DNA of 64,000 nt from Deltaproteobacteria bacterium (GTDB lineage Bacteria; Desulfobacterota; DSM-4660; Desulfatiglandales; HGW-15). Below, in pieces: positions 1 to 64,000 of this stretch. The position numbers were made by a program, and so were the translations under genes. The DNA lies in NCBI GenBank assembly GCA_016930795.1, contig JAFGFY010000004.1, forward strand, positions 16,421-80,420. Direction: 5' to 3'. Each line of letters starts with the position of its first letter. Positions within the stretch are counted from its first letter, which is position 1. The notes under the pieces were generated by a model, which was not told the origin of the DNA, searched no databases, and was given only the letters and a program-made list of their open reading frames with translations.

Positions 1-113
1 TCCATGTTGACAACCATGATCCTGTAAGGGATAGAATCTAGGATAAGTTGTGTATGGTTCTTGTCTTTTTTTCGAGAATCCGTTCCCTCTATTCCTAATT
101 TCGTCTTTTCCAT
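1..113 (-). CDS. 5' part of a gene running off the window start; probable PAS-domain sensor N-terminus
   Basis: Not in ORF track. ATG at 113 gives MEKTKLGIEGTDSRKKDKNHTQLILDSIPYRIMVVNM with no stop to the window edge; 'ILDSIPxxIMVV' resembles the start of a PAS fold. Confidence 0.45.
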   Translation of the reverse strand, partial: MEKTKLGIEGTDSRKKDKNHTQLILDSIPYRIMVVNM

Positions 114-236
114 CTGGGCTGCAACCGTCCAGCAGCTAAACCGCGAGGCGCGAAGAATCGACGAATGGCCAAAGAAGCTCGGTTTCCGCCGGCTGGCGAT
201 ATTAAAGCTGATGATAAGCCTCCTGCTTCCACCTCC

Positions 237-494
237 TTACAACGTTTCCTTATCTAACCGCGAAACAAGCTTTTGTTCAAGGTCCCTGATAATGTCCTCA
301 AGACGAGGAGTGACCTGGATAGGCCCCGAATTGTTCCATCCCTTAACCAGAGCTTCCTCTTTTTTCTCCTTAAACACCTCAATGCTGGAAGCCATGGTCT
401 TCCACAAAAACAGCTTTTGGAGAATATGCCGCTCAGGGGCAGTCAAATCGGTCTCCGTATCATATGTTTTTCCGTCTTTGGTGGTTATGATCAC
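237..494 (-). CDS. Small hypothetical protein
   Basis: ORF 237..518; GTG at 494 gives MIITTKDGKTYDTETDLTAPERHILQKLF; globular-looking composition, same strand as the upstream operon. Confidence 0.6.
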   Translation of the reverse strand: MIITTKDGKTYDTETDLTAPERHILQKLFLWKTMASSIEVFKEKKEEALVKGWNNSGPIQVTPRLEDIIRDLEQKLVSRLDKETL

Positions 495-600
495 AATGAA
501 AAAGCAATAAAGTATCAAGTGTGAAAAAACTGGCGTGATATCTTAAGGGACAACTGCTGAAGAATTCAAGAAAAAAAGCCTTCTGTCAAGGATGGTGTTA

Positions 601-1533
601 TCAAACCTTGGGCCTGGGAAGGAGACCGGCTCTCTCTGCGATCTCCGGAACCTTGTGTTCCCATTCAATGGCCATGAGATGGACACCAGCTACGCCTTCC
701 ATCTCTTTGAATTCTTCAATCTGCTCGAGCGCGAATTTGATGCCTTCTTCGGCTGTTTTCCCTTTTCCCGCTCCTCTCAATCTATTGATCAGAGATTCGG
801 GCACATCCATTCCAGGGACCGCTTTGGCCATATACTGGGCCATACCGACGCTCTTCATGGGGGTGACTCCAGCCAGGATATAGCATTTCTCGTGGAGACC
901 CATATCGACCGCCTTTTTCATAAAATCCCTGAAGAGATCCATATTATAAATGCATTGGGTCTGAATGAAATCCGCCCCCGAGGCAATTTTCTTTGCGAGT
1001 CGGTATACCCGGAATTCAGTGGGATCTGCAAATGGATTAGAGGCAGCCCCTATAAAGAGCCTGGGCGCGACATCAAGCTCCTCCTCATTCAAGAATTTGC
1101 CCTCGTCCCGCATCTTTTTGGCTAAGGCAATGAGCTGCATGGAGTCTATGTCAAAGACGTTCTTGGCCTGGGGGTGGTTCCCGAAACGCTGGTGATCGCC
1201 GGAAAGACAGAGCATGTTTCGGATACCCACGGCATAGGCGCCCAGGATATCACTCTGTATGGCCAAACGGTTCCGATCCCGGCAGACCATCTGAAAATTG
1301 GGCTCAATCCCTTCTTGTATCAATATCGCGGAAGCGGCCCAGCTGGACATTCGAACCACTGCTGTCTGGTTATCGGTGATATTAACCGCATCGACCATCC
1401 CTTTCAGGTGGGCAATCTTTTCCTTGAGATGATCTATATTCGCACCCTTTGGGGGACCGCATTCGCCGGTAAAGGCAAAGTGCCCGGCACTGAGGACCTT
1501 TTCAAGATTGCTTCCAGATTTCAGATCGTTCAT
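601..1533 (-). CDS. metF: Methylenetetrahydrofolate reductase (MetF)
   Basis: MTHFR motifs TGECGPP, VNITDNQTA, CRDRNRLAIQSD, LSGDH, GADFIQTQ; ATGA overlap with metV. Confidence 0.93.
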   Translation of the reverse strand: MNDLKSGSNLEKVLSAGHFAFTGECGPPKGANIDHLKEKIAHLKGMVDAVNITDNQTAVVRMSSWAASAILIQEGIEPNFQMVCRDRNRLAIQSDILGAYAVGIRNMLCLSGDHQRFGNHPQAKNVFDIDSMQLIALAKKMRDEGKFLNEEELDVAPRLFIGAASNPFADPTEFRVYRLAKKIASGADFIQTQCIYNMDLFRDFMKKAVDMGLHEKCYILAGVTPMKSVGMAQYMAKAVPGMDVPESLINRLRGAGKGKTAEEGIKFALEQIEEFKEMEGVAGVHLMAIEWEHKVPEIAERAGLLPRPKV

Positions 1534-2198
1534 TCTACCAGTCCCTCCTTAACACTCTTTCTGGGCCCGCCGTCCCTTGAGGTCTGCCAATCTTTAGCTG
1601 GTGTTATCCGGAGTAGATCCTCCAGACGGCCCTGTTCCATTTTCTTTCTCACAATCATATCCCATACGCAGTCCACTTCCTTGGAGATCTCACATTTTCC
1701 CTTGGACGAACCGCCACAAGGCCCATTGAGGAGGCTTTTTGAACAACGAGCAATGGGGCATAAGCCGCCGGTCAGGTGGAGGATGCAGTCACCGCACATG
1801 AGACATCGCTCAGCAAAGAGACCCGGCCTTTCAACGACGCCGATGAAAGTGGTATTGAGTCCGGGCAGAATGATCTTCTTCGGCCATTTCTCGGCGGTAA
1901 ACTGGACCCCGGCCCCACAGGCGATAGAGAGGACGGCATCGGCCCATTCGATCTGTTCGTTTGCGGAATCAAAGAATTCGTGTTCACACTGCCGTTCGAT
2001 TCCCCTGTTCTTGATCTCCATCTCTAGGCCTTCCTGTTTGGCCTTCATCCTTAACATGGAGGCCAGGATCTCTGCTTCCTTATTCCCTCCTTCGTGGCAG
2101 ATAGCCACGCAGGTATTGCATCCGAAGATCAAGACCTTCTTATATTCCTTGATCATGTCCCAGATGACTTCAAACGGTTTTTGTTTACCGACAATCAT
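1530..2198 (-). CDS. metV: MetV, Cys-rich partner subunit of MTHFR
   Basis: GCNTCVAICHEGG, ERQCE, ACGAG, CLMCGDC, CPIARCSKSLLNGPCGG; directly upstream of metF. Confidence 0.88.
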   Translation of the reverse strand: MIVGKQKPFEVIWDMIKEYKKVLIFGCNTCVAICHEGGNKEAEILASMLRMKAKQEGLEMEIKNRGIERQCEHEFFDSANEQIEWADAVLSIACGAGVQFTAEKWPKKIILPGLNTTFIGVVERPGLFAERCLMCGDCILHLTGGLCPIARCSKSLLNGPCGGSSKGKCEISKEVDCVWDMIVRKKMEQGRLEDLLRITPAKDWQTSRDGGPRKSVKEGLVE

Positions 2199-2204
2199 CT
2201 TGAT

Positions 2205-2708
2205 TTACTCCTTTCCAGAGTGCTTGGATTCCGCAAGCCGAATAGGGGAGGGGCCCAGCTTTTTGATCTTCTCTGTAAACTCGGTACAGATTTCTGCCCA
2301 TCTAGGTCCCATGGCTGCGGAAAGGTTATACATCTCAAGCCGTTCAGGATCGATGTCAACCTTTACTAATAGAGTCTTAAGATAGTCAATCGTCTTTCTG
2401 GCGTTTGTATTTCCTTCCAGGAAATGACACTGTCCGGGCAGTCACCCGGCAGCAAATACGCCGTCAATGCCTTTCTCGAACGCCCGAAGAATATAAATAT
2501 GGTCCAGCTTTCCCGTGCAAGGGAGCCTGATGATTTTCACGTTTGTAGGATAGGAGAGCCGCATGACGCCGGATAGGTCCGCGGCCGCAAAGGCGCAATA
2601 GTGGCAGGCAAAGGCCAGGATGTTGGGCGACCAGTCCGAAGGGATATCGTGAGTCTTTTCCACGGAGGAGACACCCTCTTGTGCCACGGCTGAAGCTTCT
2701 TCTGTCAT
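2205..2708 (-). CDS. mvhD: MvhD/FlxD-type [2Fe-2S] subunit, selenoprotein (UGA at codon 89 read as Sec), 167 aa
   Basis: AFACHYCA, IRLPCTGK, DGVFAAG-TGA(2444..2442)-LPGQCHFLEGN; frame stays open to TAA at 2207..2205 with the typical MvhD C-terminus (PERLEMYNLSAAMGPRWAE); SECIS-like hairpin follows the UGA. Confidence 0.92.
2406..2429 (-). promoter_or_regulatory. Bacterial SECIS-like stem-loop
   Basis: UGU-C-AUUUCC-[UGGAA]-GGAAAU-ACA starts 12 nt after the UGA; 9-bp stem with G at loop position 2. Confidence 0.7.
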
Positions 2709-2724
2709 ATTCTATCTCTTCTCC

Positions 2725-5700
2725 CTACATATTCATTCCATCTGCGAGCGTATCTATCATGGCCAATATTTGCTCATCTTTAAAATTGTTGACCTGAAAT
2801 GCCTTGGCCGGACAGATACTCGCACAGATTCCGCATCCCATGCATTTGACCTCATTGTGGCTCACCTTCCCCTCCTCGTCGATATAGGGGGAACCATAGG
2901 GACAAAGCCTGAAGCACGTGAGACATGACATACACATATCCCGATTGTGCTTGGAGATGATCCCGGAAACGGCCAGTTTGTCTTGAGACAGGATGACACC
3001 GGCGCGGCCGGCAGCGGCCATGGCCTGGGAAATGGTCTCATCCAGGTTTTTAGGGGCATGCGCCAGCCCACATAGGAAGATGCCCTCGGAGGGGAAGTCT
3101 ACGGGGCGAAGCTTGACATGAGCCTCCAACAGGTAGCCCTCCGGATTGCATGTCAGTTTGTAAATTTTGCCGACCTCTTCTGTTGTCGGGTGAGGTCGGA
3201 GGCCTGTGGAAAGCACCAGCCAATCCGCTTCAAACTCGACATCTCGGCTGAGCATGTAATCGAAGGCCTTGATTCGAAGTTTGTCTTCTGAGACCTCCAC
3301 CTGGGGTTTCCTCTCGGGAATGTAGTTTACAAAGATCACACCCAAATCGCGTGCCTTAGAGTAGTAGGTTTCCCTGAGACCGTATGTCCTGATGTCACGG
3401 TAGATGATGACGACCTGCGCATCAGAGGACTTTTCCTTGATGGCGATAGCGTTCTTTATGGCGTCTTGACAGCAAATACGAGAGCAGTAATTGTCAGGTT
3501 CCTCTCTGGAACCCACACACTGGATCATGACAAATTTTTCACCCGAGCGGACACCATGGCCAACTGCAAGCCTCTTTTCCAGGTTACGCTGAGTGATCAC
3601 CCTATCGTTTTCCCCGTAAAGGTACTCCGTGGGCTCATATTCGATGCCGCCAGTGGCCACGATAATGGCCCCGTGTTCAAACGAGGTCCCGTCTGTCAGG
3701 GTCGTCTTGAAGTTGCCCACAAAACCGTTGGTGGATTTGACCTCAGTGCCCGTGTGAAGGATGATCCGCGGGTGGGCCTGAATCTCATCGATTTTGGCTT
3801 TCAAAAATTCCTGTACATCGCTTTTGTCCAGTGTATAAAAGAGATTCCGAGCCAGACCGCCCAGTTCAGTCTCCCTTTCCACTATATGGACATCAAACCC
3901 CTGATCACCCAATGAAAGCGCGGCGATAATGCCGGCCACACCGCCCCCGATGACCATGGCCGCGGGAATAACGCTTACTGAATCGGTGGAGACCGGCTCA
4001 AGCAGCCTTGATTTGGCCAAAGTCATCTTGACAATTCTGATGGCCTTTTCTGTGGCATCTTCATTTTGTCCCATGTGGCACCAGGAGCATTGCTCTCGGA
4101 TGTCGGCAAGCTCGAACAAATATTTGTTCAGGCCCGCATCACGTATGGTATCCTGAAAAAGGGGTTCATGGGTGCGCGGCGTGCATGAGGCCACCACGAC
4201 CCTGTTCAGTTCTTTTTCCCTGACGAGCGCTTTGATCTTATCCTGACTATCCTGGGCGCAGGCGTAGATCACGTTCTCAGCGTGAACCACACCCTGTTCA
4301 CCCTTCACGGATTCGACCACTTGTTCCACGTCTACGGTCTGACTGATGTTGATGCCGCAATGGCATACGAAAACACCGATTCTGGCTTCTTGTCCGTTGA
4401 TGTCCGTTTCCGGCGGCAGTTCCTTGGTTACGATTTCACTGCCACGGGCCTCGCTGAGCAGTGCCATGGTCCGCCCGGCTACGGCGCTTCCCTGCATCAC
4501 AGTCTCGGGTATGTCCTTGGGGGACTGGAATATACCGCTGACAAATACGCCGTCTCGGGAGGTATCAATCGGTCGGAATTGTGTGGTTTTTGGGAAGCGG
4601 TGCTCATTGAGTTCGATATCAAAGGTCTTGGCCAGATCTTTAACATCCGAATGAGGCTGAAAGCCTATGGACAGAACGACCAGGTCAAATGTTTCATCCA
4701 CTAACGTCCCGTCCTCCTTGGCGTAACGCAATATCAGATTGCCTGTGCCGGGTTCTTCTCGGACCGCAGAGACCATGGCCCGCTGGTATTTGACGCCGTA
4801 ATCGTTTTTGGCGCGATCTACATACTTGTCAAAATCCTTGCCAAAGGCGCGAAGCTCCATATAAAAGATAGTGGGAGCAATATGGTCATCATGTTCTCTG
4901 GCAATGATGGCCTGCTTGGTGGCGTACATGCAGCAGACCGAGGAGCACCAGGGGTTGGCGTTGTGCCGGTCTCGGGATCCCACGCATTGTATCCACGCGA
5001 TTCTTTCGGGATGCTTGCCGTCCCCGGGACGCTTCACTTCTCCCCGGTATGGGCCTGAGGCAGAAAGGATGCGCTCAAACTGGATGGACGTTACCACATT
5101 GGGCCAACGACCAAATCCCAATTCCTGTCGGACCTTGGCGTCATAACGGTCAAGACCGGGGGAGAGAATGATGGCGCCAACCTTGAGCTCGATCTCCTCT
5201 TCCTGCTGATCAAAGTCAATGGCACCTGCTTCGCACAGCTTTTCGCAGGCCCTGCATTTACCTTTTTGGAAGAATATACAATTGTCTTTGTCGATGACAC
5301 GGGTGCTGGGAACGGCCTGAGGAAAGAGTGAGTAAATGGCCTTACGTTCAATAAGGCCCTGCTCGTATCCGCTGATGACCTTTTTAGGACATTTCTGCTC
5401 GCACAGCCCGCAACCCGTGCATTTCGCTGAGTCCACGTAACGCGGATGTTGCACTACTCTGACCGTGAAGTCCCCCGGTTTCCCCTCAACTGATAGAACC
5501 TCGGCAAAGGTATGGATATCAATGTTTAGGTGCCTCCCAACCTCCACCATCTTGGGTGATATCATACACATGGCGCAGTCACCGGTGGGAAAGGTCTTGT
5601 CCAGCATAACCATGGTCCCACCGATGCTTGAGTCTTTCTGGACCATGTGTACCTTAAAGCCGGCTTCAGCAAGATCGAGAGCTGACTGCATCCCGCCCAC

Positions 5701-5766
5701 ACCGCCGCCTGCGATCAGGACCGACCCTCTTACTCTTTTATCGCTTGAGGAGGAACTATTACTCAT
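2725..5766 (-). CDS. hdrA: Large HdrA-family FAD/Fe-S protein with two flavin-binding halves (1013 aa)
   Basis: Two GGGxxG motifs (GGGVGG, GGGVAG), LDKTFPTGDCAMC, two IQCVGSR...CSxxCC motifs, VFVCHCG, inserted and C-terminal ferredoxin CxxCxxCxxxC motifs. Confidence 0.92.
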   Translation of the reverse strand: MSNSSSSSDKRVRGSVLIAGGGVGGMQSALDLAEAGFKVHMVQKDSSIGGTMVMLDKTFPTGDCAMCMISPKMVEVGRHLNIDIHTFAEVLSVEGKPGDFTVRVVQHPRYVDSAKCTGCGLCEQKCPKKVISGYEQGLIERKAIYSLFPQAVPSTRVIDKDNCIFFQKGKCRACEKLCEAGAIDFDQQEEEIELKVGAIILSPGLDRYDAKVRQELGFGRWPNVVTSIQFERILSASGPYRGEVKRPGDGKHPERIAWIQCVGSRDRHNANPWCSSVCCMYATKQAIIAREHDDHIAPTIFYMELRAFGKDFDKYVDRAKNDYGVKYQRAMVSAVREEPGTGNLILRYAKEDGTLVDETFDLVVLSIGFQPHSDVKDLAKTFDIELNEHRFPKTTQFRPIDTSRDGVFVSGIFQSPKDIPETVMQGSAVAGRTMALLSEARGSEIVTKELPPETDINGQEARIGVFVCHCGINISQTVDVEQVVESVKGEQGVVHAENVIYACAQDSQDKIKALVREKELNRVVVASCTPRTHEPLFQDTIRDAGLNKYLFELADIREQCSWCHMGQNEDATEKAIRIVKMTLAKSRLLEPVSTDSVSVIPAAMVIGGGVAGIIAALSLGDQGFDVHIVERETELGGLARNLFYTLDKSDVQEFLKAKIDEIQAHPRIILHTGTEVKSTNGFVGNFKTTLTDGTSFEHGAIIVATGGIEYEPTEYLYGENDRVITQRNLEKRLAVGHGVRSGEKFVMIQCVGSREEPDNYCSRICCQDAIKNAIAIKEKSSDAQVVIIYRDIRTYGLRETYYSKARDLGVIFVNYIPERKPQVEVSEDKLRIKAFDYMLSRDVEFEADWLVLSTGLRPHPTTEEVGKIYKLTCNPEGYLLEAHVKLRPVDFPSEGIFLCGLAHAPKNLDETISQAMAAAGRAGVILSQDKLAVSGIISKHNRDMCMSCLTCFRLCPYGSPYIDEEGKVSHNEVKCMGCGICASICPAKAFQVNNFKDEQILAMIDTLADGMNM

Positions 5767-6638
5767 ATTAGGTTCAACTCCTTCAGGAGGCCAATTGTAT
5801 CCACAAAATGCCTGTCGATTTGTAGCTCTTCAGGGGATTTATCCATGGCCACTCCAATCAACTCGGTGATGAAGTAGACCGGCATGTCCTGATCGATGTC
5901 GTATTTTTGTTTCATTTGTTCCTGATATGCATCAAGGTTAAGCTGGCACATGGGGCAAGTGGTGACAAAACAGTTGGCTCCTCTTGCAACGGCGTCCTTG
6001 AAGATCTTCGACATGAGAAGGAGCGCTGTATCGATGTCGTTAACGGTCGCGGATGCCCCACAGCAGTCGGTCTTGTAGCTCCAGTCTATGGGATTCGCGC
6101 CCAGGGCCTTGAGTACGATCTCCATGCCCTGCGGATTTTCTACATCATCGGGCACGGGCACATCATATGGGAACCTGGTCTGCAGACATCCATAGTAACA
6201 TGCAGGTTCTAAACCCTTGAGCTGTTTGGTCGTCTTTTCGGCTAGCTCACCGGATTCAGCCTTCGGCACCAACACCTCAAGGATACTCATAATTCTAATG
6301 TTGCCTTTTACCTTCTTGGTCAACTCCGCATTGATCTCATCCTTCAGTCTATGGTTAGACGCAAGCCTATGTTGCGCGACCAGCATCCGGCTGTAGCAGG
6401 CCGAGCAGGGGATCACCAATTCGGAGAGACCGCTGTTGTCCGCAATGCCCAGGTTCCGTGCGGGCATGGCAACGGATAGGAAGTCGTCGGTCTTGCTGGC
6501 AGAGGTGGCACCGCAGCAATTCCAGTCTTCGAGTTCGTTCAGGTTTATTCCCATTTCCCCTAGGACCAACTTGGTCTGTATGTCATAGATCTGACTCGAT
6601 GCGTGTAATGTGCATCCAGGATAATAGGCTATTTCCAT
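5763..6638 (-). CDS. hdrB: HdrB-family CCG-domain subunit
   Basis: YYPGC, WNCCGA, PCSAC, YYGC, DCCGA, TCPMC; ATGA overlap with hdrA. Confidence 0.92.
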   Translation of the reverse strand: MEIAYYPGCTLHASSQIYDIQTKLVLGEMGINLNELEDWNCCGATSASKTDDFLSVAMPARNLGIADNSGLSELVIPCSACYSRMLVAQHRLASNHRLKDEINAELTKKVKGNIRIMSILEVLVPKAESGELAEKTTKQLKGLEPACYYGCLQTRFPYDVPVPDDVENPQGMEIVLKALGANPIDWSYKTDCCGASATVNDIDTALLLMSKIFKDAVARGANCFVTTCPMCQLNLDAYQEQMKQKYDIDQDMPVYFITELIGVAMDKSPEELQIDRHFVDTIGLLKELNLI

Positions 6639-6656
6639 TATGTTCCCTCACTCACT

Positions 6657-7277
6657 TCAGACTCCATCAGCGGCTCGCTTTTTTGCTTTCTTGAGAAGGC
6701 GCTTGAGATCTGAAAGGTGTTTGACCTTTTGGATCCCGAAATGCATGCGCTTTTTCTTGGTCATACGCAGGCCGAGTTTCGCCTGGAGCATGGTCTCTTT
6801 GAATATTTCTCTGAACTTGAAGTGTATGAGGTCGTGGAAGGCGTTCTTTATTTCATAGAGACCCATGAATTCGATTTCATTGAGCCTTCCCAAGTGGTTG
6901 GCTGCGGTGCAGAAGGATTTGTGGAAGGCAGCGACCTTTGGAAGGAGTGGATCCAGATGTTCCTCTTTGGACATATGTTTGAGGGTCTCGATGATCTTTG
7001 CAGTCTGTATTTCGTTTGGGCAGCGGGTGCCGCAGGTATAGCATGACACGCACTTCCAGACTAGTTTATTGCTGAGGGCCTGTTCCCGGTCGCCAAGCAG
7101 TATCATTCGGATCAAACGGTCAGGCGTGACATAGCCGGTTTCTTCCCCCACAGGACATCCTGCGGCACATCGTCGGCATTGATAACAGGCGGTGATGTTC
7201 TGTTCCGAACGCGACATGACCTCATGGATAAATGCTTGTGTGTTTTCGTGTTCGTAATCTAAGACAGGAAGCGCCAT
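6657..7277 (-). CDS. hdrC: HdrC-family 2x[4Fe-4S] subunit
   Basis: CYQCRRCAAGCP and CVSCYTCGTRCP; first gene of the hdrCBA run. Confidence 0.9.
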   Translation of the reverse strand: MALPVLDYEHENTQAFIHEVMSRSEQNITACYQCRRCAAGCPVGEETGYVTPDRLIRMILLGDREQALSNKLVWKCVSCYTCGTRCPNEIQTAKIIETLKHMSKEEHLDPLLPKVAAFHKSFCTAANHLGRLNEIEFMGLYEIKNAFHDLIHFKFREIFKETMLQAKLGLRMTKKKRMHFGIQKVKHLSDLKRLLKKAKKRAADGV

Positions 7278-7487
7278 TTAAGTATTCCTTGGTCCCTTAT
7301 GATTCTCCAAGCCTAATTCACGAAATCTTTCACGATCGCCCTTTTTTACATTTCGAACCATGAGATGCCTATCTCATATTCGGTTTATTTCTATTTCAGG
7401 ATGTAGTGGGGTATAGATCCGAAGAGGGGCCATCTCTAGCTCGATCTGGGGATTTCCATCAGCCTGAAAGGGGGCGGAGATTCGAAT

Positions 7488-7505
7488 TTGTGAAATAATT
7501 AACAT
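7488..7505. promoter_or_regulatory. Rex-like operator
   Basis: TTGTGAA-ATAA-TTAACAT versus Rex consensus TTGTGAA-N4-TTCACAA (2 mismatches); overlaps the predicted -10/+1 of the hdrC promoter. Confidence 0.55.
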
Positions 7506-7529
7506 GCCATTTCAGAGGCCATGTGTCAA
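7501..7529 (-). promoter_or_regulatory. Predicted sigma70 promoter of hdrCBA-mvhD-metVF
   Basis: Minus strand TTGACA (7529..7524), 17-nt spacer ending TGG, CATGTT (7506..7501). Confidence 0.45.
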
Positions 7530-7663
7530 GGGGAAAATTCTTCCGGGCATGATCTGCATTGGATTGCTGGTTTGTCACGTAACATTCTGGAATCTAATAT
7601 CATATTCCGTTTAGGGCTCAAAGGGAAGGACCCCAAGAGTTTTTTTTGGACAAGATTTTGTTG

Positions 7664-7693
7664 TTGACCTCCTGCGCTAGCGTCTGGTACAAA
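7664..7693 (+). promoter_or_regulatory. Predicted sigma70 promoter of the membrane Hdr genes
   Basis: TTGACC (7664..7669), 18-nt spacer, TGn-extended TACAAA (7688..7693). Confidence 0.4.
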
Positions 7694-7721
7694 AGTCAAC
7701 CAAACCCTCCAGCTTGCGGAG

Positions 7722-9485
7722 ATGAGGCCCATTATGTTTTTCAGCATCTGCCTGTATACTGCTCTGAGCATATTCCTTCTCGGCCTTTTTTGGAAAATTT
7801 CCACTTGGTTCCGTTATAGTGTCGGACCCGGATCCCGAGAGATCAAAACCTCAAAAAGGCTTTTTGCAGCCATTAAAGGAAGCATTCTTACCATATTAAG
7901 CCCAAAAGTCCTGACTCTTCTAAAAGTCTTTGTTTTGGATGTCCTTTTTCAGAGAAGGATATTTATAGAAAGTCGTCTCCGGTGGCTCATGCACATGTGC
8001 ATATACGGCGGATTCATGCTGTTGCTCCTCATGCATGCCCTTGAACATTTCATTACCATCACTCTCTTTCCGGACTATGCTTCTACACTCAATCCTTTTC
8101 TCTTTCTGAGGACCCTCTTTGGTCTCATTGTCATGCTTGGATTGGGGATCTCTTTTTACAGGCGCCACATCCTGAAGATCCCTCGTCTCATCAATAATGC
8201 CATGGATCATTACATGGTGATTATCCTCGCTGTTATCATGATCTCCGGTTTTCTGCTGGAGGGGACTAAGATTGTATCTCACACCAGATATCAAGAGATG
8301 GTGGAAGACTGGTCGGACGTGGATGATGAAGAATCGTTTGAGGCATTGGAAAGCTATTGGGTTGAGAAGTTCGGTGTTGTTTCGCCTGATTTAGAGGGGC
8401 CCTTTGATGAAGAGACCCTTGACCTGGGCAAAGAATTGCATGAGACGAATTGTGAGGCCTGTCATTCCAGACCTCAGTGGGCGTTTATAAGCTATGGGGT
8501 CGCGAAGATCGTATCGCCTCTCGCCGTTTCAATGGATAAGGCCGATGTTCACACGATTCTGTGGTCCCTGCATTTCCTGGCCTGTTTTGTAGGCTTGGCT
8601 TATCTTCCTTTCAGCAGGATGTTTCATATTATTGCCGGTCCCCTGAGTCTGCTTGCAAATTCTGTAATGGACAGAAAAAGATCAGACCGCGCCAATATAG
8701 CCACGAGGCAGGTGATGGAAATGGACGCCTGCACGCACTGCGGGGCATGCAGTTTGCATTGTTCTGTGGGTGTCCTATTCGAACAGATGCAGAACGTAAA
8801 CATCCTTCCGTCTGAAAAAATGGCATCCGTAAAAAGATTCACAGCAAATAGGACAGCCAAAGAAGGGGACATAAAGCATATTCAGGAGGGGCTCTATCTG
8901 TGTACCAATTGTTGCAAATGCACCTTGGTCTGCCCGGTTGGCATCAATCTCCAAGATCTGTGGTTCGACATGAGAGAGACCTTTATTCAAGATGGCCATC
9001 CGGAGGTGTTCACCCTTTCTACACTCTCATTCTATCGCGGGTTGAGGAAAGATGAGTTGAATGAAAAGGATTATGAAAAACCCTTGCAGCAGGCCAGCCA
9101 AGCCCTGGCTGAGGAGTGCGGTTTATTTGATTCGGTGGATACGCCCATAGATCTTGGAAGTCTGGACGAGAGTTTTGAGAAGGATCTGCGAACATCAGCT
9201 CAAGGAAGCACCTTTTCCTTTTGTTTTACCTGTACAACCTGTACGAGTGCCTGTCCCGTGGCATTGAATTACGATGACCCCCCGAATGTCCTCGGGCTGA
9301 CTCCTCACCAAATTATGCGCGCCACCGCCATTGGGCTCCCTGATCTTATTTTTCGCTCAAAAATGCTTTGGACCTGCCTGGGTTGTTATCAGTGCCAGGA
9401 GGCCTGTCCTCAAGGGGTTCGTGTCACAGATATCCTTTATGCATTGAAGAATATGGCCATAAGGCGAGTTAAAGAGAAGACATAA
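7722..9485 (+). CDS. Membrane redox protein: NarI/HdrE-like cytochrome b domain + CxxCH loop + two HdrC-like Fe-S domains
   Basis: About five hydrophobic segments with His pairs (WLMHMC...LMHAL; SLHFL...MFHII), NCEACHS, and four CxxCxxCxxxC motifs (CTHCGACSLHC, CTNCCKCTLVC, CFTCTTCTSAC, CLGCYQCQEAC). Confidence 0.8.
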   Translation: MRPIMFFSICLYTALSIFLLGLFWKISTWFRYSVGPGSREIKTSKRLFAAIKGSILTILSPKVLTLLKVFVLDVLFQRRIFIESRLRWLMHMCIYGGFMLLLLMHALEHFITITLFPDYASTLNPFLFLRTLFGLIVMLGLGISFYRRHILKIPRLINNAMDHYMVIILAVIMISGFLLEGTKIVSHTRYQEMVEDWSDVDDEESFEALESYWVEKFGVVSPDLEGPFDEETLDLGKELHETNCEACHSRPQWAFISYGVAKIVSPLAVSMDKADVHTILWSLHFLACFVGLAYLPFSRMFHIIAGPLSLLANSVMDRKRSDRANIATRQVMEMDACTHCGACSLHCSVGVLFEQMQNVNILPSEKMASVKRFTANRTAKEGDIKHIQEGLYLCTNCCKCTLVCPVGINLQDLWFDMRETFIQDGHPEVFTLSTLSFYRGLRKDELNEKDYEKPLQQASQALAEECGLFDSVDTPIDLGSLDESFEKDLRTSAQGSTFSFCFTCTTCTSACPVALNYDDPPNVLGLTPHQIMRATAIGLPDLIFRSKMLWTCLGCYQCQEACPQGVRVTDILYALKNMAIRRVKEKT

Positions 9486-9510
9486 AGCCTTCTAACCGGA
9501 GATTAGTATC

Positions 9511-10413
9511 ATGGATTTTGCCATACAACGTTGCTGTGTAACACCTATGTATCTGAAATCATACGATAGCTCAACGGATGCGGTCCTGAGGGCACTTGGT
9601 ATAGGATTTGTGGACATCAAGGGGTTCAACTGTTGCGGGTACCCTTTGAAGGATATTGACCTAAAGGCCTTCGTTCTCGCTTCGGCAAGAAATCTGTGTC
9701 TGGCTGAAAAAAGCGACCTCAATGTCATGACATTCTGTAACTGCTGTTACGAGAGCCTGAAAGAGGCGAATCATCTCTTAAGAGAGGATGAGTCCATAAA
9801 GAGGGGCATCAATGAGAAATTGATGAAGGAAGACTTGAAGTATGGTGGTTCCACGAAGGTGAGGCATCTGCTGGAGGTACTCTACAATGATGTGGGCTTA
9901 GAGGCCTTAAAAGAAAAAGTGACCATGCCCTTCAAAGGCTTGAAGATCGCAGTACATTATGGCTGCCATATTCTGCGCCCAAGGCAACTGGTCCAATTCG
10001 ATGATCCTGGAACGGCTAAGGTGTTTGATCAACTGGTACAGATTACAGGAGCGGAGATTGTTCCCTGGGAAGCGCAGCTCGACTGCTGCGGGGCCCCCGT
10101 GTGGGGAATAGATGATGATCTTTCCATGGATCTGACTCAGAAAAAGATTAGGGATGCCCGTCAGTCCGGCGCCGATTTTATATGTGTGGCCTGTGCCTAT
10201 TGTCAGCTTCAGTTCGATAGAGTTCAGAGGATGCTTCTTTCCAAGAGAGGAGAAGACAAGGGTCTCCCTTCGATCCTTTTTACACAGCTCCTTGGTTTGA
10301 GCTTAGGCGTAGATTCAAAGGCCCTTGGAATTGACCAAAACGAACTGGATGCGATGGGGATTAAACATTTTCTATCCTCCGAAGAATCCCCCATCCAATT
10401 AAGTGTTGTTTAA
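9511..10413 (+). CDS. hdrB: Second HdrB-family CCG-domain subunit
   Basis: FNCCGYP, FCNCCY, VHYGCH, DCCGAP, ACAYCQLQFD. Confidence 0.88.
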   Translation: MDFAIQRCCVTPMYLKSYDSSTDAVLRALGIGFVDIKGFNCCGYPLKDIDLKAFVLASARNLCLAEKSDLNVMTFCNCCYESLKEANHLLREDESIKRGINEKLMKEDLKYGGSTKVRHLLEVLYNDVGLEALKEKVTMPFKGLKIAVHYGCHILRPRQLVQFDDPGTAKVFDQLVQITGAEIVPWEAQLDCCGAPVWGIDDDLSMDLTQKKIRDARQSGADFICVACAYCQLQFDRVQRMLLSKRGEDKGLPSILFTQLLGLSLGVDSKALGIDQNELDAMGIKHFLSSEESPIQLSVV

Positions 10414-10838
10414 CTTATTGAAATATAAATAAAAAACTTAGCATATGAGTCCGGACCGATTTCGCACCGCTTATGTGCTGCGATTCTTCCGACTCAGAAA
10501 GTTCTAAGGGCTTTTTGTGGACTTTCTTATGTATAGATTTTCACATAAGTGAAAAAGCCTTTCTCGATAGTGACAAGGTTGTTCCACGAATTATTTCCCG
10601 CCCGAGGTCCTGTCTTTTTTTAATATGTTGAAATATAAAGAAAATCAAGTGGCAGGGCGGTTTGGTATTTTTTTTGCAGAATTTTTGTGCTATAATTGTA
10701 TACATAATTTGAGTCTAATCGCTTTTTTTGATGGGCACTTACAGGATGAAGAAACGGATCGAAACCGAGTAAAAGGCGTCTTCTTCATGCCGAATTGCTG
10801 AGCGGATTGAAGATATTCTGACGGAGGATAAGACCAAA

Positions 10839-11237
10839 ATGGATGTCAGCGTTATAATGAAGAAAGACCGCAAGGCCCAACATTATAATATTGACAGTGA
10901 TATCGTCACCATTGGAAGGTCTTCTGAGAATGATATTCAGATTTCTGATAAGTATATTTCCCGTGAGCACCTGAGAATACGGCAGAAGGGCGACAAGTTT
11001 TTCGTAAGAGACTTAGGGAGTGAAAATGGGACGTTTGTTAATGGGATTCAAATACCCTTGGGTATTAATATAGAAGTGGCAAAAGGGACGGCCATTATTA
11101 CCGGTATGAGTGTAATCTTCCTCGGTGAAGGGGATTCCGGGCATGTTTTTGCCTTTCTTGAATCGATTGGTCCCGGCGAGCAGAGCAGGGATGAGACGGG
11201 GACAATCATCCTGAGTGATACCCTCCATCCTGAGTGA
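10839..11237 (+). CDS. Stand-alone FHA-domain protein
   Basis: TIGRS, ISREH, DLGSENGTFVNG FHA motifs; RBS GGAGG upstream. Confidence 0.85.
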   Translation: MDVSVIMKKDRKAQHYNIDSDIVTIGRSSENDIQISDKYISREHLRIRQKGDKFFVRDLGSENGTFVNGIQIPLGINIEVAKGTAIITGMSVIFLGEGDSGHVFAFLESIGPGEQSRDETGTIILSDTLHPE

Positions 11238-11693
11238 TCCAATCCAGTGAGTTTTCCTCGACCAAAAGAGCCTTTCTGATTATCTTCCTTTGACAGCCAT
11301 ATAGTTGACCTGCCTGCATGGCTTTTCTTTCAGAGATTTGCCGACAGAATTTTTGAAAGCCTTTCGAAATTTACTCGAGATACCGGCTCATGGTTCATGA
11401 GATGCCTTTGGAACGAAAATTCTCCTTAATAAAGAGGCCGTTAGGGGGGGTGAAGCTGAAGTTGTACATAAGGATATACTGGAGGTAGGGCGCTAAGTTA
11501 TGCCAAACGTGATCAACATCTTGTGCATTTGTCAGCGTTGATATTCAATATTTGGGTTAATTGGCGACTTTTTGATAAATTGTGATAATAATATTGACAA
11601 TTATGTATATATTGTTGTATTTTAAGTATAACTTATTTGATTGAGACCCTTGCGCCTCTATTATACGGAGCTCAATAGCCCCATGACCATGAT

Positions 11694-12005
11694 TTGAGAA
11701 GTAAGATTCGAGGATTTATGAAAGACAAAGGCGAGTATCACAGTGTGGAATTCTCTGTAGAGGGCCTGCCCGTCGCATATCAGTTCAGGCTTTGGAACAA
11801 CAACTCAAAGGAAATGTCCATTCTTGTTCGTGAGGACTCTGCCATTTTGCCTCGTTTGAAAGTGGGAGACAGATTGAAGATGGAATATTACCCTACTGAT
11901 CCGCGTCGTCCTAAAGTGGGAAGAGAGACAGCTATTACAGAGATCGCGAGGGATAAACAAGGGAAGTATAACGGGCACACTGTCGTGGGTCTTGAGATTC
12001 TATGA
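11694..12005 (+). CDS. Small hypothetical protein, possible degenerate PilZ-like beta-barrel
   Basis: RSKIR (RxxxR) near N-terminus, WNNNSKEM where (D/N)xSxxG would lie, C-terminal VVGLEI; start codon uncertain (TTG 11694 or ATG 11718). Confidence 0.5.
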   Translation: MRSKIRGFMKDKGEYHSVEFSVEGLPVAYQFRLWNNNSKEMSILVREDSAILPRLKVGDRLKMEYYPTDPRRPKVGRETAITEIARDKQGKYNGHTVVGLEIL

Positions 12006-12243
12006 ACCCACCAAGAAAAAACGTCTCTTGCGCATCCAAGTCCTTTTCTCTCTTTTAAAATCCTGCCCTGATTTGATTGCCACTTAGGAAAAACCTTACC
12101 CTATTTCCATACAATGAGTCCGAATAGCTGACAGCAAGCATCGTATGACACTCCTCCTTGACTTTTGTCACTGGAAACATATGATACCGGCAAAATGGCG
12201 GGCCAGTTTCTTCTCTGAGTAATCCAAGGGATAGGGTGAACGG

Positions 12244-12525
12244 GTGCAGACCAAACGTCAGGAGATGATCGGTATCCTATGCGAAGAGGTAATGAGCGCC
12301 AGAGACCTTTCCCAAACCCTGGGGATCCGCGAAAAGGAGGTCTATGAACACCTTCCTCACATTGCGCGTTCATTGATTCCCCAGAGGAAAAAACTTGTTG
12401 TTCTCCCTTTCCGCTGCTTGGAGTGTGGGCACGTGTTTGAGGAGCGAAAGCGTTTTACCCGCCCGGGTCGTTGCCCTTACTGCAAGAAGTCGCATATTGA
12501 GAGGCCGACGTATCGTATTGTTTAA
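12244..12525 (+). CDS. Predicted HTH + Zn-ribbon transcriptional regulator
   Basis: N-terminal HTH-like SARDLSQTLGIREKEVYEHL; CLECG and CPYC zinc knuckles. Confidence 0.75.
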   Translation: MQTKRQEMIGILCEEVMSARDLSQTLGIREKEVYEHLPHIARSLIPQRKKLVVLPFRCLECGHVFEERKRFTRPGRCPYCKKSHIERPTYRIV

Positions 12526-12546
12526 AGGAATGAAGCCATTCCGGTT

Positions 12547-13731
12547 TTGGATGGAGATTTGAGGCGCAAGGTGAATACCAGCGAAGTAACCCGATTAAGT
12601 TACGAGAATAAAAAAATCATACTCATCGGCACAGCCCATGTATCCCGGCAGAGTGCCGAATTGGTGAAAAATATCATAGAAGAGGTAAAACCCGATACGG
12701 TCTGCGTGGAACTATGCCAATCCAGGTATGAAACGATCACGAAAAAGAAAAAATGGCAAGAAACAGACCTTCTAATGGTCATCAGAGAAAAGAAGGCCTT
12801 CTTGCTTCTGTCAAACCTCATGCTCAGCTATTTTCAAAAGAGAATTGGGAAGAAGTTGGGCATAACCCCGGGGGAGGAAATGATGCAGGCCATCGCGTCT
12901 GCCAAGACTGTTGGGGCCGGACTACACTTGGCAGACAGGGATATCCGCATTACCCTGTCCAGGACATGGCACATGATGAGGTTGTGGACAAAGATCAAAC
13001 TGTTGGCCGGGCTTGTGACCTCAGCAGGTGATATCGGTGCAATCCAGGAGGAAGATGTCGAAGAACTGAAGAACAAGGATATGCTGACGTTTTTTCTGTC
13101 GGAGATTGGAGAATCATTGCCGGAAATAAAGCGAACCTTGATCGATGAGAGAGACGAGTATTTGACCTACAAGATCAGGAACGCCCCAGGTGAAAAGGTT
13201 GTGGCCGTAGTCGGGGCAGGACATGTACCGGGTATTCAAACCCATTGGGAGAAACCGATAGATATCAATCAACTGGAGAAGATCCCTCCAAAAGGTAAGC
13301 TCTCTCTTTTCTTCAAGTGGGGAATACCGGTTCTGATCATAGGAATTATTGTCTCGGGCTTTTTCATGGCAGGGTCGACGGCCGGCACCGATATGATCAA
13401 ATGGTGGATCCTGGCCAATGCCGTCCTGGCAGGGCTTGGAGCGGGACTCGCATTGGCTCATCCCTTGACCGTGCTCTCTGCCGTGGTCGCCTCTCCCATC
13501 ACATCCCTTAATCCCATGATTGCGGCGGGCTGGGTCGCGGGTATGGTGGAAGTCTTTCTAGGCAAACCGAAAGTGATGGATTTCGAAAGACTTCCTGAGG
13601 ATATCTCTTCCCTGAAGGGGTTTTGGAGGAACAAGGTTACACGTATTTTGCTTGTGGTGGTGTTTACGAATCTGGGGAGCAGCCTGGGAGCCTTTGTGGC
13701 CATTCCCCTCATGATGAGAGTATTCGGGTAA
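12547..13731 (+). CDS. TraB/GumN (pheromone shutdown TraB-like) family protein
   Basis: LIGTAHVS, VCVELC, LIDERDEY, VVGAGHVPGI plus C-terminal TM segments. Confidence 0.85.
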   Translation: MDGDLRRKVNTSEVTRLSYENKKIILIGTAHVSRQSAELVKNIIEEVKPDTVCVELCQSRYETITKKKKWQETDLLMVIREKKAFLLLSNLMLSYFQKRIGKKLGITPGEEMMQAIASAKTVGAGLHLADRDIRITLSRTWHMMRLWTKIKLLAGLVTSAGDIGAIQEEDVEELKNKDMLTFFLSEIGESLPEIKRTLIDERDEYLTYKIRNAPGEKVVAVVGAGHVPGIQTHWEKPIDINQLEKIPPKGKLSLFFKWGIPVLIIGIIVSGFFMAGSTAGTDMIKWWILANAVLAGLGAGLALAHPLTVLSAVVASPITSLNPMIAAGWVAGMVEVFLGKPKVMDFERLPEDISSLKGFWRNKVTRILLVVVFTNLGSSLGAFVAIPLMMRVFG

Positions 13732-13744
13732 TCCAGATCCTGGA

Positions 13745-14959
13745 TTACTGATATCTCTTCTGCTGAAAGAGCTTTTTGTTTGGTGTGGCAGAGATATAGT
13801 AAAACTTGTCCAAGGGAACGTAAATGTAGGGGACATCCTCTTTTCGACGGTAGAGAAAATGGGAGAGAATCATGCGGTTTGCAGCCCGGTGTGCGATGAT
13901 CATGATGTTTCCGGAGGGCCCGCTTAGGTAAAGCGCCTTTTTAATACCTCGCTCAATCCTCTCTTCCATTGAAATGTAACCTTCTCCTTCGGGGTAGACG
14001 TAATTGTATTTATCTTTTTTCCTGGAAAGAAAGACCTGAGGCATCTCTTCCCTGATCTCCTTATAGCTCATCCCTTCACATTGCCCGCTGTCAATTTCAT
14101 TGAACTCGGCAAAGGGGACGATTGTGCAGTTTCTTTGCCGTTCCTTGATGGGCTCCGCGGTTTGAATCGTCCTTTTCCGCTGACTGGTGAAGATAAGCGG
14201 GATGTCTTTGTTCGCGAAATACTTCGCCAAGGCCCTGGCCTGGGCCTTGCCGTTATCTGTGAGACCAGAATCGCCACCGATACGATTTTCCAGATTAAAA
14301 TAGGTTTCACCATGGCGGATGATGTGGAGGTTCTTCACCATATCCGTCACTAGGAAATCTCTTATTTGATCATATAGAGGGATCTCGTCGGAGATCTCTT
14401 CTTCAAAAATTTTCGTGTGAAGAGAATCCAAGATGACCCTGTTCTTTTCTTTTTCCAGAGGGTTGTAGATGGATTCATAATATAAAATCCGTTGATTGAA
14501 ACTGGCTATGGACTCTTCTCGACTCAGATGGGTGAATTCGGGTAGGGTTATTTTTCTGAGTAGGCTGGTATTCACAATCTCTTTGTCGTCAGTGATACAT
14601 TCAATGAAGAGTATGGGATGGTCATTGAGAAGGGTTTCAATGTATTCTCTACGTTGGAGACTGGCATTAGTCGCGTCTATGATGGCCACGGTCCCGCTTT
14701 TTTTAAGGTATCTTTTCGCCCTATTTAAATTGATCAGGGCGATTTTTTCTCTGATAGCGACGCTTTCCTTGTTCTTCGGATCATAGAACTCTGCGTAAGA
14801 TGTATTATTCGGAATCATCTTACGTCTTAGATCGCCATTGTTGAAAATCCTTGCTTTGATTGCGTCGCACCTTAGGTTGTCTCTGAGTTTGACGGCTGTG
14901 ACCGACTTGCCTCTGACAGGGAGGCCAACCATAACGATATAGAGTTTATGGTCTGTCAT
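13745..14959 (-). CDS. Bifunctional 6-phosphofructo-2-kinase/fructose-2,6-bisphosphatase-like protein
   Basis: Kinase half MVGLPVRGKS, FNNGDLRR, IIDATN, FNQRILYY; histidine-phosphatase half RHGET, RTIQTA, NEIDSGQCEGMSY, YPEGE, IAH. Confidence 0.85.
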   Translation of the reverse strand: MTDHKLYIVMVGLPVRGKSVTAVKLRDNLRCDAIKARIFNNGDLRRKMIPNNTSYAEFYDPKNKESVAIREKIALINLNRAKRYLKKSGTVAIIDATNASLQRREYIETLLNDHPILFIECITDDKEIVNTSLLRKITLPEFTHLSREESIASFNQRILYYESIYNPLEKEKNRVILDSLHTKIFEEEISDEIPLYDQIRDFLVTDMVKNLHIIRHGETYFNLENRIGGDSGLTDNGKAQARALAKYFANKDIPLIFTSQRKRTIQTAEPIKERQRNCTIVPFAEFNEIDSGQCEGMSYKEIREEMPQVFLSRKKDKYNYVYPEGEGYISMEERIERGIKKALYLSGPSGNIMIIAHRAANRMILSHFLYRRKEDVPYIYVPLDKFYYISATPNKKLFQQKRYQ

Positions 14960-15043
14960 GTGTGTTTCCTTGATAGTGACTAAAGAAGCAATACAATCAT
15001 TTGAAACGAGCGAATTGCAATAATAGAAAGATCCTTACATTTG

Positions 15044-15076
15044 GAAGATTCCCCGCGGCTTGCCGCGGGGATCTTC
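15044..15076. repeat. GC-rich palindromic element (REP/IS200-IS605-end-like hairpin)
   Basis: GAAGAT-T-CCCCGCGGC-TT-GCCGCGGGG-ATCTTC; lies between divergent genes, so it is not a terminator. Confidence 0.55.
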
Positions 15077-15201
15077 AATCAAACGATTCAGTGCGAACCA
15101 AAGGTGTTACAAACCTTCTACACTATGATAGAATGGAAGTAAATAGCCAGCCGGCGCGTCTCTCCCACAAACACTTTCTCTGCGGGCGGTCCATTTGAGA
15201 T

Positions 15202-16449
15202 ATGATACACATCAATAAGCTCTTAGTCGTTTATCTTGTCGTCTATCTTCTCAGTACTTCCTTAGGTCTGATCATAAAGTGGGTCAATGCCGGAAATCTC
15301 AGACGATATCGGGGTGAAATCCCGGCCCCTTTTCGCGGCATTATCGACGAAAAAGAGCTTGAAAGAATGGACCGCTACACGGTTGATAAGACAAACTTGT
15401 CCTATGTGGAAACGGTCATTAGCAGGGCGATCTTCCTCTTTGTCATTCTGTCCGGCCTATTGCCCTGGCTGGCTGATGTTTTGGAGGATGTCTATTTGAT
15501 ATGGGCGGGCCTCATCTTCTTTGCTGTTCCCGGGTTAATAGGGGCTGCCGCCGATCTCCCATTTGAATACTATCACCTTTTCAGGATTGAGGATAAATAT
15601 GGTTTCAACACCCTAACCCGGAAGATCTGGGTCATGGATCTTTTCAAGTCGCTGCTGATCACCCTATTCATCGGGGTTTTTCTGCTCTCCCTTCTCCTGC
15701 TGATGATCCAATATGTCGAAGGCAGTTGGTGGATCTGGGCTTGGCTTATCTTTTTTGGCTTTCAAATTCTGATGACGATAATTTATCCCACCGTTATTGC
15801 CCCTATTTTCAATAAGTTTACTCCCTTGGAAAACCGTGAACTTACAGAAAGAATTAGGCGCCTGGCAGAAAAAGAAGGATTTGCAATAAAAGGCATATTC
15901 CAGATGGATGCAGGGAAGAGGAGCCGTCATAGCAACGCGTATCTATCAGGCTTTGGAAAGACCAAAAGGATTGTGCTCTTCGACACCCTGCTGGGGTCCC
16001 ATGATGATGATGAGATCTTGGCCGTGCTTGCCCATGAGATAGGACATTTTAAGAGAAATCATATTAAGAAACAGCTCGTTATCATGGGCCTTTTTTCCCT
16101 AATCTTTTTCTATCTGATTTCATGGATGATCTCATGGGCTCCCATGTATCATGCATTTGGGTTTTCCGGAATGCCGGTCTATGTGGGACTCTTTCTTGTC
16201 GCCGTTCTCTGGGAGCCGCTGGGATTCTTTCTCTCCCCCGTATCCATGGCTGTTTCCAGGCGGTTTGAGCGAGAGGCGGACCGTTTCGCTTTCAATGTGA
16301 TGAAAAGCGCGCAACCCCTTGTGAAAGCATTAAAAAAGATGGCCAAAGACAATCTTTCCAATCTTCGACCCCACCCCCTTTACGTCCGTTTTAACCACTC
16401 TCATCCCCCTCTATTAGAGAGGATCAGGGCCCTTGAAGAGATGAGCTAG
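15202..16449 (+). CDS. M48 family (Ste24-like) membrane zinc metallopeptidase
   Basis: Multiple TM segments, SNAYLSG, LAHEIGH, SRRFEREAD, SHPPLLERI. Confidence 0.92.
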   Translation: MIHINKLLVVYLVVYLLSTSLGLIIKWVNAGNLRRYRGEIPAPFRGIIDEKELERMDRYTVDKTNLSYVETVISRAIFLFVILSGLLPWLADVLEDVYLIWAGLIFFAVPGLIGAAADLPFEYYHLFRIEDKYGFNTLTRKIWVMDLFKSLLITLFIGVFLLSLLLLMIQYVEGSWWIWAWLIFFGFQILMTIIYPTVIAPIFNKFTPLENRELTERIRRLAEKEGFAIKGIFQMDAGKRSRHSNAYLSGFGKTKRIVLFDTLLGSHDDDEILAVLAHEIGHFKRNHIKKQLVIMGLFSLIFFYLISWMISWAPMYHAFGFSGMPVYVGLFLVAVLWEPLGFFLSPVSMAVSRRFEREADRFAFNVMKSAQPLVKALKKMAKDNLSNLRPHPLYVRFNHSHPPLLERIRALEEMS

Positions 16450-16644
16450 GCCGTGTCTCTATCCCTTTTCGACAGTACCTTTAGTCATGACTTGTGTTAT
16501 TTGACAGATAGTCTATAATGATTAATTTATTCTATTGAATTTAGGCGGTTGGGAATCGCCTTCCGATGTTCCGGACGCGGGGAGGGCGAGAGAGAAAGCC
16601 TTTTCTCAACGAAAATAGATACGATTTTTGCTGGGAGGATCAAA

Positions 16645-17352
16645 ATGTTAGGATCATATTCCGTTTCCAGGCCATCGATGGAAGTCATGGTCAATGATTT
16701 TGTGCGAAGCGTCTATAACTGGATGTGCATAGGGCTCGCGCTGACGGGCTTCACGGCCTTTTACGTCTCTTCCAGTGAGACCATGCGTCAACTTGTTTTC
16801 GGCAACCAGCTCATCTTTTTTGGGCTCATCATCGCGGAACTGATCATGGTATTCTCTCTGGTCAGCAGGGTGAAGCGAATGAGCGCCGGCACGGCCACAT
16901 CCCTGTTCGTGGTCTACTCCGTCCTAAACGGCGTGACCCTCTCGTTTATTTTCCTTGTTTATGCATCCGCATCCATTGTCAGCACCTTCTTTATCTGCGC
17001 AGCGACCTTTCTGGCATGCAGCTTTTATGGCTGGACCACCAAGAAGGACCTGACATCTTTTGGCGGTTTTCTCTTGATGGGCCTGTTTGGGATTATCATA
17101 GCGTCCGTGGTCAATATATTTATACAAAGCACTGTGATGCAAATGATGGTCAGCTATATCGGCGTCTTCGTATTTGTGGGACTGACCGCCTACGATACAC
17201 AGAAGCTGAAGAATATGGCGCTGAGTCAACCCGCCGGTTTGGACGGGGCCGTGATCAGAAAGGGTGCCATTATGGGCGCGCTTTCATTGTATCTAGATTT
17301 TATCAACCTCTTCCTATTCTTATTGAGGATACTCGGACAGGGTCGAGATTAG
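16645..17352 (+). CDS. Bax inhibitor-1/YccA family membrane protein
   Basis: Seven-TM pattern, TAYDTQKLK, GALSLYLDFINLF; ATG 16645 with GGGAGG RBS preferred over 16549. Confidence 0.9.
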   Translation: MLGSYSVSRPSMEVMVNDFVRSVYNWMCIGLALTGFTAFYVSSSETMRQLVFGNQLIFFGLIIAELIMVFSLVSRVKRMSAGTATSLFVVYSVLNGVTLSFIFLVYASASIVSTFFICAATFLACSFYGWTTKKDLTSFGGFLLMGLFGIIIASVVNIFIQSTVMQMMVSYIGVFVFVGLTAYDTQKLKNMALSQPAGLDGAVIRKGAIMGALSLYLDFINLFLFLLRILGQGRD

Positions 17353-17472
17353 AGCAGGCCAGAGGAATTCTTACGGGCGGGATCTATAATAGAGACTAGA
17401 GCACCCTCTATATGGACTATACTGCTATGAGAGGAGACCCGTAGCGAGGAAAGCCGAAAGATTTGAAGCCAT

Positions 17473-18405
17473 ATGGAACCGGCCTATGTAAAGCTGTTTC
17501 GGGAAGGAGGACTGACAGAACGGATCAATAGGGCGATAGCCCTGATGGAGGCTTGCAGGCTCTGCCCCCGTGAATGCGGAGCAAACCGCTTGGAAGGGGA
17601 ACGGGGTATCTGCAAGACCGGAAGAAGGGCGATCATCTCCAGCTTCAACGCCCATTTCGGGGAGGAATCCCCGCTTGTGGGTCGATATGGTTCCGGTACT
17701 ATCTTTATAGGGGGGTGTAATCTCCTTTGCAGTTTTTGCCAGAATTATGAGATCAGCCATTCGAAAGAGGGTGTGGAGGTAGAACCGGAACAGATGGCCG
17801 CCATGATGATTCATCTGGCGGAGAGGGGATGTCACAACATCAACTTTGTGACCCCCACCCACGTGGTTCCTCAGTTGCTTGAGTCCCTGGCACAGGCCGC
17901 GGAACATGGGCTGGATATCCCCCTTGTCTATAACTCCAGTGGCTATGACAAGAAGGAGACCCTTGAGCTTTTGGACGGAATTGTGGATATATACATGCCG
18001 GATTTTAAGTTTTGGTGTGGCCGTTGGTCTGAGAGGTATTGCGAGGCCCCTGATTATCCTGAAAGGGCTAAGGAGGCCCTTAAAGAGATGCACCGGCAGG
18101 TGGGAGATCTGGCTATGGATGACCAGGGTGTGGCGGTCAGGGGACTTTTGGTGCGGCACCTGGTCATGCCAGGGGATATTGCCGGAACTGAAAAGGTGCT
18201 CGAATTCATTGCCCATGAAATCTCCCCCAGTACCTATGTCAATGTGATGGATCAATACAAACCGTGCGGAAACGCACATAGAGATGAATATATAAACCGA
18301 CGTTTATCGTCTCGGGAATTCAGGGAGGCGATGGAGGTGGCCAGGAGGGCAGGGTTGACGCGACTCGATTCACGAGATCGTGTTCGGCTCCTATTTGCGA
18401 AATGA
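17473..18405 (+). CDS. Radical SAM protein, PflX-like
   Basis: CRLCPREC, GCNLLCSFCQN (CxxxCxxC), HNINFVTP, YMPDFKF, RHLVMP. Confidence 0.85.
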   Translation: MEPAYVKLFREGGLTERINRAIALMEACRLCPRECGANRLEGERGICKTGRRAIISSFNAHFGEESPLVGRYGSGTIFIGGCNLLCSFCQNYEISHSKEGVEVEPEQMAAMMIHLAERGCHNINFVTPTHVVPQLLESLAQAAEHGLDIPLVYNSSGYDKKETLELLDGIVDIYMPDFKFWCGRWSERYCEAPDYPERAKEALKEMHRQVGDLAMDDQGVAVRGLLVRHLVMPGDIAGTEKVLEFIAHEISPSTYVNVMDQYKPCGNAHRDEYINRRLSSREFREAMEVARRAGLTRLDSRDRVRLLFAK

Positions 18406-19052
18406 TGAATAGCGAAAGAATATTTATAGTGGGAGATGTTCACGGGTGCCTGGATATGCTCAGAAGGCTGATGGATAAAATCGATTGGCGACCCAACCAA
18501 GACAATCTGATCTTTCTTGGAGACTACATTGACCGGGGAAAAGAATCCAAAGGCGTGATTGACTATATTCTTGATCTCAAGAAGGAATCCTCACGCGTTC
18601 AATGCATTATGGGAAATCATGAAAACATTCTGTTGGACTTTCTAAATACCGGGGAGCCCAGGCTGCTGATCATAAACGGCGGAATCCCTACTTTGGAAAG
18701 CTACCAGGCGGCCAATGATAATGAGGATGACCCCCTGATTCCCCCTGAGCACGTGGCCTTCTTCAAAGACCTTATTCCATATATAGAACTTGAAGATTAC
18801 TATGTGGTTCATGCAGGATTCCGACCGGGCGTGCCTATTGAGGACCAATCCCTTGAAGACCTGATATGGATTAGGGAGCCTTTCATTTTCTCCAACCATG
18901 ACTTCGGAAAGACGGTGATATTCGGTCATACCCCCATAGCTGAGCCTTTGATGATGGACAACAAGATAGGCCTGGATACCGGGGCCGTGTACGGGAATAG
19001 ATTGACCTGCCTTGAGCTTCCTCGCATGAAATTCCACTCGGTGGAGGCCTAA
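18402..19052 (+). CDS. PPP-family metallophosphoesterase (Ser/Thr phosphatase-like)
   Basis: GDVHG, GDYIDRG, GNHE, VHAG, FGHT, DTGAVY. Confidence 0.9.
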   Translation: MMNSERIFIVGDVHGCLDMLRRLMDKIDWRPNQDNLIFLGDYIDRGKESKGVIDYILDLKKESSRVQCIMGNHENILLDFLNTGEPRLLIINGGIPTLESYQAANDNEDDPLIPPEHVAFFKDLIPYIELEDYYVVHAGFRPGVPIEDQSLEDLIWIREPFIFSNHDFGKTVIFGHTPIAEPLMMDNKIGLDTGAVYGNRLTCLELPRMKFHSVEA

Positions 19053-19056
19053 GTAT

Positions 19057-20070
19057 TTGACCGAGGCCATAGATTATTCAACAGCGATCGGCATGACGTC
19101 CACCATCCCGGTCGAGATCGTCCTCGCGGCGGGACTCACACCTGTGGACCTCAACAACACCTTTGTCACTTCAGATGAATCAGAGAAACTTCTTGGCCGG
19201 GCGGAAACCGCCGGTTTTGCCCATAACATCTGCGCGTGGATCAAAGGGATCTATTCTGCCGTCATGCATCATGGCGTGAAGAGGGTGATTGCCGTCACCG
19301 GAGGGGACTGCAGCAATACCCTGGCCTTGGCGGAAGTTCTCAGCCGAAGGGGGGTCGAGATCATTCCCTTTGATTACCCCCTGAATCGGGATAGATCATC
19401 CCTCATGGAACAGATGGAGAAGTTGAGAGGGAGACTCTCAGCCACCTGGCCTGATATCCGTGAGACAAAAAAGCGTCTGGACGGGATCCGGAAAAAGTTG
19501 GTAGAGCTGGACAGACTCACGTTCCATGATAACGTGGTCAGTGGTTTTGAAAATCACCTTTTTCTGGTGAGTAGTTCGGATTTCAATTCTGATCCCGATC
19601 TTTATGAAAAAGAGCTTGATGCGTTTCTCCAGAAAGCCAGGACCAGAGAGTCGAAGAAGGAGAAGGTCAGACTCGGATACCTGGGTGTGCCTCCCATATT
19701 CACCGAACTCTTTGACTGTGTGGAGTCACTTGGCGGCAGGGTGGTCTTTAACGAGATCCAGAGGCAGTTCAGCATGCCGTACGGCTGCGAGGACTTGACA
19801 GAACAATACCTAAAATACACCTATCCGTATGATATGCAGGGAAGGATCGAGGATATCAAGAGGGCTGTCGAGGAGAGGCGGTTGGACGGCCTTATTCATT
19901 ACACCCAGACCTTTTGTTTCAGACAGATCTACGATATTATTCTGAGGGAAAGCTTCTCCATTCCCATTCTCACCCTGGAGGGTGACAGACCCGGCCCCTT
20001 AGACAGCCGCACAGCCCTACGTATCGAGACATTCATTGACATGTTGACCTCTAGAGCCGTATTCGCGTAA
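19057..20070 (+). CDS. 2-hydroxyacyl-CoA dehydratase (HgdB/FldB-like) family subunit
   Basis: ICAWIKG, GGDCSN, HYTQTFCFR, LTLEGD, RIETF; TTG start. Confidence 0.75.
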   Translation: MTEAIDYSTAIGMTSTIPVEIVLAAGLTPVDLNNTFVTSDESEKLLGRAETAGFAHNICAWIKGIYSAVMHHGVKRVIAVTGGDCSNTLALAEVLSRRGVEIIPFDYPLNRDRSSLMEQMEKLRGRLSATWPDIRETKKRLDGIRKKLVELDRLTFHDNVVSGFENHLFLVSSSDFNSDPDLYEKELDAFLQKARTRESKKEKVRLGYLGVPPIFTELFDCVESLGGRVVFNEIQRQFSMPYGCEDLTEQYLKYTYPYDMQGRIEDIKRAVEERRLDGLIHYTQTFCFRQIYDIILRESFSIPILTLEGDRPGPLDSRTALRIETFIDMLTSRAVFA

Positions 20071-20106
20071 TGGCTTTTATTATTCTGAACATTTCCTATG
20101 ATACAC

Positions 20107-20165
20107 ATAGAGTGACGGCCTAAGAATCTGTAACAGCACACAGGTTCGAATCCTCCTAGGCGCTA
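20107..20165 (+). pseudogene. Decayed tRNA-like remnant (Arg-like)
   Basis: ATAGAGTGACGGCCTAAG (D-arm 3' side and anticodon stem 5' side), AGGTTCGAATCCT (T-loop), AGGCGC (acceptor 3' side); 5' acceptor strand, intact anticodon loop and CCA are missing. Confidence 0.5.
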
Positions 20166-20201
20166 TTACATCGAAAATTCTATAGGATTAGACGAAAAAC
20201 T

Positions 20202-21812
20202 CTAGTTCGCATCATTGAGTTGTTCTTTGACCTTGTTAAGTAGTTCTGTTGGCAGGTCGGACTTAAGGCATTTCTTGAGCTCATTTTCGGCGGCATGAAT
20301 ATTTCCCTGTTTTCTATAGATTTGGGCCCGAAGAAAACTTGCCTTTCCATAACGAGAATTCAACTCGGAGGCCTTTTGCGCGTAACGCAGAGCATCTTCA
20401 TAACGGGACATTGAAAAACAGACTTCGCCTATGGCACAGAAAATATCGGGAAATGAAACGCCCTCACGAATAATCGATTCCCCTTGATCTAAGGCTTCTT
20501 GAAATTCCCCTTTCTCCTTGAGGGCCATAAAGAGGTTTATACGGGCATTTATATACTTGGGGTTTATATTGACTGACTTTCTGAATTCCTCGACCGCCTC
20601 TTCTGTTCGATTGAGTTTCATCAGAATACTGCCAAGGGTATTGTGCAAGTCAGGGTATCGGGGATTTTCATCTATACAGTCTTTGACAATGGGAATGAGC
20701 ATTTCACAAAGGGATGTATCCTTGTCTGAGAGATGCTCTATAATGAGATGGATATCTGAGAAATCCGGATTTATTTTGATATCCCTAAAAAAATATTCAA
20801 TCGTTTCCCCAATGGTTTTGTCCTTGCCGAACAATTGGCCCACCGCCTTCGAAAGCGCATCGCTTGAGGGTAAAGGGGCATTGATCATCTCCTTTACAAT
20901 ATCAACTGCCGTCTGAAGGCTCTCACTCTCAGGGTCCAGCCGACTCGCCGCCTCGAACTCTTTGAGACCTTCGCTTAAGTTTCCCCTCTGACAAAGAAAC
21001 ACGCCGAGCTTTATTCTTGCATCCAGATACGATGGATTGATCTGAAGAGCTCTCCCGAGAGCGTTAACGGCCGCATCCAAATCATCGAGTCTGGAATAGA
21101 CTATCCCCGAAAAATAGTGCATATCCGCATAGTCGGGAAACCTTTCGATCACCGTTTGTATCTGTTCCAAGGCCTCGTCAAAATGACTCAAATAGGCCTC
21201 TGTAATGGCCAGTTTTTTTTGTGCCTCGGTATATTCAGGATTGATTCTCAACGCTTCACGAAACGCATTACCGGCTTCGGAGGGTTTCCCCTGCCCAAGC
21301 AACGTAAGCCCGAGTCGAAAATAGACGTCCGCGAAGTTCGGGTTTTCACGCAGAATATCCTCAAAGATTTTCGCGGCCTTTTCCCACATGCCCAGATTAT
21401 GAAGAGCGACACCTAATTTCAGTTTGATTGGAAGATGGGAAGAGTCAATCTCGAGTATATTATTGAACATTTCGACGGCGCCCGCGAAGTCACCAAGGTT
21501 ATTGAGACAGACTCCGATCAGGGAAGACAGTTCCACATGCTCCCGATTGTACTTTAGGGCTGCCCGAAACTGTTCCAACGCGTCCGAATAATTTCCCGTT
21601 GCGAAGAGGAGGATTCCTAAGTTTCGATGAGCTTGTCCGCAGTATACACGAGCCAGGTTATGGTGAACGCTGCCTGGAGAGGGTTTCTTCTTTAGAGTAT
21701 TCTCAAAGAGTTCAATAGCCTCTGAATACATGTGGCTGTTGTAGAGTTCCATGGCCTTACTGTAACTGTCTTCACTAGCAAATGACATGAGACGTTTAAC
21801 GAATTTCATCAT
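20202..21812 (-). CDS. Tetratricopeptide-repeat protein
   Basis: Repeated TPR units (e.g. NPNFADVYFRLG, PDYADMHYFSG, PRYPDLHNTLG); no signal peptide seen. Confidence 0.9.
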   Translation of the reverse strand: MMKFVKRLMSFASEDSYSKAMELYNSHMYSEAIELFENTLKKKPSPGSVHHNLARVYCGQAHRNLGILLFATGNYSDALEQFRAALKYNREHVELSSLIGVCLNNLGDFAGAVEMFNNILEIDSSHLPIKLKLGVALHNLGMWEKAAKIFEDILRENPNFADVYFRLGLTLLGQGKPSEAGNAFREALRINPEYTEAQKKLAITEAYLSHFDEALEQIQTVIERFPDYADMHYFSGIVYSRLDDLDAAVNALGRALQINPSYLDARIKLGVFLCQRGNLSEGLKEFEAASRLDPESESLQTAVDIVKEMINAPLPSSDALSKAVGQLFGKDKTIGETIEYFFRDIKINPDFSDIHLIIEHLSDKDTSLCEMLIPIVKDCIDENPRYPDLHNTLGSILMKLNRTEEAVEEFRKSVNINPKYINARINLFMALKEKGEFQEALDQGESIIREGVSFPDIFCAIGEVCFSMSRYEDALRYAQKASELNSRYGKASFLRAQIYRKQGNIHAAENELKKCLKSDLPTELLNKVKEQLNDAN

Positions 21813-23248
21813 TGTGCTCCTCTAGAAGAAAGGACAGCGGAAATAGTCATTATGAGGATTTTCAAATCAAGGATTAATGACCAGTTGTCAATATACTGCA
21901 TATCAAGTTTCATCCATTCATTGAACTTGAGTTCACTCCTGCCGCTGACTTGCCAAAAACAGGTTATACCGGGGACTACGGAGAGCCTTTTACGCTCCCA
22001 TGTCTGATATTGAAGTACTTCTTCGAATATGGGAGGGCGAGGCCCCACGAGACTCATGTCGCCTTTTAAAACATTGAGAAGCTGCGGAAGCTCATCCAGG
22101 CTCATTCTCCGCAGGATCTTGCCGATCCGGGTTATACGAGGGTCGCCCTTCATCTTGAAGGCAGGGCCGTCCACTTCATTCAGAGACATCAGACTTTCCA
22201 ACCTGTCTTCAGCGTCATGAACCATGGATCGGAATTTATACATAACGAAACGCCGGCCATTCTTTCCAATCCTTTCCTGACGGAATAGAGCCGGCCCTGG
22301 TGAATCCCTTTTTATGAGAACAGGGATAATAACCCATAGAGGAAGACTCAGGACAATGAGAAAAGCCGATACGAGGAAATCAATGAGACGTTTCAACAGG
22401 GCTTGTCTCGGAGAGCGGCGTATGGATTTGATTAAGAAAAAATGATTTTCATCGGTAGTCTCTTTTAGATGCCCCCCGAGTTTGTTTTTTATTTCGGGTG
22501 AGGTAAAAGCGAAGTCAAGACCCACTGTATCGCAATGGCGGGCAAGCCGATGGATTTGGTCCGTGTCCCAAGATCCATCAGCTAGAAGAGCAATATCCAC
22601 AATGTGCTTTTCGAGGATCGAATCCAGGTCTTTAACTCTTCCAAGAATCGGATGACCATGAACCATCCCTCCAAGTGACGTATCGTTATCCGCCAAGATT
22701 CCAATAACCTTAACCCATCGATTATCCAGGACCTCTCCGATCTTGAAGACGTTATCGTTTGCTCCGATGATCAGGACATGTCTAATGAATTCACTTGGGC
22801 TTTGGTTACGTCCGGAAAAATAGAGGCATAGTCTGCCAAAGGCCAAGAAGATCCATAGGATGAAGAAGAATGTAAGCAGAAAGCCGATTACATTTTCTGA
22901 AGACCCGTAAAAAAAGGTCAAAATAGACATGATCACCCACGAAAAGAGGCAAGATATTCCGGTCCGGAGGATGATCGCCCTTACCCCTTGAAAACCAGCG
23001 GGACGCAAGCTTCCAAAGAGATTTAGAAAAAGCAGGGAACAGATCAATAGGAATGGCAGGAGAAGGATAGAGTCATTCCACGCGGAAGAGAGGTCATAAT
23101 TCAGGGAGGATCCCATGGTTTTGTGAATCGACAAAAGATCCATGAGGGATAAAGAAAGGGGCGCGCTAACGATATAGGCAAAAAGCACGGATAGGAAATC
23201 AAAGAGGAGAAAAACTTGAAAAAGATATTTTTCCTGTTCTTTTAGCAT
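21809..23248 (-). CDS. Priming polyprenyl-phosphate glycosylphosphotransferase (WcaJ/WbaP-like)
   Basis: N-terminal TM segments, VLIIGA Rossmann-like region, [33 protein letters not shown]. Confidence 0.93.
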
Positions 23249-23272
23249 GGAACTCCTATTTGAGTGATACTG

Positions 23273-24253
23273 TCAAACAGCCTCTTTTACGAGACGAAAA
23301 CCAATGAAATCGCTCTTTGATTGAGGAGACCAGTATAACCTTGCTGCTGATCGGCAGTTCTTTGCGTTGGCAAACCATGACCCACCACGTATCACGCGGC
23401 CGGACCCCGGCCATAACATCAGAGAGTCTATGCTCTTTGCGGGGGAATAAGACCCATACCAGTCCTGACACCATTCAAAGACATTGCCGTGCATGTCATA
23501 CAGACCCCACTCATTGGCATTCTTTAATGCCACAGGATGCGTTCGGCGATCTGAGTTTCCACAGTACCACCCCACAGCATCGAGACTAGGGTCATAGCCG
23601 CAGAAAAGCTCCATGATCATTCCTTCAGCAGAAGACTCTACAGAACCTGAACGGCAGGCATATTCCCATTCAGCCTCCGTAGGGAGACGATAAACAACAT
23701 CACTCTTGCGGTTCAGGGTTTTGATGAATTTCAGGCAGTCATGCCATGTGACATTTTCCACGGGACAATCATCGCCTCCTTCAGTGAACTTCGAAGGGTT
23801 GGTTCCCATTACAGCTCTCCATTGGGCTTGGATGACCGGTGTTTTCTGCATATAGAAACCCTTGGTTAAAGTGACTTCATGCAGTACTTCTCCACTGTCT
23901 CGTCCCACTTCATATTCGGTGCTGCCCATGAGAAACGTGCCGGGATGAATAGAGACAAAAGAATTTTCAAACAGAGATGCCAAGTCCTCTGCGCGTGCTT
24001 TATCAAAGGCCGGTTCTTCTCTCATTTGTAAGGATGATATGGGATACGGTGAATCTTCGACTTCCGGCTCTGAGACCTCCAAAATCCCAGGTGGAGAAGG
24101 CCCTGTGACGGATGTATCAACCGGTATGGTGTTGGTCTCAAAAGGAACGGGTTCTTCCTCTTCCGCAGACTGAACGGATTTCAGTTCTATTTTCCTTAAT
24201 GCAGAAAAGATCGGAGACTGCCTTTTTTTGCCCTTTCTCAATATTCGGATCAT
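23273..24253 (-). CDS. FGE/SUMF1-domain protein (probably non-catalytic)
   Basis: FLMGS, PVENVTW, YRLPTEAEWEYACR, GLYDMHGNVFEWCQDW, RGGSW; acidic Pro-rich N-terminal linker. Confidence 0.85.
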   Translation of the reverse strand: MIRILRKGKKRQSPIFSALRKIELKSVQSAEEEEPVPFETNTIPVDTSVTGPSPPGILEVSEPEVEDSPYPISSLQMREEPAFDKARAEDLASLFENSFVSIHPGTFLMGSTEYEVGRDSGEVLHEVTLTKGFYMQKTPVIQAQWRAVMGTNPSKFTEGGDDCPVENVTWHDCLKFIKTLNRKSDVVYRLPTEAEWEYACRSGSVESSAEGMIMELFCGYDPSLDAVGWYCGNSDRRTHPVALKNANEWGLYDMHGNVFEWCQDWYGSYSPAKSIDSLMLWPGSGRVIRGGSWFANAKNCRSAARLYWSPQSKSDFIGFRLVKEAV

Positions 24254-24268
24254 AAATTTGCCTTCACT

Positions 24269-25789
24269 TTATGGCCTGTCATATGCCGGCTTAGGCTCGC
24301 TACTCTTTTCGTTCCCATCTGTAGGAAGGTCCTCGACTTTGATATCGGGGACAATAGGTTCGTCATTCTCCGAGGTTATGCCATCATCCGGATCGAGTAT
24401 CGGCAACTTCAAGACCTGACCCGCCCAAATGACATCTTGGTCCGTGATCTCAGGATTGGCCTCAAGGATGATTTTCATGGCAGAATAACGGTTCTTTCCA
24501 TAATATCGGTCTGCCAATCTCAGAATATGCTCTCCATATTCTACGACAATCTCTTGATATCCTGCTTCCTTCTTTATGCCTTTGGAATCAAGTGATGAGA
24601 ATGTCTGAAAAATAGATTCTTCTCTTGGGACCTCTTCTTGAGTCTCAGAGGAAGGGTCTACATCAACAACCATCATAGAATGCTCCGATTCCTTGAGGGT
24701 ATCTTCCTCGCTTTCCATTGGTCGCGGCTTAGGCTCATCGATGATTTTCGTTTCCATTGTTATTGGCTCAGGCTCAGGTAGACGAACATAATATGGAGTT
24801 TTCGATTTGATAGTGGGCGTCAGTTCTGTCTGAGCGCTCTTATCCGCGAACAATTTGAAATACATCTTGATGCCCATATAGTTCAAAATAACGATACATG
24901 TAATGATAACAAACAAAGATACGAGAGGATTCAAGGACTTTGTAAATCGGCCTGTTTGGGTTTTTGAGGCCTTTGGCGAAAGAAGGATGTCGCTTTGCAG
25001 GGTTTCGTAGGCCTTATTCAGGATGTTTTTGTTGACCCTGGCCCGTCCTTCGGTTTTGCAGACCAGAAGAGCATTATCACAGACTTGGTTAATAAGGCGA
25101 GGGACTCCGTTTGTCAGGGTATAAATCAAGCTTTTGCAGCTTGGTTCGAAAATGAGATCAAAGCTGGATCTCACGACCTTTAGTCTAAAGTCGATGTATC
25201 GGATAGTCTCTGAAGGATTCAGAGGGGATAAAAACCGGCTGATATTGATGCGTTGACGAAGTTGGCGCATTTCAGGTCGTTCCAATTTGTGACTCAACTC
25301 ATATTGGCCGACTAACAGAATTTGAAGGAGTTTTTCGGAGGTCTCAATATTTGAAAGCAACCGTATATGTTCGAGATTCTCATCAGATAAGAGATGCGCT
25401 TCATCTATGATGAGGACATGTTTTTGTCCCCGGGCTCTTGTTTCCACCAAGGCTTCTTTGATTTCATCCGCGAGCGCTAAGGAGCTTTTAGAGTGATCCT
25501 CTATGCCGAGATACCCCGCAATGAAGAGCAGGATTTCGTGATAGTTGAATCGGGGATTTGATGTCATCATCGGAATCACGGATGAAGGCAGCTTCTCAAG
25601 AAAGCTATGTACAAGCATGGTTTTCCCGGTTCCGACATCACCACACAGGAGTGTAAAAGTCTTGTCTTGTTGAATAAAAAAGAAAAGGGCTGAAAGGACT
25701 TCTTCATGGTCCTGACTAAGGAAAAGGAAACGCTGGTCCAGATTGTTTTCAAAAGGTGAATCCGAAAAGCCGAAGTGGGCATTAAGCAT
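24269..25789 (-). CDS. ExeA/GspA-type AAA ATPase with TM segment and C-terminal LysM domain
   Basis: FGFSDSPF, Walker A GDVGTGKT, Walker B LIIDEAH, LLVGQ, GVPRLIN; TM LVSLFVIITCIVIL; LysM-like VEYGEHILRLADRYY...ANP...IWAGQVLKLP. Confidence 0.85.
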   Translation of the reverse strand: MLNAHFGFSDSPFENNLDQRFLFLSQDHEEVLSALFFFIQQDKTFTLLCGDVGTGKTMLVHSFLEKLPSSVIPMMTSNPRFNYHEILLFIAGYLGIEDHSKSSLALADEIKEALVETRARGQKHVLIIDEAHLLSDENLEHIRLLSNIETSEKLLQILLVGQYELSHKLERPEMRQLRQRINISRFLSPLNPSETIRYIDFRLKVVRSSFDLIFEPSCKSLIYTLTNGVPRLINQVCDNALLVCKTEGRARVNKNILNKAYETLQSDILLSPKASKTQTGRFTKSLNPLVSLFVIITCIVILNYMGIKMYFKLFADKSAQTELTPTIKSKTPYYVRLPEPEPITMETKIIDEPKPRPMESEEDTLKESEHSMMVVDVDPSSETQEEVPREESIFQTFSSLDSKGIKKEAGYQEIVVEYGEHILRLADRYYGKNRYSAMKIILEANPEITDQDVIWAGQVLKLPILDPDDGITSENDEPIVPDIKVEDLPTDGNEKSSEPKPAYDRP

Positions 25790-25951
25790 TTACGGGGCAA
25801 CCTTTCTTGGAATGATCTAAGGAGATAATAGAGAATGGATTCTGTCCTGAAATGTTTCCGTGCTCTACACGGCTTAGACGGGCTATTCTTCAGAGTAACA
25901 CCGATGCAAGCTTATAGGCAGGGAAACACCACAGGTTTCCAAAAGTGCCCA

Positions 25952-25993
25952 GTGAACACTACCCCCATGATACAGATCGGGGTTCGTGTTCAC
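25952..25993. other. Stem-loop downstream of the OmpA-family gene (possible terminator or processing hairpin)
   Basis: GTGAACAC...CCCC..GAT-ACAG-ATC-GGGG...GTGTTCAC inverted repeat 35 nt past the minus-strand stop. Confidence 0.35.
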
Positions 25994-26027
25994 ATCAATC
26001 GTCATCCGTAAAATAAAAAACTTTATA

Positions 26028-27401
26028 CTACGGAAAGATCGGATGAAATTCCGTCCTGCGGTTCAGACTTTTGATCGCTGGATCTTCATTGGATACGATC
26101 GGCCTTGTGAGTCCGAAACCTTTTATCGCAAGCTGGTTTGCCGGAACGCCCCTATCGATGAGATAGGACTGCACCGCTTTCGCCCGCGATATGGAAAGCT
26201 CAATATTATACTCAGGGGTGAAAATATCACACGTGTGTCCATGGAGCTCCATCTTCAGGTTAGGATTGAGCTTCACTATCTCGGCGATTTTATCCAGCAT
26301 GTGATAGAATATCGGCTTGATATCATATTTGTCCAGATCAAACTGCACTTTTCCAAGAATCCAACACCCGTTTTCGTCGATTTTGGCCCCCTGAGGCGTC
26401 TGCGGACATTTGTCGCAAGCATCACCCACACCGTCACAGTCTGTGTCAGCCTGATCCATATTGGTCTTCTCCGGGCAGTTGTCACACAGATTCCCCACAC
26501 CATCGCGGTCGGAGTCGACCTGGTCCGGATTGACTGTTTCAGCACAATTATCACACTTGTCACCGATCCCGTCACCATCACCATCCGCCTGATCAGGGTT
26601 GGGGACATCCGGGCAGTTATCACATATATCGCCAAATCCGTCATTGTCACGATCAGGCACCCTGGTCAAAAAGACTTGTGTCACAAAATCGGCCATCTTT
26701 TTAGGGGACGCTATCTCATCGGCATTGGACAAGAAGCCGCACCCGTTGACCGAGACAATCTCCTCATACAGGCTTTTGCCCCTGGCACTGTCTCCCACCA
26801 GCACGGGGTATATGCAGATCCTGTCTTCAAAAAGCTTTTTCATCTTCTTTACAGCAAATAAAGGGTTGCCCAGGCCTTCGCCGTCACCGATCAGAATAAT
26901 GGCCGTATTCCCTTGAAGTTCCTTCAGGTCTTCACAAGCCGCTTCAAGAGCGGTTCCCGGATTAGTCTCGCCGCCGGGAGATTTGAGGTTTGCTACCGCC
27001 GCCTCGAAGCTCTCGGGAGTATATTTTCTCATACCGTAAACAAGATCTGTCTCTTTTTTAGATTCCCAGCCCGGGCCGAAGATCCTGAGACCTGCTATCA
27101 GTTGAATGTCGGGAATCGTTAGATCCATACGCCGGATCATTTCTCTGGCAATGGCCAACTTTTTATTTCCTGAATAAGGGAGAGTCATGGAGTGTGACAT
27201 GTCAAGAATGACCATAAAATTCTCCACCTTTTGGACGTACTTGCAGTTGTCGAGCAGGGGATTGAGATCAACCGGTACAAATCTCGCGCCTATATCCGCA
27301 TAAGGGGCCATGTCTTGGGTCGACTTTCCTGTGGCACAGGCCACCAGCAGTGTGGTGAGTAATAGAGCAAAAAAAGTCTTGGCGTGATGACGGTTCATCA
27401 T
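26028..27401 (-). CDS. Lipoprotein with vWA domain, thrombospondin type-3 repeats and OmpA-C domain
   Basis: Lipobox LLVAC; MIDAS-like DMSHS; DxDxDGxGDxCDNC repeats; VQFDLDK, GHT, SISRA, NRR; ATG 27401 fits the GGAGG RBS. Confidence 0.85.
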   Translation of the reverse strand: MMNRHHAKTFFALLLTTLLVACATGKSTQDMAPYADIGARFVPVDLNPLLDNCKYVQKVENFMVILDMSHSMTLPYSGNKKLAIAREMIRRMDLTIPDIQLIAGLRIFGPGWESKKETDLVYGMRKYTPESFEAAVANLKSPGGETNPGTALEAACEDLKELQGNTAIILIGDGEGLGNPLFAVKKMKKLFEDRICIYPVLVGDSARGKSLYEEIVSVNGCGFLSNADEIASPKKMADFVTQVFLTRVPDRDNDGFGDICDNCPDVPNPDQADGDGDGIGDKCDNCAETVNPDQVDSDRDGVGNLCDNCPEKTNMDQADTDCDGVGDACDKCPQTPQGAKIDENGCWILGKVQFDLDKYDIKPIFYHMLDKIAEIVKLNPNLKMELHGHTCDIFTPEYNIELSISRAKAVQSYLIDRGVPANQLAIKGFGLTRPIVSNEDPAIKSLNRRTEFHPIFP

Positions 27402-27446
27402 ATTGTGCAACCTCCAAATTCTGGGTGTTCTTGAGTGATGTTCATT

Positions 27447-28199
27447 CTACTCGTCTTCAACCTTGTATCCGTTTTGGTACTTTTCCTCCAGAATTAACGA
27501 ACCGGCCTCGGAAAAAGTCCTTTTCATACCGTGAAGTCTTCCGTCTCTATAGTGCACCTGCTCCTTCAACTGGCCGTTTTTATAAAAGTATTTGCCCTCA
27601 CCGTTCAGAATGCCGTCTTGATATGTCAGAATCTCGCATTCAACACCCGATTGATAGTATTTCTTGTAGAGGCCGTCCAGCTTTCCTCTTTTGTAGTGTG
27701 CCTTGGACCAGCCGCTTTCAAAAAATTCAGTGGCAGGGCCTTCCTTTTCCCCATCTACATAGGTCCATTCAGCCCTCGTGTCTCCATTTTCATAATAATC
27801 CCAGGCCGGTCCTTCTTTCATCCCATTCCTGTAATTTACCTTTGCCTTAACCACACCGTTCTCGAAAAATTCCTGAGCCAGACCTTCTTCCTTTCCATCC
27901 TTGAAATTCGTCTCAGCCTTGATCTTGCCGTTTTTATAGTATTCCTGAGCCAGACCTTCTTCCTTTCCTAACTGGTAACTCACCTTTGTCTTGAGCATGC
28001 CGTTTTCAAAGTATTCCTGAGCCAGGCCTTCTTTTATCCCGTTCCTATACGAGATTTCTTGCTTTAGCTGCCCGCCGGGATAATATGACTTTTCAACCGT
28101 TATCAAAGGAGACTTTCGTCCGACTTTGCCGGAATCCGCCCCCGCACACCCCAGGACGAAGAGCAAAAGAAAAATGCCGATTTTTTTAAACGTGTTCAT
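27447..28199 (-). CDS. MORN-variant (YwqK-like) repeat lipoprotein
   Basis: Lipobox FVLGC after ATG 28199 (GAGG RBS); 24-aa repeats such as KEEGLAQEYYKNGKIKAETNFKDG. Confidence 0.82.
   Translation of the reverse strand: MNTFKKIGIFLLLFVLGCAGADSGKVGRKSPLITVEKSYYPGGQLKQEISYRNGIKEGLAQEYFENGMLKTKVSYQLGKEEGLAQEYYKNGKIKAETNFKDGKEEGLAQEFFENGVVKAKVNYRNGMKEGPAWDYYENGDTRAEWTYVDGEKEGPATEFFESGWSKAHYKRGKLDGLYKKYYQSGVECEILTYQDGILNGEGKYFYKNGQLKEQVHYRDGRLHGMKRTFSEAGSLILEEKYQNGYKVEDE
27870..27968. repeat. 27-bp exact direct repeat at 72-bp spacing inside the MORN gene
   Basis: TTCCTGAGCCAGACCTTCTTCCTTTCC at 27870 and 27942; a diverged third copy near 28014. Confidence 0.8.
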
Positions 28200-28215
28200 A
28201 TAGTCCTCGATTTCT

Positions 28216-28830
28216 CTATGGTTTTTCCAACGGGTAAGGTCCCCCCAAGGCAATCCAAACGCCGTTTACGTACCCCATCTCCGTATGATATTTATCCGGA
28301 AAACGATTCGTGAGTGAGAAGTCATAACGCCGCTTAAGGCTGCCATGCTCTGTGAAATAGACATCAGGCATCACCTCAGCAAATTGAATGACGTTGATTT
28401 GTCCCCAATTGATGGTGCTTTCTTTTCTGGTCGTCCATCTCACTCTGAAGTGCCACCTTCCGGGTGTATTATCTTCTTCGTAGAACTTCTTCTCGTCTCT
28501 ATTCCAATTGTTGAGGCCGATCGGATCCCTATATCTGGCATGCCTCATCCAGTAACCGTCAAAACTAAAGGAAGTATATTCGGTTCTGCGCGGACGATGG
28601 TAGGCTTTGAGGCGCGGCTCTGCGTTATAGGTGTTGCTTATCATGACAATCACCCCGTTGAAGCCGGGATCTCCGCCGATGATCTTCATCGCCGTAGTAA
28701 ACAGAAAATCATATGCTTCTTCAGCCATGAACTGATCTTTTTTGTTTTCAGCCAGAATAGTCCTTTGCCCAACCAAAGACAGCATCAGGCAGATGATGGC
28801 AAAGAGAGATATTCTTTTCAAAGGTTTCAT
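28216..28830 (-). CDS. Secreted hypothetical protein
   Basis: ATG 28830 gives signal-peptide-like MKPLKRISLFAIICLMLSLVGQRTILA; aromatic-rich mature region; no family recognised. Confidence 0.6.
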   Translation of the reverse strand: MKPLKRISLFAIICLMLSLVGQRTILAENKKDQFMAEEAYDFLFTTAMKIIGGDPGFNGVIVMISNTYNAEPRLKAYHRPRRTEYTSFSFDGYWMRHARYRDPIGLNNWNRDEKKFYEEDNTPGRWHFRVRWTTRKESTINWGQINVIQFAEVMPDVYFTEHGSLKRRYDFSLTNRFPDKYHTEMGYVNGVWIALGGPYPLEKP

Positions 28831-28982
28831 GGAGACATTCTCATCATAGAGGCGTTCTCTTTTCTCCGAGAATCGAAGCACGACTGATACAGGACTTCCT
28901 TCAATCAACAGCCTTAGAAAATGGCAAAACCAATGAGTCAAAACCCATTCAGGTGTCGCTTAGTAGACGGGGTGTGTCAAGT

Positions 28983-28995
28983 TAACTTTTTGATA
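28983..28995. promoter_or_regulatory. IHF binding site
   Basis: TAA-CTTT-TTGATA, exact match to YAA-N4-TTGATW (reverse of WATCAA-N4-TTR). Confidence 0.55.
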
Positions 28996-29021
28996 TAACT
29001 TAAAAAAATTCATCTAATGCC

Positions 29022-29037
29022 AGGCACTAGGATTGCA
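29022..29037 (+). promoter_or_regulatory. sigma54 (-24/-12) promoter of the wza-wzc operon
   Basis: AGGCAC-TAGGA-TTGCA with correct GG/GC spacing; IHF consensus just upstream. Confidence 0.6.
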
Positions 29038-29261
29038 GGATTCTATCGCTCTTCCCCCATGCTTTGCGGGAAGATCTTTTTTGTCAGCTATACTGGTATC
29101 ATTCTTTACGGAGAATTTCCAGAATTAAGTCAGCTCCTGAATGAATTATATCAATTTTTTTATTGACTTAAGTATTACCTTTACATTATCTAATCAAAGG
29201 AAACAATCCCAAAAATGTCACTATCCTTTCACTATTATTAACAAATATAGTATTCAAAAGG

Positions 29262-30029
29262 ATGAGGCGCATGATGCACTTATTAATCTCTTTGCGGGTT
29301 ATCAGGCTGTTCAGCGTTGTTGGAGCAGTCTGTATGATTGTCATCCTTCTCGGTTGCGGAAGCACTCCATATATATCAGATCCATACTCGGAATTGCAGC
29401 CGGTTCCCAGACCCAGGGTGACTCTTGGCCCTGGAGACGATATCGAGATTAATTTTACATACTTACCGCGTTTCAATCTGAGCCGAACCATCCAGCGCGA
29501 TGGGGAAATTCAGTTACCATTTATCGGCACGATTATGGCCCAGGGGAAAACACCTGACGAACTGAGGGAAGAATTGATGCAGCTTTACTCCAAAGAGATG
29601 AAGCATCCGGACCTCGTCGTTATCTCTCGAACATTGGTCCAAGATCAGGTCTTCGTGGGAGGGGAGGTCAAAGAACCCGCTTCAATAAATCTGGCCGGTC
29701 AGATGACGGCCCTTCAAGCCATCATGCGGGCGGGCGGTTTTGATATGAGATCTGCTAAGGTCAAAAACGTGGTCATCATACGCCACAAGGACGGTCAAAG
29801 ATACGGCTGTGCCCTTGATTTCAGTGATGTCCTGAAGGGCAAGGAAGGCCGACCATTTTACCTGGAGCCTTACGATATTGTGTGGGTCCCCCAGACCACG
29901 ATCGCTAGGGTCAACCAGTGGATCGATCAATATATCAATAAAATCGTGCCACAGACCGGATTCTTCTATTCATATACATCCGGGAACAAGACCTACGGAA
30001 TCGACACAAACCCGTATAATGTACAGTGA
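29262..30029 (+). CDS. wza: Polysaccharide export lipoprotein (Wza/OPX)
   Basis: Lipobox ILLGC, LGPGDDIEI, DGEIQLPFIG, VGGEVKEP SLBB domain. Confidence 0.88.
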   Translation: MRRMMHLLISLRVIRLFSVVGAVCMIVILLGCGSTPYISDPYSELQPVPRPRVTLGPGDDIEINFTYLPRFNLSRTIQRDGEIQLPFIGTIMAQGKTPDELREELMQLYSKEMKHPDLVVISRTLVQDQVFVGGEVKEPASINLAGQMTALQAIMRAGGFDMRSAKVKNVVIIRHKDGQRYGCALDFSDVLKGKEGRPFYLEPYDIVWVPQTTIARVNQWIDQYINKIVPQTGFFYSYTSGNKTYGIDTNPYNVQ

Positions 30030-30198
30030 TGTTGTTGCTGACTGTGCCGGCTTAAACATAGACTCAAAAACAAGAAACCGAGACGAAGTAACATTTCAAG
30101 ATATCATTCAATGAGATCCTGTTATTAGGAAAGCTTGAAGGGTCAATGAGCTTGGCAATGAACCCCATTTGTTTTCGATAAACATCTTTGGAGAAAAA

Positions 30199-32355
30199 AT
30201 GCCGGAAAAAATCCATAGACAAACGTCTTCAGATAATCTCCTAAGGAATTTCTATAGTGTGGTCTTCCGATATAAACGGAATCTCATTCTGTTTTTTGTG
30301 TGCGTGATGGTAGCCGTACTCGTCGGAACCCTCCTCATGCCCGATGTTTATCAGTCCGATGCTAAGCTGCTGGTTCAAATCGGCCGGGAAAGCATCAACC
30401 TGGATGAGACCACCCCGGAAGTGCAGCCGGTTAACATTCTGCTCAGCAGGGAACAGGAGCTGAATTCAGAGGTAGAGATTCTCATCAGTGAGGAGCTTGC
30501 TGCCTCGGTTGTGGATTCTCTGGGTGCGGATACTGTCCTGGATGATGAAATGCCCGCAGGTGAAGGAGTCTCTTCACCGATATCTTCCCCAAAAGAAAGT
30601 GAACGGAGCCGTGCCATTAAAAAATTGATGAATAATCTGACCATCGAAGTTGTGCAGACAAGCAATATCATCGATCTGGCATATACGGCTGAAAACCCCC
30701 GAGTGGCCATGGCGACCCTCTCTGAGGTCATTGAGCGCTATCTTGAAAAACGTTTTAAGATATATCGTACGGAAGGAGCCTATGATTTCTTTGATCAACA
30801 GAAACAGATGTTGGGGGATGAACTCGCGAAGACTGAGGATAAGATTAAAGCGATCAAATCGACATCCGGCGTAGGCTCAGTGGAGGACCAGAGACGTTTT
30901 CTCCTGGAAAGAAAATCTTTGATGCAAAGAGACAAAGAGGAAACAGATTCCTCCATTGCTGCTTCTACGGCCAAAATCGATGTCCTGAGGGAACTGATAT
31001 CAGTGCTTCCGGAGAGATTGATAACCAACGAGACTACAGGGGGAGCACTGTCAGCGGCGGATACGATGCGAGAGGCGGTCAATGAGCTTCAGTTGAAACA
31101 AAACGAAATTCTGAACGATTTTACCGAAACGAGCATATTCGCCCAGGATATCCGAAAGCAGATTGATGGTGCCAAAATGCTTCTCGCTGAAGCGATTGAT
31201 GCCAAGACAGTAGAACGAGGACTCAACGAGACACGCCAGGCCCTGGAATTGGATTTGGCGACCGAAGAGGCATTGCTCGCGTCATTTCAAGCAAAGGCCA
31301 TAACACTGACAGGCCTGGTGGATAAAGTAGAGGTCGAGCTACGAGATATTATTGAAACTGAAGACAAGCTTAATCGTCTGGAGAGAGAAAGGGAGCTACA
31401 GGAGGATAATTACAGGAAATACGCGGAGGATCTCGAACAGTCCCGGATCGATGGAATCCTGGAGCAGGCACAGATCTCAAACATCCGTGTTTTCCAGGCG
31501 CCTACTTTACCTCAAACGCCGGTCAGCCCAATACTTCTGCTTAATCTTCTTCTTGGAGCCTTGGTGGGTCTGCTCGGTGGGCTCGGACTTGTGTTACTGA
31601 CCGACTACTTCGACCATACATTGAAAACCCCTGAAGATATTGAAGGGAAATTGCAGATACCTGTATTAGGAGCTATTCCATTCTTGGAACAAGGGGTGCC
31701 GCTGGAGTATGGTGAATCATCTGAGCTGAAAACCCAGTGTGGGATCCTGTTGGAACGTTTGATGGCCTTGATAAAGGATGAAAAGGAATCCCAACGTGTC
31801 TTTTCCATTACGAGCTGTCATAGCGGCGAAGGAGTCAGCAACATTTCGGCTTACCTTGCTGGTGCGCTGGCTGATCGAGGCTATGGAAGGGTACTCCTCG
31901 TAGACACAAACTTTGAGAATCCCTTAGCCAATCAGATTTTTGGCTTAGACAGCACCCCTGGATTGGCAGACATGCTTGTCTCAGGCCAAAGCCAGAGTTC
32001 TTTCATTCAGCCGTCTTCTGTCAATAATCTAGACATACTCAGTGCAGGACAGACTGACGAACCAATCAATAGATACATTTTTGAATCAAAGGTATTTACT
32101 GATTTGCTTGGATACTTGAAGAATGAATATACTTTTATCCTTTTCGACACGCCGGCCGTTTGGGAAGAAAGTCATGCCGTCATACTGGGTAGCTTGCTTG
32201 ATAGCGTCATCCTGGTTGTCGCAGCTGAGGAGACTCGGTGGGAAGTCGCTCATCGAGCAAAAGACCGGCTGACCAAAGCCGGGGCAAATCTGTTGGGCGG
32301 TATTCTCAATAAGAGACGTTTTTATGTCCCGAAACGGCTATACCAGAGCATATAG
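30199..32355 (+). CDS. wzc: Polysaccharide co-polymerase (Wzc/GumC-like) with degenerate BY-kinase domain
   Basis: Two TM segments flanking a long coiled-coil; C-terminal TSCHSGEGVS, VLLVD, ILFDTP; ATG 30199 with GGAG RBS. Confidence 0.85.
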   Translation: MPEKIHRQTSSDNLLRNFYSVVFRYKRNLILFFVCVMVAVLVGTLLMPDVYQSDAKLLVQIGRESINLDETTPEVQPVNILLSREQELNSEVEILISEELAASVVDSLGADTVLDDEMPAGEGVSSPISSPKESERSRAIKKLMNNLTIEVVQTSNIIDLAYTAENPRVAMATLSEVIERYLEKRFKIYRTEGAYDFFDQQKQMLGDELAKTEDKIKAIKSTSGVGSVEDQRRFLLERKSLMQRDKEETDSSIAASTAKIDVLRELISVLPERLITNETTGGALSAADTMREAVNELQLKQNEILNDFTETSIFAQDIRKQIDGAKMLLAEAIDAKTVERGLNETRQALELDLATEEALLASFQAKAITLTGLVDKVEVELRDIIETEDKLNRLERERELQEDNYRKYAEDLEQSRIDGILEQAQISNIRVFQAPTLPQTPVSPILLLNLLLGALVGLLGGLGLVLLTDYFDHTLKTPEDIEGKLQIPVLGAIPFLEQGVPLEYGESSELKTQCGILLERLMALIKDEKESQRVFSITSCHSGEGVSNISAYLAGALADRGYGRVLLVDTNFENPLANQIFGLDSTPGLADMLVSGQSQSSFIQPSSVNNLDILSAGQTDEPINRYIFESKVFTDLLGYLKNEYTFILFDTPAVWEESHAVILGSLLDSVILVVAAEETRWEVAHRAKDRLTKAGANLLGGILNKRRFYVPKRLYQSI

Positions 32356-32620
32356 CGAGTTTCACCTCTAAAACATATCACTTTCAACGAATGGACAAGG
32401 ATTTGACCTCCCCTCTTAGAGATCACCCGTTTTATCCATATCAAACATATATCGGCTTTGCTCCTTAAGTCCAGTTCCTGTATAATAACAAGATAGAGAT
32501 GTAGGTCTATTTATCCTGGTAAGATCTGGATGATTGGATAGGAAGCCATAACAGAATCTATTTGTCCAAATTTTTTTAAGAGAATTCGATATCTACTGGT
32601 AAGTTGTTTTCCATTCACTC

Positions 32621-33604
32621 ATGAAAGTCATTGAAACGATAGAGCGAGATTTTTGGGAAGAGATTGCGCGAAACTGTCCGTATGCCACCTTTTTCCACAC
32701 CCCATATTGGTCGGACTTGATGGCCAAGACCTTCTCCTATCTCGATATGACAAAAGGATTCCTCTTTGATAACGGAACAAGTGCAGTCTTCCCCTTCATG
32801 CGGGAAAAGAGTTCTGCATTAAGAAGAGCCTTGGGATGGGATAACTACATTTCAGGCGCCGCCTACACCTATGGCGGACCCATTTCCGATAGACCTCTTA
32901 GTCAAGGTCAGCTCGATGAACTTGACGAATACATTGGTTCAATGGTCAAAAGACACCATATTCTTGTCATTCGAGGCAATCCCTTTGCCCCCAAAAATAT
33001 ACTTCAGGGCTTTAAAAAAATTGAGGATGTATCCCATGTGGTTGAATTACTTAAATGCAAGAATGAAAATGATTTAATGAAAGAATATCATAAAAGGAAC
33101 AGAGATGGTCTTAAGAAAAACCTAAGAGATCGTGTGCTTGAAATAAGGAAAGCGGATTCACTAGATGAATACAAAGAACTGTACAAAATATACCTGAAAT
33201 CGACCACGCACTGGGAGCGTCTCCTGACAAACTACCCTTTTACGCTGTTTCAGAATATCTATGAGCTAAAGAGTGAACATATCAGACTATGGACTACTTA
33301 TTTTAAGAAAAGAATGATTGGTGGAGAGATCATGTTATACTGGAATGATTACTGTACAGGCTTTGTCTCCTATTATGACAGAGAATACTCAAAATTACAA
33401 GGGAGACAGTATATGTTGCATCATGTTTTCATGGATTGCCTGGCAAAAGAGATAAAGTATTATGATTTTCGGCAAAGCGGCGGGGTAAAAGGAGTGGCAG
33501 ATTTCAAGAGGCGAATGGGAGGGATAGTATATTTCTACAGCGCCTGGATCAAAGAAAATAGGATTGCAAAGGCAATGGCAGCTATAAAGAAGGCCCTGGC
33601 TTAG
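32621..33604 (+). CDS. GNAT/FemAB-like acyltransferase
   Basis: ATFFHTPYW, YGGP, YYDFRQSGGVKGVADFKRRMG. Confidence 0.75.
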   Translation: MKVIETIERDFWEEIARNCPYATFFHTPYWSDLMAKTFSYLDMTKGFLFDNGTSAVFPFMREKSSALRRALGWDNYISGAAYTYGGPISDRPLSQGQLDELDEYIGSMVKRHHILVIRGNPFAPKNILQGFKKIEDVSHVVELLKCKNENDLMKEYHKRNRDGLKKNLRDRVLEIRKADSLDEYKELYKIYLKSTTHWERLLTNYPFTLFQNIYELKSEHIRLWTTYFKKRMIGGEIMLYWNDYCTGFVSYYDREYSKLQGRQYMLHHVFMDCLAKEIKYYDFRQSGGVKGVADFKRRMGGIVYFYSAWIKENRIAKAMAAIKKALA

Positions 33605-33623
33605 AAGATAAGGGGCTCGTCAT

Positions 33624-35549
33624 ATGTATTATTTATTGGGGATCAAGTTGCCCAGAGGGATAATCAGGAAAACTTCAGCACTCGTAAAAAGTGTATTCGA
33701 TTATCTAGAATATGCTTTCATGAAAGATGGAAAAGACGACACGATCCGATTTTCCCAAGTAACACATGTAGAAGACTATGAGAAACATTTGAAGAACAGA
33801 AAGAGGGTCTTCAAGTTTTCTGCTGATGTCTATGATGATCTCTTCCCTGAGAAGAAACAAGAAAAAACAGATTCCGCAACAATGATATGTCAGCATATTT
33901 TTGACCTTCTCTCAAGCGGGCCTAAGGAATTGAGCCGGCCTGGAGATGGATATGAGCCAATTGACTGGCATAAGGATTATAAATCAGGCTATCGTTGGGA
34001 TCAGCAAACCCTTCACAGCCGCATCCCCTTTGGAGATAAACCGGGTGTTGATATCAAGGTTCCATGGGAGTTGTCCCGGTTTCAGCACTTGACCCTATTG
34101 GGACAGGCTTACGTCCTGACAGAGAATAAGGCATATGCCGATGAATTCAGAAATCAAATAGATGACTGGATAAAAAATAACAGGGTCGGTTTCGGGGTGA
34201 ACTGGGCAAGCACCATGGATGTCGCTATCAGGGCGGCGAACTGGTTAGTTGCTCAAGAATATTTCTATGGCAAACCTGTTTTATCTGAGGATTTTTGGCC
34301 GTCCTTTTTCTTGAGCATTTATGATCATGGCAGATTCATCCGGCGACATCTGGAGAAGGGACCACCAAAGGCTAACCATTATCTCTCCAATATTGTCGGT
34401 CTATTTTTTATCGCCCTCTATTGTCCGTTTTTTAAGGAGAGCGATAAATGGCGGCGTTTCTGTATGAGAGAACTGGAAAGAGAAATCAAGAGACAGGTCT
34501 ATGATGACGGTTGCAACTTCGAAGGATCTACAGCATATCATCGACTGGCTCTAGAACTATTCTTTTATTCCGACGTTATTGCACAAAGATGCGGGTTCCA
34601 TTTTTCTTCCGCCTACAGTGAGAGACTCAAGAAAATGTTCATTTTTTCCCTCTATTGTTTGAAGCCTGACGGTAGAATTCCTCAGATCGGAGATAATGAC
34701 AATGGACGGTTTCTGATTTTTTCCAGTAGACTAACACTCGATCACGCCTATCTTCTCTCATTGGCGGCGATCCATTTTCAGGATCCGAATTTTAAACTAA
34801 AAAATGTTCCATTTGATGAAGAGGCCTTTTGGGTCTTCGGAAAAGAGGGACATGGAATATGGAAAGACCTGCCATACCGGGAGGAAGAACTCCGTTCTAA
34901 AGCCTTTCCGAACGCCGGTTGGTATATCATGAGGCATAAAAATCATTATTGTTTTGTATCTTGCGGACCTAGCGAACATGAAGGTAAGGGTGCCCATACA
35001 CACAATGATAGACTGAGTTTTGAATTGATGCTCAATGGTGAAGACATTGTCGTGGATCCCGGCACCTATGTGTATACTCCCTTTCCTGAATGGCGAAACA
35101 GATTTCGGAGCACTTCGTTTCATAATACCGTTCAAATAGATCGGATTGAACAAAATGACATTTCCGGAGATCTTTTTGAGATGGTTCAAGGCACAAAAAG
35201 TCGTAAATGTGAATTGACTGAAACAGACAATGCCATTGTATTCACAGGGACATTGGAATATCATAGAACGAATATCACCCACAAAAGGAATATCGTCATG
35301 GATAATGACGGAAAGACTTGTCAAATAGACGAAAAAATATTAAGCGATATGCCTCACATACTGACCCTTAATCTTTGTTTGGGTAATGGGGCTGGTGATT
35401 ACGATATTTCTTTGCAGAATGGATTTTTTGTTGAGATAGATGGGGCCTATTCAAGAGAATATGGTCACAAGGAAGGGGCTATATTTCTTAGATCCACGAT
35501 AGATATAGGCACGGATTTCACGAATAAAATAAGAATCAGAAAGAGATGA
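33624..35549 (+). CDS. Heparinase II/III-like (alginate lyase-fold) protein
   Basis: PWELSRFQHL, ANHYLSN, EGSTAYH, HTHND, VDPGTYVY, FRSTSFHNT. Confidence 0.85.
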   Translation: MYYLLGIKLPRGIIRKTSALVKSVFDYLEYAFMKDGKDDTIRFSQVTHVEDYEKHLKNRKRVFKFSADVYDDLFPEKKQEKTDSATMICQHIFDLLSSGPKELSRPGDGYEPIDWHKDYKSGYRWDQQTLHSRIPFGDKPGVDIKVPWELSRFQHLTLLGQAYVLTENKAYADEFRNQIDDWIKNNRVGFGVNWASTMDVAIRAANWLVAQEYFYGKPVLSEDFWPSFFLSIYDHGRFIRRHLEKGPPKANHYLSNIVGLFFIALYCPFFKESDKWRRFCMRELEREIKRQVYDDGCNFEGSTAYHRLALELFFYSDVIAQRCGFHFSSAYSERLKKMFIFSLYCLKPDGRIPQIGDNDNGRFLIFSSRLTLDHAYLLSLAAIHFQDPNFKLKNVPFDEEAFWVFGKEGHGIWKDLPYREEELRSKAFPNAGWYIMRHKNHYCFVSCGPSEHEGKGAHTHNDRLSFELMLNGEDIVVDPGTYVYTPFPEWRNRFRSTSFHNTVQIDRIEQNDISGDLFEMVQGTKSRKCELTETDNAIVFTGTLEYHRTNITHKRNIVMDNDGKTCQIDEKILSDMPHILTLNLCLGNGAGDYDISLQNGFFVEIDGAYSREYGHKEGAIFLRSTIDIGTDFTNKIRIRKR

Positions 35550-36940
35550 AAGAGATTGTCAAAAAACTTCCAGAACCGGTTATGCAACCCATCAGATATA
35601 TGATGGGCTGCCTCCCTCCACGATTTCGATATGGAAGGGTCTTTCGGCAGTCCTATGATTTTCTGGACAACTCCCAATGGTGGAACAAAGAGAGGCTTCA
35701 AGAGTATCAGATGAATCGGTTAGAACAACTCTTGCATCATGCATACCGGAATGTTCCTTACTATCGACGTGTCTTTCAAGAGATGGCTTTGCGTCCTGAT
35801 AGTATCAAGGACTTTGGAGATATGAATAAATTGCCTTTTCTGACAAAAACGATCATTCAGAACAACATACATGATTTAGTAGCAGAGAATTATCCCAGGT
35901 CACGATTGGAGAGTGTTTCGACGGGAGGCTCAACAGGAGATCCTTTGGGCTTTTATCATGAGAGAGGTATTTCTGCGGCTCGGGAGAAAGCCTTCATATT
36001 TGCTTTATGGAGCAGGGTCGGTTTTAAGGCAGGAGATAAATGTGTCGAACTTAGAGGGAATATTCTTCAATCGAAAAAGGGAGGCACGTTCTGGATGTAC
36101 AATCCGGCAGAAAAGATCCTGAGGCTTTCTTCCTATCAAATGACCGATGAAACTTTGCCGAAATACATTGAGAAGATCCGGCAATTTCGGCCCGATTTCT
36201 TTCATGTGTATCCGTCTTCAATCATGATCCTGGGTAAATTTATGAAGGAGAGAAGTATTCGTCCTTTCCATAGTGTAAAAGCCCTGTTGTGTGCTTCAGA
36301 AAACATTTACTCTTGGCAGAGAGAGTTGCTGGAGGATGTTTTTCAATGCCGTGTTTTCAGTTTCTATGGGCACTCAGAGCGGGCTGTTTTGGCCGGTGAA
36401 TGTGAAAAAAGTATATCATATCATATTTCGCCGGAATATGGATTTACCGAGATCGTCGATGAAAGAGGAATACCTGTGGAGAAAGATGGTGAGACCGGGG
36501 AAATCGTGGCGACCGGATTTAACAACCAGGCTATGCCCTTTATCAGATATAAGACAGGGGATATTGCGGTCTATTCCAGCAAGACCTGTACCTGTGGACG
36601 GAATTATCCTTTGATTGAAAGAATCCGGGGGAGAATTCAGGATTTCCTTCTTTCCAGAAAGAACCATTTGATTCCATTAAGCACGATCCAATACGAAGCC
36701 TTGGGTGATAGTAATTTTGTCAGGCAGTTCCAATTTTACCAGGAAAAAGCCGGAGAGGTAGTCGTCAATATCGTTAAGGCGCAAGACTATACAAAAGAAG
36801 AGGAGCGCAGGATTTCAAGGGCGCTACAAAAAGGTGTATCAGGTGATATTGAATTTCACTTTGAATACAAAGATCTGATTCCAAGAACAAGCGGCGGAAA
36901 ACGCAGATTACTGATTCAGAAATTGCCTTCACCAGAATAA
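35546..36940 (+). CDS. Phenylacetate-CoA ligase-like (CapK-type) adenylate-forming enzyme 1
   Basis: HAYRNVPYY, STGGSTGDP, YGHSE, PFIRYKTGD, GRIQD. Confidence 0.82.
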   Translation: MKEIVKKLPEPVMQPIRYMMGCLPPRFRYGRVFRQSYDFLDNSQWWNKERLQEYQMNRLEQLLHHAYRNVPYYRRVFQEMALRPDSIKDFGDMNKLPFLTKTIIQNNIHDLVAENYPRSRLESVSTGGSTGDPLGFYHERGISAAREKAFIFALWSRVGFKAGDKCVELRGNILQSKKGGTFWMYNPAEKILRLSSYQMTDETLPKYIEKIRQFRPDFFHVYPSSIMILGKFMKERSIRPFHSVKALLCASENIYSWQRELLEDVFQCRVFSFYGHSERAVLAGECEKSISYHISPEYGFTEIVDERGIPVEKDGETGEIVATGFNNQAMPFIRYKTGDIAVYSSKTCTCGRNYPLIERIRGRIQDFLLSRKNHLIPLSTIQYEALGDSNFVRQFQFYQEKAGEVVVNIVKAQDYTKEEERRISRALQKGVSGDIEFHFEYKDLIPRTSGGKRRLLIQKLPSPE

Positions 36941-37004
36941 CGATGTCTTGGTATGAATAAAGCATGCAACCATACTATCAATATAAGGCGTATGTCAGAA
37001 AGAA

Positions 37005-38393
37005 ATGAGATTTAGAAAACTAATCAAAAGCTTTCCTTTTCCGGTCCTTATATTTCTTGGGTCTCTTTACAAAGTTATCCCATCCCGCATCCGTTTCGGA
37101 AAGATATTTTGGGAGACCTATCATTTTTTACAGCAATCACAGTGGTGGAGTAGAGAGAGGCTGGAGGAATATCAACTCAGCCGATTAGATAAGCTGCTAA
37201 GGCATGCCTATGATTGTGTGCCCTATTATAGAAGTCTGTTCGATGAAAGAGGTCTAAAGCCGAGTCATATTCAGAACTTCGAAGATCTTAAGAGTCTCCC
37301 CTATTTGACTAAAGATATGTTCAGGCAAAACTACAGTATAATTATTGAAGAAAACACTAGGACGAAAGGATTCCCCAGAGTCCATACGAGCGGTACGACA
37401 GGCAAGCCTCTGCAATTCTATGAAAACACATGGACCGCTCAAATGGAACGGGCCTTTATTTATCACCAATGGACCCGTGTAGGTGTGACTCCGCATGACC
37501 CTATGATCCAAATGAGGGGGCCGGTCATACAAGATAACATACCGGAATATTATCTAAAGACCAAAACTTTGAGGTTATCACCTCGGGTGGATAGTCTCGA
37601 AATCATTAGGTTTTATTTGGAAGAAATGAAGAGGTCAGGAGCCTCTTATCTCCATGGATATCCAAGTGCGATAGCACTCTTCGCTCTAACGATAAAGCAG
37701 CATGGATTGATCGTTCCAATAAAGATCAAAGCCATACTATTTGCATCTGAAACGGTTTATGAATGGGAAAGGCGAATCGTTGAAGAAGTATTTGGTTGTC
37801 GTGTTTTCAGCTTTTATGGCATGGCGGAAAAAGTAGTTTTGGCGTCAGAATGCGAAACCAGTCACGATTACCATTGCCTTCCACAATACGGAATAACTGA
37901 AATAGACGAGAAAACCAATGAGATTATAGGAACAAGTTTTCTCAATTATCTTAATCCGTTTATTCGATATCGAACCACGGATGTTGCTTATGGACTAAGT
38001 GATTCGTTATGCCAGCACTGCGGCAGGCATGAATATCCCATTTTTTCTGGAGTAGAGGGGAGGCTGGAAGATTTCATCGTAACAACCGGAGGTGTTCCTG
38101 TATCTCCGGCGATTATTACACATCCTATGAAGGATCTTAAGGCGGTCAAGAGCACACAACTCCTGCAAAAATCTCTTGATTCCATCAAAGTCAAAATTGT
38201 CCCTTGGGACCAACATGATCCAAAGACTTTAGATAAAGAAGCAGACATTATAAGGCAGGGACTAAAGGGAATTCTTGGTGTCGACATGAAGGTTGAAATT
38301 GAGATTACACAATCCGTGCAATTGTCAGCAACCGGAAAGTTCAAATGGGTCGTTTCAGATGTCCACAAAGGTTTTCCTGAAGCTATAAAGTAG
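37005..38393 (+). CDS. Phenylacetate-CoA ligase-like (CapK-type) adenylate-forming enzyme 2
   Basis: HAYDCVPYY, TSGTTGKP, YGMAE, PFIRYRTTD, GRLED. Confidence 0.82.
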   Translation: MRFRKLIKSFPFPVLIFLGSLYKVIPSRIRFGKIFWETYHFLQQSQWWSRERLEEYQLSRLDKLLRHAYDCVPYYRSLFDERGLKPSHIQNFEDLKSLPYLTKDMFRQNYSIIIEENTRTKGFPRVHTSGTTGKPLQFYENTWTAQMERAFIYHQWTRVGVTPHDPMIQMRGPVIQDNIPEYYLKTKTLRLSPRVDSLEIIRFYLEEMKRSGASYLHGYPSAIALFALTIKQHGLIVPIKIKAILFASETVYEWERRIVEEVFGCRVFSFYGMAEKVVLASECETSHDYHCLPQYGITEIDEKTNEIIGTSFLNYLNPFIRYRTTDVAYGLSDSLCQHCGRHEYPIFSGVEGRLEDFIVTTGGVPVSPAIITHPMKDLKAVKSTQLLQKSLDSIKVKIVPWDQHDPKTLDKEADIIRQGLKGILGVDMKVEIEITQSVQLSATGKFKWVVSDVHKGFPEAIK

Positions 38394-38546
38394 AACCATT
38401 ACTTTCGGCAGGCAAAAGAGATGAGGGAGATTTGTCGGGAATAGGTTCCATAGGTTGGACTCAAATATTTGATCAATATGAGATGAAGTCTCTTCCAGCT
38501 TAGATAAGATATCTTCGGTGTTGATGGAGTTATGATATAAAGGAAT

Positions 38547-40007
38547 ATGTTTGAAGCAGTCTTCAAAGATATGTTCAAATATCTACCCGCTACGGTTGTT
38601 CCTGCTATTGTTGGATTTATAAGTATCCCGATTTTCACAAGATTGTTTTCCCCTCAGGCCTATGGGAATTACAGCATTGCAATGGCCACTGTCATGGTCA
38701 TGGCAACCATTCTAGGATGGTTGCCCATGGGAGTCATCAGGTTTTATCCCGCTTATGAAAAGGAGAAACGACTTGACAGCTTTGAAACAAGTGTTTTTTA
38801 TTCAAACCTTATGTCCATCTTATCCCTTTTAGTTATCTCATCAGCTGTTCTTTTCACTACTAAAGCTCTTTTGGAGCCTCAATTATTCTCTCTTCTTTTT
38901 ATCGGATTAGGGATTATGGCTGTGGCTTCCCAGTTCAATATCCTTTTGGACTTTCTCAGATCACAGAGAAAAGCAGGATTATATAGTCTCTTTACCTCTA
39001 TAAAAAGTATAGGGGGAATAGGATTCACTTTGATACTCATATACTCATTCAGAAAGGATATTGCCTTTTTGTTGTGGGGGCCCATTCTAAGCACTTCTCT
39101 GATTTTGCCATTTATGTGGCGACCGGCCATTGAATCAACACGTGTATTCCCATTCAGTATAGAATTTGGCTTGATAAAAACTATTGCAAAATACAGTCTG
39201 CCACTCGTCATTGGAAATCTGGCCGCCTGGATATTGAGCCTTTCCGACAGATATGTCATAAATCTATACAGAGGGGCACATGAAGTCGGTATATATTCAG
39301 CGAGCTATGATATAGCCGATAAAAGCATTATGTTGATGATATCTTTATTCACGCTGGTGGTGGGACCTCTCGCATTTAATATCTGGGAAAAAGAAGGAGA
39401 AAAAGAGAGCAAAATATTTTCAACCAGCATAACCCGTTACTTCTTGATCATCTATTTTCCCGCTGTTACGGGACTCGTGACTCTATCGAAACCAATTATC
39501 AGCCTTTGCACGGCAGAAGAATATCACAGTGGTTATATTATCTTGCCTTTAGTCGTTTCTGGAGTCTTCCTTTTTGGTTTGCAGCAGCATTTCCAGAGAG
39601 GACTTCTCTTTCATAAGCAAACCCCCCTAATCATGTGGAGTGTCGTGATTTCCGGTCTTTTTAATCTCCTGATCAATTTTATATTCATCCCAAGGTATGG
39701 CTATATTGCTGCCGCTTATTCCACTTTCCTTTCATATGGTCTGTATTTTGTGTTGATCGTCATTATGGCACGACGGTTCTACACTTGGCATTTTCCTTTC
39801 CAAACTCTATTAAGGGTGTTTGTTGCCTCAGTGATAATGGGCATTGCAGTATATTACCTGCATAATAACCTACCCGGACCATTGGTCTTGAATCTACTTC
39901 TGGTTATCTTCCTGGGAATATTGATATATTTTTTGATGCTCTTTTTATTCCGTGAGTATGATTTGTTCTTGATTTATGGGGAAATTTCGGCTTACATAAA
40001 AAAATAA
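38547..40007 (+). CDS. wzx: Wzx-type oligosaccharide flippase
   Basis: Many TM segments, YSLPLVIGNLAAWILSLSDRYVI, EVGIYSASY. Confidence 0.85.
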   Translation: MFEAVFKDMFKYLPATVVPAIVGFISIPIFTRLFSPQAYGNYSIAMATVMVMATILGWLPMGVIRFYPAYEKEKRLDSFETSVFYSNLMSILSLLVISSAVLFTTKALLEPQLFSLLFIGLGIMAVASQFNILLDFLRSQRKAGLYSLFTSIKSIGGIGFTLILIYSFRKDIAFLLWGPILSTSLILPFMWRPAIESTRVFPFSIEFGLIKTIAKYSLPLVIGNLAAWILSLSDRYVINLYRGAHEVGIYSASYDIADKSIMLMISLFTLVVGPLAFNIWEKEGEKESKIFSTSITRYFLIIYFPAVTGLVTLSKPIISLCTAEEYHSGYIILPLVVSGVFLFGLQQHFQRGLLFHKQTPLIMWSVVISGLFNLLINFIFIPRYGYIAAAYSTFLSYGLYFVLIVIMARRFYTWHFPFQTLLRVFVASVIMGIAVYYLHNNLPGPLVLNLLLVIFLGILIYFLMLFLFREYDLFLIYGEISAYIKK

Positions 40008-40015
40008 TCTTCTCA

Positions 40016-41440
40016 ATGGTGACACAAATGACGCTGTTTGGATTGTATGATAACAAGCTGAATATCTTGGGCTATATAGTTATTCCCCTTTGTCTCGGTC
40101 TGATCATTGCTTTTTCGGATTGGCGATTTGGCATTGGCTTAGGTGCCATTATCTTGTTTTTTTGCCTTGGCCCTCGAATACAGTGCTACATGCTTATTGT
40201 CTCAATCTTCTATCCTCTCGTGCTGACAATCGGACCCATTAACGAATTTCCTGTTTCTCTCATTATCACACCACTCTTCCTCATCTCAATGCTTAGTTTC
40301 ATGCTTTTGAATGGACATCCTATTCGGCTTGGCAGAGACAGCAGACCTTTCATATTTGCCTTTTGCCTCCTCCTGCTCTGCCTTGTGATAGGTTATGCGA
40401 AAAACACATTTTCTGTATTTTCAATAAATCTGGGAGATCATGAAAGCAAAATGGTTGGTCTTTCCTATTTAACGACTTTTACTGGAATAATGGTCTTCTT
40501 AAGCGCTTCATGGTATTTTTCGATAGCCTTTTTTGATGAGAATAGGCTATTACGCTTTTTCATCATTATAGCCACGGTTTTGGCTCTTTTTAAGTTTACA
40601 GGTCTGGCATCCATTCTTTTCGATACCTCTTTTAATCAGCCGTACATAACGGCTTCCGGTGCGAAAAGAATGGGAGGTTTCGACAACCTTGTCTGGTTAG
40701 CCGTCCCCGCCCTTATGGCCTACACCTCTCAACGGGTAAACACTTTAAGGATATTTTTAATCGTTGTCTATCTGGTTTTTGGGATAATGAGCGGAGGCAG
40801 GGCTCTATTCTTTGGTATTGTTTTCGCTACCATTATATACTTGTCCTTGTTCTACAAGAAGTATTCTGCGCGTCTTGTTTTGGCTGGCGGTATCATTATT
40901 CTGACGATGGCCTTAATGGCACAATTTGTCTCTCTTCCGACACAAATAAGAAGAATAAGCGGATTGACCATGATAGAAGAAGGCGGATTCGCGCAGCAGG
41001 ATCCCGGAAGAGCCGTTACCTTTTCCTATTTTTGGAACATATTTTTAGATAATCCTTTGTTCGGGAAGGGCATTGGCATCTATAACGAGAGGATGCCCGA
41101 GCGGTTGAGTTTTATAAATGAACAGCTTATTTCCGGGGGACATGGCGCATATCTCTCCATTCTTGCCATTTTTGGCATTGTTGGTGCTGTTTTTCTCGCT
41201 TTGATTCTTTTCGGGACGGTTTACAAATCATACCGAATAATTTTGATGAATAGTCTTGATGAAGAGCCCGTTGCCTATAAAAAAACGGCTATTTTTATAT
41301 TCCTTTATTCCCTAGTTGCTGTTTTCTACTATGTATTTGGGTTTTCAGGTTTTCAAGACTTGAAACTATACTTTGTAATAGGAATGCTGGTAGGTATCCT
41401 TGAGAAGAGGGAGAGACATACCCATATTATTGAGGATTAA
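40016..41440 (+). CDS. wzy: Wzy polymerase / O-antigen ligase-like membrane protein
   Basis: Multi-TM, SGGRA, PLFGKGIG, HGAYLSILAIFGIVG; position after wzx. Confidence 0.7.
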   Translation: MVTQMTLFGLYDNKLNILGYIVIPLCLGLIIAFSDWRFGIGLGAIILFFCLGPRIQCYMLIVSIFYPLVLTIGPINEFPVSLIITPLFLISMLSFMLLNGHPIRLGRDSRPFIFAFCLLLLCLVIGYAKNTFSVFSINLGDHESKMVGLSYLTTFTGIMVFLSASWYFSIAFFDENRLLRFFIIIATVLALFKFTGLASILFDTSFNQPYITASGAKRMGGFDNLVWLAVPALMAYTSQRVNTLRIFLIVVYLVFGIMSGGRALFFGIVFATIIYLSLFYKKYSARLVLAGGIIILTMALMAQFVSLPTQIRRISGLTMIEEGGFAQQDPGRAVTFSYFWNIFLDNPLFGKGIGIYNERMPERLSFINEQLISGGHGAYLSILAIFGIVGAVFLALILFGTVYKSYRIILMNSLDEEPVAYKKTAIFIFLYSLVAVFYYVFGFSGFQDLKLYFVIGMLVGILEKRERHTHIIED

Positions 41441-41527
41441 TCTTCTTTCTGTGGCGTTTCAGTCCTTTCGGAGACGTTCTATTATTGAGTTTGTGCATTT
41501 CGGACATCTGTTTTTTCAGAATAAAAC

Positions 41528-42670
41528 ATGAGTAGAATTATATTCGCAGCCCCCCATTATTATTCAAGCTTTATACAGGTCGGGGCACAACACTATGCTA
41601 GAGTCTTTTCAAGATATAATTGGAACGTTCTCTATTTCTCGAATTATCTTTCACCATTCAACATTTTTCTGAGTAAAGACAAGAAAGACATTGTTTCTCG
41701 TTTCTTAAACCATTTTCATGGTGGAGAACGGATTAATTCTAATCTGTTGACTTATGTCCCCTTTTCCTTGCTTCCTCACCATAATTTCACGATATTCGAT
41801 AAAAGATGGTTCTTGGACAACGCCTACAGATTCACAATTCCATCCGTTACAGGCATTTTGAGAAGGTATCTTTTTGAAAATATCGATGTGCTATGGATAG
41901 ACTGTCCCAACCAGATATTCTGGAGGAATATCGTCGGGCATAAGAAAAGCATCTATCGTATATTCGATGACATTGAAGCATTTCAAAAGGCGGGCCCTGT
42001 TCTCATGGAGGCGCATGAAGAGGCCCTTTTGTCCTCAGATGTGGTTATTGTGACTTCGAAAGCATTGATTAAAGATCTAAAAAGAAAATACAAAGACATT
42101 TCCTTCATCCATTGCCCAAATGGAGTTGATCTTACAAATTTCGTGCGAGAAAAATATGTTAAGCCTGAAGAGTATGAAAACATTAAGGGGAGAATGGCCC
42201 TATATGTGGGTGCTATCGATGATTGGTTTGATGAGACCCTCCTCGCATATATAGCCAGCCACTCTCCTGAAATTGACTTCTGCGTCATTGGCCCGGACAG
42301 GCTTGGAAAAATGTCTACAGTGAAACAAAGAAACATCCATTACTTGGGCCCAAAGCCGTTTAAGGAAATCCCTGACTATATGTTCTATGCGGATTTTGGT
42401 ATCATCCCTTTTAAGTCAAATAGGCTCGTGAGATGTGTCAACCCCATAAAAATGTATGAATATTTCAGCCTGGGCAAACAGGTTATCAGCACCTCTTGGG
42501 AGGAAATCGAGTTGTTGGAGACTCCCTGTATGATAGCTCAAGATAAGGAGGAGTTCCTAGAGTTCGTTAATAGCGATAAGGTTCTCAATCCGGATAAGGG
42601 AGATCTAACACAGTATGCGAAAGAGAACACATGGGAAAATCGCCTTAGGGACATACTCGGGTTGTTGTAA
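41528..42670 (+). CDS. Glycosyltransferase (GT-B, GT4-like)
   Basis: CPNGVD, YVGAIDDW, DFGIIPF, PIKMYEY. Confidence 0.82.
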   Translation: MSRIIFAAPHYYSSFIQVGAQHYARVFSRYNWNVLYFSNYLSPFNIFLSKDKKDIVSRFLNHFHGGERINSNLLTYVPFSLLPHHNFTIFDKRWFLDNAYRFTIPSVTGILRRYLFENIDVLWIDCPNQIFWRNIVGHKKSIYRIFDDIEAFQKAGPVLMEAHEEALLSSDVVIVTSKALIKDLKRKYKDISFIHCPNGVDLTNFVREKYVKPEEYENIKGRMALYVGAIDDWFDETLLAYIASHSPEIDFCVIGPDRLGKMSTVKQRNIHYLGPKPFKEIPDYMFYADFGIIPFKSNRLVRCVNPIKMYEYFSLGKQVISTSWEEIELLETPCMIAQDKEEFLEFVNSDKVLNPDKGDLTQYAKENTWENRLRDILGLL

Positions 42671-42687
42671 GCAATCTTTAATCTGCC

Positions 42688-43908
42688 ATGAAAGATAATC
42701 TGCTCTTTATTACCAATTTGTTACCGTATCCATTAGATAATGGAGGTAAAATCAAAACATATCACACATTATCGGTTCTAATTAACCTATTTGAGATTGA
42801 CCTGTTATGTTTCATTGAAGATAAGTCAGACAGACAGTATATACGGGATATTCAGAGATTAGGGATTTCCATCAATGTTGTTTATAAGAGATTGCGTCAT
42901 ACCAAAACCCCATTTTTGCTCTGTTGGGAAGTACTCAAATCATTCATAACAAAATACCCTTATATTGTTTCAAAGTATGCATCTCCTGAAATGAGAAGGA
43001 TTCTTGCAGGTAAACTCGCTGAAAAACGATACCAGACTATCTATATTGACCATTTACCGCTCTTTCAGTATGTCCCCGATAATATTCATCAGACGGATAT
43101 CTTTGTCATACTGGACCAGCACAATCTCGAACATGAGATTATCCGGCGTCGCATGGGCGTCGCAAAAAACGTCTTCACAAAACTATTTCTTCGTATTGAA
43201 TACCTTAAGGCCGTTCGCTATGAAAAGGAAAGTTGCATGAAAGCCGATTTGACTCTAGCCATCACGAAAAGAGACCTTTCCTTGATAGATAGAATGACGG
43301 AAAACCGGGCGTGCTGTAAGATAGCCCCCTTTTATGTCAAAGAAATTAGTCCTATTCCGCGTGACAATTCCTTTAAGAAGAAGACGATTCTATTTTTGGG
43401 GACCATGTCATGGTTTCCTAACGAAGACGCCGTCATCTGGTTCTTTCATAACGTTTTCAAACAATACCATCTTGATAAAAAGGGATGGAGGTTATTGATT
43501 GTTGGAAATTCTCCCGGAAGGGCTATTTTGAATTTAAGGTCCGATTCCGTCAGTATTACTGGATATGTCGATAATCTCAGGCCATACTTAGATGAGTCGC
43601 TTCTCAGTGTTGTTCCACTGAGAATAGGAGGCGGGATGAGGATCAAAGTCCTTGAACTTTTCTCCTTTGGTATCCCTGTCATATCTACAAATATCGGTTG
43701 TGAGGGGATCCCCGTTTCAAATGGAGAACATATTCTTATTGCAGAAACACCTTCAGAATTCAAAAAATCTATAGAGTGCATATATCATGATACTGAATTA
43801 CGGCAGAATCTGGTGAATAGCGCTCTTTCCTTTGTAAAGACTCATTATTCTTCCACATCTGCTCTTCAACAATACAGGGATATTTTGCGGACCGTACCCA
43901 GAAGCTGA
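42688..43908 (+). CDS. Glycosyltransferase family 4
   Basis: PYPLDNGGKIKT, FLGTMSWFPN, VPLRIGGGMRIKVLE, STNIGCEG. Confidence 0.88.
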   Translation: MKDNLLFITNLLPYPLDNGGKIKTYHTLSVLINLFEIDLLCFIEDKSDRQYIRDIQRLGISINVVYKRLRHTKTPFLLCWEVLKSFITKYPYIVSKYASPEMRRILAGKLAEKRYQTIYIDHLPLFQYVPDNIHQTDIFVILDQHNLEHEIIRRRMGVAKNVFTKLFLRIEYLKAVRYEKESCMKADLTLAITKRDLSLIDRMTENRACCKIAPFYVKEISPIPRDNSFKKKTILFLGTMSWFPNEDAVIWFFHNVFKQYHLDKKGWRLLIVGNSPGRAILNLRSDSVSITGYVDNLRPYLDESLLSVVPLRIGGGMRIKVLELFSFGIPVISTNIGCEGIPVSNGEHILIAETPSEFKKSIECIYHDTELRQNLVNSALSFVKTHYSSTSALQQYRDILRTVPRS

Positions 43909-43965
43909 TATTTAGATTATGCGGATTGACAGTATTCGCAGTATATCGCGGGAAGAAAACGACCA

Positions 43966-44706
43966 ATGAATAAAACACCGTTTCTGAATACCCACATTAA
44001 TATTCTCAACACATCTGAAGCTTTAGCCATTTGCAGTGGATTTTTTGATTCTAATGAAAAACATTCGATTTTCTTTCTCAACGCCCACTGTTTCAATGTG
44101 GCGCAAAAGGACGATCAATATCTTGCCTTACTCAAAAATGCTGGAATTGTATTGAATGATGGAATAGGCGTACACATGGCTTCAAAGTTTTTGGGTATTA
44201 GCCTAAAGGAAAATATGAACGGTTCAGATTTTATCCCGAAACTCATTAAACATGCTTGCTCCCTTGGTAAAAAGGTTTTTCTTTTAGGTTCGGAAGTTGG
44301 GGTTGCTGAGCGGGCAAAGAATAATTTGGAAAGAAAACTTGGTGACCATTGCATCTCTGGAGTGAACCACGGCTATATTCTTGATGAAACTGAAAACAGA
44401 GCGGTTCTTGATGGAATAAACAAATCCGAAGCAGAATTGCTTGTTGTCTGCATGGGTGTTCCCCTTCAGGAAAAATGGATAGAGAGAAATTTGGATTTAT
44501 TAGAGAATATAAAAATCGCTGTCGCGGGAGGTGCGATTATCGATTTTCTCGCAGGAAAAGTGAAACGTGCACCTACATTAGTTCAGAAGCTCGGGATTGA
44601 ATGGCTATATCGATTTGGACAAGAGCCCAACCGGTTGTTTCGAAGGTATTTCATCGGGAACATTGTTTTCTTTTTTCATGTGTTTAGATTGCGCAGACAA
44701 CTTTAA
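43966..44706 (+). CDS. WecB/TagA/CpsF (GT26) glycosyltransferase
   Basis: LNAH, NDGIG, NGSDF, MGVPLQEKW, EWLYRFGQEPNRLFRRY. Confidence 0.9.
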   Translation: MNKTPFLNTHINILNTSEALAICSGFFDSNEKHSIFFLNAHCFNVAQKDDQYLALLKNAGIVLNDGIGVHMASKFLGISLKENMNGSDFIPKLIKHACSLGKKVFLLGSEVGVAERAKNNLERKLGDHCISGVNHGYILDETENRAVLDGINKSEAELLVVCMGVPLQEKWIERNLDLLENIKIAVAGGAIIDFLAGKVKRAPTLVQKLGIEWLYRFGQEPNRLFRRYFIGNIVFFFHVFRLRRQL

Positions 44707-44811
44707 TCCGATAGCGCATGAAAGTCGCAGGCCCTTGTATTGCGCACATACGAGCCTTCTTCTTATGTGATCGGCTCAATAGAAGAACTCAAAACCTTTT
44801 GGAGTTCTATT

Positions 44812-45906
44812 ATGGCTAAGATCTTCCTTGTAACTGCTGCTAGACCGAATTTTATGAAAGTTGCTCCTCTTTTCCACTCTTTGAAGGAAGAGAGCTGGGC
44901 TGATCCCCGGATCATTCACACAGGACAGCATTACGATCTTGATATGTCAGATTCATTTTTTAAGGATCTTCTTCTTCCTCAGCCTCAAATAAACCTGGGA
45001 ATCGGTAGCGGCACCCATGCCGAACAGACAGGCAATGTCATGATTGCCTTTGAAAGAGTCGTCAGCAGAGAACAACCTGATCTTGTTGTTGTTGTCGGTG
45101 ATGTAAATTCTACGATGGCTTGCACCATTGCTGCTGTGAAGTCGGACTGTAAAGTGGCCCATCTGGAAGCAGGGCTTCGTTCTTTCGATCGGAATATGCC
45201 GGAAGAAATCAATCGTATCGTTACGGATACCCTTTCGGATGTTCTATGGACGCCTTCACCGGATGCAGATCAAAACCTTCTGAATGAAGGCATTAAACCG
45301 GAAAAGATCAAAAGAGTCGGCAATATCATGATTGACTCACTAGAGCTGCTTCGAGAAAAGATCGAGGAGGAAAACATGCTGGAAGAATTCCGGCTTGATG
45401 CTGGAAATTATGCTGTTGTGACCCTTCACAGGCCGATAAATGTTGATACACGTAACACCCTGAAGAATATCTGTGATGTACTGGAATATACCGCAAGTAA
45501 ATGTAAAGTCATTTTCCCTGTTCATCCCCGTACTGAAAAAAGCCTGAAAGCCTTTGGGTTATATTCACGGCTTGATATGAATGACCATCTGATCATGGTT
45601 ACGCCGTTAAGCTATGTCAAATTCATGAGCCTTGTGTTTAACTCCAAATTCCTGATAACCGATTCCGGAGGGATACAGGAAGAGACAACCTACCTTGGTA
45701 TCCCTTGCCTTACACTGCGGGAAAGCACTGAAAGGCCGATTACGGTCTCCATGGGAACGAACCATCTATGCAACATCGAAAACATCTATTTAAATATCGA
45801 TGAGGTCTTTCAGGGACATTCCCATAAAGGTTCAATCCCGGAACTTTGGGATGGACATACCGCTGAGCGTGTCGTCAAAGATATTCATAAACGATTCGAA
45901 TATTGA
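44812..45906 (+). CDS. wecB: UDP-N-acetylglucosamine 2-epimerase (non-hydrolysing)
   Basis: ARPNFMK, HTGQHYD, VVGDVNST, HLEAGLRS, MPEEINR, TDSGGIQEE; ATG 44812 with GGAG RBS. Confidence 0.93.
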   Translation: MAKIFLVTAARPNFMKVAPLFHSLKEESWADPRIIHTGQHYDLDMSDSFFKDLLLPQPQINLGIGSGTHAEQTGNVMIAFERVVSREQPDLVVVVGDVNSTMACTIAAVKSDCKVAHLEAGLRSFDRNMPEEINRIVTDTLSDVLWTPSPDADQNLLNEGIKPEKIKRVGNIMIDSLELLREKIEEENMLEEFRLDAGNYAVVTLHRPINVDTRNTLKNICDVLEYTASKCKVIFPVHPRTEKSLKAFGLYSRLDMNDHLIMVTPLSYVKFMSLVFNSKFLITDSGGIQEETTYLGIPCLTLRESTERPITVSMGTNHLCNIENIYLNIDEVFQGHSHKGSIPELWDGHTAERVVKDIHKRFEY

Positions 45907-45938
45907 AGATCCATGCAGGACGATGCAGGGATCTTCAA
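45903..45938. repeat. Hairpin at the wecB stop, sharing arm sequence with the 15044 palindrome; possible terminator
   Basis: TTGAAGATCC-A-TGCA-GGACGA-TGCA-G-GGATCTTCAA followed by TTTT. Confidence 0.45.
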
Positions 45939-46153
45939 TTTTCAACTTATTTTAGTTTTCCATATTCCCTAGGAACCCACAAATTCTTGTGAAGAGCCCT
46001 ATTTTAATTCGCTCGCTGTTCATTTTCATAGGTTCAAGGAGACGCCATCAGCCTGAATATCCTCTAGGACAATGTCTTCGACTTATCCCTTTAGGAAGTT
46101 TACAGAGAAATTGAGGGAATAAGCGAACAATAGCGCTATTTAGGGTTTTAACT

Positions 46154-47455
46154 ATGCTTACCTCCAACCAGATTATCATTACATCCAAATGGCGACTTAA
46201 CTTGGCCTTGCTGTTATTTTTGGTTTTTGTTCTGAAATCGGGGATTGTTTTGTGGGCGGTTCCGAAGCTCAGTGAATTGCGACCTGATTCATATGAGGAA
46301 GACAGGTTTGTTGATGAGTATCATTTTATTGCAACAAACATATTAGAGGGGAATGGATACCGTGAATATCCAGACGGCGCTCAGACTCTTTTTCGATTAC
46401 CTGGATATGTAATGATCCTTGTAGTCATCTTTTACTTTTTCGGGAAGAGCCTCTTTGTCATCAAACTACTTAATATTCTCCTTTCCCTTTGCACGGGGTA
46501 TATCATCATTAGACTATATCAAAAAGTCACCGAGCATTCAAGGGGTGCCTTTTTTGCTGCTTTAGTCTTTTTGTTTCATCCCGGAACGATTTTGTGTGAG
46601 ACTCGAGCTGCAACAGAAATTGTTTTCACCTTTTTCATTGCTCTGTTTGTTTTGACTCTCTATCAGGCCGTAAGGACCGAAAGGCCATTTCAGTGCTTTA
46701 TATCAGGTTGCGTTTTGGGACTTTCCGCCCTTGTACGAACCACTCCCATATTATTCCCTTTCTTTTTATACGCTATTCTTCTTTTTTCGAGGAAAAGCCA
46801 TAGGACGATCAAATCTATTACTGTAAATGTCGGAATGATGTTATTTGCCATGTTGCTTGTCTTATCTCCTTGGGCCGTTCGCAATTATTTAGTCAGTGGC
46901 GACCTGATATTTACGACCTCCCAAGCGGGATCAGTGGCGCAAGAGACATTATATAAAATCAAAAACCTCCAGACAGGCAAGCCATACTATGAACTCTGTT
47001 TGGAAGCTTCAGGGCAGAGGGCGTTATGGGCTCAAGAACAAGGGTTTAATTTTAGAGGCACTTTTCAATTATCCTTCTATTCCAGTAAGGATGAGATTGC
47101 CTTTAATAAATATCTTTCCAAAAGGGTCAGGGAGGAATATTTTGAAAAACCTACACTATTCATTCAATCCATTTTCTACAATTTCTGGTGGTTTTGGTTC
47201 CAGGGCAGGACGGCCACTTCGACGATTATGAACACCATCTTAACAATCCCCTTATTGTTACTGGCCGGGGCTGGAATTCTTATGTCCTTCAAATATTCAC
47301 TGAACATATTCCCCATGACTCTCTTTATTATTTATTATGTGCTTGTGCATGTTCCTTTGATGGGGTACGGACGGTTCCATTTCCCATTGATTCCTCTACT
47401 GGCTGTTTTAGTCTGTGTTCCTCTCTTTCACAGGTTAAAGGGAGCGCATGAATAG
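46154..47455 (+). CDS. GT-C (ArnT/GT39-like) membrane glycosyltransferase
   Basis: Multi-TM, DEY, RLPGY, ATEIVF, LSALVR, PWAVRNY, GRFHFP. Confidence 0.75.
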   Translation: MLTSNQIIITSKWRLNLALLLFLVFVLKSGIVLWAVPKLSELRPDSYEEDRFVDEYHFIATNILEGNGYREYPDGAQTLFRLPGYVMILVVIFYFFGKSLFVIKLLNILLSLCTGYIIIRLYQKVTEHSRGAFFAALVFLFHPGTILCETRAATEIVFTFFIALFVLTLYQAVRTERPFQCFISGCVLGLSALVRTTPILFPFFLYAILLFSRKSHRTIKSITVNVGMMLFAMLLVLSPWAVRNYLVSGDLIFTTSQAGSVAQETLYKIKNLQTGKPYYELCLEASGQRALWAQEQGFNFRGTFQLSFYSSKDEIAFNKYLSKRVREEYFEKPTLFIQSIFYNFWWFWFQGRTATSTIMNTILTIPLLLLAGAGILMSFKYSLNIFPMTLFIIYYVLVHVPLMGYGRFHFPLIPLLAVLVCVPLFHRLKGAHE

Positions 47456-47486
47456 GTGTCCTTCAACGTTGTAGAAATATTCCATA

Positions 47487-47529
47487 CTTCGTCCTCCGTC
47501 CCTATGAAACAGGACTACGAAAGGAGGAC
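47487..47529. repeat. Intergenic palindromic element (possible GTAG-foot REP)
   Basis: GTCCTCC...GGAGGAC arms; minus strand reads GTAG-TCC...GGA...CGAAG. Confidence 0.3.
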
Positions 47530-47563
47530 ACGCTAAGGCGGATGTACTTACTTTGCACTTTCA

Positions 47564-48274
47564 ATGAATAAGAGGTGTTTGGTGCCCATCACTCAGAAAT
47601 TTGCAGAGAAGTTATCAGACTACGATAATCGAAACTCCTTAGGGAGGAAGCTCAGAACCAAAAGGATAGCACCTTTACTGGAAATGATAGATGAGATTTC
47701 AGCCGAACACCGCTCAGTCAATGTCATCGATATCGGTGGTACAGAAAACTATTGGAATATCGTTTCACACCAATACCTTGAAAAGCACAATGTAAACATC
47801 ACAATTGTCAATCTTCCGGGGAGTGGGATGACTACTGACCACGGTCTTTTTAGATTTATTGAAGCCGATGGTTGTAATCTGGCTCAAATTCCGGACAAGT
47901 CCTTTGACATTGCCCATTCTAATTCTGTGTTGGAACATGTTGGCGATTGGGAACATATGGTCCGATTTTCAGAAGAGCTATCAAGAGTGTCCCATAAGTA
48001 CTTTGTTCAAACTCCGAGCTTCTGGTTTCCAATGGAGCCTCATTTTATGACGCCTTTTTTTCACTGGTTTCCGAAATCAGTAAGGATTTGGCTTGTCATA
48101 AGATATGATTTTGGTCACTTTAGAAGGGCGGCTTCAATTGATCATGCGACAAGAATCGTGGAGAGTGTCCGGTTGCTCAACAAGAAGAGGTTTCAAGAGT
48201 TGTTCAAAGAGGCAGATATTATGACAGAAAGGATGTTTTTGATGCCAAAGTCATTTATTGCGATAAAAAGATAA
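47564..48274 (+). CDS. Class I SAM-dependent methyltransferase
   Basis: VIDIGG, EADGC, FDIAHSNSVLEHV, FVQTP. Confidence 0.82.
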   Translation: MNKRCLVPITQKFAEKLSDYDNRNSLGRKLRTKRIAPLLEMIDEISAEHRSVNVIDIGGTENYWNIVSHQYLEKHNVNITIVNLPGSGMTTDHGLFRFIEADGCNLAQIPDKSFDIAHSNSVLEHVGDWEHMVRFSEELSRVSHKYFVQTPSFWFPMEPHFMTPFFHWFPKSVRIWLVIRYDFGHFRRAASIDHATRIVESVRLLNKKRFQELFKEADIMTERMFLMPKSFIAIKR

Positions 48275-48382
48275 GATAGGTTTCGGCTGATGTTCACATT
48301 TTCTTCCAAACATTATTATTTTGGAGCTGTCCTATTCGCTTTGTGAGCCGTAATCTGGATCGGGGTCCTGATCGCTCTGCTG

Positions 48383-49399
48383 TTGTACTGTCCTAAATAC
48401 TTACCGGACGGTGATTTGCTCCTCTTTTCTGATTTTGAAGGCATTTTCGAGCAAAATAATAGAGTATGCACGAAGGATTTCGGATGCTGGATCTCTACGG
48501 AGAAAGGCGTAATCTTAGCTGAAAAGGCGGGTTTCAGAGAAAGTACGGGAGTAAGGCTGATGCCGAATGGAGAAAAGGCATCGAGCTTGCGATGGGACCT
48601 TCCAAATTCTCGACGCTTCGATTTTCTTCAGCTAAAAGGTCGAGTACGCGTGGAAGACATCAAAAAAGGGCTGAATCCCTGGAATATTGCACGCTGCCTT
48701 TTATATTTTCAGGACCTGAGAGGGACCCGTAGATGGGATTATCCCCACTCTGCCGAAGGGCTTTCAGGATCTTCATTATGGGTAGAGTTTTCGAAGGTTT
48801 TCCCGGTCCCTGATTTTGCGGAGAGTGCCCACGTCCTGATTCAGAATAGCGCAAAGTCCGGAACCATGTGGATCGATGATATTTCACTCCAACCCTTGCG
48901 AATGAATCATCAATTCTTTCGCAACAGGAATATTCTATTAGGTGTAGGGGCCATACTCATTCTAGTCTTCCTTTTTATCATGAAAATCTGGGAAGGTTTT
49001 GGGTGGATGATTCCGGCTATCATTTTGGTGGGTGCCCTTGGGGTATTATGCCGTCAAGCCTATTTTGAAGAAATCGCAAGTGTTTTGTCCATCAAGGTTG
49101 AAGTACTCAAAAAGATCGGGCATTTCATTATTTTTCTTGCGATGGGGACTTCATCATCTTTATGGCTGCGACGCCGTTCAAACGCACGAGGCCGCATTGG
49201 CAAGTCCATTTACCATGCCATGTGCCTATTTGCATCACTTGCCCTGTTTGCGGCAGTCACAGAATTCTTGCAGTTGCTTACGCTTGACCGAACCCCACGG
49301 CTTACCGACTATCTTATTGATCTGTCCGGAAGTCTTCTGGGTGTATTGCTTGGTTTCACTATGACAAGGACATGTAGAACCAGATTTTCAAAACCATAA
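48383..49399 (+). CDS. VanZ-like membrane protein with N-terminal beta-sandwich (carbohydrate-binding-like) domain; 5' end may be disrupted
   Basis: C-terminal KIGHF...TEFLQ...DRTP...D VanZ pattern; MWIDDISL ends a CBM-like domain; in-frame TGA at 48344 separates it from ATG 48290. Confidence 0.6.
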   Translation: MYCPKYLPDGDLLLFSDFEGIFEQNNRVCTKDFGCWISTEKGVILAEKAGFRESTGVRLMPNGEKASSLRWDLPNSRRFDFLQLKGRVRVEDIKKGLNPWNIARCLLYFQDLRGTRRWDYPHSAEGLSGSSLWVEFSKVFPVPDFAESAHVLIQNSAKSGTMWIDDISLQPLRMNHQFFRNRNILLGVGAILILVFLFIMKIWEGFGWMIPAIILVGALGVLCRQAYFEEIASVLSIKVEVLKKIGHFIIFLAMGTSSSLWLRRRSNARGRIGKSIYHAMCLFASLALFAAVTEFLQLLTLDRTPRLTDYLIDLSGSLLGVLLGFTMTRTCRTRFSKP

Positions 49400-49499
49400 G
49401 CCGACAACAATGCAGCGAAGGGACACCTCGCACCCAGGAAATCTATCATAAAAACAACGATAAACGAAGAGGTGAATCCGGTGTATCTTCTGCTGTTAC

Positions 49500-50531
49500 T
49501 CAAACCCTCCTCTCCCCACTGAGGAATGCCTCCGCCGTTTCCACGTCTTCTTTGCTTCCAATATATAACGGGACCCTTTGGTGTAAATCCGTAGGCTGAA
49601 TCTCGAGAATAGGACCTTTCCCATCGCTGGCATATCCACCCGCCTCCCTCACGACCATGGCAAGAGGATTGGCCTCAACCATCAGTCTTAGCTTTCCTGT
49701 GGGCTTTTTCGGGTCTTTAAGATCCGCAGGATACATGAAAATGCCCCCTTTAAGGAGGTTTCGGTGAAAGTCGGCGACCAAGCTCCCCACGTAACGGGAG
49801 GTGTAGGGACGGCCAGTTGTCTTATCTTTTTGCTTGAAATAGTCCACCAAGGCCTTTGTGTCTTCATCCCAATACTGATAGTTCCCCTCATTTAGACTGT
49901 ATATCTTTCCCTTTTCAGGGATGCGGATATTTTCATGGGAAAGGAGGAACTCTCCAACACTGGGATAGAGGGTGAAGCCATTGACTCCGTTTCCTGTCGT
50001 ATACACCATAATGGTGCTTGAGCCATAAATGAAATAGCCTGCGGCCACTTGCTTGATTCCAGGCTGAAGCGCATCGGTGAGAAGAAAATCCACGTCTGTT
50101 TCGTCACTTACCTTCCTGTAAATGCCGAATATGGTGCCGATGCTTACGTTAACATCAATATTGGACGAGCCGTCCAGAGGGTCAAAGAGGAGGATGTAGT
50201 TCCCCTTTGGATATTGAGACGGTATATCAATGAGCTCCGCGACTTCCTCTGAGCCCATGCAACAAAGCTGGCCGATATGCTGCATTCTCTCGATGATCAC
50301 CCGGTTAGAGAACACATCCAGCTTCTGGACCCGTTCCTGCTGAACGTTTATCTCACCTGTAGAGCCAAGAATGTCCCCCAGGCCTGCTTTGTTGACTTCC
50401 CAAGAGATGACTTTGGCCGCTACGATGAGTTCGTTGAGTAGGTAGGTAAAGGCGCCGGTGGCTTCGGGATTTTGCCGCTCCTCCATCAACAAGTGCTGAG
50501 TAATAGTAATGCCTACACCTTTTTTGTCCAT
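49500..50531 (-). CDS. fbp: Fructose-1,6-bisphosphatase class I
   Basis: QKLDV, GSEE, FDPLDGSSNID, RYVGSLVADFHR, GKLRL. Confidence 0.95.
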   Translation of the reverse strand: MDKKGVGITITQHLLMEERQNPEATGAFTYLLNELIVAAKVISWEVNKAGLGDILGSTGEINVQQERVQKLDVFSNRVIIERMQHIGQLCCMGSEEVAELIDIPSQYPKGNYILLFDPLDGSSNIDVNVSIGTIFGIYRKVSDETDVDFLLTDALQPGIKQVAAGYFIYGSSTIMVYTTGNGVNGFTLYPSVGEFLLSHENIRIPEKGKIYSLNEGNYQYWDEDTKALVDYFKQKDKTTGRPYTSRYVGSLVADFHRNLLKGGIFMYPADLKDPKKPTGKLRLMVEANPLAMVVREAGGYASDGKGPILEIQPTDLHQRVPLYIGSKEDVETAEAFLSGERRV

Positions 50532-50673
50532 GGTTGCCTCCTTTTAACGATACAAACTCAAGAAAAGTGGATTTTATGGTATCGTATGAGCATGAAAGCA
50601 GATGACTCCAGCTTTTGATTCATGAGTCTATAGGTCCCTTGCCGAGTCTTCTAATGTGAGAAAAAGAGAACTG

Positions 50674-51744
50674 TCATCTGGCCTCTGCTATATTCTCTTT
50701 ATACTCGAGCCGATAGATCTCGGCGAGAGTGACGAAGATGGTTATAATCAGCGGGCCGTAAATAATGCCGAGAATACCAAAGAGTTTCATCCCTCCCAGG
50801 ATGCCGATGAGAACAAGTAGAGAATTCATTTTCATGCCCTTGCCGATCATTTTGGGCTTAAATAAGTATTCCATGATGATGCTATAGGCCGCGTTATATG
50901 ACAGGAAGCCTAGCGCAATCCCAATATTGCCCTGTAGAAGCAATATGACGGTAACCGGAAGGTAGACGACGGTTGCACCGATAATGGGTAGAAACGCCAT
51001 AAATCCTATGACTGTTCCCCAAAGAACGGGAGAACCCAGTCCGAAGAAGGAGAAGCCAAAACCTCCCAGTACCCCCTGGATAACACCATTAAGGCCATTG
51101 CCGACAAGAATAGCGCTTGCCATTTCGTGGAATTTGTCTACGATGAGATCTTGCTGTTTCACCGGAAATGGAAGGAGCTCGCCAATATAGTCCTTGATGC
51201 GCTTGCCATCTCGGAATATGTAGTAGACAGAAAGAATCATCAGAAAAAAATGAATCAAAAAACTGAAGAGATTGGATGCCACATAGCCGAGCTGTTTAGA
51301 TAAATAGAGACCTAAGGTCTTTGTCATTGAGGCAGACAATTCTTCAAGAGTCTCAATACTGAACTCGATTCCTGCCAGCTCTCCGGTTTTTCTGACAGAA
51401 CGAGCCCATATGGAATCTCCCTCCAGGGCCTGATGGATTTTTATCAGGGAGAGAGAACTTCTACTCGTATCGTAAAAATCGAGGGCTTCATTGGACAGGG
51501 AGCCCACAAAACCTCCTACCGGGATGACCAATATCAAGAATACCAATAGGGTCATAAGCAGAGCTGCTGAACGCTCATCTCCTTTTAGACGCTTTTTCAG
51601 ACGGGAATAAAATGGATAAAAGACACTTGCTATGAGGAGCGCCAGGACCATGGCGGAAATAAAGACCCAGAAGAGCCGTAAAAGCATAATTAGAGCGGCT
51701 AAGAGGACCATAAGGAAGAGTTTTGAAACAAAGCTTTTATCCAT
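50674..51744 (-). CDS. AI-2E family transporter
   Basis: Multi-TM, QGVLGG, AFLPIIG, GILGGMKLFGILGIIYGP; TTGACT-N17-TATATT promoter at 51799..51771. Confidence 0.85.
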   Translation of the reverse strand: MDKSFVSKLFLMVLLAALIMLLRLFWVFISAMVLALLIASVFYPFYSRLKKRLKGDERSAALLMTLLVFLILVIPVGGFVGSLSNEALDFYDTSRSSLSLIKIHQALEGDSIWARSVRKTGELAGIEFSIETLEELSASMTKTLGLYLSKQLGYVASNLFSFLIHFFLMILSVYYIFRDGKRIKDYIGELLPFPVKQQDLIVDKFHEMASAILVGNGLNGVIQGVLGGFGFSFFGLGSPVLWGTVIGFMAFLPIIGATVVYLPVTVILLLQGNIGIALGFLSYNAAYSIIMEYLFKPKMIGKGMKMNSLLVLIGILGGMKLFGILGIIYGPLIITIFVTLAEIYRLEYKENIAEAR

Positions 51745-52024
51745 CTTTCCAACTATCTCCAAGGAAATCCAATATAGATGAGAGTAAGCGGGGAGTCAAA
51801 AAGAATCTGAGTAAATATATCCTTGTTTAGGAGGTATCACCGAAAAGGGCTTTTAAAAAGGTTTGTCGTGAAGAAGGGGAATATACTATCGGAGTCATTC
51901 TGGAACAGATCTGGTTTCCGGCGTAAAAATCGAAAAAAGCATTTGGTAGAAATAAGTGTTTGATTGGTCAGGAGTGAATGAATCTCATGTCAGAAAGAGT
52001 GTAGAGAGTAGTATCCAAGAGACG

Positions 52025-52933
52025 TCATCTTCGGAGAGTAAGCCTGATTTCTGACTCGTCGTTTAAGGATTGAACAACCACATAGTTCCTGCCAATCTCT
52101 GTAATCCTTGCTTTCCCGACCGTCTCTCCTGATCTAACCATATGTCCGTTTATCACAGCGAAGGAATCCTGTGACTCGCTTGCCAACACGATACCTTCAA
52201 GCATATACATGGGCTCATGCATTCCGTCCGGAGGTGTTTCTCCTTTCAAATCTGAGAATGCCCAGTCTTGGTCGGGTGAGGTCTGAGGAAAAGACTCATT
52301 CGCAACGGATTCTATTGTTGAAATTGATTCTACCTCGTTCAATCCAGATTTCGATATGGGTCTGAAGGTAGAGTTTGTTTCACTGAGCATGGGAGATGAC
52401 GCAAGACCCCTGAGTAAGCCGGTATTTTGGTTCAATAACACCCATAATCCTATAATCAGAATCAGGATGGTCGACAAGACAGGAATAGCCCTCCAACGCC
52501 GTGGTGAACGATCAGTTTTTCCTATGGCCGTTTCTTTCCTTTCTATTGTGAAAGGCCTGAAAACAGCACTTCTTTTCTCGGGCTTTCCCCTTATTGTCGT
52601 TTTATTCAGGTCAAGTTTCTCTTCTTCGGCATAGATCTTAGCCATTTCAGTGCCCACAAATAGGAGGGTGTGTTCGCCCATCACGATTCTGTCTCCGTGT
52701 GTCAGTCTATGGGAGACAACACTTGCGTTGTTTAGGAATGTCCCGTTGGTGCTTTGTAGGTCTGTCAAGATGTAGTCAACACCTTTTTTGTCCACTCTAG
52801 CATGATAGCCGGATACCGCTAAATCATCCAGAACGATGGTATTGTCGCCAGACCTTCCGACGGTCACGCTTTTTTTGCCAAAAGAGTAGTCTTTCAAGAC
52901 CCGCGAATTATGCTCTACAATCAGCCTCGCCAT
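52025..52933 (-). CDS. FHA domain + TM + GspB/ExeB-like C-terminal domain protein
   Basis: VGRS, VSGYHA, DLQSTNGTF; TM ILILIIGLWVLL; LEGIV...FAVING...GETV...ITEI. Confidence 0.75.
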   Translation of the reverse strand: MARLIVEHNSRVLKDYSFGKKSVTVGRSGDNTIVLDDLAVSGYHARVDKKGVDYILTDLQSTNGTFLNNASVVSHRLTHGDRIVMGEHTLLFVGTEMAKIYAEEEKLDLNKTTIRGKPEKRSAVFRPFTIERKETAIGKTDRSPRRWRAIPVLSTILILIIGLWVLLNQNTGLLRGLASSPMLSETNSTFRPISKSGLNEVESISTIESVANESFPQTSPDQDWAFSDLKGETPPDGMHEPMYMLEGIVLASESQDSFAVINGHMVRSGETVGKARITEIGRNYVVVQSLNDESEIRLTLRR

Positions 52934-53064
52934 GGGGCGACCTCATTTCTCTGGGACAAGACCTAACGGCTATCCGCAGATGGCTACACTGCCGGACACT
53001 TGCCTGCATGAAGCATCTTATTACCGTGGTGTGGGGGACTAAGATTTCTGGCTTTATTATTAGG

Positions 53065-53080
53065 AGCAATATTTGGGCCA
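53065..53080 (-). promoter_or_regulatory. Candidate sigma54 promoter of the FHA-GspB gene
   Basis: Minus strand TGGCCC-AAATA-TTGCT. Confidence 0.45.
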
Positions 53081-53840
53081 GGCCTGCAAGTCTGTAATAT
53101 CATAATGGATGGTATGGATGAGCTAGGAAGTCCAGTCATTAAAAGGGCAGCAGGAAAATCCTTTCGAGATGGGCCTAGGATCTGCTGCAGAAAGGATATT
53201 AGGTCAAAAACAACACCTTGAAGGAAGAGATTAATCTATTTATTTCAATTAGTTATATTATATCAAAGCTTAAAGCTTCATTATCGCTCAGAAAGGAATA
53301 CACAATGCATCATTTTCTATCCATATGTCGTTACTTCAGTGAAGATGTTCCCACTTTAATCGGAAATCGGATTGTTGTCCCTAGAAAGAAGATTGGATTG
53401 ATTCTCTTAATGGATGGGCAAGGCGTACAATTCATACAGTGATAGGTACACAAAATTACACATCTCGAAGGATATAGGCGATAATGATTAGGGAGGCATT
53501 TCATAGGCCGATCTGCCGGTCTATTCGGATTGGCAAAGCGATCATCCAAACTGTACAAGACGAGATGGCGTTCTCCAGCTTTCTCATGTCGCTTCTTTGA
53601 TTGTGGGCCAGCCCAAACGAAACCCAGGCACAATAATTATGGATATTGAGCCCAACAGAATGACATTGATCAGTGGCTATTTTTGAGAGATGGCCTTGAA
53701 ATGGGTAAAATTAAGTTGAACTAAATCATATATATGATAATATATACAGAGTTCTAATAATAAGAGAGATCTACATTTGGCAAACCCGTTTTTCAATAGC
53801 CCGTTGCTGGCAGCGGGGAGGTTTTTGGTGTGAGTTATTT

Positions 53841-54695
53841 GTGGTAAGAACCGAACTTATCAATAGCATAATCCATAGTGAAGAAAACGGAGGAACAGTG
53901 GGGAGACGATCTATTCCAGCTAACGCGTGTTTCATGGTTATGACCCTGGTCTTTTTCTTTTCCGGCTGTGCAAGGGAACCGTATTATATCAGAGGGCCTG
54001 ATGGTGTGGAAAGAAGGATTGTTGCTCTACCAGGAGGAGAGCAAAAGACGACATTTTACACAATAAACGGAGAACGCTATTACCCGTTGCCAAAAGCGGA
54101 TGGTTTTGTGCAGTATGGCAAGGCCTCGTGGTATGGTGGGGAATTTCACGGTCGCTTCACGGCTAGTGGTGAAAAATATGATATGAACAAAAAGACGGCA
54201 GCACACAAGACGCTTCCCATGGGCACCTATGTCAAGGTGCTGAATCTGTCCAATAAAAAACAGAGCGTGGTGCGCATAAATGATCGGGGACCTTTTGTCA
54301 AGGGCAGGATTATTGACCTGTCGCGAGCCGTGGCTGAAGAAATCGACTTGATCGGTCCCGGAGTGGTTGATGTCAAAATAGTCGCTTTGGGAAAGGAAGT
54401 AGGTGAGTTGGGATCGGGCAAAGGATCAATACCCCTTGTGGAATTGGCAGACTTGAAGACGGGGGCATTTACCATTCAAATTGGGGCTTTCTCAGACAAG
54501 AACAATGCCCTTGAGGTAGCAAATCGTTTGGGAAGAATCTTTGATTACATTCACGTTGCCGTTCAGAGAGTCAACGGCGACAATGCCCTGTATAAGGTGC
54601 ACGTTTCAAAGTCTGAAACGCTAAGCAAGGCCGGACGAGTTGAGAAGAGATTGCAGGAGATGGGTTTTACCGAGGCCTTTGTCGTCAGGATTTGA
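53841..54695 (+). CDS. rlpA: RlpA lytic transglycosylase lipoprotein with SPOR domain
   Basis: Lipobox FSGC, GKASWYG, TAAHKTLP, VRINDRGPF, IIDLS, IQIGAFS; exact start uncertain. Confidence 0.92.
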   Translation: MVRTELINSIIHSEENGGTVGRRSIPANACFMVMTLVFFFSGCAREPYYIRGPDGVERRIVALPGGEQKTTFYTINGERYYPLPKADGFVQYGKASWYGGEFHGRFTASGEKYDMNKKTAAHKTLPMGTYVKVLNLSNKKQSVVRINDRGPFVKGRIIDLSRAVAEEIDLIGPGVVDVKIVALGKEVGELGSGKGSIPLVELADLKTGAFTIQIGAFSDKNNALEVANRLGRIFDYIHVAVQRVNGDNALYKVHVSKSETLSKAGRVEKRLQEMGFTEAFVVRI

Positions 54696-54978
54696 GATTC
54701 CCGTTGATTTTGTCTCTGAGAACCCCGGAGGTCTTGAAAACAACCACTCTTCTCGCCCTCAGCTGAAGGTCTTCAGTGGTTTGAGGGTTCCTTCCCCTTC
54801 GCTCGGATTTATCCTTGACGAGGAATTTGCCGAAGCCGCTGATGAGAAGGTCTTCCTTCCTTTCAAGGGACTGCTTCATGATTTCAAAAAGCCTTTCCAC
54901 AACGGTTCGAGACAGAGTTTTGCTTAATCCAGCATGGTTATAGACATCATTGGTAAGGTCTTCTTTTGTCAGAGCCAT
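54685..54978 (-). CDS. ihfA: Integration host factor alpha-like subunit
   Basis: MALTK, ISGFGKF, RRGRNPQT, VFKTS. Confidence 0.85.
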   Translation of the reverse strand: MALTKEDLTNDVYNHAGLSKTLSRTVVERLFEIMKQSLERKEDLLISGFGKFLVKDKSERRGRNPQTTEDLQLRARRVVVFKTSGVLRDKINGNLKS

Positions 54979-55082
54979 CTTCGATCCTCCCTCCCTAAGC
55001 TCTCTCAGAGATCATATGCCTATGTTTCAATGGACGCTGAACTGCCAATATTAACGATGACGGCGATAGTGTCAAGTCTTTT

Positions 55083-55568
55083 TTAGTAGCCAAATTTCTG
55101 TTTTAACTTCTGATTTACAACTTTTGGGACCAATCCACTCACATCTCCGTTGAAGCTGGCAGCTTCCTTGATGATAGTGGAACTGGTATAAAACCATTTA
55201 TAGTCGGTCATCAGGAATATGGACTGAACCTCTCGGTTGAGTTTTCGATTCATAAGGGCGGTCTGAAACTCATATTCGAAGTCAGACAATGCTCTTAAGC
55301 CCCTGATGATCACATTGGTCCCTTTTTTTATCACATAATCAACCAACAGACCGTCGAAAGTGTCTACTTCAATATTGGCTCCGTTTTGAACGGCGTGTTT
55401 GATCATGTATATCCTCTCTTCAAGGGTGAAAAGGGGCACTTTCACCGGGTTGTTCAGGATGGCGATCACCAGTTTGTCAAATATCTTCAAGGCCCTATCG
55501 ACTACACTTAGATGTCCGTTAGTGATGGGGTCAAACGTTCCAGGATAGATGGCCACTCTCTTTTTCAT
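55083..55568 (-). CDS. coaD: Pantetheine-phosphate adenylyltransferase
   Basis: YPGTFDPITNGH, IRGLRALSDFEYE, SSTIIKE. Confidence 0.96.
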   Translation of the reverse strand: MKKRVAIYPGTFDPITNGHLSVVDRALKIFDKLVIAILNNPVKVPLFTLEERIYMIKHAVQNGANIEVDTFDGLLVDYVIKKGTNVIIRGLRALSDFEYEFQTALMNRKLNREVQSIFLMTDYKWFYTSSTIIKEAASFNGDVSGLVPKVVNQKLKQKFGY

Positions 55569-56128
55569 AGATTCCCTCCGCATCGATAAATGCTTATTTT
55601 TGTCTGTCCGTAGGTTTTTGATCTGTCCAAATAGAGCTTCCCTAAAGTAACCGGCATGGTATCGGCCTTGAAGCTTTCCGCAACCACGATCGCTGATAAC
55701 GAAAGGGTATCTCTCACCGAGAGATCAGTGAGTACTTGTGGTATGACCTTTTCTTTGTAGGGAGGATCTATGAAGACCAGATCAAACTTTTCTTTTATCA
55801 ATGGGCTCACCCCCGGAAATCCTTGACTCAGGTCCCTTTTAAGGACAGATCCCACAGATTCATACCTACAAAGATGCAGATTCTTTTTGATGAGCTTAAT
55901 GGATTGGAATGAATTGTCAACAAACAAGGCTTCAATGGCTCCTCTGCTAATGGCCTCAATGCCGAGACATCCGGTGCCTGCAAACAGATCAAGGACGCTC
56001 AATCCTGCTGTATCTTGTCCGATAAGACTGAAAATGGCCTCTCTGACGCGATCCGACGTAGGCCGTATCTTGCTTCCTTTCAAGGATGCCAGTATCCGCC
56101 CCCTAGCCTCTCCACCCGTTATTCTCAT
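55565..56128 (-). CDS. rsmD: 16S rRNA m2G966 methyltransferase
   Basis: MRITGG, RPTSDRVREAIF, LDLFAGTG, FIDPPY. Confidence 0.95.
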   Translation of the reverse strand: MRITGGEARGRILASLKGSKIRPTSDRVREAIFSLIGQDTAGLSVLDLFAGTGCLGIEAISRGAIEALFVDNSFQSIKLIKKNLHLCRYESVGSVLKRDLSQGFPGVSPLIKEKFDLVFIDPPYKEKVIPQVLTDLSVRDTLSLSAIVVAESFKADTMPVTLGKLYLDRSKTYGQTKISIYRCGGNL

Positions 56129-56437
56129 GGTCTGTCAATGTTCCGGTCTTCAGTTGTTTTGCGGCAAGGACTCACGTAGAGTGAGACAAAGCTTTGATAA
56201 ACAGACTTGGCCTTTATCAAGACTTGAACCAATTCTCCATTTATCACGATTCTGATGCTTATGAAAAGGTGAAATTGGCGATCTCACTGACACTCTAAGA
56301 TCATCCTCGAAAGAGTGGCTTTAATGTATGGCAACAACGATTTAAAACCCTCCAAAGGGTTGGCAGATGAATATCATTTGGGAAGACTCAATGCCTCTTC
56401 CAAAACCCTGTACTCGGAACACGCTTTTCTCTTTATT

Positions 56438-57109
56438 TCACGACAAATGCCCCAAAATAGTCTCCCCGGCCTTGACTTTGTCTCGAGGTTGAATCGTGAC
56501 GTGCGTGTCTCTTGGAAGATAGATATCCAAACGGGAGCCAAATCGGATCATGCCAAAGCGTTGACCCGTCTTCACATGGTCCCCCTCTTTGATCCAGCAC
56601 ACAATGCGTCTGGCTATCAGTCCCGCGATTTGGACGAAAACGATTTTACGGCCATCTCCTGTATGAAGGGTGATAAAATTATTTTCGTTTGTATCGGAGG
56701 CCTTGTCCAGGTGGGCTGAAAAGAACTTTCCAGAGTGATAGACAATCTCCGATATCTTTCCCATGATGGGAATTCGATTAACATGGACATTGAACAAAGA
56801 CATAAAGACACTGATCCTTATGGCCGGTTCACCCAGAGGATTTTCCTCATCCTCAAAATGCTGAATCCTTAGTATAGTTCCATCCGCAGGGGTCAGAACG
56901 GCCTTGTCAGACACATGATTTTGACGGGCAGGGTCACGAAAAAAGAAGATGATGAATAGGGTCAAAAGACCTGTAAGGATAGATAGGATGTCAAGACCAA
57001 GAAAGGTAAAAAGAATGGTAAGAAAGAGACCCAATGTGATGAATGGGATCCCCTCCCTAACCACGGGCCACCTGTTATTGATTCGTGTCTTTTCTATATC
57101 CGGCGACAT
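56438..57109 (-). CDS. psd: Phosphatidylserine decarboxylase proenzyme (short type)
   Basis: FFRDP, PADG, FMSLFNVHVNRIP, QIAGLIARRI, FGSR self-cleavage motif. Confidence 0.92.
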   Translation of the reverse strand: MSPDIEKTRINNRWPVVREGIPFITLGLFLTILFTFLGLDILSILTGLLTLFIIFFFRDPARQNHVSDKAVLTPADGTILRIQHFEDEENPLGEPAIRISVFMSLFNVHVNRIPIMGKISEIVYHSGKFFSAHLDKASDTNENNFITLHTGDGRKIVFVQIAGLIARRIVCWIKEGDHVKTGQRFGMIRFGSRLDIYLPRDTHVTIQPRDKVKAGETILGHLS

Positions 57110-57139
57110 GATCTATGACTCATCCCATGCTTTTTAGAC

Positions 57140-57169
57140 ATTATATTTTTCGTTCTGGGTTCTTGTCAA
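57140..57169 (-). promoter_or_regulatory. Consensus sigma70 promoter of psd
   Basis: Minus strand TTGACA (57169..57164)-N18-TATAAT (57145..57140). Confidence 0.6.
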
Positions 57170-57171
57170 CG

Positions 57172-57885
57172 CTATTGCCCCCCGCTTTTTGCCGATTGGG
57201 ATGCATAAGGATTGGGTCGAATATCGGGGGGACGGAGATAGATCGGGACAAGATCTTGCGCGTCATCGAAATCTTGGGCAAGAAATCGTTTGAGTCCAAG
57301 TGTGCCTACTGCAGAAGCCCTTAAGTTCCAAAGGTGGGCTTGCGCCAAGACGGCCTCAGCCCCTAGAGCCTCTTTAATGAGAGGACTCTGACGATTGAAA
57401 TCGTTGCCCAGGACGATGGTTGTCTCAGTGACCATGGAGGCGAGGTCCTCTATCCTTAAGCAGGTATCTTCTCGGATTCGGATCATCTCATCGTCGTCAC
57501 TCCAATGAAATAGCGCCGTGAAGACCTCTCCTTTTCTGGAATCGATGATCGGACAGACCGGATAATTCACATATAGGACTTGACGGGCAAGGGCTTCAAG
57601 GCTGGACACCCCTATAAGGGGAATGTTGAGTCCTTGGGTCATGCCTTTTGCCATGGCAAGCCCAACTCTCATGCCGGTAAAACTCCCCGGGCCAATTGCT
57701 ACAGCAATCGTCTGGATTTCTTCCATTCCAACATTGACGTATTCCATCAGGGCGTTGACCGCAGGCATGAATCCGCCAAAGTTTTTCTCTTTTGGCAAGA
57801 TGATATATTCAGCCAAAACAGTGCCCCGCATATCCATTAGGGCTAGACCGAATTGTCGCGTAGTGGTGTTGACAGCCAGTATCAT
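57172..57885 (-). CDS. tsaB: t6A biosynthesis protein TsaB
   Basis: GPGSFTGMRVG, VSSLEALA, IDSRKGEVF, PIYLR. Confidence 0.93.
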   Translation of the reverse strand: MILAVNTTTRQFGLALMDMRGTVLAEYIILPKEKNFGGFMPAVNALMEYVNVGMEEIQTIAVAIGPGSFTGMRVGLAMAKGMTQGLNIPLIGVSSLEALARQVLYVNYPVCPIIDSRKGEVFTALFHWSDDDEMIRIREDTCLRIEDLASMVTETTIVLGNDFNRQSPLIKEALGAEAVLAQAHLWNLRASAVGTLGLKRFLAQDFDDAQDLVPIYLRPPDIRPNPYASQSAKSGGQ

Positions 57886-59006
57886 GGGAATTGATTAAAG
57901 ACTCGAACAATATCGTTATAGAAAACCACGGCCATCAAGAGAATAATCAGGGAAAGTCCAATCTTCTGGACCCATTCCCGGGTCTTGCTATTCAGTGGTC
58001 TGCCGGTCAATAGTTCCACGAGGAGGAGGAGAATAAGCCCTCCATCCAGTATGGGGATGGGAAAGAGATTGATGATCCCCAGATTTACGCTGATCATAGC
58101 CATAAATCCCGCGAGGGCAACAAGACCTGCCTGGGCAAACTCGCCGGTCATTTGCCCGATCATGATTGGGCCGCCCATCATGTTAATGGAATAGGTCCCG
58201 GTGAGTAGCTTCACGATGGTGTCGTATATTCGCGTAATCCAGGTCCATGTTTCAATGGCGGCATGTTTCATGGACCCCCATGGTCCAAACTCTTTCTTCG
58301 CGTAGTTGCCAGAGGATTCAATGCCTATTCTCGCCATGGAGATCTCCTGGCCATAGGCCTCTTGTTTGAATTCATCCGGTATGACGGTAAGGAAGATCAG
58401 GTCATTGCCTCTTTCTACATATACTTCAACAGGTATGCCCGATTTACCAAAGAGGGCCTCCTGTATTTCAAGGAAATCTTCAATGGATATACCGTCAATA
58501 GACTTAATGACATCTCCCTTCAACAGACCCGCTCTGCTGGCCGGCGAATCGGGGAGCACATTGCCGATCTCTGCGAACCTTATATAGGCGCCTGAAAAGT
58601 AGAATATTCCCCAGTACAAGAGAAAGGCAAGCAACACGTTGAAAAAGGGTCCTGCCACAACGATGGCCATCCTCTTAAAAGGATGTTTGTTGTTGAATGC
58701 TCTTGGAATATCTTCTTCAGCGAGTACCTCATCTTCTTCGATATCCTCATTTTCCCCCAACATTTTGACGAAACCGCCCAATGGGATATAACGGATGGAG
58801 TATTCGGTTTCACCCCAGACTTTTGCCAAAATCTTAGGCCCGAATCCAAGGGCAAATTTGAGGACTTTGACGTTAAAAAGCTTAGCCACTATAAAATGTC
58901 CCAATTCATGGAAAAAAACCATGATTCCTAGAACAATGATAAAGGGAAGGAGATAATAGAATGCAAGATGCCCGGTGTTTTTAAAAAGGCTTAGAAGAAC
59001 TTCCAT
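57882..59006 (-). CDS. rseP: RIP metalloprotease RseP
   Basis: HELGH, PLGGFVKM, PDZ domain, NLFPIPILDGG. Confidence 0.95.
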   Translation of the reverse strand: MEVLLSLFKNTGHLAFYYLLPFIIVLGIMVFFHELGHFIVAKLFNVKVLKFALGFGPKILAKVWGETEYSIRYIPLGGFVKMLGENEDIEEDEVLAEEDIPRAFNNKHPFKRMAIVVAGPFFNVLLAFLLYWGIFYFSGAYIRFAEIGNVLPDSPASRAGLLKGDVIKSIDGISIEDFLEIQEALFGKSGIPVEVYVERGNDLIFLTVIPDEFKQEAYGQEISMARIGIESSGNYAKKEFGPWGSMKHAAIETWTWITRIYDTIVKLLTGTYSINMMGGPIMIGQMTGEFAQAGLVALAGFMAMISVNLGIINLFPIPILDGGLILLLLVELLTGRPLNSKTREWVQKIGLSLIILLMAVVFYNDIVRVFNQFP

Positions 59007-59142
59007 GTATTCAACCTTTCATTCCAAAGAAGTATCGGCTTTCGGAAACCGGTATTGACTCCGAAGTCCTCGATTTTGATTTTAGCATTTATGTGTGTGT
59101 TCATGCAATGACTATACGTGATATGTTGGCATATCATCTGTG

Positions 59143-60312
59143 CTACTTTGAGACCCTCAAGCTTTTCAAGGCTTCTTCAGCCCTGTGGCGCGCCCAGGAA
59201 TCCGCCTCCATGACCTCCTCAATATGCTGGATATCATAAGCTGTATGGACTTCCATAGTTTTTTCTATGAGCATGGGAATCTGGAGAAAGCCAATATGCC
59301 CCTCAAGGAAGGCTCCTACAGCGATCTCATTCGCTGCGTTGAGGACTGCGGGCATACTTCCCCCGATCTTTCCGGCTTGAAGGGCCAGGTCCAGACATCT
59401 AAACCTCGTCTTATCAGGTTTTTCAAAGCTTAGTGTCCCTATCTCATCCAGTTGTAAAGGAGAAAGGTCGTTTTCTATATGATGAGGATAAGAAAGGGCA
59501 TAGGATATGGGGGTGATCATGTGCGGTACACCCATTTGAGCGATGATGGAGCCGTCTCTGTATTCCACCATGGAGTGAACAATGCTCTGGGGGTGGATCA
59601 AAATATCAATCTGGCCCATTTTCAAATCGAAAAACCACTTGGCTTCAATGGCTTCAAGTCCTTTATTCATCAAAGTGGCAGAGTCGACATTTATCTTCCG
59701 GCCCATATTCCAGGTGGGGTGTTCCTGCGTTTGCTCCGGCGTCACTCTTTTCATTTCTTGAAGGGACATATTTCTAAAAGGCCCCCCGGACGCGGTAAGT
59801 ATGATCCGCCTTAAATCTTCTCTAGGATGACCCTGAAGGGATTGAAGAATCGCGCTGTGTTCACTGTCAATGGGTAGGACAGTCTGTTTATTGTTTTTCA
59901 CGCCGCCCATAATAAGGTGCCCGGCCATGACCATGGCCTCTTTGTTGGCCAAAGCGATGTTTTTCCCCGCTTCAACTGCTGCATAAGTAGGAGCCAATCC
60001 CGCTGCGCCTGTCATGGCAGAGATGACGGTATCGACTTCATCCAAGGTGGCCATACGCTTGAATCCATCTATCCCTGAGTAGACCTCTATCCCGGCGTTT
60101 GTTTTCAACCGGGTTCGCAGAGTGCTTGCCAGGTCTTCATCCAATACGGATACGGCTTTGGGACTGAATTCGTCGATCTGCCCCAATAACAGATCGATAT
60201 TTCGGCCTGCACTCAATGCAACTATCCTATACTTATCAGGATGATGCTTAATGATCTTCAGGGCATTCCGGCCTATGGAACCGGTAGAACCCAGGAGTGA
60301 TACCCTTTTCAT
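59143..60312 (-). CDS. dxr: 1-deoxy-D-xylulose-5-phosphate reductoisomerase
   Basis: LGSTGSIG, LANKE, PIDSEH, LTASGGPF, MGRKINVDSATLMNKGLE. Confidence 0.97.
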   Translation of the reverse strand: MKRVSLLGSTGSIGRNALKIIKHHPDKYRIVALSAGRNIDLLLGQIDEFSPKAVSVLDEDLASTLRTRLKTNAGIEVYSGIDGFKRMATLDEVDTVISAMTGAAGLAPTYAAVEAGKNIALANKEAMVMAGHLIMGGVKNNKQTVLPIDSEHSAILQSLQGHPREDLRRIILTASGGPFRNMSLQEMKRVTPEQTQEHPTWNMGRKINVDSATLMNKGLEAIEAKWFFDLKMGQIDILIHPQSIVHSMVEYRDGSIIAQMGVPHMITPISYALSYPHHIENDLSPLQLDEIGTLSFEKPDKTRFRCLDLALQAGKIGGSMPAVLNAANEIAVGAFLEGHIGFLQIPMLIEKTMEVHTAYDIQHIEEVMEADSWARHRAEEALKSLRVSK

Positions 60313-60389
60313 GGTTTCGGGAGTCGATCTCCAAATAGAGTCACGATTTGGCAATCTCAAATCCTTTTAAGTTACTTCCGCATTATATC

Positions 60390-61199
60390 TCATACCGACC
60401 AATTCAGGAACAGATAGAGCCCAGGGATGGCAAACAATAGACCGTCTATTCTGTCCAGAATCCCTCCGTGACCGGGAAGGATTCTTCCGGAATCTTTGAT
60501 GCCATGGGCTCTTTTCATCATGGATTCGACAAGATCTCCAATCGGGGCCACAATAGAGATGAAGACAACGAGACACAGTATGCTCAGATCAGGCGGGTGT
60601 AGGGGAATCATTCGCAGGAACCAAAACGCGGCCAGGAAGCTGCAAAGGGCACCCCCTATAGCCCCCTCCCAGGTTTTTCCTGGGCTCATGGCCTCATAGA
60701 GTCTATGTTTTCCAAAGAGCTTTCCTAGGTAGAAGGCTCCCGTATCATTGGCAAAAACGACGACCAAGAGAAAGAAAACCCAGATGTATCCTTTGCCGCC
60801 GGGGTAGTGCCTGTGAATATGCAAGAGCATTACTAGGGGCAGCCCTACATAAATTGGCCCCAAAACAGTCTTTCCAATATCTGCCGTATCTTGTCGGCTC
60901 GGTACAGGTTGTGTGAACATAAAGAATGCCATGGGCACAAAAGCCGAAAAAGCAATGATAGCGGATAGATCCAGGTATTGCCCAGTGTAGATTGTCGCAA
61001 AAAGAAGGAATGTAAGGAGATAACCTACGCATAGGACAAATCTCGGAAGGTTAGAGCATGTCATGTTGTAGAATTCGAATAGACCCACAAGGGATGTGCC
61101 AAGAAGGAGAGTGTAGAAAAGCAATGGGTGGCCAAAGCCGATGACGTAAATAAGGATAGGGACGGCGATGATGCTGGTCAGCCATCGTTTAATTAGCAT
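60390..61199 (-). CDS. cdsA: Phosphatidate cytidylyltransferase
   Basis: NDTGAF, SPGKTWEG, GDLVESMMKR, KDSG, PGHGGILDRID. Confidence 0.95.
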   Translation of the reverse strand: MLIKRWLTSIIAVPILIYVIGFGHPLLFYTLLLGTSLVGLFEFYNMTCSNLPRFVLCVGYLLTFLLFATIYTGQYLDLSAIIAFSAFVPMAFFMFTQPVPSRQDTADIGKTVLGPIYVGLPLVMLLHIHRHYPGGKGYIWVFFLLVVVFANDTGAFYLGKLFGKHRLYEAMSPGKTWEGAIGGALCSFLAAFWFLRMIPLHPPDLSILCLVVFISIVAPIGDLVESMMKRAHGIKDSGRILPGHGGILDRIDGLLFAIPGLYLFLNWSV

Positions 61200-61245
61200 G
61201 TTAAACGTTTATCTCCACTTCTTTGTCTTTGTAATCCCGGTCTCT

Positions 61246-61971
61246 TCATTCCGCTTCGCTGGCCCCGAACCGTCTCTCCCTTTTCTGGAACTCCTTGATA
61301 GCTGCAAGATATTCCTCTTTTCGAAAATCGGGCCATAGTGTGGGGGTAATATAGATCTCAGTGTAGGCGATCTGCCACAGCAGAAAATTGCTTATCCGGT
61401 ACTCACCGCTTGTCCTTATGAGCAGGTCGGGATCGGGGATTCCTGTCGTATATAGTGAATCCGAAATAGTCTGCTCGGTGATCTCCTCTGGTCTCAAGAC
61501 TCTGGATTCAACCCTCATGAATATCTTTTGGAAGGCATCAAGTATCTCCTGCCTTCCTCCATAACTCAGGGCAAGGTTCAGCACCATGTCTTTGTTTTGG
61601 GAAGTTTTATCTGAGGTATCAGAGAGAAGTCTCTGCACGTCCTCAGGCAACTTGCCTGATCTTCCAATCGTTTGAAAACGTATCCCGTTTTCAAGCATTT
61701 CATCCAATTCATTCTTGAGAAAACTTTTTAGAAGGTTCATCAGGGCATCCACTTCGTGTTTGGGTCTTTTCCAGTTTTCTTCGGAAAAGGCATATAACGT
61801 AAGATATGATATCCCGATTTCCCGGCTTGTTCTGACAACTTCCCTTACGGAATCGATTCCATTTTCATGACCGTATATTCGGTTTAGGGCCCTCTTTTTG
61901 GCCCATCGGCCATTTCCGTCCATGATGATTGCGATATGCTTGGGTAGTTTTTCAAGATTTATGTTTGACAT
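61246..61971 (-). CDS. uppS: Undecaprenyl diphosphate synthase
   Basis: HIAIIMDGNGRWA, YAFSEENWKRP, DLLIRTSGEYRISNFLLWQ. Confidence 0.97.
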   Translation of the reverse strand: MSNINLEKLPKHIAIIMDGNGRWAKKRALNRIYGHENGIDSVREVVRTSREIGISYLTLYAFSEENWKRPKHEVDALMNLLKSFLKNELDEMLENGIRFQTIGRSGKLPEDVQRLLSDTSDKTSQNKDMVLNLALSYGGRQEILDAFQKIFMRVESRVLRPEEITEQTISDSLYTTGIPDPDLLIRTSGEYRISNFLLWQIAYTEIYITPTLWPDFRKEEYLAAIKEFQKRERRFGASEAE

Positions 61972-62022
61972 AGACAAAAGGATACCACTGTTGTGAAGTG
62001 AAGGTCAATGGGAGGGATTTAA

Positions 62023-62580
62023 TCAGAACTCGACGATCTCTTTTTCTTTCTCAGCCGTGATTTCATCCACCTTTCTAGTGAAATCATCGGTTACCTTCTG
62101 AGTCTGGTCTTGGGATTTATACATCTCATCTTCTGAGATTTCTTTTTCGTTTTTCAGTTCCTTGAACATTTCGTTCGCTTCCCGCCTGTGATTGCGGATA
62201 GAGATCTTGGCTTCTTCAGCCATCTTTTTAGCCATCTTTGCCAGCTCTTTCCTTCGCTCTTCAGTCAGTGGCGGGATGGAGATCCTGATAAGCTTCCCGT
62301 CGTTCATGGGCGTCAGACCAAGTTCGGACTTCAGAATGCTTTTCTCTATTTCTGCAATAATAGACTGGTCCCATGGTTTAATGGTAATCAAACGGCTTTC
62401 GGGGGTAGATAGAGATGCGACTTGATCCAGAGGCATCTGGGTCTCGTAGGCGTTCACTTTGATGCCATCAAGGAGGGCGACGGACGCTCGACCCGTCCGG
62501 ATCCTGTTCAAATCCTTTCTGAGGGCTTCAACGGTTTTTTCCATCTTCTGATGTAATTCAGACAAGATTTCTTCTTTCAT
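62023..62580 (-). CDS. frr: Ribosome recycling factor
   Basis: RTGRAS, IKPWD, IPPLTEERR. Confidence 0.97.
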   Translation of the reverse strand: MKEEILSELHQKMEKTVEALRKDLNRIRTGRASVALLDGIKVNAYETQMPLDQVASLSTPESRLITIKPWDQSIIAEIEKSILKSELGLTPMNDGKLIRISIPPLTEERRKELAKMAKKMAEEAKISIRNHRREANEMFKELKNEKEISEDEMYKSQDQTQKVTDDFTRKVDEITAEKEKEIVEF

Positions 62581-63311
62581 GCTGATTCCCCTGAAATTGA
62601 AGTTCCTATGCTTTGTCCAAGAATGACCTTTTCTATGTTTCCTGTCTTCCGAAGGTTAAAGACGATGATGGGCAGGTTCTGACTCATGGCAAGGGATACG
62701 GCGGTTAAATCTATTACCTTCAGATTTCTTATTATCACCTCTTGATAGGTTATGTTATCAAAGGATTTGGATGATGGGTTTTGTTCCGGATCCGAGTCAA
62801 AAACTCCGTCCACTTTGGTCGCCTTTAAAAGGACTTCCGCCTGAAGTTCCATAGCCCTTAGGGCAGCGGCCGTGTCGGTGCTGAAATATGGGTTGCCTGT
62901 CCCAGCCCCAAGGAGAACGACACGATTTTTTTCGAGATAGCTGATAGCCCTTTCTCGGACATAGGGTTCTGCGACTTTGTTCATATCAAGAGCGGACATG
63001 ACCCGCGTCTCTGAACCCATCATATTCAAGGCTTCCGCTAAGGCAATGGCATTGATTACGGTAGCCAGCATACCCATGTTGTCGGCCGGAACCCGGCCCA
63101 TATCGTATTCCGATGCCCTTAATCCTCTGAATATATTTCCACCCCCAATGACTACAGCGATTTCCACCCCCAATTGGTGAATGTTATGAACTTCGCCTGC
63201 AATCTTGTTGAGAATCACAGGATCAATACCAAAGGATTTATCCCCCATTAAGGCCTCCCCGCTCAGTTTGAGAAGTATTCTCCTGTAACGGGGGCGCGTA
63301 GCGTTATTCAT
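62577..63311 (-). CDS. pyrH: UMP kinase
   Basis: LKLSGEAL, GGGNIFRG, GNPYFSTD, KVDGVFDSDP. Confidence 0.97.
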   Translation of the reverse strand: MNNATRPRYRRILLKLSGEALMGDKSFGIDPVILNKIAGEVHNIHQLGVEIAVVIGGGNIFRGLRASEYDMGRVPADNMGMLATVINAIALAEALNMMGSETRVMSALDMNKVAEPYVRERAISYLEKNRVVLLGAGTGNPYFSTDTAAALRAMELQAEVLLKATKVDGVFDSDPEQNPSSKSFDNITYQEVIIRNLKVIDLTAVSLAMSQNLPIIVFNLRKTGNIEKVILGQSIGTSISGESA

Positions 63312-63906
63312 CAGCCTCTCCGAGTTGGAAACGTACGAATCGTCTTATAGTGATCTTCTCGCCTGTTTTGGCCATTATTTCATACAGAAGGTCTTGAATT
63401 GTGATGTCGGGGTTTTTCACATACGTCTGTTCCAGGAGACAGACTTCGCTGTAGTACTTCTTCAATTTACCTTCGACAATCTTATCAATAACCTTTTCCG
63501 GCTTCCCTGAGTCCTTTGCTTGGGCCGTGTAGATTTCTTTTTCTTTGTCCAATAATTCGGCTGGAATCCCCTCCCGATCCACGGAGATAGGGCTGGTGGC
63601 GGCAATTTGCATGGCCAAATTCTTGGCGAGTTCAGTGAAGTCCTCTGTTTTTCCCGTGAAATCGGTTTCACAATTCACTTCCACAAGGACACCGATCTTA
63701 TTCCCGGCATGAATATAGGACTGAATTTGACCTTCGGAGGTTGCACGTCCTCCTCTTTTTTGGGCTGTAGCAGCCCCTTTCTTTCTGAGATAATCGATGG
63801 CTTCGTTCATGTCACCATTGGCCTGTTTGAGGGCCGCCTTACAATCCATCACGCCCGCGCCGGTCTTGTCTCTCAGTTCTTTTACAGCTGATGCCGATAT
63901 TTCCAA
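63304..63906 (-). CDS. tsf: Elongation factor Ts (short form, TTG start)
   Basis: VKELRDKTGAGVMDCK, EVNCETDF, RRFVRF; GGAGG RBS. Confidence 0.97.
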   Translation of the reverse strand: MEISASAVKELRDKTGAGVMDCKAALKQANGDMNEAIDYLRKKGAATAQKRGGRATSEGQIQSYIHAGNKIGVLVEVNCETDFTGKTEDFTELAKNLAMQIAATSPISVDREGIPAELLDKEKEIYTAQAKDSGKPEKVIDKIVEGKLKKYYSEVCLLEQTYVKNPDITIQDLLYEIMAKTGEKITIRRFVRFQLGEADE

Positions 63907-63910
63907 TTTT

Positions 63911-64000
63911 CTACTCCTCCGCTACATCTTCTTGAATTTCAAGATCTTCCTTTTTCGAAATCAGAATGACTTCAGGACCTTTCTCCTGCCCTCCCTCTTT
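63911..64000 (-). CDS. rpsB: 3' end of the gene upstream of tsf, probably ribosomal protein S2
   Basis: Open frame KEGGQEKGPEVILISKKEDLEIQEDVAEE-TAG; acidic tail; assignment by rpsB-tsf-pyrH-frr synteny only. Confidence 0.6.
   Translation of the reverse strand, partial: KEGGQEKGPEVILISKKEDLEIQEDVAEE

Follow-up and report, generated by a model that had tools for sequence, protein, structure and literature searches.

Two Hdr-type gene sets face each other in the window, the whole 64,000-nucleotide stretch of DNA analysed here from a sulfate-reducer-type bacterium, and their arrangement raises the question of whether they work as one electron route. The sequence-only reading had described a minus-strand hdrCBA-mvhD-metVF set facing a plus-strand cytochrome-Fe-S fusion gene and an hdrB across a control region of ~440 bp; all of these parts were confirmed, and the spacer measures 444 bp. 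The Hdr-linked methylene-THF reductase (MTHFR) of S. ovata is membrane-associated, but no partner integral to the membrane was found for it (PMC9430772). Furthermore, a quinone-dependent MTHFR was proposed for T. phaeum (PMC6895022), and menaquinol was postulated as the co-reductant in Moorella (PMC13040438). The plus-strand pair is a concrete candidate for this long-missing membrane link.

The six minus-strand genes (601-7277) are tightly packed in the order hdrC-hdrB-hdrA-mvhD-metV-metF, and their intergenic gaps or overlaps of only -4 to 18 nt indicate a single operon:

6657..7277, minus strand: hdrC1, soluble HdrC of 206 aa with two CxxCxxCxxxC motifs
5763..6638, minus strand: hdrB1, soluble HdrB of 291 aa with two complete CCG motifs
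2725..5766, minus strand: hdrA, fused double (tandem) HdrA flavoprotein of 1013 aa, matching 5odc_A (E 1.7e-189)
2205..2708, minus strand: mvhD, 167 aa by read-through, with selenocysteine as residue 89 (TGA at 2442-2444)
1530..2198, minus strand: metV, Fe-S subunit of MetVF-type MTHFR, 222 aa (PF12225, E 3.2e-35)
601..1533, minus strand: metF, MTHFR catalytic subunit of 310 aa, matching PF02219 over its full length (E 1.7e-39)

The metF and metV genes overlap by 4 nt, and MetV contains 13 cysteines. Two members of the operon were present as described earlier but required correction. The ORF finder had split mvhD at the in-frame TGA, where the FlpD match ends; the MvhD domain resumes past it in the read-through frame, and in the alignment with MvhD of PDB 7bkb_F (E 5e-38) this codon falls opposite a cysteine that is a cluster ligand. 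A hairpin 3' of this TGA was not significant (z = -1.3). The hdrA gene in fact encodes a fused double HdrA, which aligned with 5odc_A in three stretches. The first (residues 24-370) comprises the TrxR-like domain and the inserted ferredoxin domain, and the other two (458-636 and 832-1004) make up the second copy. Complementary losses have been described for fused HdrA (PMC9012536). In the window protein, E230 and K283 align with E356 and K409 of 5odc_A, and the E/K bifurcation signature is kept. The CCG motifs of HdrB1 are C9/C41/C42/C78/C81 and C147(151)/C192/C193/C228/C231, and the hdrB1 stop overlaps the hdrA start, coupling the two genes translationally. Two scores stayed under the model cut-offs, namely 966 bits for HdrA against NCBIfam HdrA2 (cut-off 1100) and 66 bits for HdrC1 against TIGR03290. 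The soluble module is most likely a selenocysteine-containing HdrC1-HdrB1-HdrA-MvhD-MetV-MetF complex, that is, a "type IV" MTHFR as in Moorella and Sporomusa.

The plus-strand module (7722-10413) consists of two genes 25 nt apart, one for a membrane protein of 587 aa and, downstream of it, one for an HdrB paralogue:

7722..9485, plus strand: 587-aa membrane protein combining a dihaem-b domain of five helices (NarI/HdrE-like), one CxxCH and two di-[4Fe-4S] domains
8451..8465, plus strand: candidate haem c attachment site C244-E-A-C247-H248, invariant in 26/26 homologues
9222..9407, plus strand: HdrC-like dicluster motifs (C501-C511, C552-C562), with invariant cysteines, aligned to HdrC of solved Hdr complexes
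9511..10413, plus strand: hdrB2, HdrB paralogue of 300 aa, matching 5odc_B (E 7e-61)

The 587-aa protein was interpreted using Pfam, NCBIfam, family alignments, its HdrC match, hydropathy, and loop charges; its AF2 model was poor (pLDDT 57.8). It has five transmembrane helices and four CxxCxxCxxxC motifs, and its second di-[4Fe-4S] domain is HdrC-like, with residues 475-580 matching HdrC 8rvu_c (E 5e-16). When 26 homologues of 33-91% identity were aligned, H91, H105, H284, H302, C244, C247, H248, and all 16 Fe-S cysteines were invariant, which is consistent with the haem b/haem c assignment made earlier. The four histidines are presumed from these motifs to be ligands of two haem b. The CxxCH sits in an acidic loop between TM4 and TM5 (residues 184-275; 22 D+E vs 6 K+R), which places it opposite the cytoplasmic Fe-S domains, in a predicted periplasmic position. 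The motifs indicate that the protein would most likely hold two haems b, one periplasmic haem c, and four cytoplasmic [4Fe-4S] clusters. In HdrB2 both CCG motifs are complete and their ten cysteines are 94-100% conserved among 79 family members; it would most likely carry two non-cubane clusters. Its score against TIGR03288 was 252 bits, under the cut-off of 345. The module is most likely a membrane-anchored counterpart of HdrBC, comparable to HdrDE, DsrMK, and Tmc. The 587-aa/HdrB2 family is widespread, yet we found no description of it in the literature.

The two operons are separated by a region with a repeated element:

7278..7721, no strand: divergent intergenic region of 444 bp between the minus- and plus-strand operons
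7371..7387, plus strand: 17-nt direct repeat ATMTCATATTCSGTTTA, copy 1, ~100 bp upstream of hdrC1
7597..7613, plus strand: 17-nt direct repeat, copy 2, ~110 bp upstream of the gene for the 587-aa protein

The window, L001, and L002 share 89% identity across this spacer, in which neither an Rfam match nor a sigma-54 site was found. The repeat pattern has two exact matches in the 64 kb, both inside the spacer (0.72 expected at <=3 mismatches), and is limited to the window's own lineage. The divergon, with the element repeated ahead of both operons, is retained in three genomes.

Such retention bears on one alternative, that the operons are independent neighbours and the pair acts in sulfate respiration as a self-standing oxidoreductase of the DsrMK/Tmc type, between menaquinol (or cytochrome c) and DsrC, with no specific electron exchange with the MTHFR. 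Layout, spacer, and an element common to both sides argue against it. Moreover, among 103 related genome loci of the family, 39 had full flanks; the 587-aa gene and hdrB2 were together in 38 of these, a tandem hdrA lay within 10 kb in 23 (59%), and in 22 of those 23 mvhD did so as well. By our own estimate, the chance of immediate adjacency is ~2 in 4,500 genes per genome, and chance does not explain it. Across related genomes the pair recurs beside hdrA-mvhD; the head-to-head position with such a set in the window is likewise improbable as a coincidence. Independence is nevertheless favoured by the 16 of the 39 loci in which the pair stands alone with variable neighbours. The exact divergent layout with soluble hdrCB did not occur outside the window's own lineage (L001, L002/L104), and 13 other species have the same hdrCBA-mvhD-metVF operon with no pair adjoining it (in 2 of these genomes the pair is on another contig); the linkage in the window lineage is therefore recent. 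In other clades the pair is followed by selenocysteine formate dehydrogenase (Sec-FdhA) sets or by Flx-like genes and dsrC; it is therefore not tied exclusively to MetVF. On balance, we regard independence as rather unlikely. The earlier expectation of a pair linked to metVF and serving as its partner holds in part: 16 loci do combine the pair with hdrA-mvhD-metV-metF, showing at least 5 gene orders and occupying at least 7 places of the 587-aa family tree, but metVF is one of several partners.

This recurrent proximity could also reflect direct docking, in which both proteins of the pair themselves bind HdrA-MvhD-MetVF, either replacing HdrC1B1 or together with it, to form a membrane-bound type IV MTHFR. 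The HdrA flavin would then split methyl-THF electrons, sending some to menaquinone via the HdrC-like domain followed by haem b and the others to ferredoxin or NAD+. Indeed, the pair runs in the same direction as hdrA-mvhD in most related loci, and as these lack any other hdrB or hdrC, it must supply the HdrBC function there; in L054 it is embedded between mvhD and metV. Furthermore, where hdrA-mvhD-metVF is an "orphan" without hdrBC, the genome has the pair standing alone on a different contig (L121/L082, L127/L040+L084, L120/L003). The bifurcation signature of HdrA and the quinone-coupled models (PMC9430772, PMC13040438) also agree with docking. However, the window operon has its own hdrC1-hdrB1, translationally coupled to hdrA as described above; the fused pseudo-dimeric HdrA probably offers one HdrC docking site, as judged from PMC9012536; and the window's 587-aa protein belongs to a clade in which the pair mostly stands alone. 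We therefore consider docking unlikely, though worth keeping in view.

Another system nearby, namely an NAD(P)H-linked metF'-hdrL (GltD-HdrA fusion), or several HdrA systems at once, might be served by the pair. In the closest relative, L104, metF' and a GltD-HdrA fusion of 1187 aa lie downstream of metF at a distance of a few kb, behind two sensor kinases, and L009-type operons begin with a metF' paralogue and end in the membrane pair. This cluster is, however, outside the window, ~8 kb from the pair and transcribed away from it, with the hdrCBA-mvhD-metVF operon between, and the explanation seems very improbable.

Some functional coupling between the soluble and membrane modules appears probable, and we tentatively propose a DsrC relay as its form. 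The analysis itself shows which genes are present, their cofactor motifs, the reasoning on topology, and the linkage to hdrA-mvhD across the family. In acetyl-CoA oxidation, methyl-THF would be oxidised at MetF, with MetV and then MvhD relaying the electrons to the bifurcation-type flavin of HdrA. From there, the high-potential branch would continue through HdrC1 and HdrB1 to the reduction of a protein disulfide, most likely DsrC. HdrB2 would re-oxidise or exchange the DsrC-type carrier, wiring it to the membrane haems, and for electron transfer the membrane module would link the cytoplasmic disulfide site to menaquinone and/or periplasmic cytochrome c. The outcome would be a high-potential outlet for methyl-THF electrons (E0' about -200 mV) and a possible redox loop; the reverse direction is equally possible. 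Here we infer the occupancy of the cofactor sites, the identity of the carrier, the direction of flow, and the use of quinone or cytochrome c. Since HdrB1 and HdrB2 both have complete disulfide-site motifs and hdrB1 is the one coupled to hdrA, HdrC1B1 is the likelier direct partner of HdrA, and HdrB2 the likelier membrane-side partner of the shared carrier. In other species, the closest relatives of the window's 587-aa protein are pairs that stand alone, so that the unit can function with no HdrA beside it. DsrC had already been suggested as carrier, and this is supported indirectly by L052, L074, and L086, which belong to one other sub-clade and in which a genuine dsrC with both C-terminal cysteines ends the gene string, but none was found in the window region. 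Reduced DsrC in a sulfate reducer could also be consumed directly, making the membrane step unneeded.

Among known systems, type IV HdrCBA-MvhD-MetVF of Moorella thermoacetica and Sporomusa ovata has the identical gene set and order, and HdrA of S. ovata is likewise enlarged to a double form, with a single flavin site that has the E/K signature (PMC9430772). The window differs in its Desulfobacterota-like genome, its selenocysteine MvhD, and the facing membrane Hdr module, whereas in the acetogens neither the cluster nor its vicinity encodes a transmembrane subunit. FlxABCD-HdrABC and methanogen Fdh-HdrABC-MvhD share the modular logic of an input module, an MvhD-type subunit, and HdrA, but are soluble complexes with ordinary HdrC and HdrB. 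DsrMK(JOP), a menaquinol-linked DsrC-trisulfide reductase (PMC10861901), likewise has a cytoplasmic CCG protein alongside a NarI-like cytochrome b, DsrC being the likely substrate; however, the DsrK model gave 26 bits (cut-off 400), HdrB2 has two full CCG sites, and haem c lies within the membrane subunit rather than in a separate DsrJ. TmcABCD and HmcABCDEF resemble the pair in having haem c outside, a membrane cytochrome b, and a CCG protein inside, connecting periplasmic cytochromes to DsrC, whereas the pair has a single haem c built into its b-type subunit and associates with HdrA-MvhD; the TmcB and HmcF models gave 21-23 bits (cut-offs 735-750). To our knowledge, no characterised membrane complex other than QmoABC contains HdrA-like flavoproteins. 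Its QmoC subunit also fuses HdrC-like and HdrE-like parts, but in reversed order with Fe-S N-terminal (QmoC model 71.5 bits, cut-off 300), and QmoABC has neither HdrB nor CxxCH and has APS reductase as its partner. HdrDE of Methanosarcina shares the dihaem-b anchor, the HdrC-type Fe-S clusters, the HdrB-type CCG site, and a quinone-like membrane carrier. In HdrDE, HdrD is an HdrC-HdrB fusion and HdrE is separate, whereas the window anchor is fused to two HdrC-like domains with HdrB separate; the pair is also bacterial, has the additional CxxCH, and belongs to a family usually encoded with HdrA-MvhD.

The segment 601-10413 contains eight genes in two divergent units:

601-1533, minus strand: metF (PF02219, E 1.7e-39, above the gathering score)
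1530-2198, minus strand: metV (PF12225, E 3.2e-35, above the gathering score)
2205-2708, minus strand: mvhD, 167 aa when an in-frame TGA is read through
2725-5766, minus strand: hdrA, 1013 aa, a fused double HdrA
5763-6638, minus strand: hdrB1, both CCG motifs present
6657-7277, minus strand: hdrC1, both cluster motifs present
7278-7721: spacer between the divergent units, 444 bp
7722-9485, plus strand: gene of a 587-aa protein, a predicted membrane cytochrome b/c and Fe-S fusion
9511-10413, plus strand: hdrB2, an hdrB paralogue starting 25 nt past the 587-aa gene

The six minus-strand genes (601-7277) were regarded as one operon because they overlap or lie no more than 18 nt apart (-4 to 18 nt). 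An earlier, sequence-only reading had described two divergent gene sets sharing a region of about 440 bp, and both sets and the spacer were found as described. To the right of hdrB2 are unrelated genes for an FHA protein, a TraB-family protein, PFK2, and an M48 protease, and a polysaccharide cluster. The large polysaccharide/glycan biosynthesis cluster at about 20200-47500, also unrelated to the Hdr genes, encodes a sugar transferase, a GNVR chain-length protein, a heparinase II/III-like protein, a flippase, glycosyltransferases, and a PMT_2 protein. The nearest genomes are Desulfobacteria/Desulfobacteraceae MAGs with approximately 88% protein identity.

The minus-strand operon has the layout of a type IV MetVF methylene-THF reductase (MTHFR): hdrC-hdrB-hdrA-mvhD-metV-metF form one unit, and MetF (PF02219) occurs together with MetV (PF12225). 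Residues 24-370 of HdrA match the thioredoxin-reductase-like domain of 5odc_A with its inserted ferredoxin domain, and the second copy, a reduced one, is made up of residues 458-636 and 832-1004. E230 and K283 occupy the positions of E356 and K409 in 5odc_A; such a Glu/Lys pair at the HdrA flavin site serves as the signature of a bifurcating flavin in PMC9430772. By these features the operon encodes a further member of the type IV MTHFRs known from Moorella and Sporomusa, with the activity predicted. The mvhD gene is split in ORF calls by the in-frame TGA at 2442-2444 (minus strand), and gene callers truncate it to 88 aa. Because the TGA aligns with a cluster-ligand cysteine of MvhD in PDB 7bkb_F, it was read as a selenocysteine codon, making MvhD a putative selenoprotein. 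A hairpin begins 14 nt 3' of the TGA, with a stability not above that of shuffled controls (z = -1.3).

The 587-aa protein has hydrophobic helices at about residues 4-28, 87-115, 125-146, 159-183, and 276-300, followed by a C-terminal half with four CxxCxxCxxxC motifs, the last domain of which aligns with HdrC of solved Hdr complexes (8rvu_c, E 5e-16). Of the connecting loops, 30-86 and 147-161 have a basic character (11 and 4 K+R, respectively), and the one at 184-275, which joins TM4 to TM5 on the side away from the cytoplasmic Fe-S domains, is strongly acidic (22 D+E vs 6 K+R). Since the HdrC-like half must be cytoplasmic, the acidic loop is predicted to be periplasmic. Invariance was scored on 26 homologues with 33-91% identity. 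H91/H105 in TM2 and H284/H302 in TM5 were invariant in the 26 sequences, giving two histidine pairs on two helices as in a dihaem cytochrome b. The i/i+18 spacing of H284/H302 is presumably that of NarI helix V, and this pair lies within the sole stretch matched by the NarI Pfam model (PF02665; 28.3 bits against a cut-off of 22.9, covering only residues 278-313 in TM5). Furthermore, the c-type motif C244-x-x-C247-H248 in the predicted periplasmic loop and all 16 cluster cysteines were invariant. On the basis of these conserved histidines, CxxCH, and cysteines, two haems b, one haem c, and four [4Fe-4S] clusters are the straightforward prediction, and the haem b/haem c assignment of the sequence-only reading thus gains invariant candidate ligands for its putative cofactors.

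When 1.84 billion representative proteins were searched by phmmer with the membrane domain alone (residues 1-320), the protein's own family was all that was reached, with only 688 hits, almost all of the same architecture and about 550-615 aa, indicating that the family is compact and distinct. A PDB sequence search gave HdrC/SdhB-type matches for the Fe-S part and none for the membrane domain. The AF2 monomer model from a 22-sequence alignment was poor (mean pLDDT 57.8, pTM 0.33), and an identical-protein look-up gave no exact database record for the window's protein. The homologous ORF of a Myxococcales MAG (L027, 8417-11701) reads 1094 aa and may thus be extended at the N-terminus by about 500 aa. 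HdrB2 is closely related to HdrB (5odc_B, E 7e-61). Both of its CCG motifs, defined as Cx31-39CCx35-36CxxC, are complete (C9/C41/C42/C76/C79 and C152/C192/C193/C228/C231), and across 79 family members the conservation of the motif cysteines is 94-100%.

The genomic context of the membrane pair (the 587-aa gene and hdrB2) was examined with two scans, restricted to one genome per species, which gave 103 loci (designated L001 onwards); the second scan comprised the best 80 of 477 matching stretches. The window proteins were mapped on the loci by tblastn, and occurrences within 10 kb were counted on the 39 listed loci flanked by at least 6 kb to either side. The two genes were almost always adjacent among the loci listed, with hdrB2 present in 38 of the 39. 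Tandem hdrA (45-50% identical to that of the window) was found in 23 and mvhD in 22, followed by a Sec-type formate dehydrogenase with an FdhB-like protein (11), metV-metF (8), and soluble hdrBC (2); the remaining class, stand-alone pairs lacking hdrA, mvhD, metVF, and Fdh, accounted for 16. The commonest order among the loci listed was 587aa-hdrB2-hdrA-mvhD with no other hdrB or hdrC nearby. The pair was joined to hdrA-mvhD-metV-metF in at least 16 loci and at least five gene orders:

Gene orders joining the membrane pair to the MTHFR genes
Divergent as in the window: L002
metF'-hdrA-mvhD-metV-metF-(response regulator)-587aa-hdrB2: L009, L010, L015, L017, L026
587aa-hdrB2-...-hdrA-mvhD-metV-metF: L011, L028
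Opposite strands, about 5 kb apart: L019, L021
mvhD-587aa-hdrB2-metV, the pair inside the MTHFR operon: L054 (528-4216), a Desulfonema MAG

Many Desulfobacterota encode the 587-aa protein in one operon with HdrA-MvhD-MetVF, and metVF-linked loci occupied at least seven places of a neighbour-joining tree, the two deepest clades included. Two further strings start with 587aa-hdrB2-hdrA-mvhD. In the first, an FdhB-like Fe-S protein and a molybdopterin formate dehydrogenase follow (L018, L020, L036, L041, L042, L049-L051, L053, L057, L060, L067, and L070); the formate dehydrogenase is split by a stop codon that probably encodes selenocysteine, and by gene content the string is a formate-dehydrogenase-linked version of the membrane module. 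In the second, a sub-clade of L052, L074, L078, and L086 (e.g. L086, 363-11207), Flx/Asr-like proteins follow, namely two Fe-S proteins (one AsrA/Fer4_22-like) and a FAD/NAD protein (FlxA/AsrB-like). The string closes with a genuine dsrC (C-terminus ...GACKMAxLPKPTGCV) in L052, L074, and L086, and the L078 locus stops earlier; it looks like a membrane-anchored Flx-Hdr-like system. Because the pair joins the input modules of soluble HdrABC complexes (MetVF, Fdh, and Flx), it appears to behave as a membrane-bound substitute for HdrBC.

Several other features were observed around the pair. One clade, including L009, L010, and L013, has a single-domain response-regulator gene between metF and the 587-aa gene (e.g. 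L009, 9517-9903), and PAS sensor kinases and sigma-54 activators recur close to the pair in many loci. In L085 (6832-9900), a stand-alone pair is immediately preceded by co-directional genes of methionine biosynthesis, namely those for a metY-like PLP enzyme and a metX-like hydrolase, and metW. A degenerate DNA pattern search for cultured carriers yielded almost only MAGs among the matches listed, and no isolate with the operon was named.

A reciprocal scan with the window's MetV as the query detected the hdrC-hdrB-hdrA-mvhD-metV-metF operon in 14 loci, plus two incomplete ones. The membrane pair adjoins the operon in only one of the 14 (L104, which belongs to the same MAG as L002); two of these operon-bearing genomes carry the pair on a separate contig (L105/L035 and L113/L097). 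About 40 further loci contain hdrA-mvhD-metVF with neither hdrBC nor the membrane pair within 10 kb, and in three of these hdrBC-less genomes the pair is on a separate contig (L121/L082, L127/L040+L084, and L120/L003). Past metF in L104 (12085-20206), beyond the window's left edge, are two PAS sensor kinases, a metF paralogue, and a 1187-aa GltD-HdrA fusion; the metF paralogue and this HdrL-like fusion make up a second MTHFR-type cluster, probably NAD(P)H-linked.

Since the same operon occurs elsewhere with no adjoining pair, and since the window's 587-aa protein belongs to a clade of otherwise mostly stand-alone pairs, the head-to-head layout is apparently a recent arrangement of one genus-level lineage (the window, L001, and L002). 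The proposed linkage of the membrane gene to hdrCBA-mvhD-metVF therefore holds in part: hdrA-mvhD lies near the pair in many loci, and the exact layout is confined to one lineage. In the window, gene neighbourhood is the one line of evidence that points to a coupling of the two modules, and we assign a low probability to the explanation that the pair and the MTHFR operon are mere neighbours.

The spacer is 89% conserved among the window, L001, and L002. It contains a 17-nt direct repeat, ATMTCATATTCSGTTTA, at 7371-7387 and 7597-7613, about 100 bp upstream of each operon. No further exact match occurs in the 64 kb, and apart from the window the closest relative alone has the repeat. The repeat may be a site for a shared regulator; a family-wide operator was rejected, as unrelated loci lack the repeat. 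TTGACC and TACAAA, separated by 18 nt and located upstream of the 587-aa gene (7664-7693), are kept in L001 and L002 and were tentatively regarded as a promoter. This element was not called by a consensus scan, and promoter and terminator scans gave no convincing sites; no sigma-54 promoter was found in the spacer. Rfam gave nothing credible over 1-12600, arguing against a riboswitch there.

The gene content, the conservation of ligand residues, the predicted topology, and the association with hdrA-mvhD across the family suggest that the pair serves as a membrane terminal of the HdrDE/DsrMK/Tmc type, which would connect menaquinone and/or periplasmic cytochrome c with a cytoplasmic HdrB-type disulfide site. 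In most lineages a direct link of the pair to HdrA can be inferred. Were the pair to dock directly on HdrA in the window as well, the type IV MTHFR would become membrane-bound and use menaquinone as its second acceptor; we consider this somewhat unlikely, because HdrC1B1 is translationally coupled to hdrA, the fused HdrA probably offers one HdrC docking site, and pairs of the window's clade seem to function with no adjacent hdrA. For these reasons a relay through DsrC is favoured for the window, albeit at less than even confidence. In the DsrC relay, MvhD would carry electrons from MetF/MetV to the HdrA flavin; HdrC1 and then HdrB1 would form the high-potential branch, which reduces DsrC, and HdrB2 would connect DsrC to the membrane haems. 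That the pair instead serves another nearby HdrA/HdrL system is very improbable. More broadly, the 587-aa protein and HdrB2 might define a membrane-anchored HdrABC-type class, in which HdrA bifurcation uses menaquinone (or periplasmic cytochromes) as the high-potential partner and MetVF, formate dehydrogenase, or Flx/NADH are exchangeable inputs; we consider this proposal less likely than not.

Oxidation of methyl-THF, with an E0' of about -200 mV, cannot reduce NAD+ or ferredoxin unaided, and what becomes of its electrons is an open problem both for acetate oxidisers (sulfate-reducing and syntrophic ones) and for acetogens, in which the reaction runs in reverse. Kremp et al. found HdrCBA-MvhD-MetVF of Sporomusa ovata to be membrane-associated, with the membrane-integral partner not identified (PMC9430772). 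A quinone-dependent MTHFR was proposed in Thermacetogenium (PMC6895022), and a 2026 paper on Moorella described the reaction as "not fully understood" and postulated menaquinol as the co-substrate, the subunit not being named (PMC13040438). The 587-aa family offers a concrete candidate: a membrane protein predicted to face quinone and/or cytochrome c, which has HdrC-like domains and an HdrB of its own. If the membrane-anchored class is real, it would be the membrane-integral partner that has long been sought for Hdr-linked methylene-THF reductases, and the route of methyl-THF electrons into respiration in reverse Wood-Ljungdahl organisms. The findings suggest a general design in which one fusion protein makes soluble HdrABC-type bifurcating complexes membrane-bound; this design would also cover formate dehydrogenase and NADH/DsrC-linked modules. 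The membrane pair makes this long-standing bioenergetic question directly testable.

Finally, the pair was compared with known Hdr-type systems. It scored under the cut-off of all curated equivalog models applied (HdrC, HdrB, QmoC, DsrK, TmcB, and HmcF). The C-terminal domain of the 587-aa protein gave 69.5 bits with TIGR03290 (HdrC; cut-off 160) and is thus classed as an HdrC homologue rather than an equivalog. HdrB2 gave 252 bits with the CoB-CoM heterodisulfide reductase B equivalog (cut-off 345), which places it in a paralogous subfamily whose substrate need not be CoM-S-S-CoB. Identity with DsrMK was rejected (DsrK model, 26 bits vs a cut-off of 400), as was that with TmcBC/HmcEF (21-23 bits with the TmcB and HmcF models vs cut-offs of 735 and 750). 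QmoC was also rejected (71.5 bits vs 300, the Fe-S part alone matching); its Fe-S part is N-terminal and its membrane part C-terminal, whereas the 587-aa protein has the reverse order. HdrDE proper was likewise rejected, and the pair differs from these known systems in fusion pattern and domain order. Murali et al. reported HdrABC adjoining metF in Seep-SRB1g (PMC10553843), and Strittmatter et al. described HdrF of D. autotrophicum, a protein with transmembrane, HdrC, and HdrB parts beside glpAB/etfAB (PMC2702500); compared by description only, HdrF is a looser analogue different from the 587-aa protein. The full-text literature searched contained no description of the 587-aa membrane protein; an earlier mention is possible in subscription reviews. 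The pair is predicted to work like HdrDE, DsrMK, Tmc, and QmoC, yet by the test for each family it is a member of none. Three features set it apart from them: the anchor is fused to two HdrC-like domains with HdrB as a separate protein, a CxxCH is built in, and HdrA-MvhD is the habitual partner.

Follow-up and report, generated by a model that had tools for sequence, protein, structure and literature searches.

A tail-less bacterial PFK-2/FBPase-2 homologue and its genomic linkage to class I fructose-1,6-bisphosphatase in Desulfobacterota

Introduction

Fructose-2,6-bisphosphate (Fru-2,6-P2) is taught as a purely eukaryotic signal. The molecule binds the active site of class I fructose-1,6-bisphosphatases (FBPases) and inhibits them, and the E. 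coli enzyme is inhibited by it in vitro. One bacterial exception to the distribution of the bifunctional 6-phosphofructo-2-kinase/fructose-2,6-bisphosphatase (PFK-2/FBPase-2) is Desulfovibrio desulfuricans, named in a remark in PMC9721465 that cites Rider et al. 2004; by that remark, bacterial homologues have been noted in Desulfovibrio since 2004. We searched the literature for bacterial Fru-2,6-P2 and for any bacterial PFK-2/FBPase-2 that had been characterised, and found only this secondary statement and no biochemical characterisation, in keeping with the first-pass annotation of the locus described here, which named no established product or role for such proteins. NCBI already names some bacterial members PFK-2/FBPase-2. 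The new point of the present analysis is the linkage of the gene to a class I FBPase.

Results

The window, by which we mean the whole 64-kb stretch of DNA analysed, comes from a sulfate-reducer-type bacterium and contains an intact open reading frame encoding 404 aa with an ATG start and a ribosome-binding site (AGGA, 14967-14970) 7 nt 5' of it. The gene, its domains and its immediate flanks are as follows.

13745..14959, minus strand: PFK-2/FBPase-2 homologue, 404 aa (open reading frame, Pfam, PDB-sequence match, Foldseek)
14348..14956, minus strand: 6-phosphofructo-2-kinase domain, residues 2-204 (Pfam PF01591)
14903-14926, minus strand: Walker A motif GLPVRGKS, residues 12-19
13811..14329, minus strand: fructose-2,6-bisphosphatase (histidine phosphatase) domain, residues 211-383 (Pfam PF00300)
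14312-14314, minus strand: codon of His216, within R215-H216-G217
13727..13749, no strand: hairpin with a 10-bp stem over both stop codons of a convergent gene pair (TraB-family and PFK-2/FBPase-2)
14960..15201, no strand: intergenic region separating the divergent PFK-2/FBPase-2 and M48 peptidase genes

Pfam places 6PF2K (residues 2-204, E 9e-40, 137 bits against a cut-off of 27) ahead of His_Phos_1 (residues 211-383, E 2e-37, 129 bits against a cut-off of 21.7) in a single chain. A phmmer search of PDB sequences aligned residues 2-385, in effect the full length of the protein, with PFKFB1-4 (E 2e-64 to 1e-61), including human PFKFB3, PFKFB2, and the rat testis and human liver enzymes. The tandem kinase-phosphatase architecture proposed in the first-pass annotation is borne out by these matches. 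An NCBIfam scan of the protein gave no equivalog at cut-off, only single-domain histidine phosphatases, all scoring far below threshold (TIGR03162, for example, reached 94 bits where 163 are required). Judged from sequence, the match to PFK-2/FBPase-2 together with its motifs far exceeds chance.

The AF2 model of the protein has a pLDDT of 89.9. The best 26 Foldseek matches in the PDB are all PFKFB structures with a probability of 1.0, and the modelled phosphatase domain superimposes on rat liver FBPase-2 (1tip) with a TM of 0.90 and an rmsd of 1.9 Å. The whole-chain fit to PFKFB crystal structures is poor (TM 0.48, rmsd 16 Å), so the modelled domain orientation departs from that of the crystal structures.

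All of the signatures that had been picked out by eye are present: GLPVRGKS (12-19), NNGDLRR (40-46), DATN (95-98) and RILYYESIY (157-165) in the kinase half, and RHG (215-217), RTIQTA (263-268), NEID (287-290) and IIAH (354-357) in the phosphatase half. We assessed residue conservation by alignment to human PFKFB3 across 131 bacterial relatives, and the catalytic residues previously judged intact proved so, position by position and throughout the relatives. In the kinase half, the Walker A residues G12-S19 and the predicted catalytic K136 and D95 are invariant; in PFKFB3 numbering, the positions conserved in 131/131 are G42, P44, G47, K48, S/T49, N70, G72, R75, R76, R99, D125, R133, R134, K169, R190 and Y194. 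The Fru-6-P site of PFKFB3, which we take from UniProt and the structures to consist of R75, R99, T127, R133, R190 and Y194, corresponds to predicted ligands R45, R70, T97, R103, R157 and Y161 here, all in place; the threonine (T127) is kept in 130/131 relatives and is serine in one.

The phosphatase half is likewise conserved. Residues R215, H216, N222, R263, E288, Y299, R313, K317, Y328, H357 and R362 are found in all 131 relatives, including the complete 2-P/6-P-binding set of N222, R263, Y299, R313, K317, Y328 and R362, and G217 of the RHG motif is glycine in 128. In PFKFB3 numbering the invariant positions are R253, H254, N260, G266, R303, E323, Y334, R348, K352, Y363, H388 and R393. Position 303, which corresponds to R307 of the liver enzyme, is arginine here and serine in PFKFB3, arginine being the state of the phosphatase-active liver and testis isoforms. 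The sole replacement among 2-P/6-P-site positions is at Q389 (arginine in 126/131), and it belongs to a set of second-shell changes relative to the eukaryotic enzymes that further comprises C155 to N or T, N164 to S, Y175 to F and R131 to L. Purifying selection acts on both halves: dN/dS is 0.085-0.136 for the whole gene, and the kinase and phosphatase halves taken singly give 0.12-0.15 and 0.05-0.12, respectively.

On the 3' side, the hairpin at 13727..13749 is likely a bidirectional terminator. A 33-nt palindrome (15043-15075) lies 5' of the gene; we considered it as a conserved regulatory element and rejected it, since it occurs once within the window and is missing from the closest relative.

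Two further features define the wider neighbourhood.

15202..20070, plus strand: conserved block of genes on the opposite strand (M48/Ste24 peptidase, Bax1-I, radical SAM, metallophosphoesterase, HGD-D-like; Pfam)
49500..50531, minus strand: class I fructose-1,6-bisphosphatase (Pfam FBPase, E 1e-64, and FBPase_C, E 4e-45)

The protein encoded at 49500..50531 matches E. coli FBPase (2gq1) with an E-value of 3e-97. Of about 19 Desulfobacterota loci, 15 carry a class I FBPase gene upstream of the PFK-2/FBPase-2 gene, at a distance of 1.2-5.3 kb. The window follows the gene order of these relatives apart from a 29-kb polysaccharide island that splits it. The block at 15202..20070 sits between the two genes and is conserved in the relatives, where it is cut to between one and five genes; the linkage persists as the block shrinks from five genes to one. 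We regard this block as genomic context and claim no functional tie to it. The two genes are in separate operons, with opposite-strand genes of unrelated function between them. Three Desulfobacterota loci (L016, L023, L024) lack the linkage. Outside Desulfobacterales and Desulfatiglandales it was sought in loci of Scalindua, Desulfovibrio, Myxococcota and Nanobdellota and found in none: the Scalindua neighbours are MurJ, purine and thiamine genes, MltA and a Na/H exchanger, the Desulfovibrio locus adjoins ackA-pta-PFOR, and the Myxococcota and Nanobdellota neighbours include nothing carbohydrate-related. Because the linkage is limited to one class-level lineage, it may be inherited synteny. 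A search of the 64-kb window for PFK, other glycolytic genes or other genes responsive to Fru-2,6-P2 returned nothing besides the FBPase, which is a putatively sensitive member, in the same genome, of an enzyme class known to respond to Fru-2,6-P2.

The deltaproteobacterial homologues that the first-pass annotation mentioned do exist, in a family that is large in Desulfobacterota. The clade of proteins of about 404 aa spans Desulfobacteraceae, Desulfatiglandales and Desulfovibrio, and a single transfer has carried the gene into the anammox bacterium Scalindua. The comparison with eukaryotic PFKFB sequences that had been suggested was run as a neighbour-joining (NJ) tree, in which the bacterial sequences separate from the eukaryotic ones with 100% bootstrap. 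Describing the protein as eukaryote-type overstates its closeness, since the bacterial sequences form their own clade, are only about 33% identical to the eukaryotic ones and, at roughly 395-436 aa, have no eukaryotic regulatory tails. A 'short-form clade B' placed between bacteria and eukaryotes was dropped (16% bootstrap in the NJ tree). Scans of viral contigs for relatives found none.

Discussion

We propose that this protein is probably a genuine Fru-2,6-P2 synthase/phosphatase in minimal form, which would act as a brake on gluconeogenesis through class I FBPase. Its N-terminal half is predicted to transfer a phosphate from ATP to C-2 of fructose-6-phosphate, and its C-terminal half to hydrolyze fructose-2,6-bisphosphate via a phospho-histidine intermediate at His216. 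Since the phosphorylation tails of the eukaryotic enzymes are absent, the level of Fru-2,6-P2 could be set by the levels of substrate and product, and the protein would then report the fullness of the hexose-phosphate pool. The putative target is the class I FBPase of the same conserved neighbourhood, inhibition of which might provide a product-feedback brake in a mainly gluconeogenic anaerobe that forms glycogen or polysaccharide, with a possible switch towards glycolysis during mobilisation of reserves. While product, target and physiology are what we infer, the architecture, homology, active-site residues, purifying selection, native status and FBPase linkage are observations.

A bolder version of this proposal, which we consider unlikely, holds that Fru-2,6-P2 signalling is native and ancient in Desulfobacterota and wired to class I FBPase, that the kinase-phosphatase fusion was born in bacteria, and that a deltaproteobacterial-type gene was the ancestor of the eukaryotic and giant-virus enzymes. 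It is compatible with the NJ tree because the bacterial clade falls outside all eukaryote-length sequences, though this tree, being unrooted or midpoint-rooted with no outgroup and open to long-branch effects, cannot establish a bacterial origin.

It is similarly improbable that the PFK-2/FBPase-2 fold handles another phospho-sugar in vivo (such as a phosphate of tagatose, psicose, sorbose or sedoheptulose), or that the bisphosphate is a metabolic intermediate and not a regulator. The low identity to the eukaryotic enzymes and the fully supported split from them are consistent with a different substrate, as are the recurrent second-shell changes (N at 155, S at 164, F at 175, R at 389), the lack of a cognate activator target (PFK) in the window, and a mixed bacterial annotation ('PhoE/predicted kinase', 'AAA family ATPase') in which no NCBIfam equivalog reaches cut-off. 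A change of substrate, however, normally marks the positions that contact the Fru-6-P and the 2- and 6-phosphates, and these are invariant or nearly so in the 131 relatives (T127 in 130) and identical to the eukaryotic residues.

Quite unlikely, in our judgement, is an enzyme that is effectively monofunctional in vivo, for instance as a phosphatase, general or specific to sugar bisphosphates, in which the kinase half only binds nucleotide for regulation, as in some protist and yeast isoforms, or one that makes Fru-2,6-P2 with no bacterial target. Monofunctional PFK-2/FBPase-2 variants are reportedly common in unicellular eukaryotes. The window holds no responsive PFK, and the phosphatase half is slightly more constrained than the kinase half (dN/dS 0.047 versus 0.118), as might be expected under such a reading. 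Known monofunctional variants, however, carry catalytic substitutions, whereas K48, D125, K169, H254, E323 and H388 are lost in 0/131 relatives; purifying selection on both halves also argues for a bifunctional protein.

Although textbooks treat the enzyme as eukaryotic, it is extremely improbable that the gene has no bacterial role and was either gained recently from a eukaryote or brought into the assembly by eukaryotic contaminant DNA. This reading is effectively refuted by the bacterial genes on either flank, a GC3 (0.546) inside the neighbours' range of 0.53-0.63, a position and flanks shared by relatives whose identity ranges from 94% to 56%, a count of at least 1641 prokaryotic metagenome homologues, and a bacterial clade nested in no eukaryotic group of the NJ tree. 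By these sequence features the gene is native to the bacterium. For the Desulfovibrio copy, transfer is said to have been proposed as the origin.

The significance of a bifunctional Fru-2,6-P2 enzyme in these bacteria would extend beyond a single locus. The clade is large and strongly conserved with intact active sites, and its hosts include sulfate reducers, anammox bacteria and other anaerobes. With a classic target enzyme adjoining such a conserved clade in one lineage, the bacterial use of Fru-2,6-P2 becomes directly testable. A tail-less core would reveal how the switch operates without hormonal phosphorylation, and the clade bears on the birthplace of the kinase-phosphatase fusion. Since the family is inconsistently named in databases, 'histidine phosphatase family protein' being used alongside the two names given above, one assay would correct thousands of database names.

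Among known systems, TIGAR and the single-domain bacterial histidine phosphatases PhoE, CobC, PspA and GpmB have the RHG fold in common with the C-terminal half, with E-values of 1e-12 to 1e-6 and TM of 0.83-0.87, and, unlike the 404-aa protein, have no kinase domain. Giant-virus PFK-2/FBPase-2 (PkV RF01 ORF 539; Tara NCLDV contig L032/L033) is likewise a tail-less core of about 408 aa with both Pfam domains; it is 30-36% identical, lies between NCLDV capsid genes, and falls outside the bacterial clade with an unstable placement (16% bootstrap, short-form group). The Desulfovibrio homologue belongs to the same clade of about 404 aa, a Desulfovibrio sp. representative (MBQ7456401.1) being 46% identical and inside the 100%-supported bacterial bipartition, but its neighbourhood differs: the gene converges on ackA-pta-PFOR, and the flank examined contains no FBPase. 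The vertebrate enzymes PFKFB1-4 (human PFKFB3, 2AXN/4D4J; rat testis, 1BIF; human liver, 1K6M) possess regulatory ends, whereas the bacterial protein lacks about 30 N-terminal residues (Walker A begins at residue 12 here and at 42 in PFKFB3) and the whole C-terminal tail, ending some 20 residues past the phosphatase core; the extensions with regulatory phosphorylation sites are absent from this protein and from its clade. The bacterial proteins also differ from vertebrate PFKFB in the C155 to N, N164 to S, Y175 to F and Q389 to R changes, and the 404-aa protein differs in its modelled inter-domain orientation. This protein and vertebrate PFKFB have the same two-domain order, can be aligned at 31-37% identity (E 2e-64) over the stretch that begins with Walker A and closes with the phosphatase core, are predicted to share the fold of each domain, and are identical in the ATP, Fru-6-P, phospho-His, proton-donor and 2-P/6-P residues.

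Results

The PFK-2/FBPase-2 gene and its flanking signals are as follows:

13745-14959, minus strand: PFK-2/FBPase-2 open reading frame, 404 aa, ATG start, no interruption
7 nt 5' of this ATG: AGGA ribosome-binding site
13727-13749: hairpin with a 10-bp stem, covering the stop codons of PFK-2/FBPase-2 and of a convergent TraB-family gene

Pfam assigns residues 2-204 of the product to 6PF2K (PF01591, E 9e-40) and residues 211-383 to His_Phos_1 (PF00300, E 2e-37). A search of all PDB sequences places PFKFB enzymes first: human PFKFB3, human and bovine PFKFB2, rat testis PFKFB4 and human liver PFKFB1 align over residues 2-385 at E 2e-64 to 1e-61, ahead of single-domain histidine phosphatases (E 1e-12 or worse). 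By every sequence criterion tested, the protein is a member of the PFK-2/FBPase-2 family.

The window protein was aligned with human PFKFB3 (residues 32-416) and 130 bacterial relatives, and we inspected, in PFKFB3 numbering, positions that we take from the UniProt entry and PFKFB structures to be functional. Walker A residues G42, P44, G47, K48 and S/T49, kinase residues N70, G72, R75, R76, R99, D125, R133, R134, K169, R190 and Y194, and phosphatase residues R253, H254, N260, G266, E323, Y334, R348, K352, Y363, H388 and R393 do not vary across the 131 bacterial sequences; kinase T127 is replaced once, by Ser, and kept in the other 130. Position 303, Ser in PFKFB3, is Arg in every bacterial sequence (n=131), as it is in the liver and testis isoforms. 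The bacterial clade also differs consistently from PFKFB3 by C155->N, N164->S, Y175->F, R131->L and Q389->R, with position 155 being Thr in the window protein and Asn in relatives generally. The alignment shows that the protein keeps all residues assigned in the eukaryotic enzymes to ATP and Fru-6-P binding, to the phospho-histidine and to holding the 2- and 6-phosphates, and that these predicted ligand and catalytic residues are fixed throughout a large clade under purifying selection. The first-pass annotation had read a tandem PFK-2/FBPase-2 here from eight motifs, and the open reading frame, both Pfam domains and the full PFKFB alignment agree with it; all eight motifs were recovered, and its view of a bacterial homologue with intact catalytic residues is supported by the domains and the invariant positions.

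An AlphaFold2 model of the 404-aa protein (m048518e79b6c, from a 35-sequence alignment) reached pLDDT 89.9 and pTM 0.87. The best 26 Foldseek matches in the PDB were all PFKFB (E 4e-36 to 7e-33, probability 1.0, approximately 414 aligned columns), and the phosphatase domain alone matched rat liver FBPase-2 with TM 0.90 at 1.9 A. Over the whole chain, PFKFB crystal structures matched domain by domain only (TM 0.48, rmsd 16 A), and the modelled inter-domain orientation is thus unlike theirs. This difference may be real or, given a pLDDT spread of 74-90 over the five models, an artefact of modelling a monomer.

Compared with its two closest orthologues, L001 (94% amino-acid identity) and L002 (89%), the whole gene has a dN/dS of 0.085 and 0.136, respectively. 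Taken separately, the ratio is 0.12-0.15 for the kinase half and 0.05-0.12 for the phosphatase half; both are therefore under purifying selection. Neighbouring genes have GC3 values of 0.53-0.63, a range that includes the gene's own 0.546, and they are of ordinary bacterial types (TraB/PrgY/GumN, M48 peptidase, Bax1-I, radical SAM, metallophosphoesterase, HGD-D-like). A near-perfect 33-nt palindrome, GAAGATCCCCGCGGCAAGCCGCGGGGAATCTTC, occurs once in the window, at 15043-15075 in the divergent intergenic region 5' of the gene, inside an insertion absent from L001 (94% identical).

A search of 5.8 billion proteins returned at least 1641 at E <= 1e-10. The best 120 of the 1641 matches are each approximately 395-436 aa long with 66-92% identity, derive from Desulfobacteraceae, Desulfatiglandaceae and 'Deltaproteobacteria', and bear names that include 'AAA family ATPase', 'histidine phosphatase family protein', 'broad specificity phosphatase PhoE/predicted kinase' and, already the NCBI name on some members, '6-phosphofructo-2-kinase/fructose-2,6-bisphosphatase'. 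The close relatives in GTDB species genomes come from Desulfobacteraceae, Desulfatiglandales (strain NaphS2 among them) and five Candidatus Scalindua genomes; the nearest genome, L001, is an uncultured Desulfobacteraceae MAG colinear with the window. An exhaustive search of 50%-identity representatives gave 292 clusters at E <= 1e-30, few of them from the bacterial clade (P0121, 59% identity; P0122 from Desulfovibrio sp., 46%; P0125, 42%; P0126, 41%), followed by eukaryote-length proteins (450-1100 aa, 30-37% identity) and a distinct group of approximately 400 aa from Myxococcota MAGs.

A neighbour-joining tree (131 sequences, 376 columns, 200 bootstraps) was midpoint-rooted without an outgroup. 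The bacterial proteins of approximately 404 aa split from all else in 100% of the bootstraps, so that the comparison with eukaryotic PFKFB proposed in the first-pass annotation returns a clade of their own; in this outgroup-free rooting, the clade lies outside every long eukaryote-type sequence and is nested in no eukaryotic group. The deltaproteobacterial homologues which that annotation mentioned are borne out in Desulfobacteraceae and Desulfatiglandales, but the novelty is lower than it implied, as such proteins have been known for two decades and already carry annotations. A second short-form set is weak (16% bootstrap). One of its members is P0222, a 408-aa tail-less PFK-2/FBPase-2 (L032/L033, 8001-9227) that sits, on Tara Oceans contigs, between NCLDV major-capsid-domain genes and beside a MutS-like one; it is a giant-virus copy, of a kind already reported (PkV RF01 ORF 539; bioRxiv 10.1101/2020.07.30.228163). 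P0125, a 405-aa protein inside the bacterial clade (42% identity; L034, 8001-9218), comes from a MAG annotated as a Nanobdellota (DPANN) archaeon, reflecting either transfer or a binning error.

Six loci outside Desulfobacterota belong to five Candidatus Scalindua (anammox) and one Planctomycetota MAG (L007-L009, L012, L019, L025), with copies 64-67% identical. In the tree, the five Scalindua copies of full length form a single branch (100%) that sits within the Desulfobacterota sequences. The genes around each of the six loci are unrelated ones, and Scalindua and Desulfobacterota have no neighbour gene in common. Monophyly, nesting and the lack of common neighbours therefore point to a single inter-phylum transfer as the source of the Scalindua/Planctomycetota copies.

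Two further features bear on the neighbourhood:

49500-50531, minus strand: class I fructose-1,6-bisphosphatase, FBPase (Pfam FBPase, E 1e-64; FBPase_C, E 4e-45)
20202-49399: exopolysaccharide/capsule synthesis and export cluster, approximately 29 kb, with a lower G+C of 0.40-0.42 over 32-48 kb

The FBPase matches E. coli FBPase 2gq1 at E 3e-97. In 15 Desulfobacterota loci (L003-6, L010, L011, L013, L014, L017, L021, L022, L035-L038), one strand carries an AI-2E transporter, a receiver-domain protein (most loci) and FBPase, and 1-5 opposite-strand genes (HGD-D, metallophosphoesterase, radical SAM, Bax1-I, M48) separate FBPase from PFK-2/FBPase-2 by 1.2 kb (L022) up to 5.3 kb; genes 3' of PFK-2/FBPase-2 vary. 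The window has the identical order apart from the insert of approximately 29 kb between HGD-D and FBPase, which splits genes adjacent in L003-L006, L037 and L038. The insert is missing from L037 (75% identical), whose downstream genes are those of the window, whereas L001 has at least the first genes of the insert. The insert encodes a TPR protein, Bac_transf sugar transferase, FGE-sulfatase-like protein, AAA_22 ATPase, OmpA/VWA/TSP3 protein, MORN repeats, Poly_export/SLBB, GNVR chain-length protein, heparinase II/III-like protein, Polysacc_synt flippase, Wzy_C, glycosyltransferases, WecG, UDP-GlcNAc 2-epimerase and PMT_2. No FBPase was found in the available flank of Desulfobacterota loci L016, L023 and L024, or in that of any locus from Scalindua, Desulfovibrio, Myxococcota or Nanobdellota. 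The P0122 gene of a Desulfovibrio sp. MAG (L027/L028) converges on genes for acetate kinase, phosphotransacetylase and pyruvate:ferredoxin oxidoreductase, a central-carbon setting unlike the Desulfobacteraceae neighbourhood.

Elsewhere, the window holds a heterodisulfide-reductase-like redox cluster typical of sulfate reducers (2725-10413), two FHA-domain proteins that hint at Ser/Thr-phosphorylation signalling in this genome, and a housekeeping cluster:

2725-5766, minus strand: HdrA-like flavoprotein with Fer4 domains, 1013 aa
5763-6638, minus strand, and 9511-10413, plus strand: two CCG-domain HdrB-like proteins
6657-7277, minus strand: Fer4 protein
7722-9485, plus strand: membrane protein with NarI-like and Fer4 domains, 587 aa
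10839-11237: FHA-domain protein, 132 aa
52025-52933: FHA-domain protein with a membrane segment, 302 aa
55083-63906: housekeeping cluster (Pfam) of CoaD-like cytidylyltransferase, RsmD-like methyltransferase, phosphatidylserine decarboxylase, TsaB-like protein, RseP (M50) protease, Dxr, CdsA, UppS, ribosome recycling factor and UMP-kinase-like protein

Discussion

We propose that the window enzyme would make and hydrolyse Fru-2,6-P2; judged from its sequence, both PFK-2 and FBPase-2 activities are probably present. With no regulatory tails, the kinase/phosphatase balance would be set by substrates and products. As Fru-6-P stimulates the kinase of the eukaryotic core while inhibiting its phosphatase, the Fru-2,6-P2 level would climb as hexose phosphates accumulate. 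In eukaryotes, inhibition of class I FBPases by Fru-2,6-P2 at the active site is established, and E. coli FBPase is reported to be inhibited in vitro. If Fru-2,6-P2 is made and a class I FBPase is used, the outcome would therefore be a product-feedback brake on gluconeogenesis. Such a brake would suit growth on acetate, fatty acids or aromatics, in which hexose reserves and exopolysaccharide are built and later mobilised. The FBPase linkage is suggestive because it is kept while the intervening block shrinks; the genes form no operon, and part of the linkage may be inherited synteny. That FBPase is the physiological target is tentative, a little short of an even call, and the combined statement of a Fru-2,6-P2 synthase/phosphatase acting on FBPase is one we favour on balance.

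The enzyme could instead use another ketose-phosphate or yield a non-regulatory product, which is unlikely because the residues specific for binding Fru-6-P and Fru-2,6-P2 and the catalytic residues of both halves are invariant. The same invariance makes it less probable still that the protein is effectively monofunctional or that its product lacks a target. Eukaryotic contamination or recent eukaryotic acquisition was rejected on the bacterial flanks, the GC3 and the deep synteny, which leave it next to no probability.

Bacterial homologues of PFK-2/FBPase-2 have been noted before. Michels and Rigden (2006) reportedly placed the kinase-phosphatase fusion in the common ancestor of eukaryotes. 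A passage of a fungal PFK-2 paper, citing Rider et al. 2004, gives Desulfovibrio desulfuricans as a bacterial exception (PMC9721465). Our literature search turned up no bacterial PFK-2/FBPase-2 that had been studied biochemically or genetically. Our analysis adds how large and how strictly conserved the clade is, how cleanly it splits from eukaryotes, the single Scalindua transfer and the conserved class I FBPase neighbourhood. Bacterial PFK-2/FBPase-2 is a loose end more than a surprise, well defined and easy to test, and the window protein differs from eukaryotic PFKFB, which carry regulatory extensions, in being without them.
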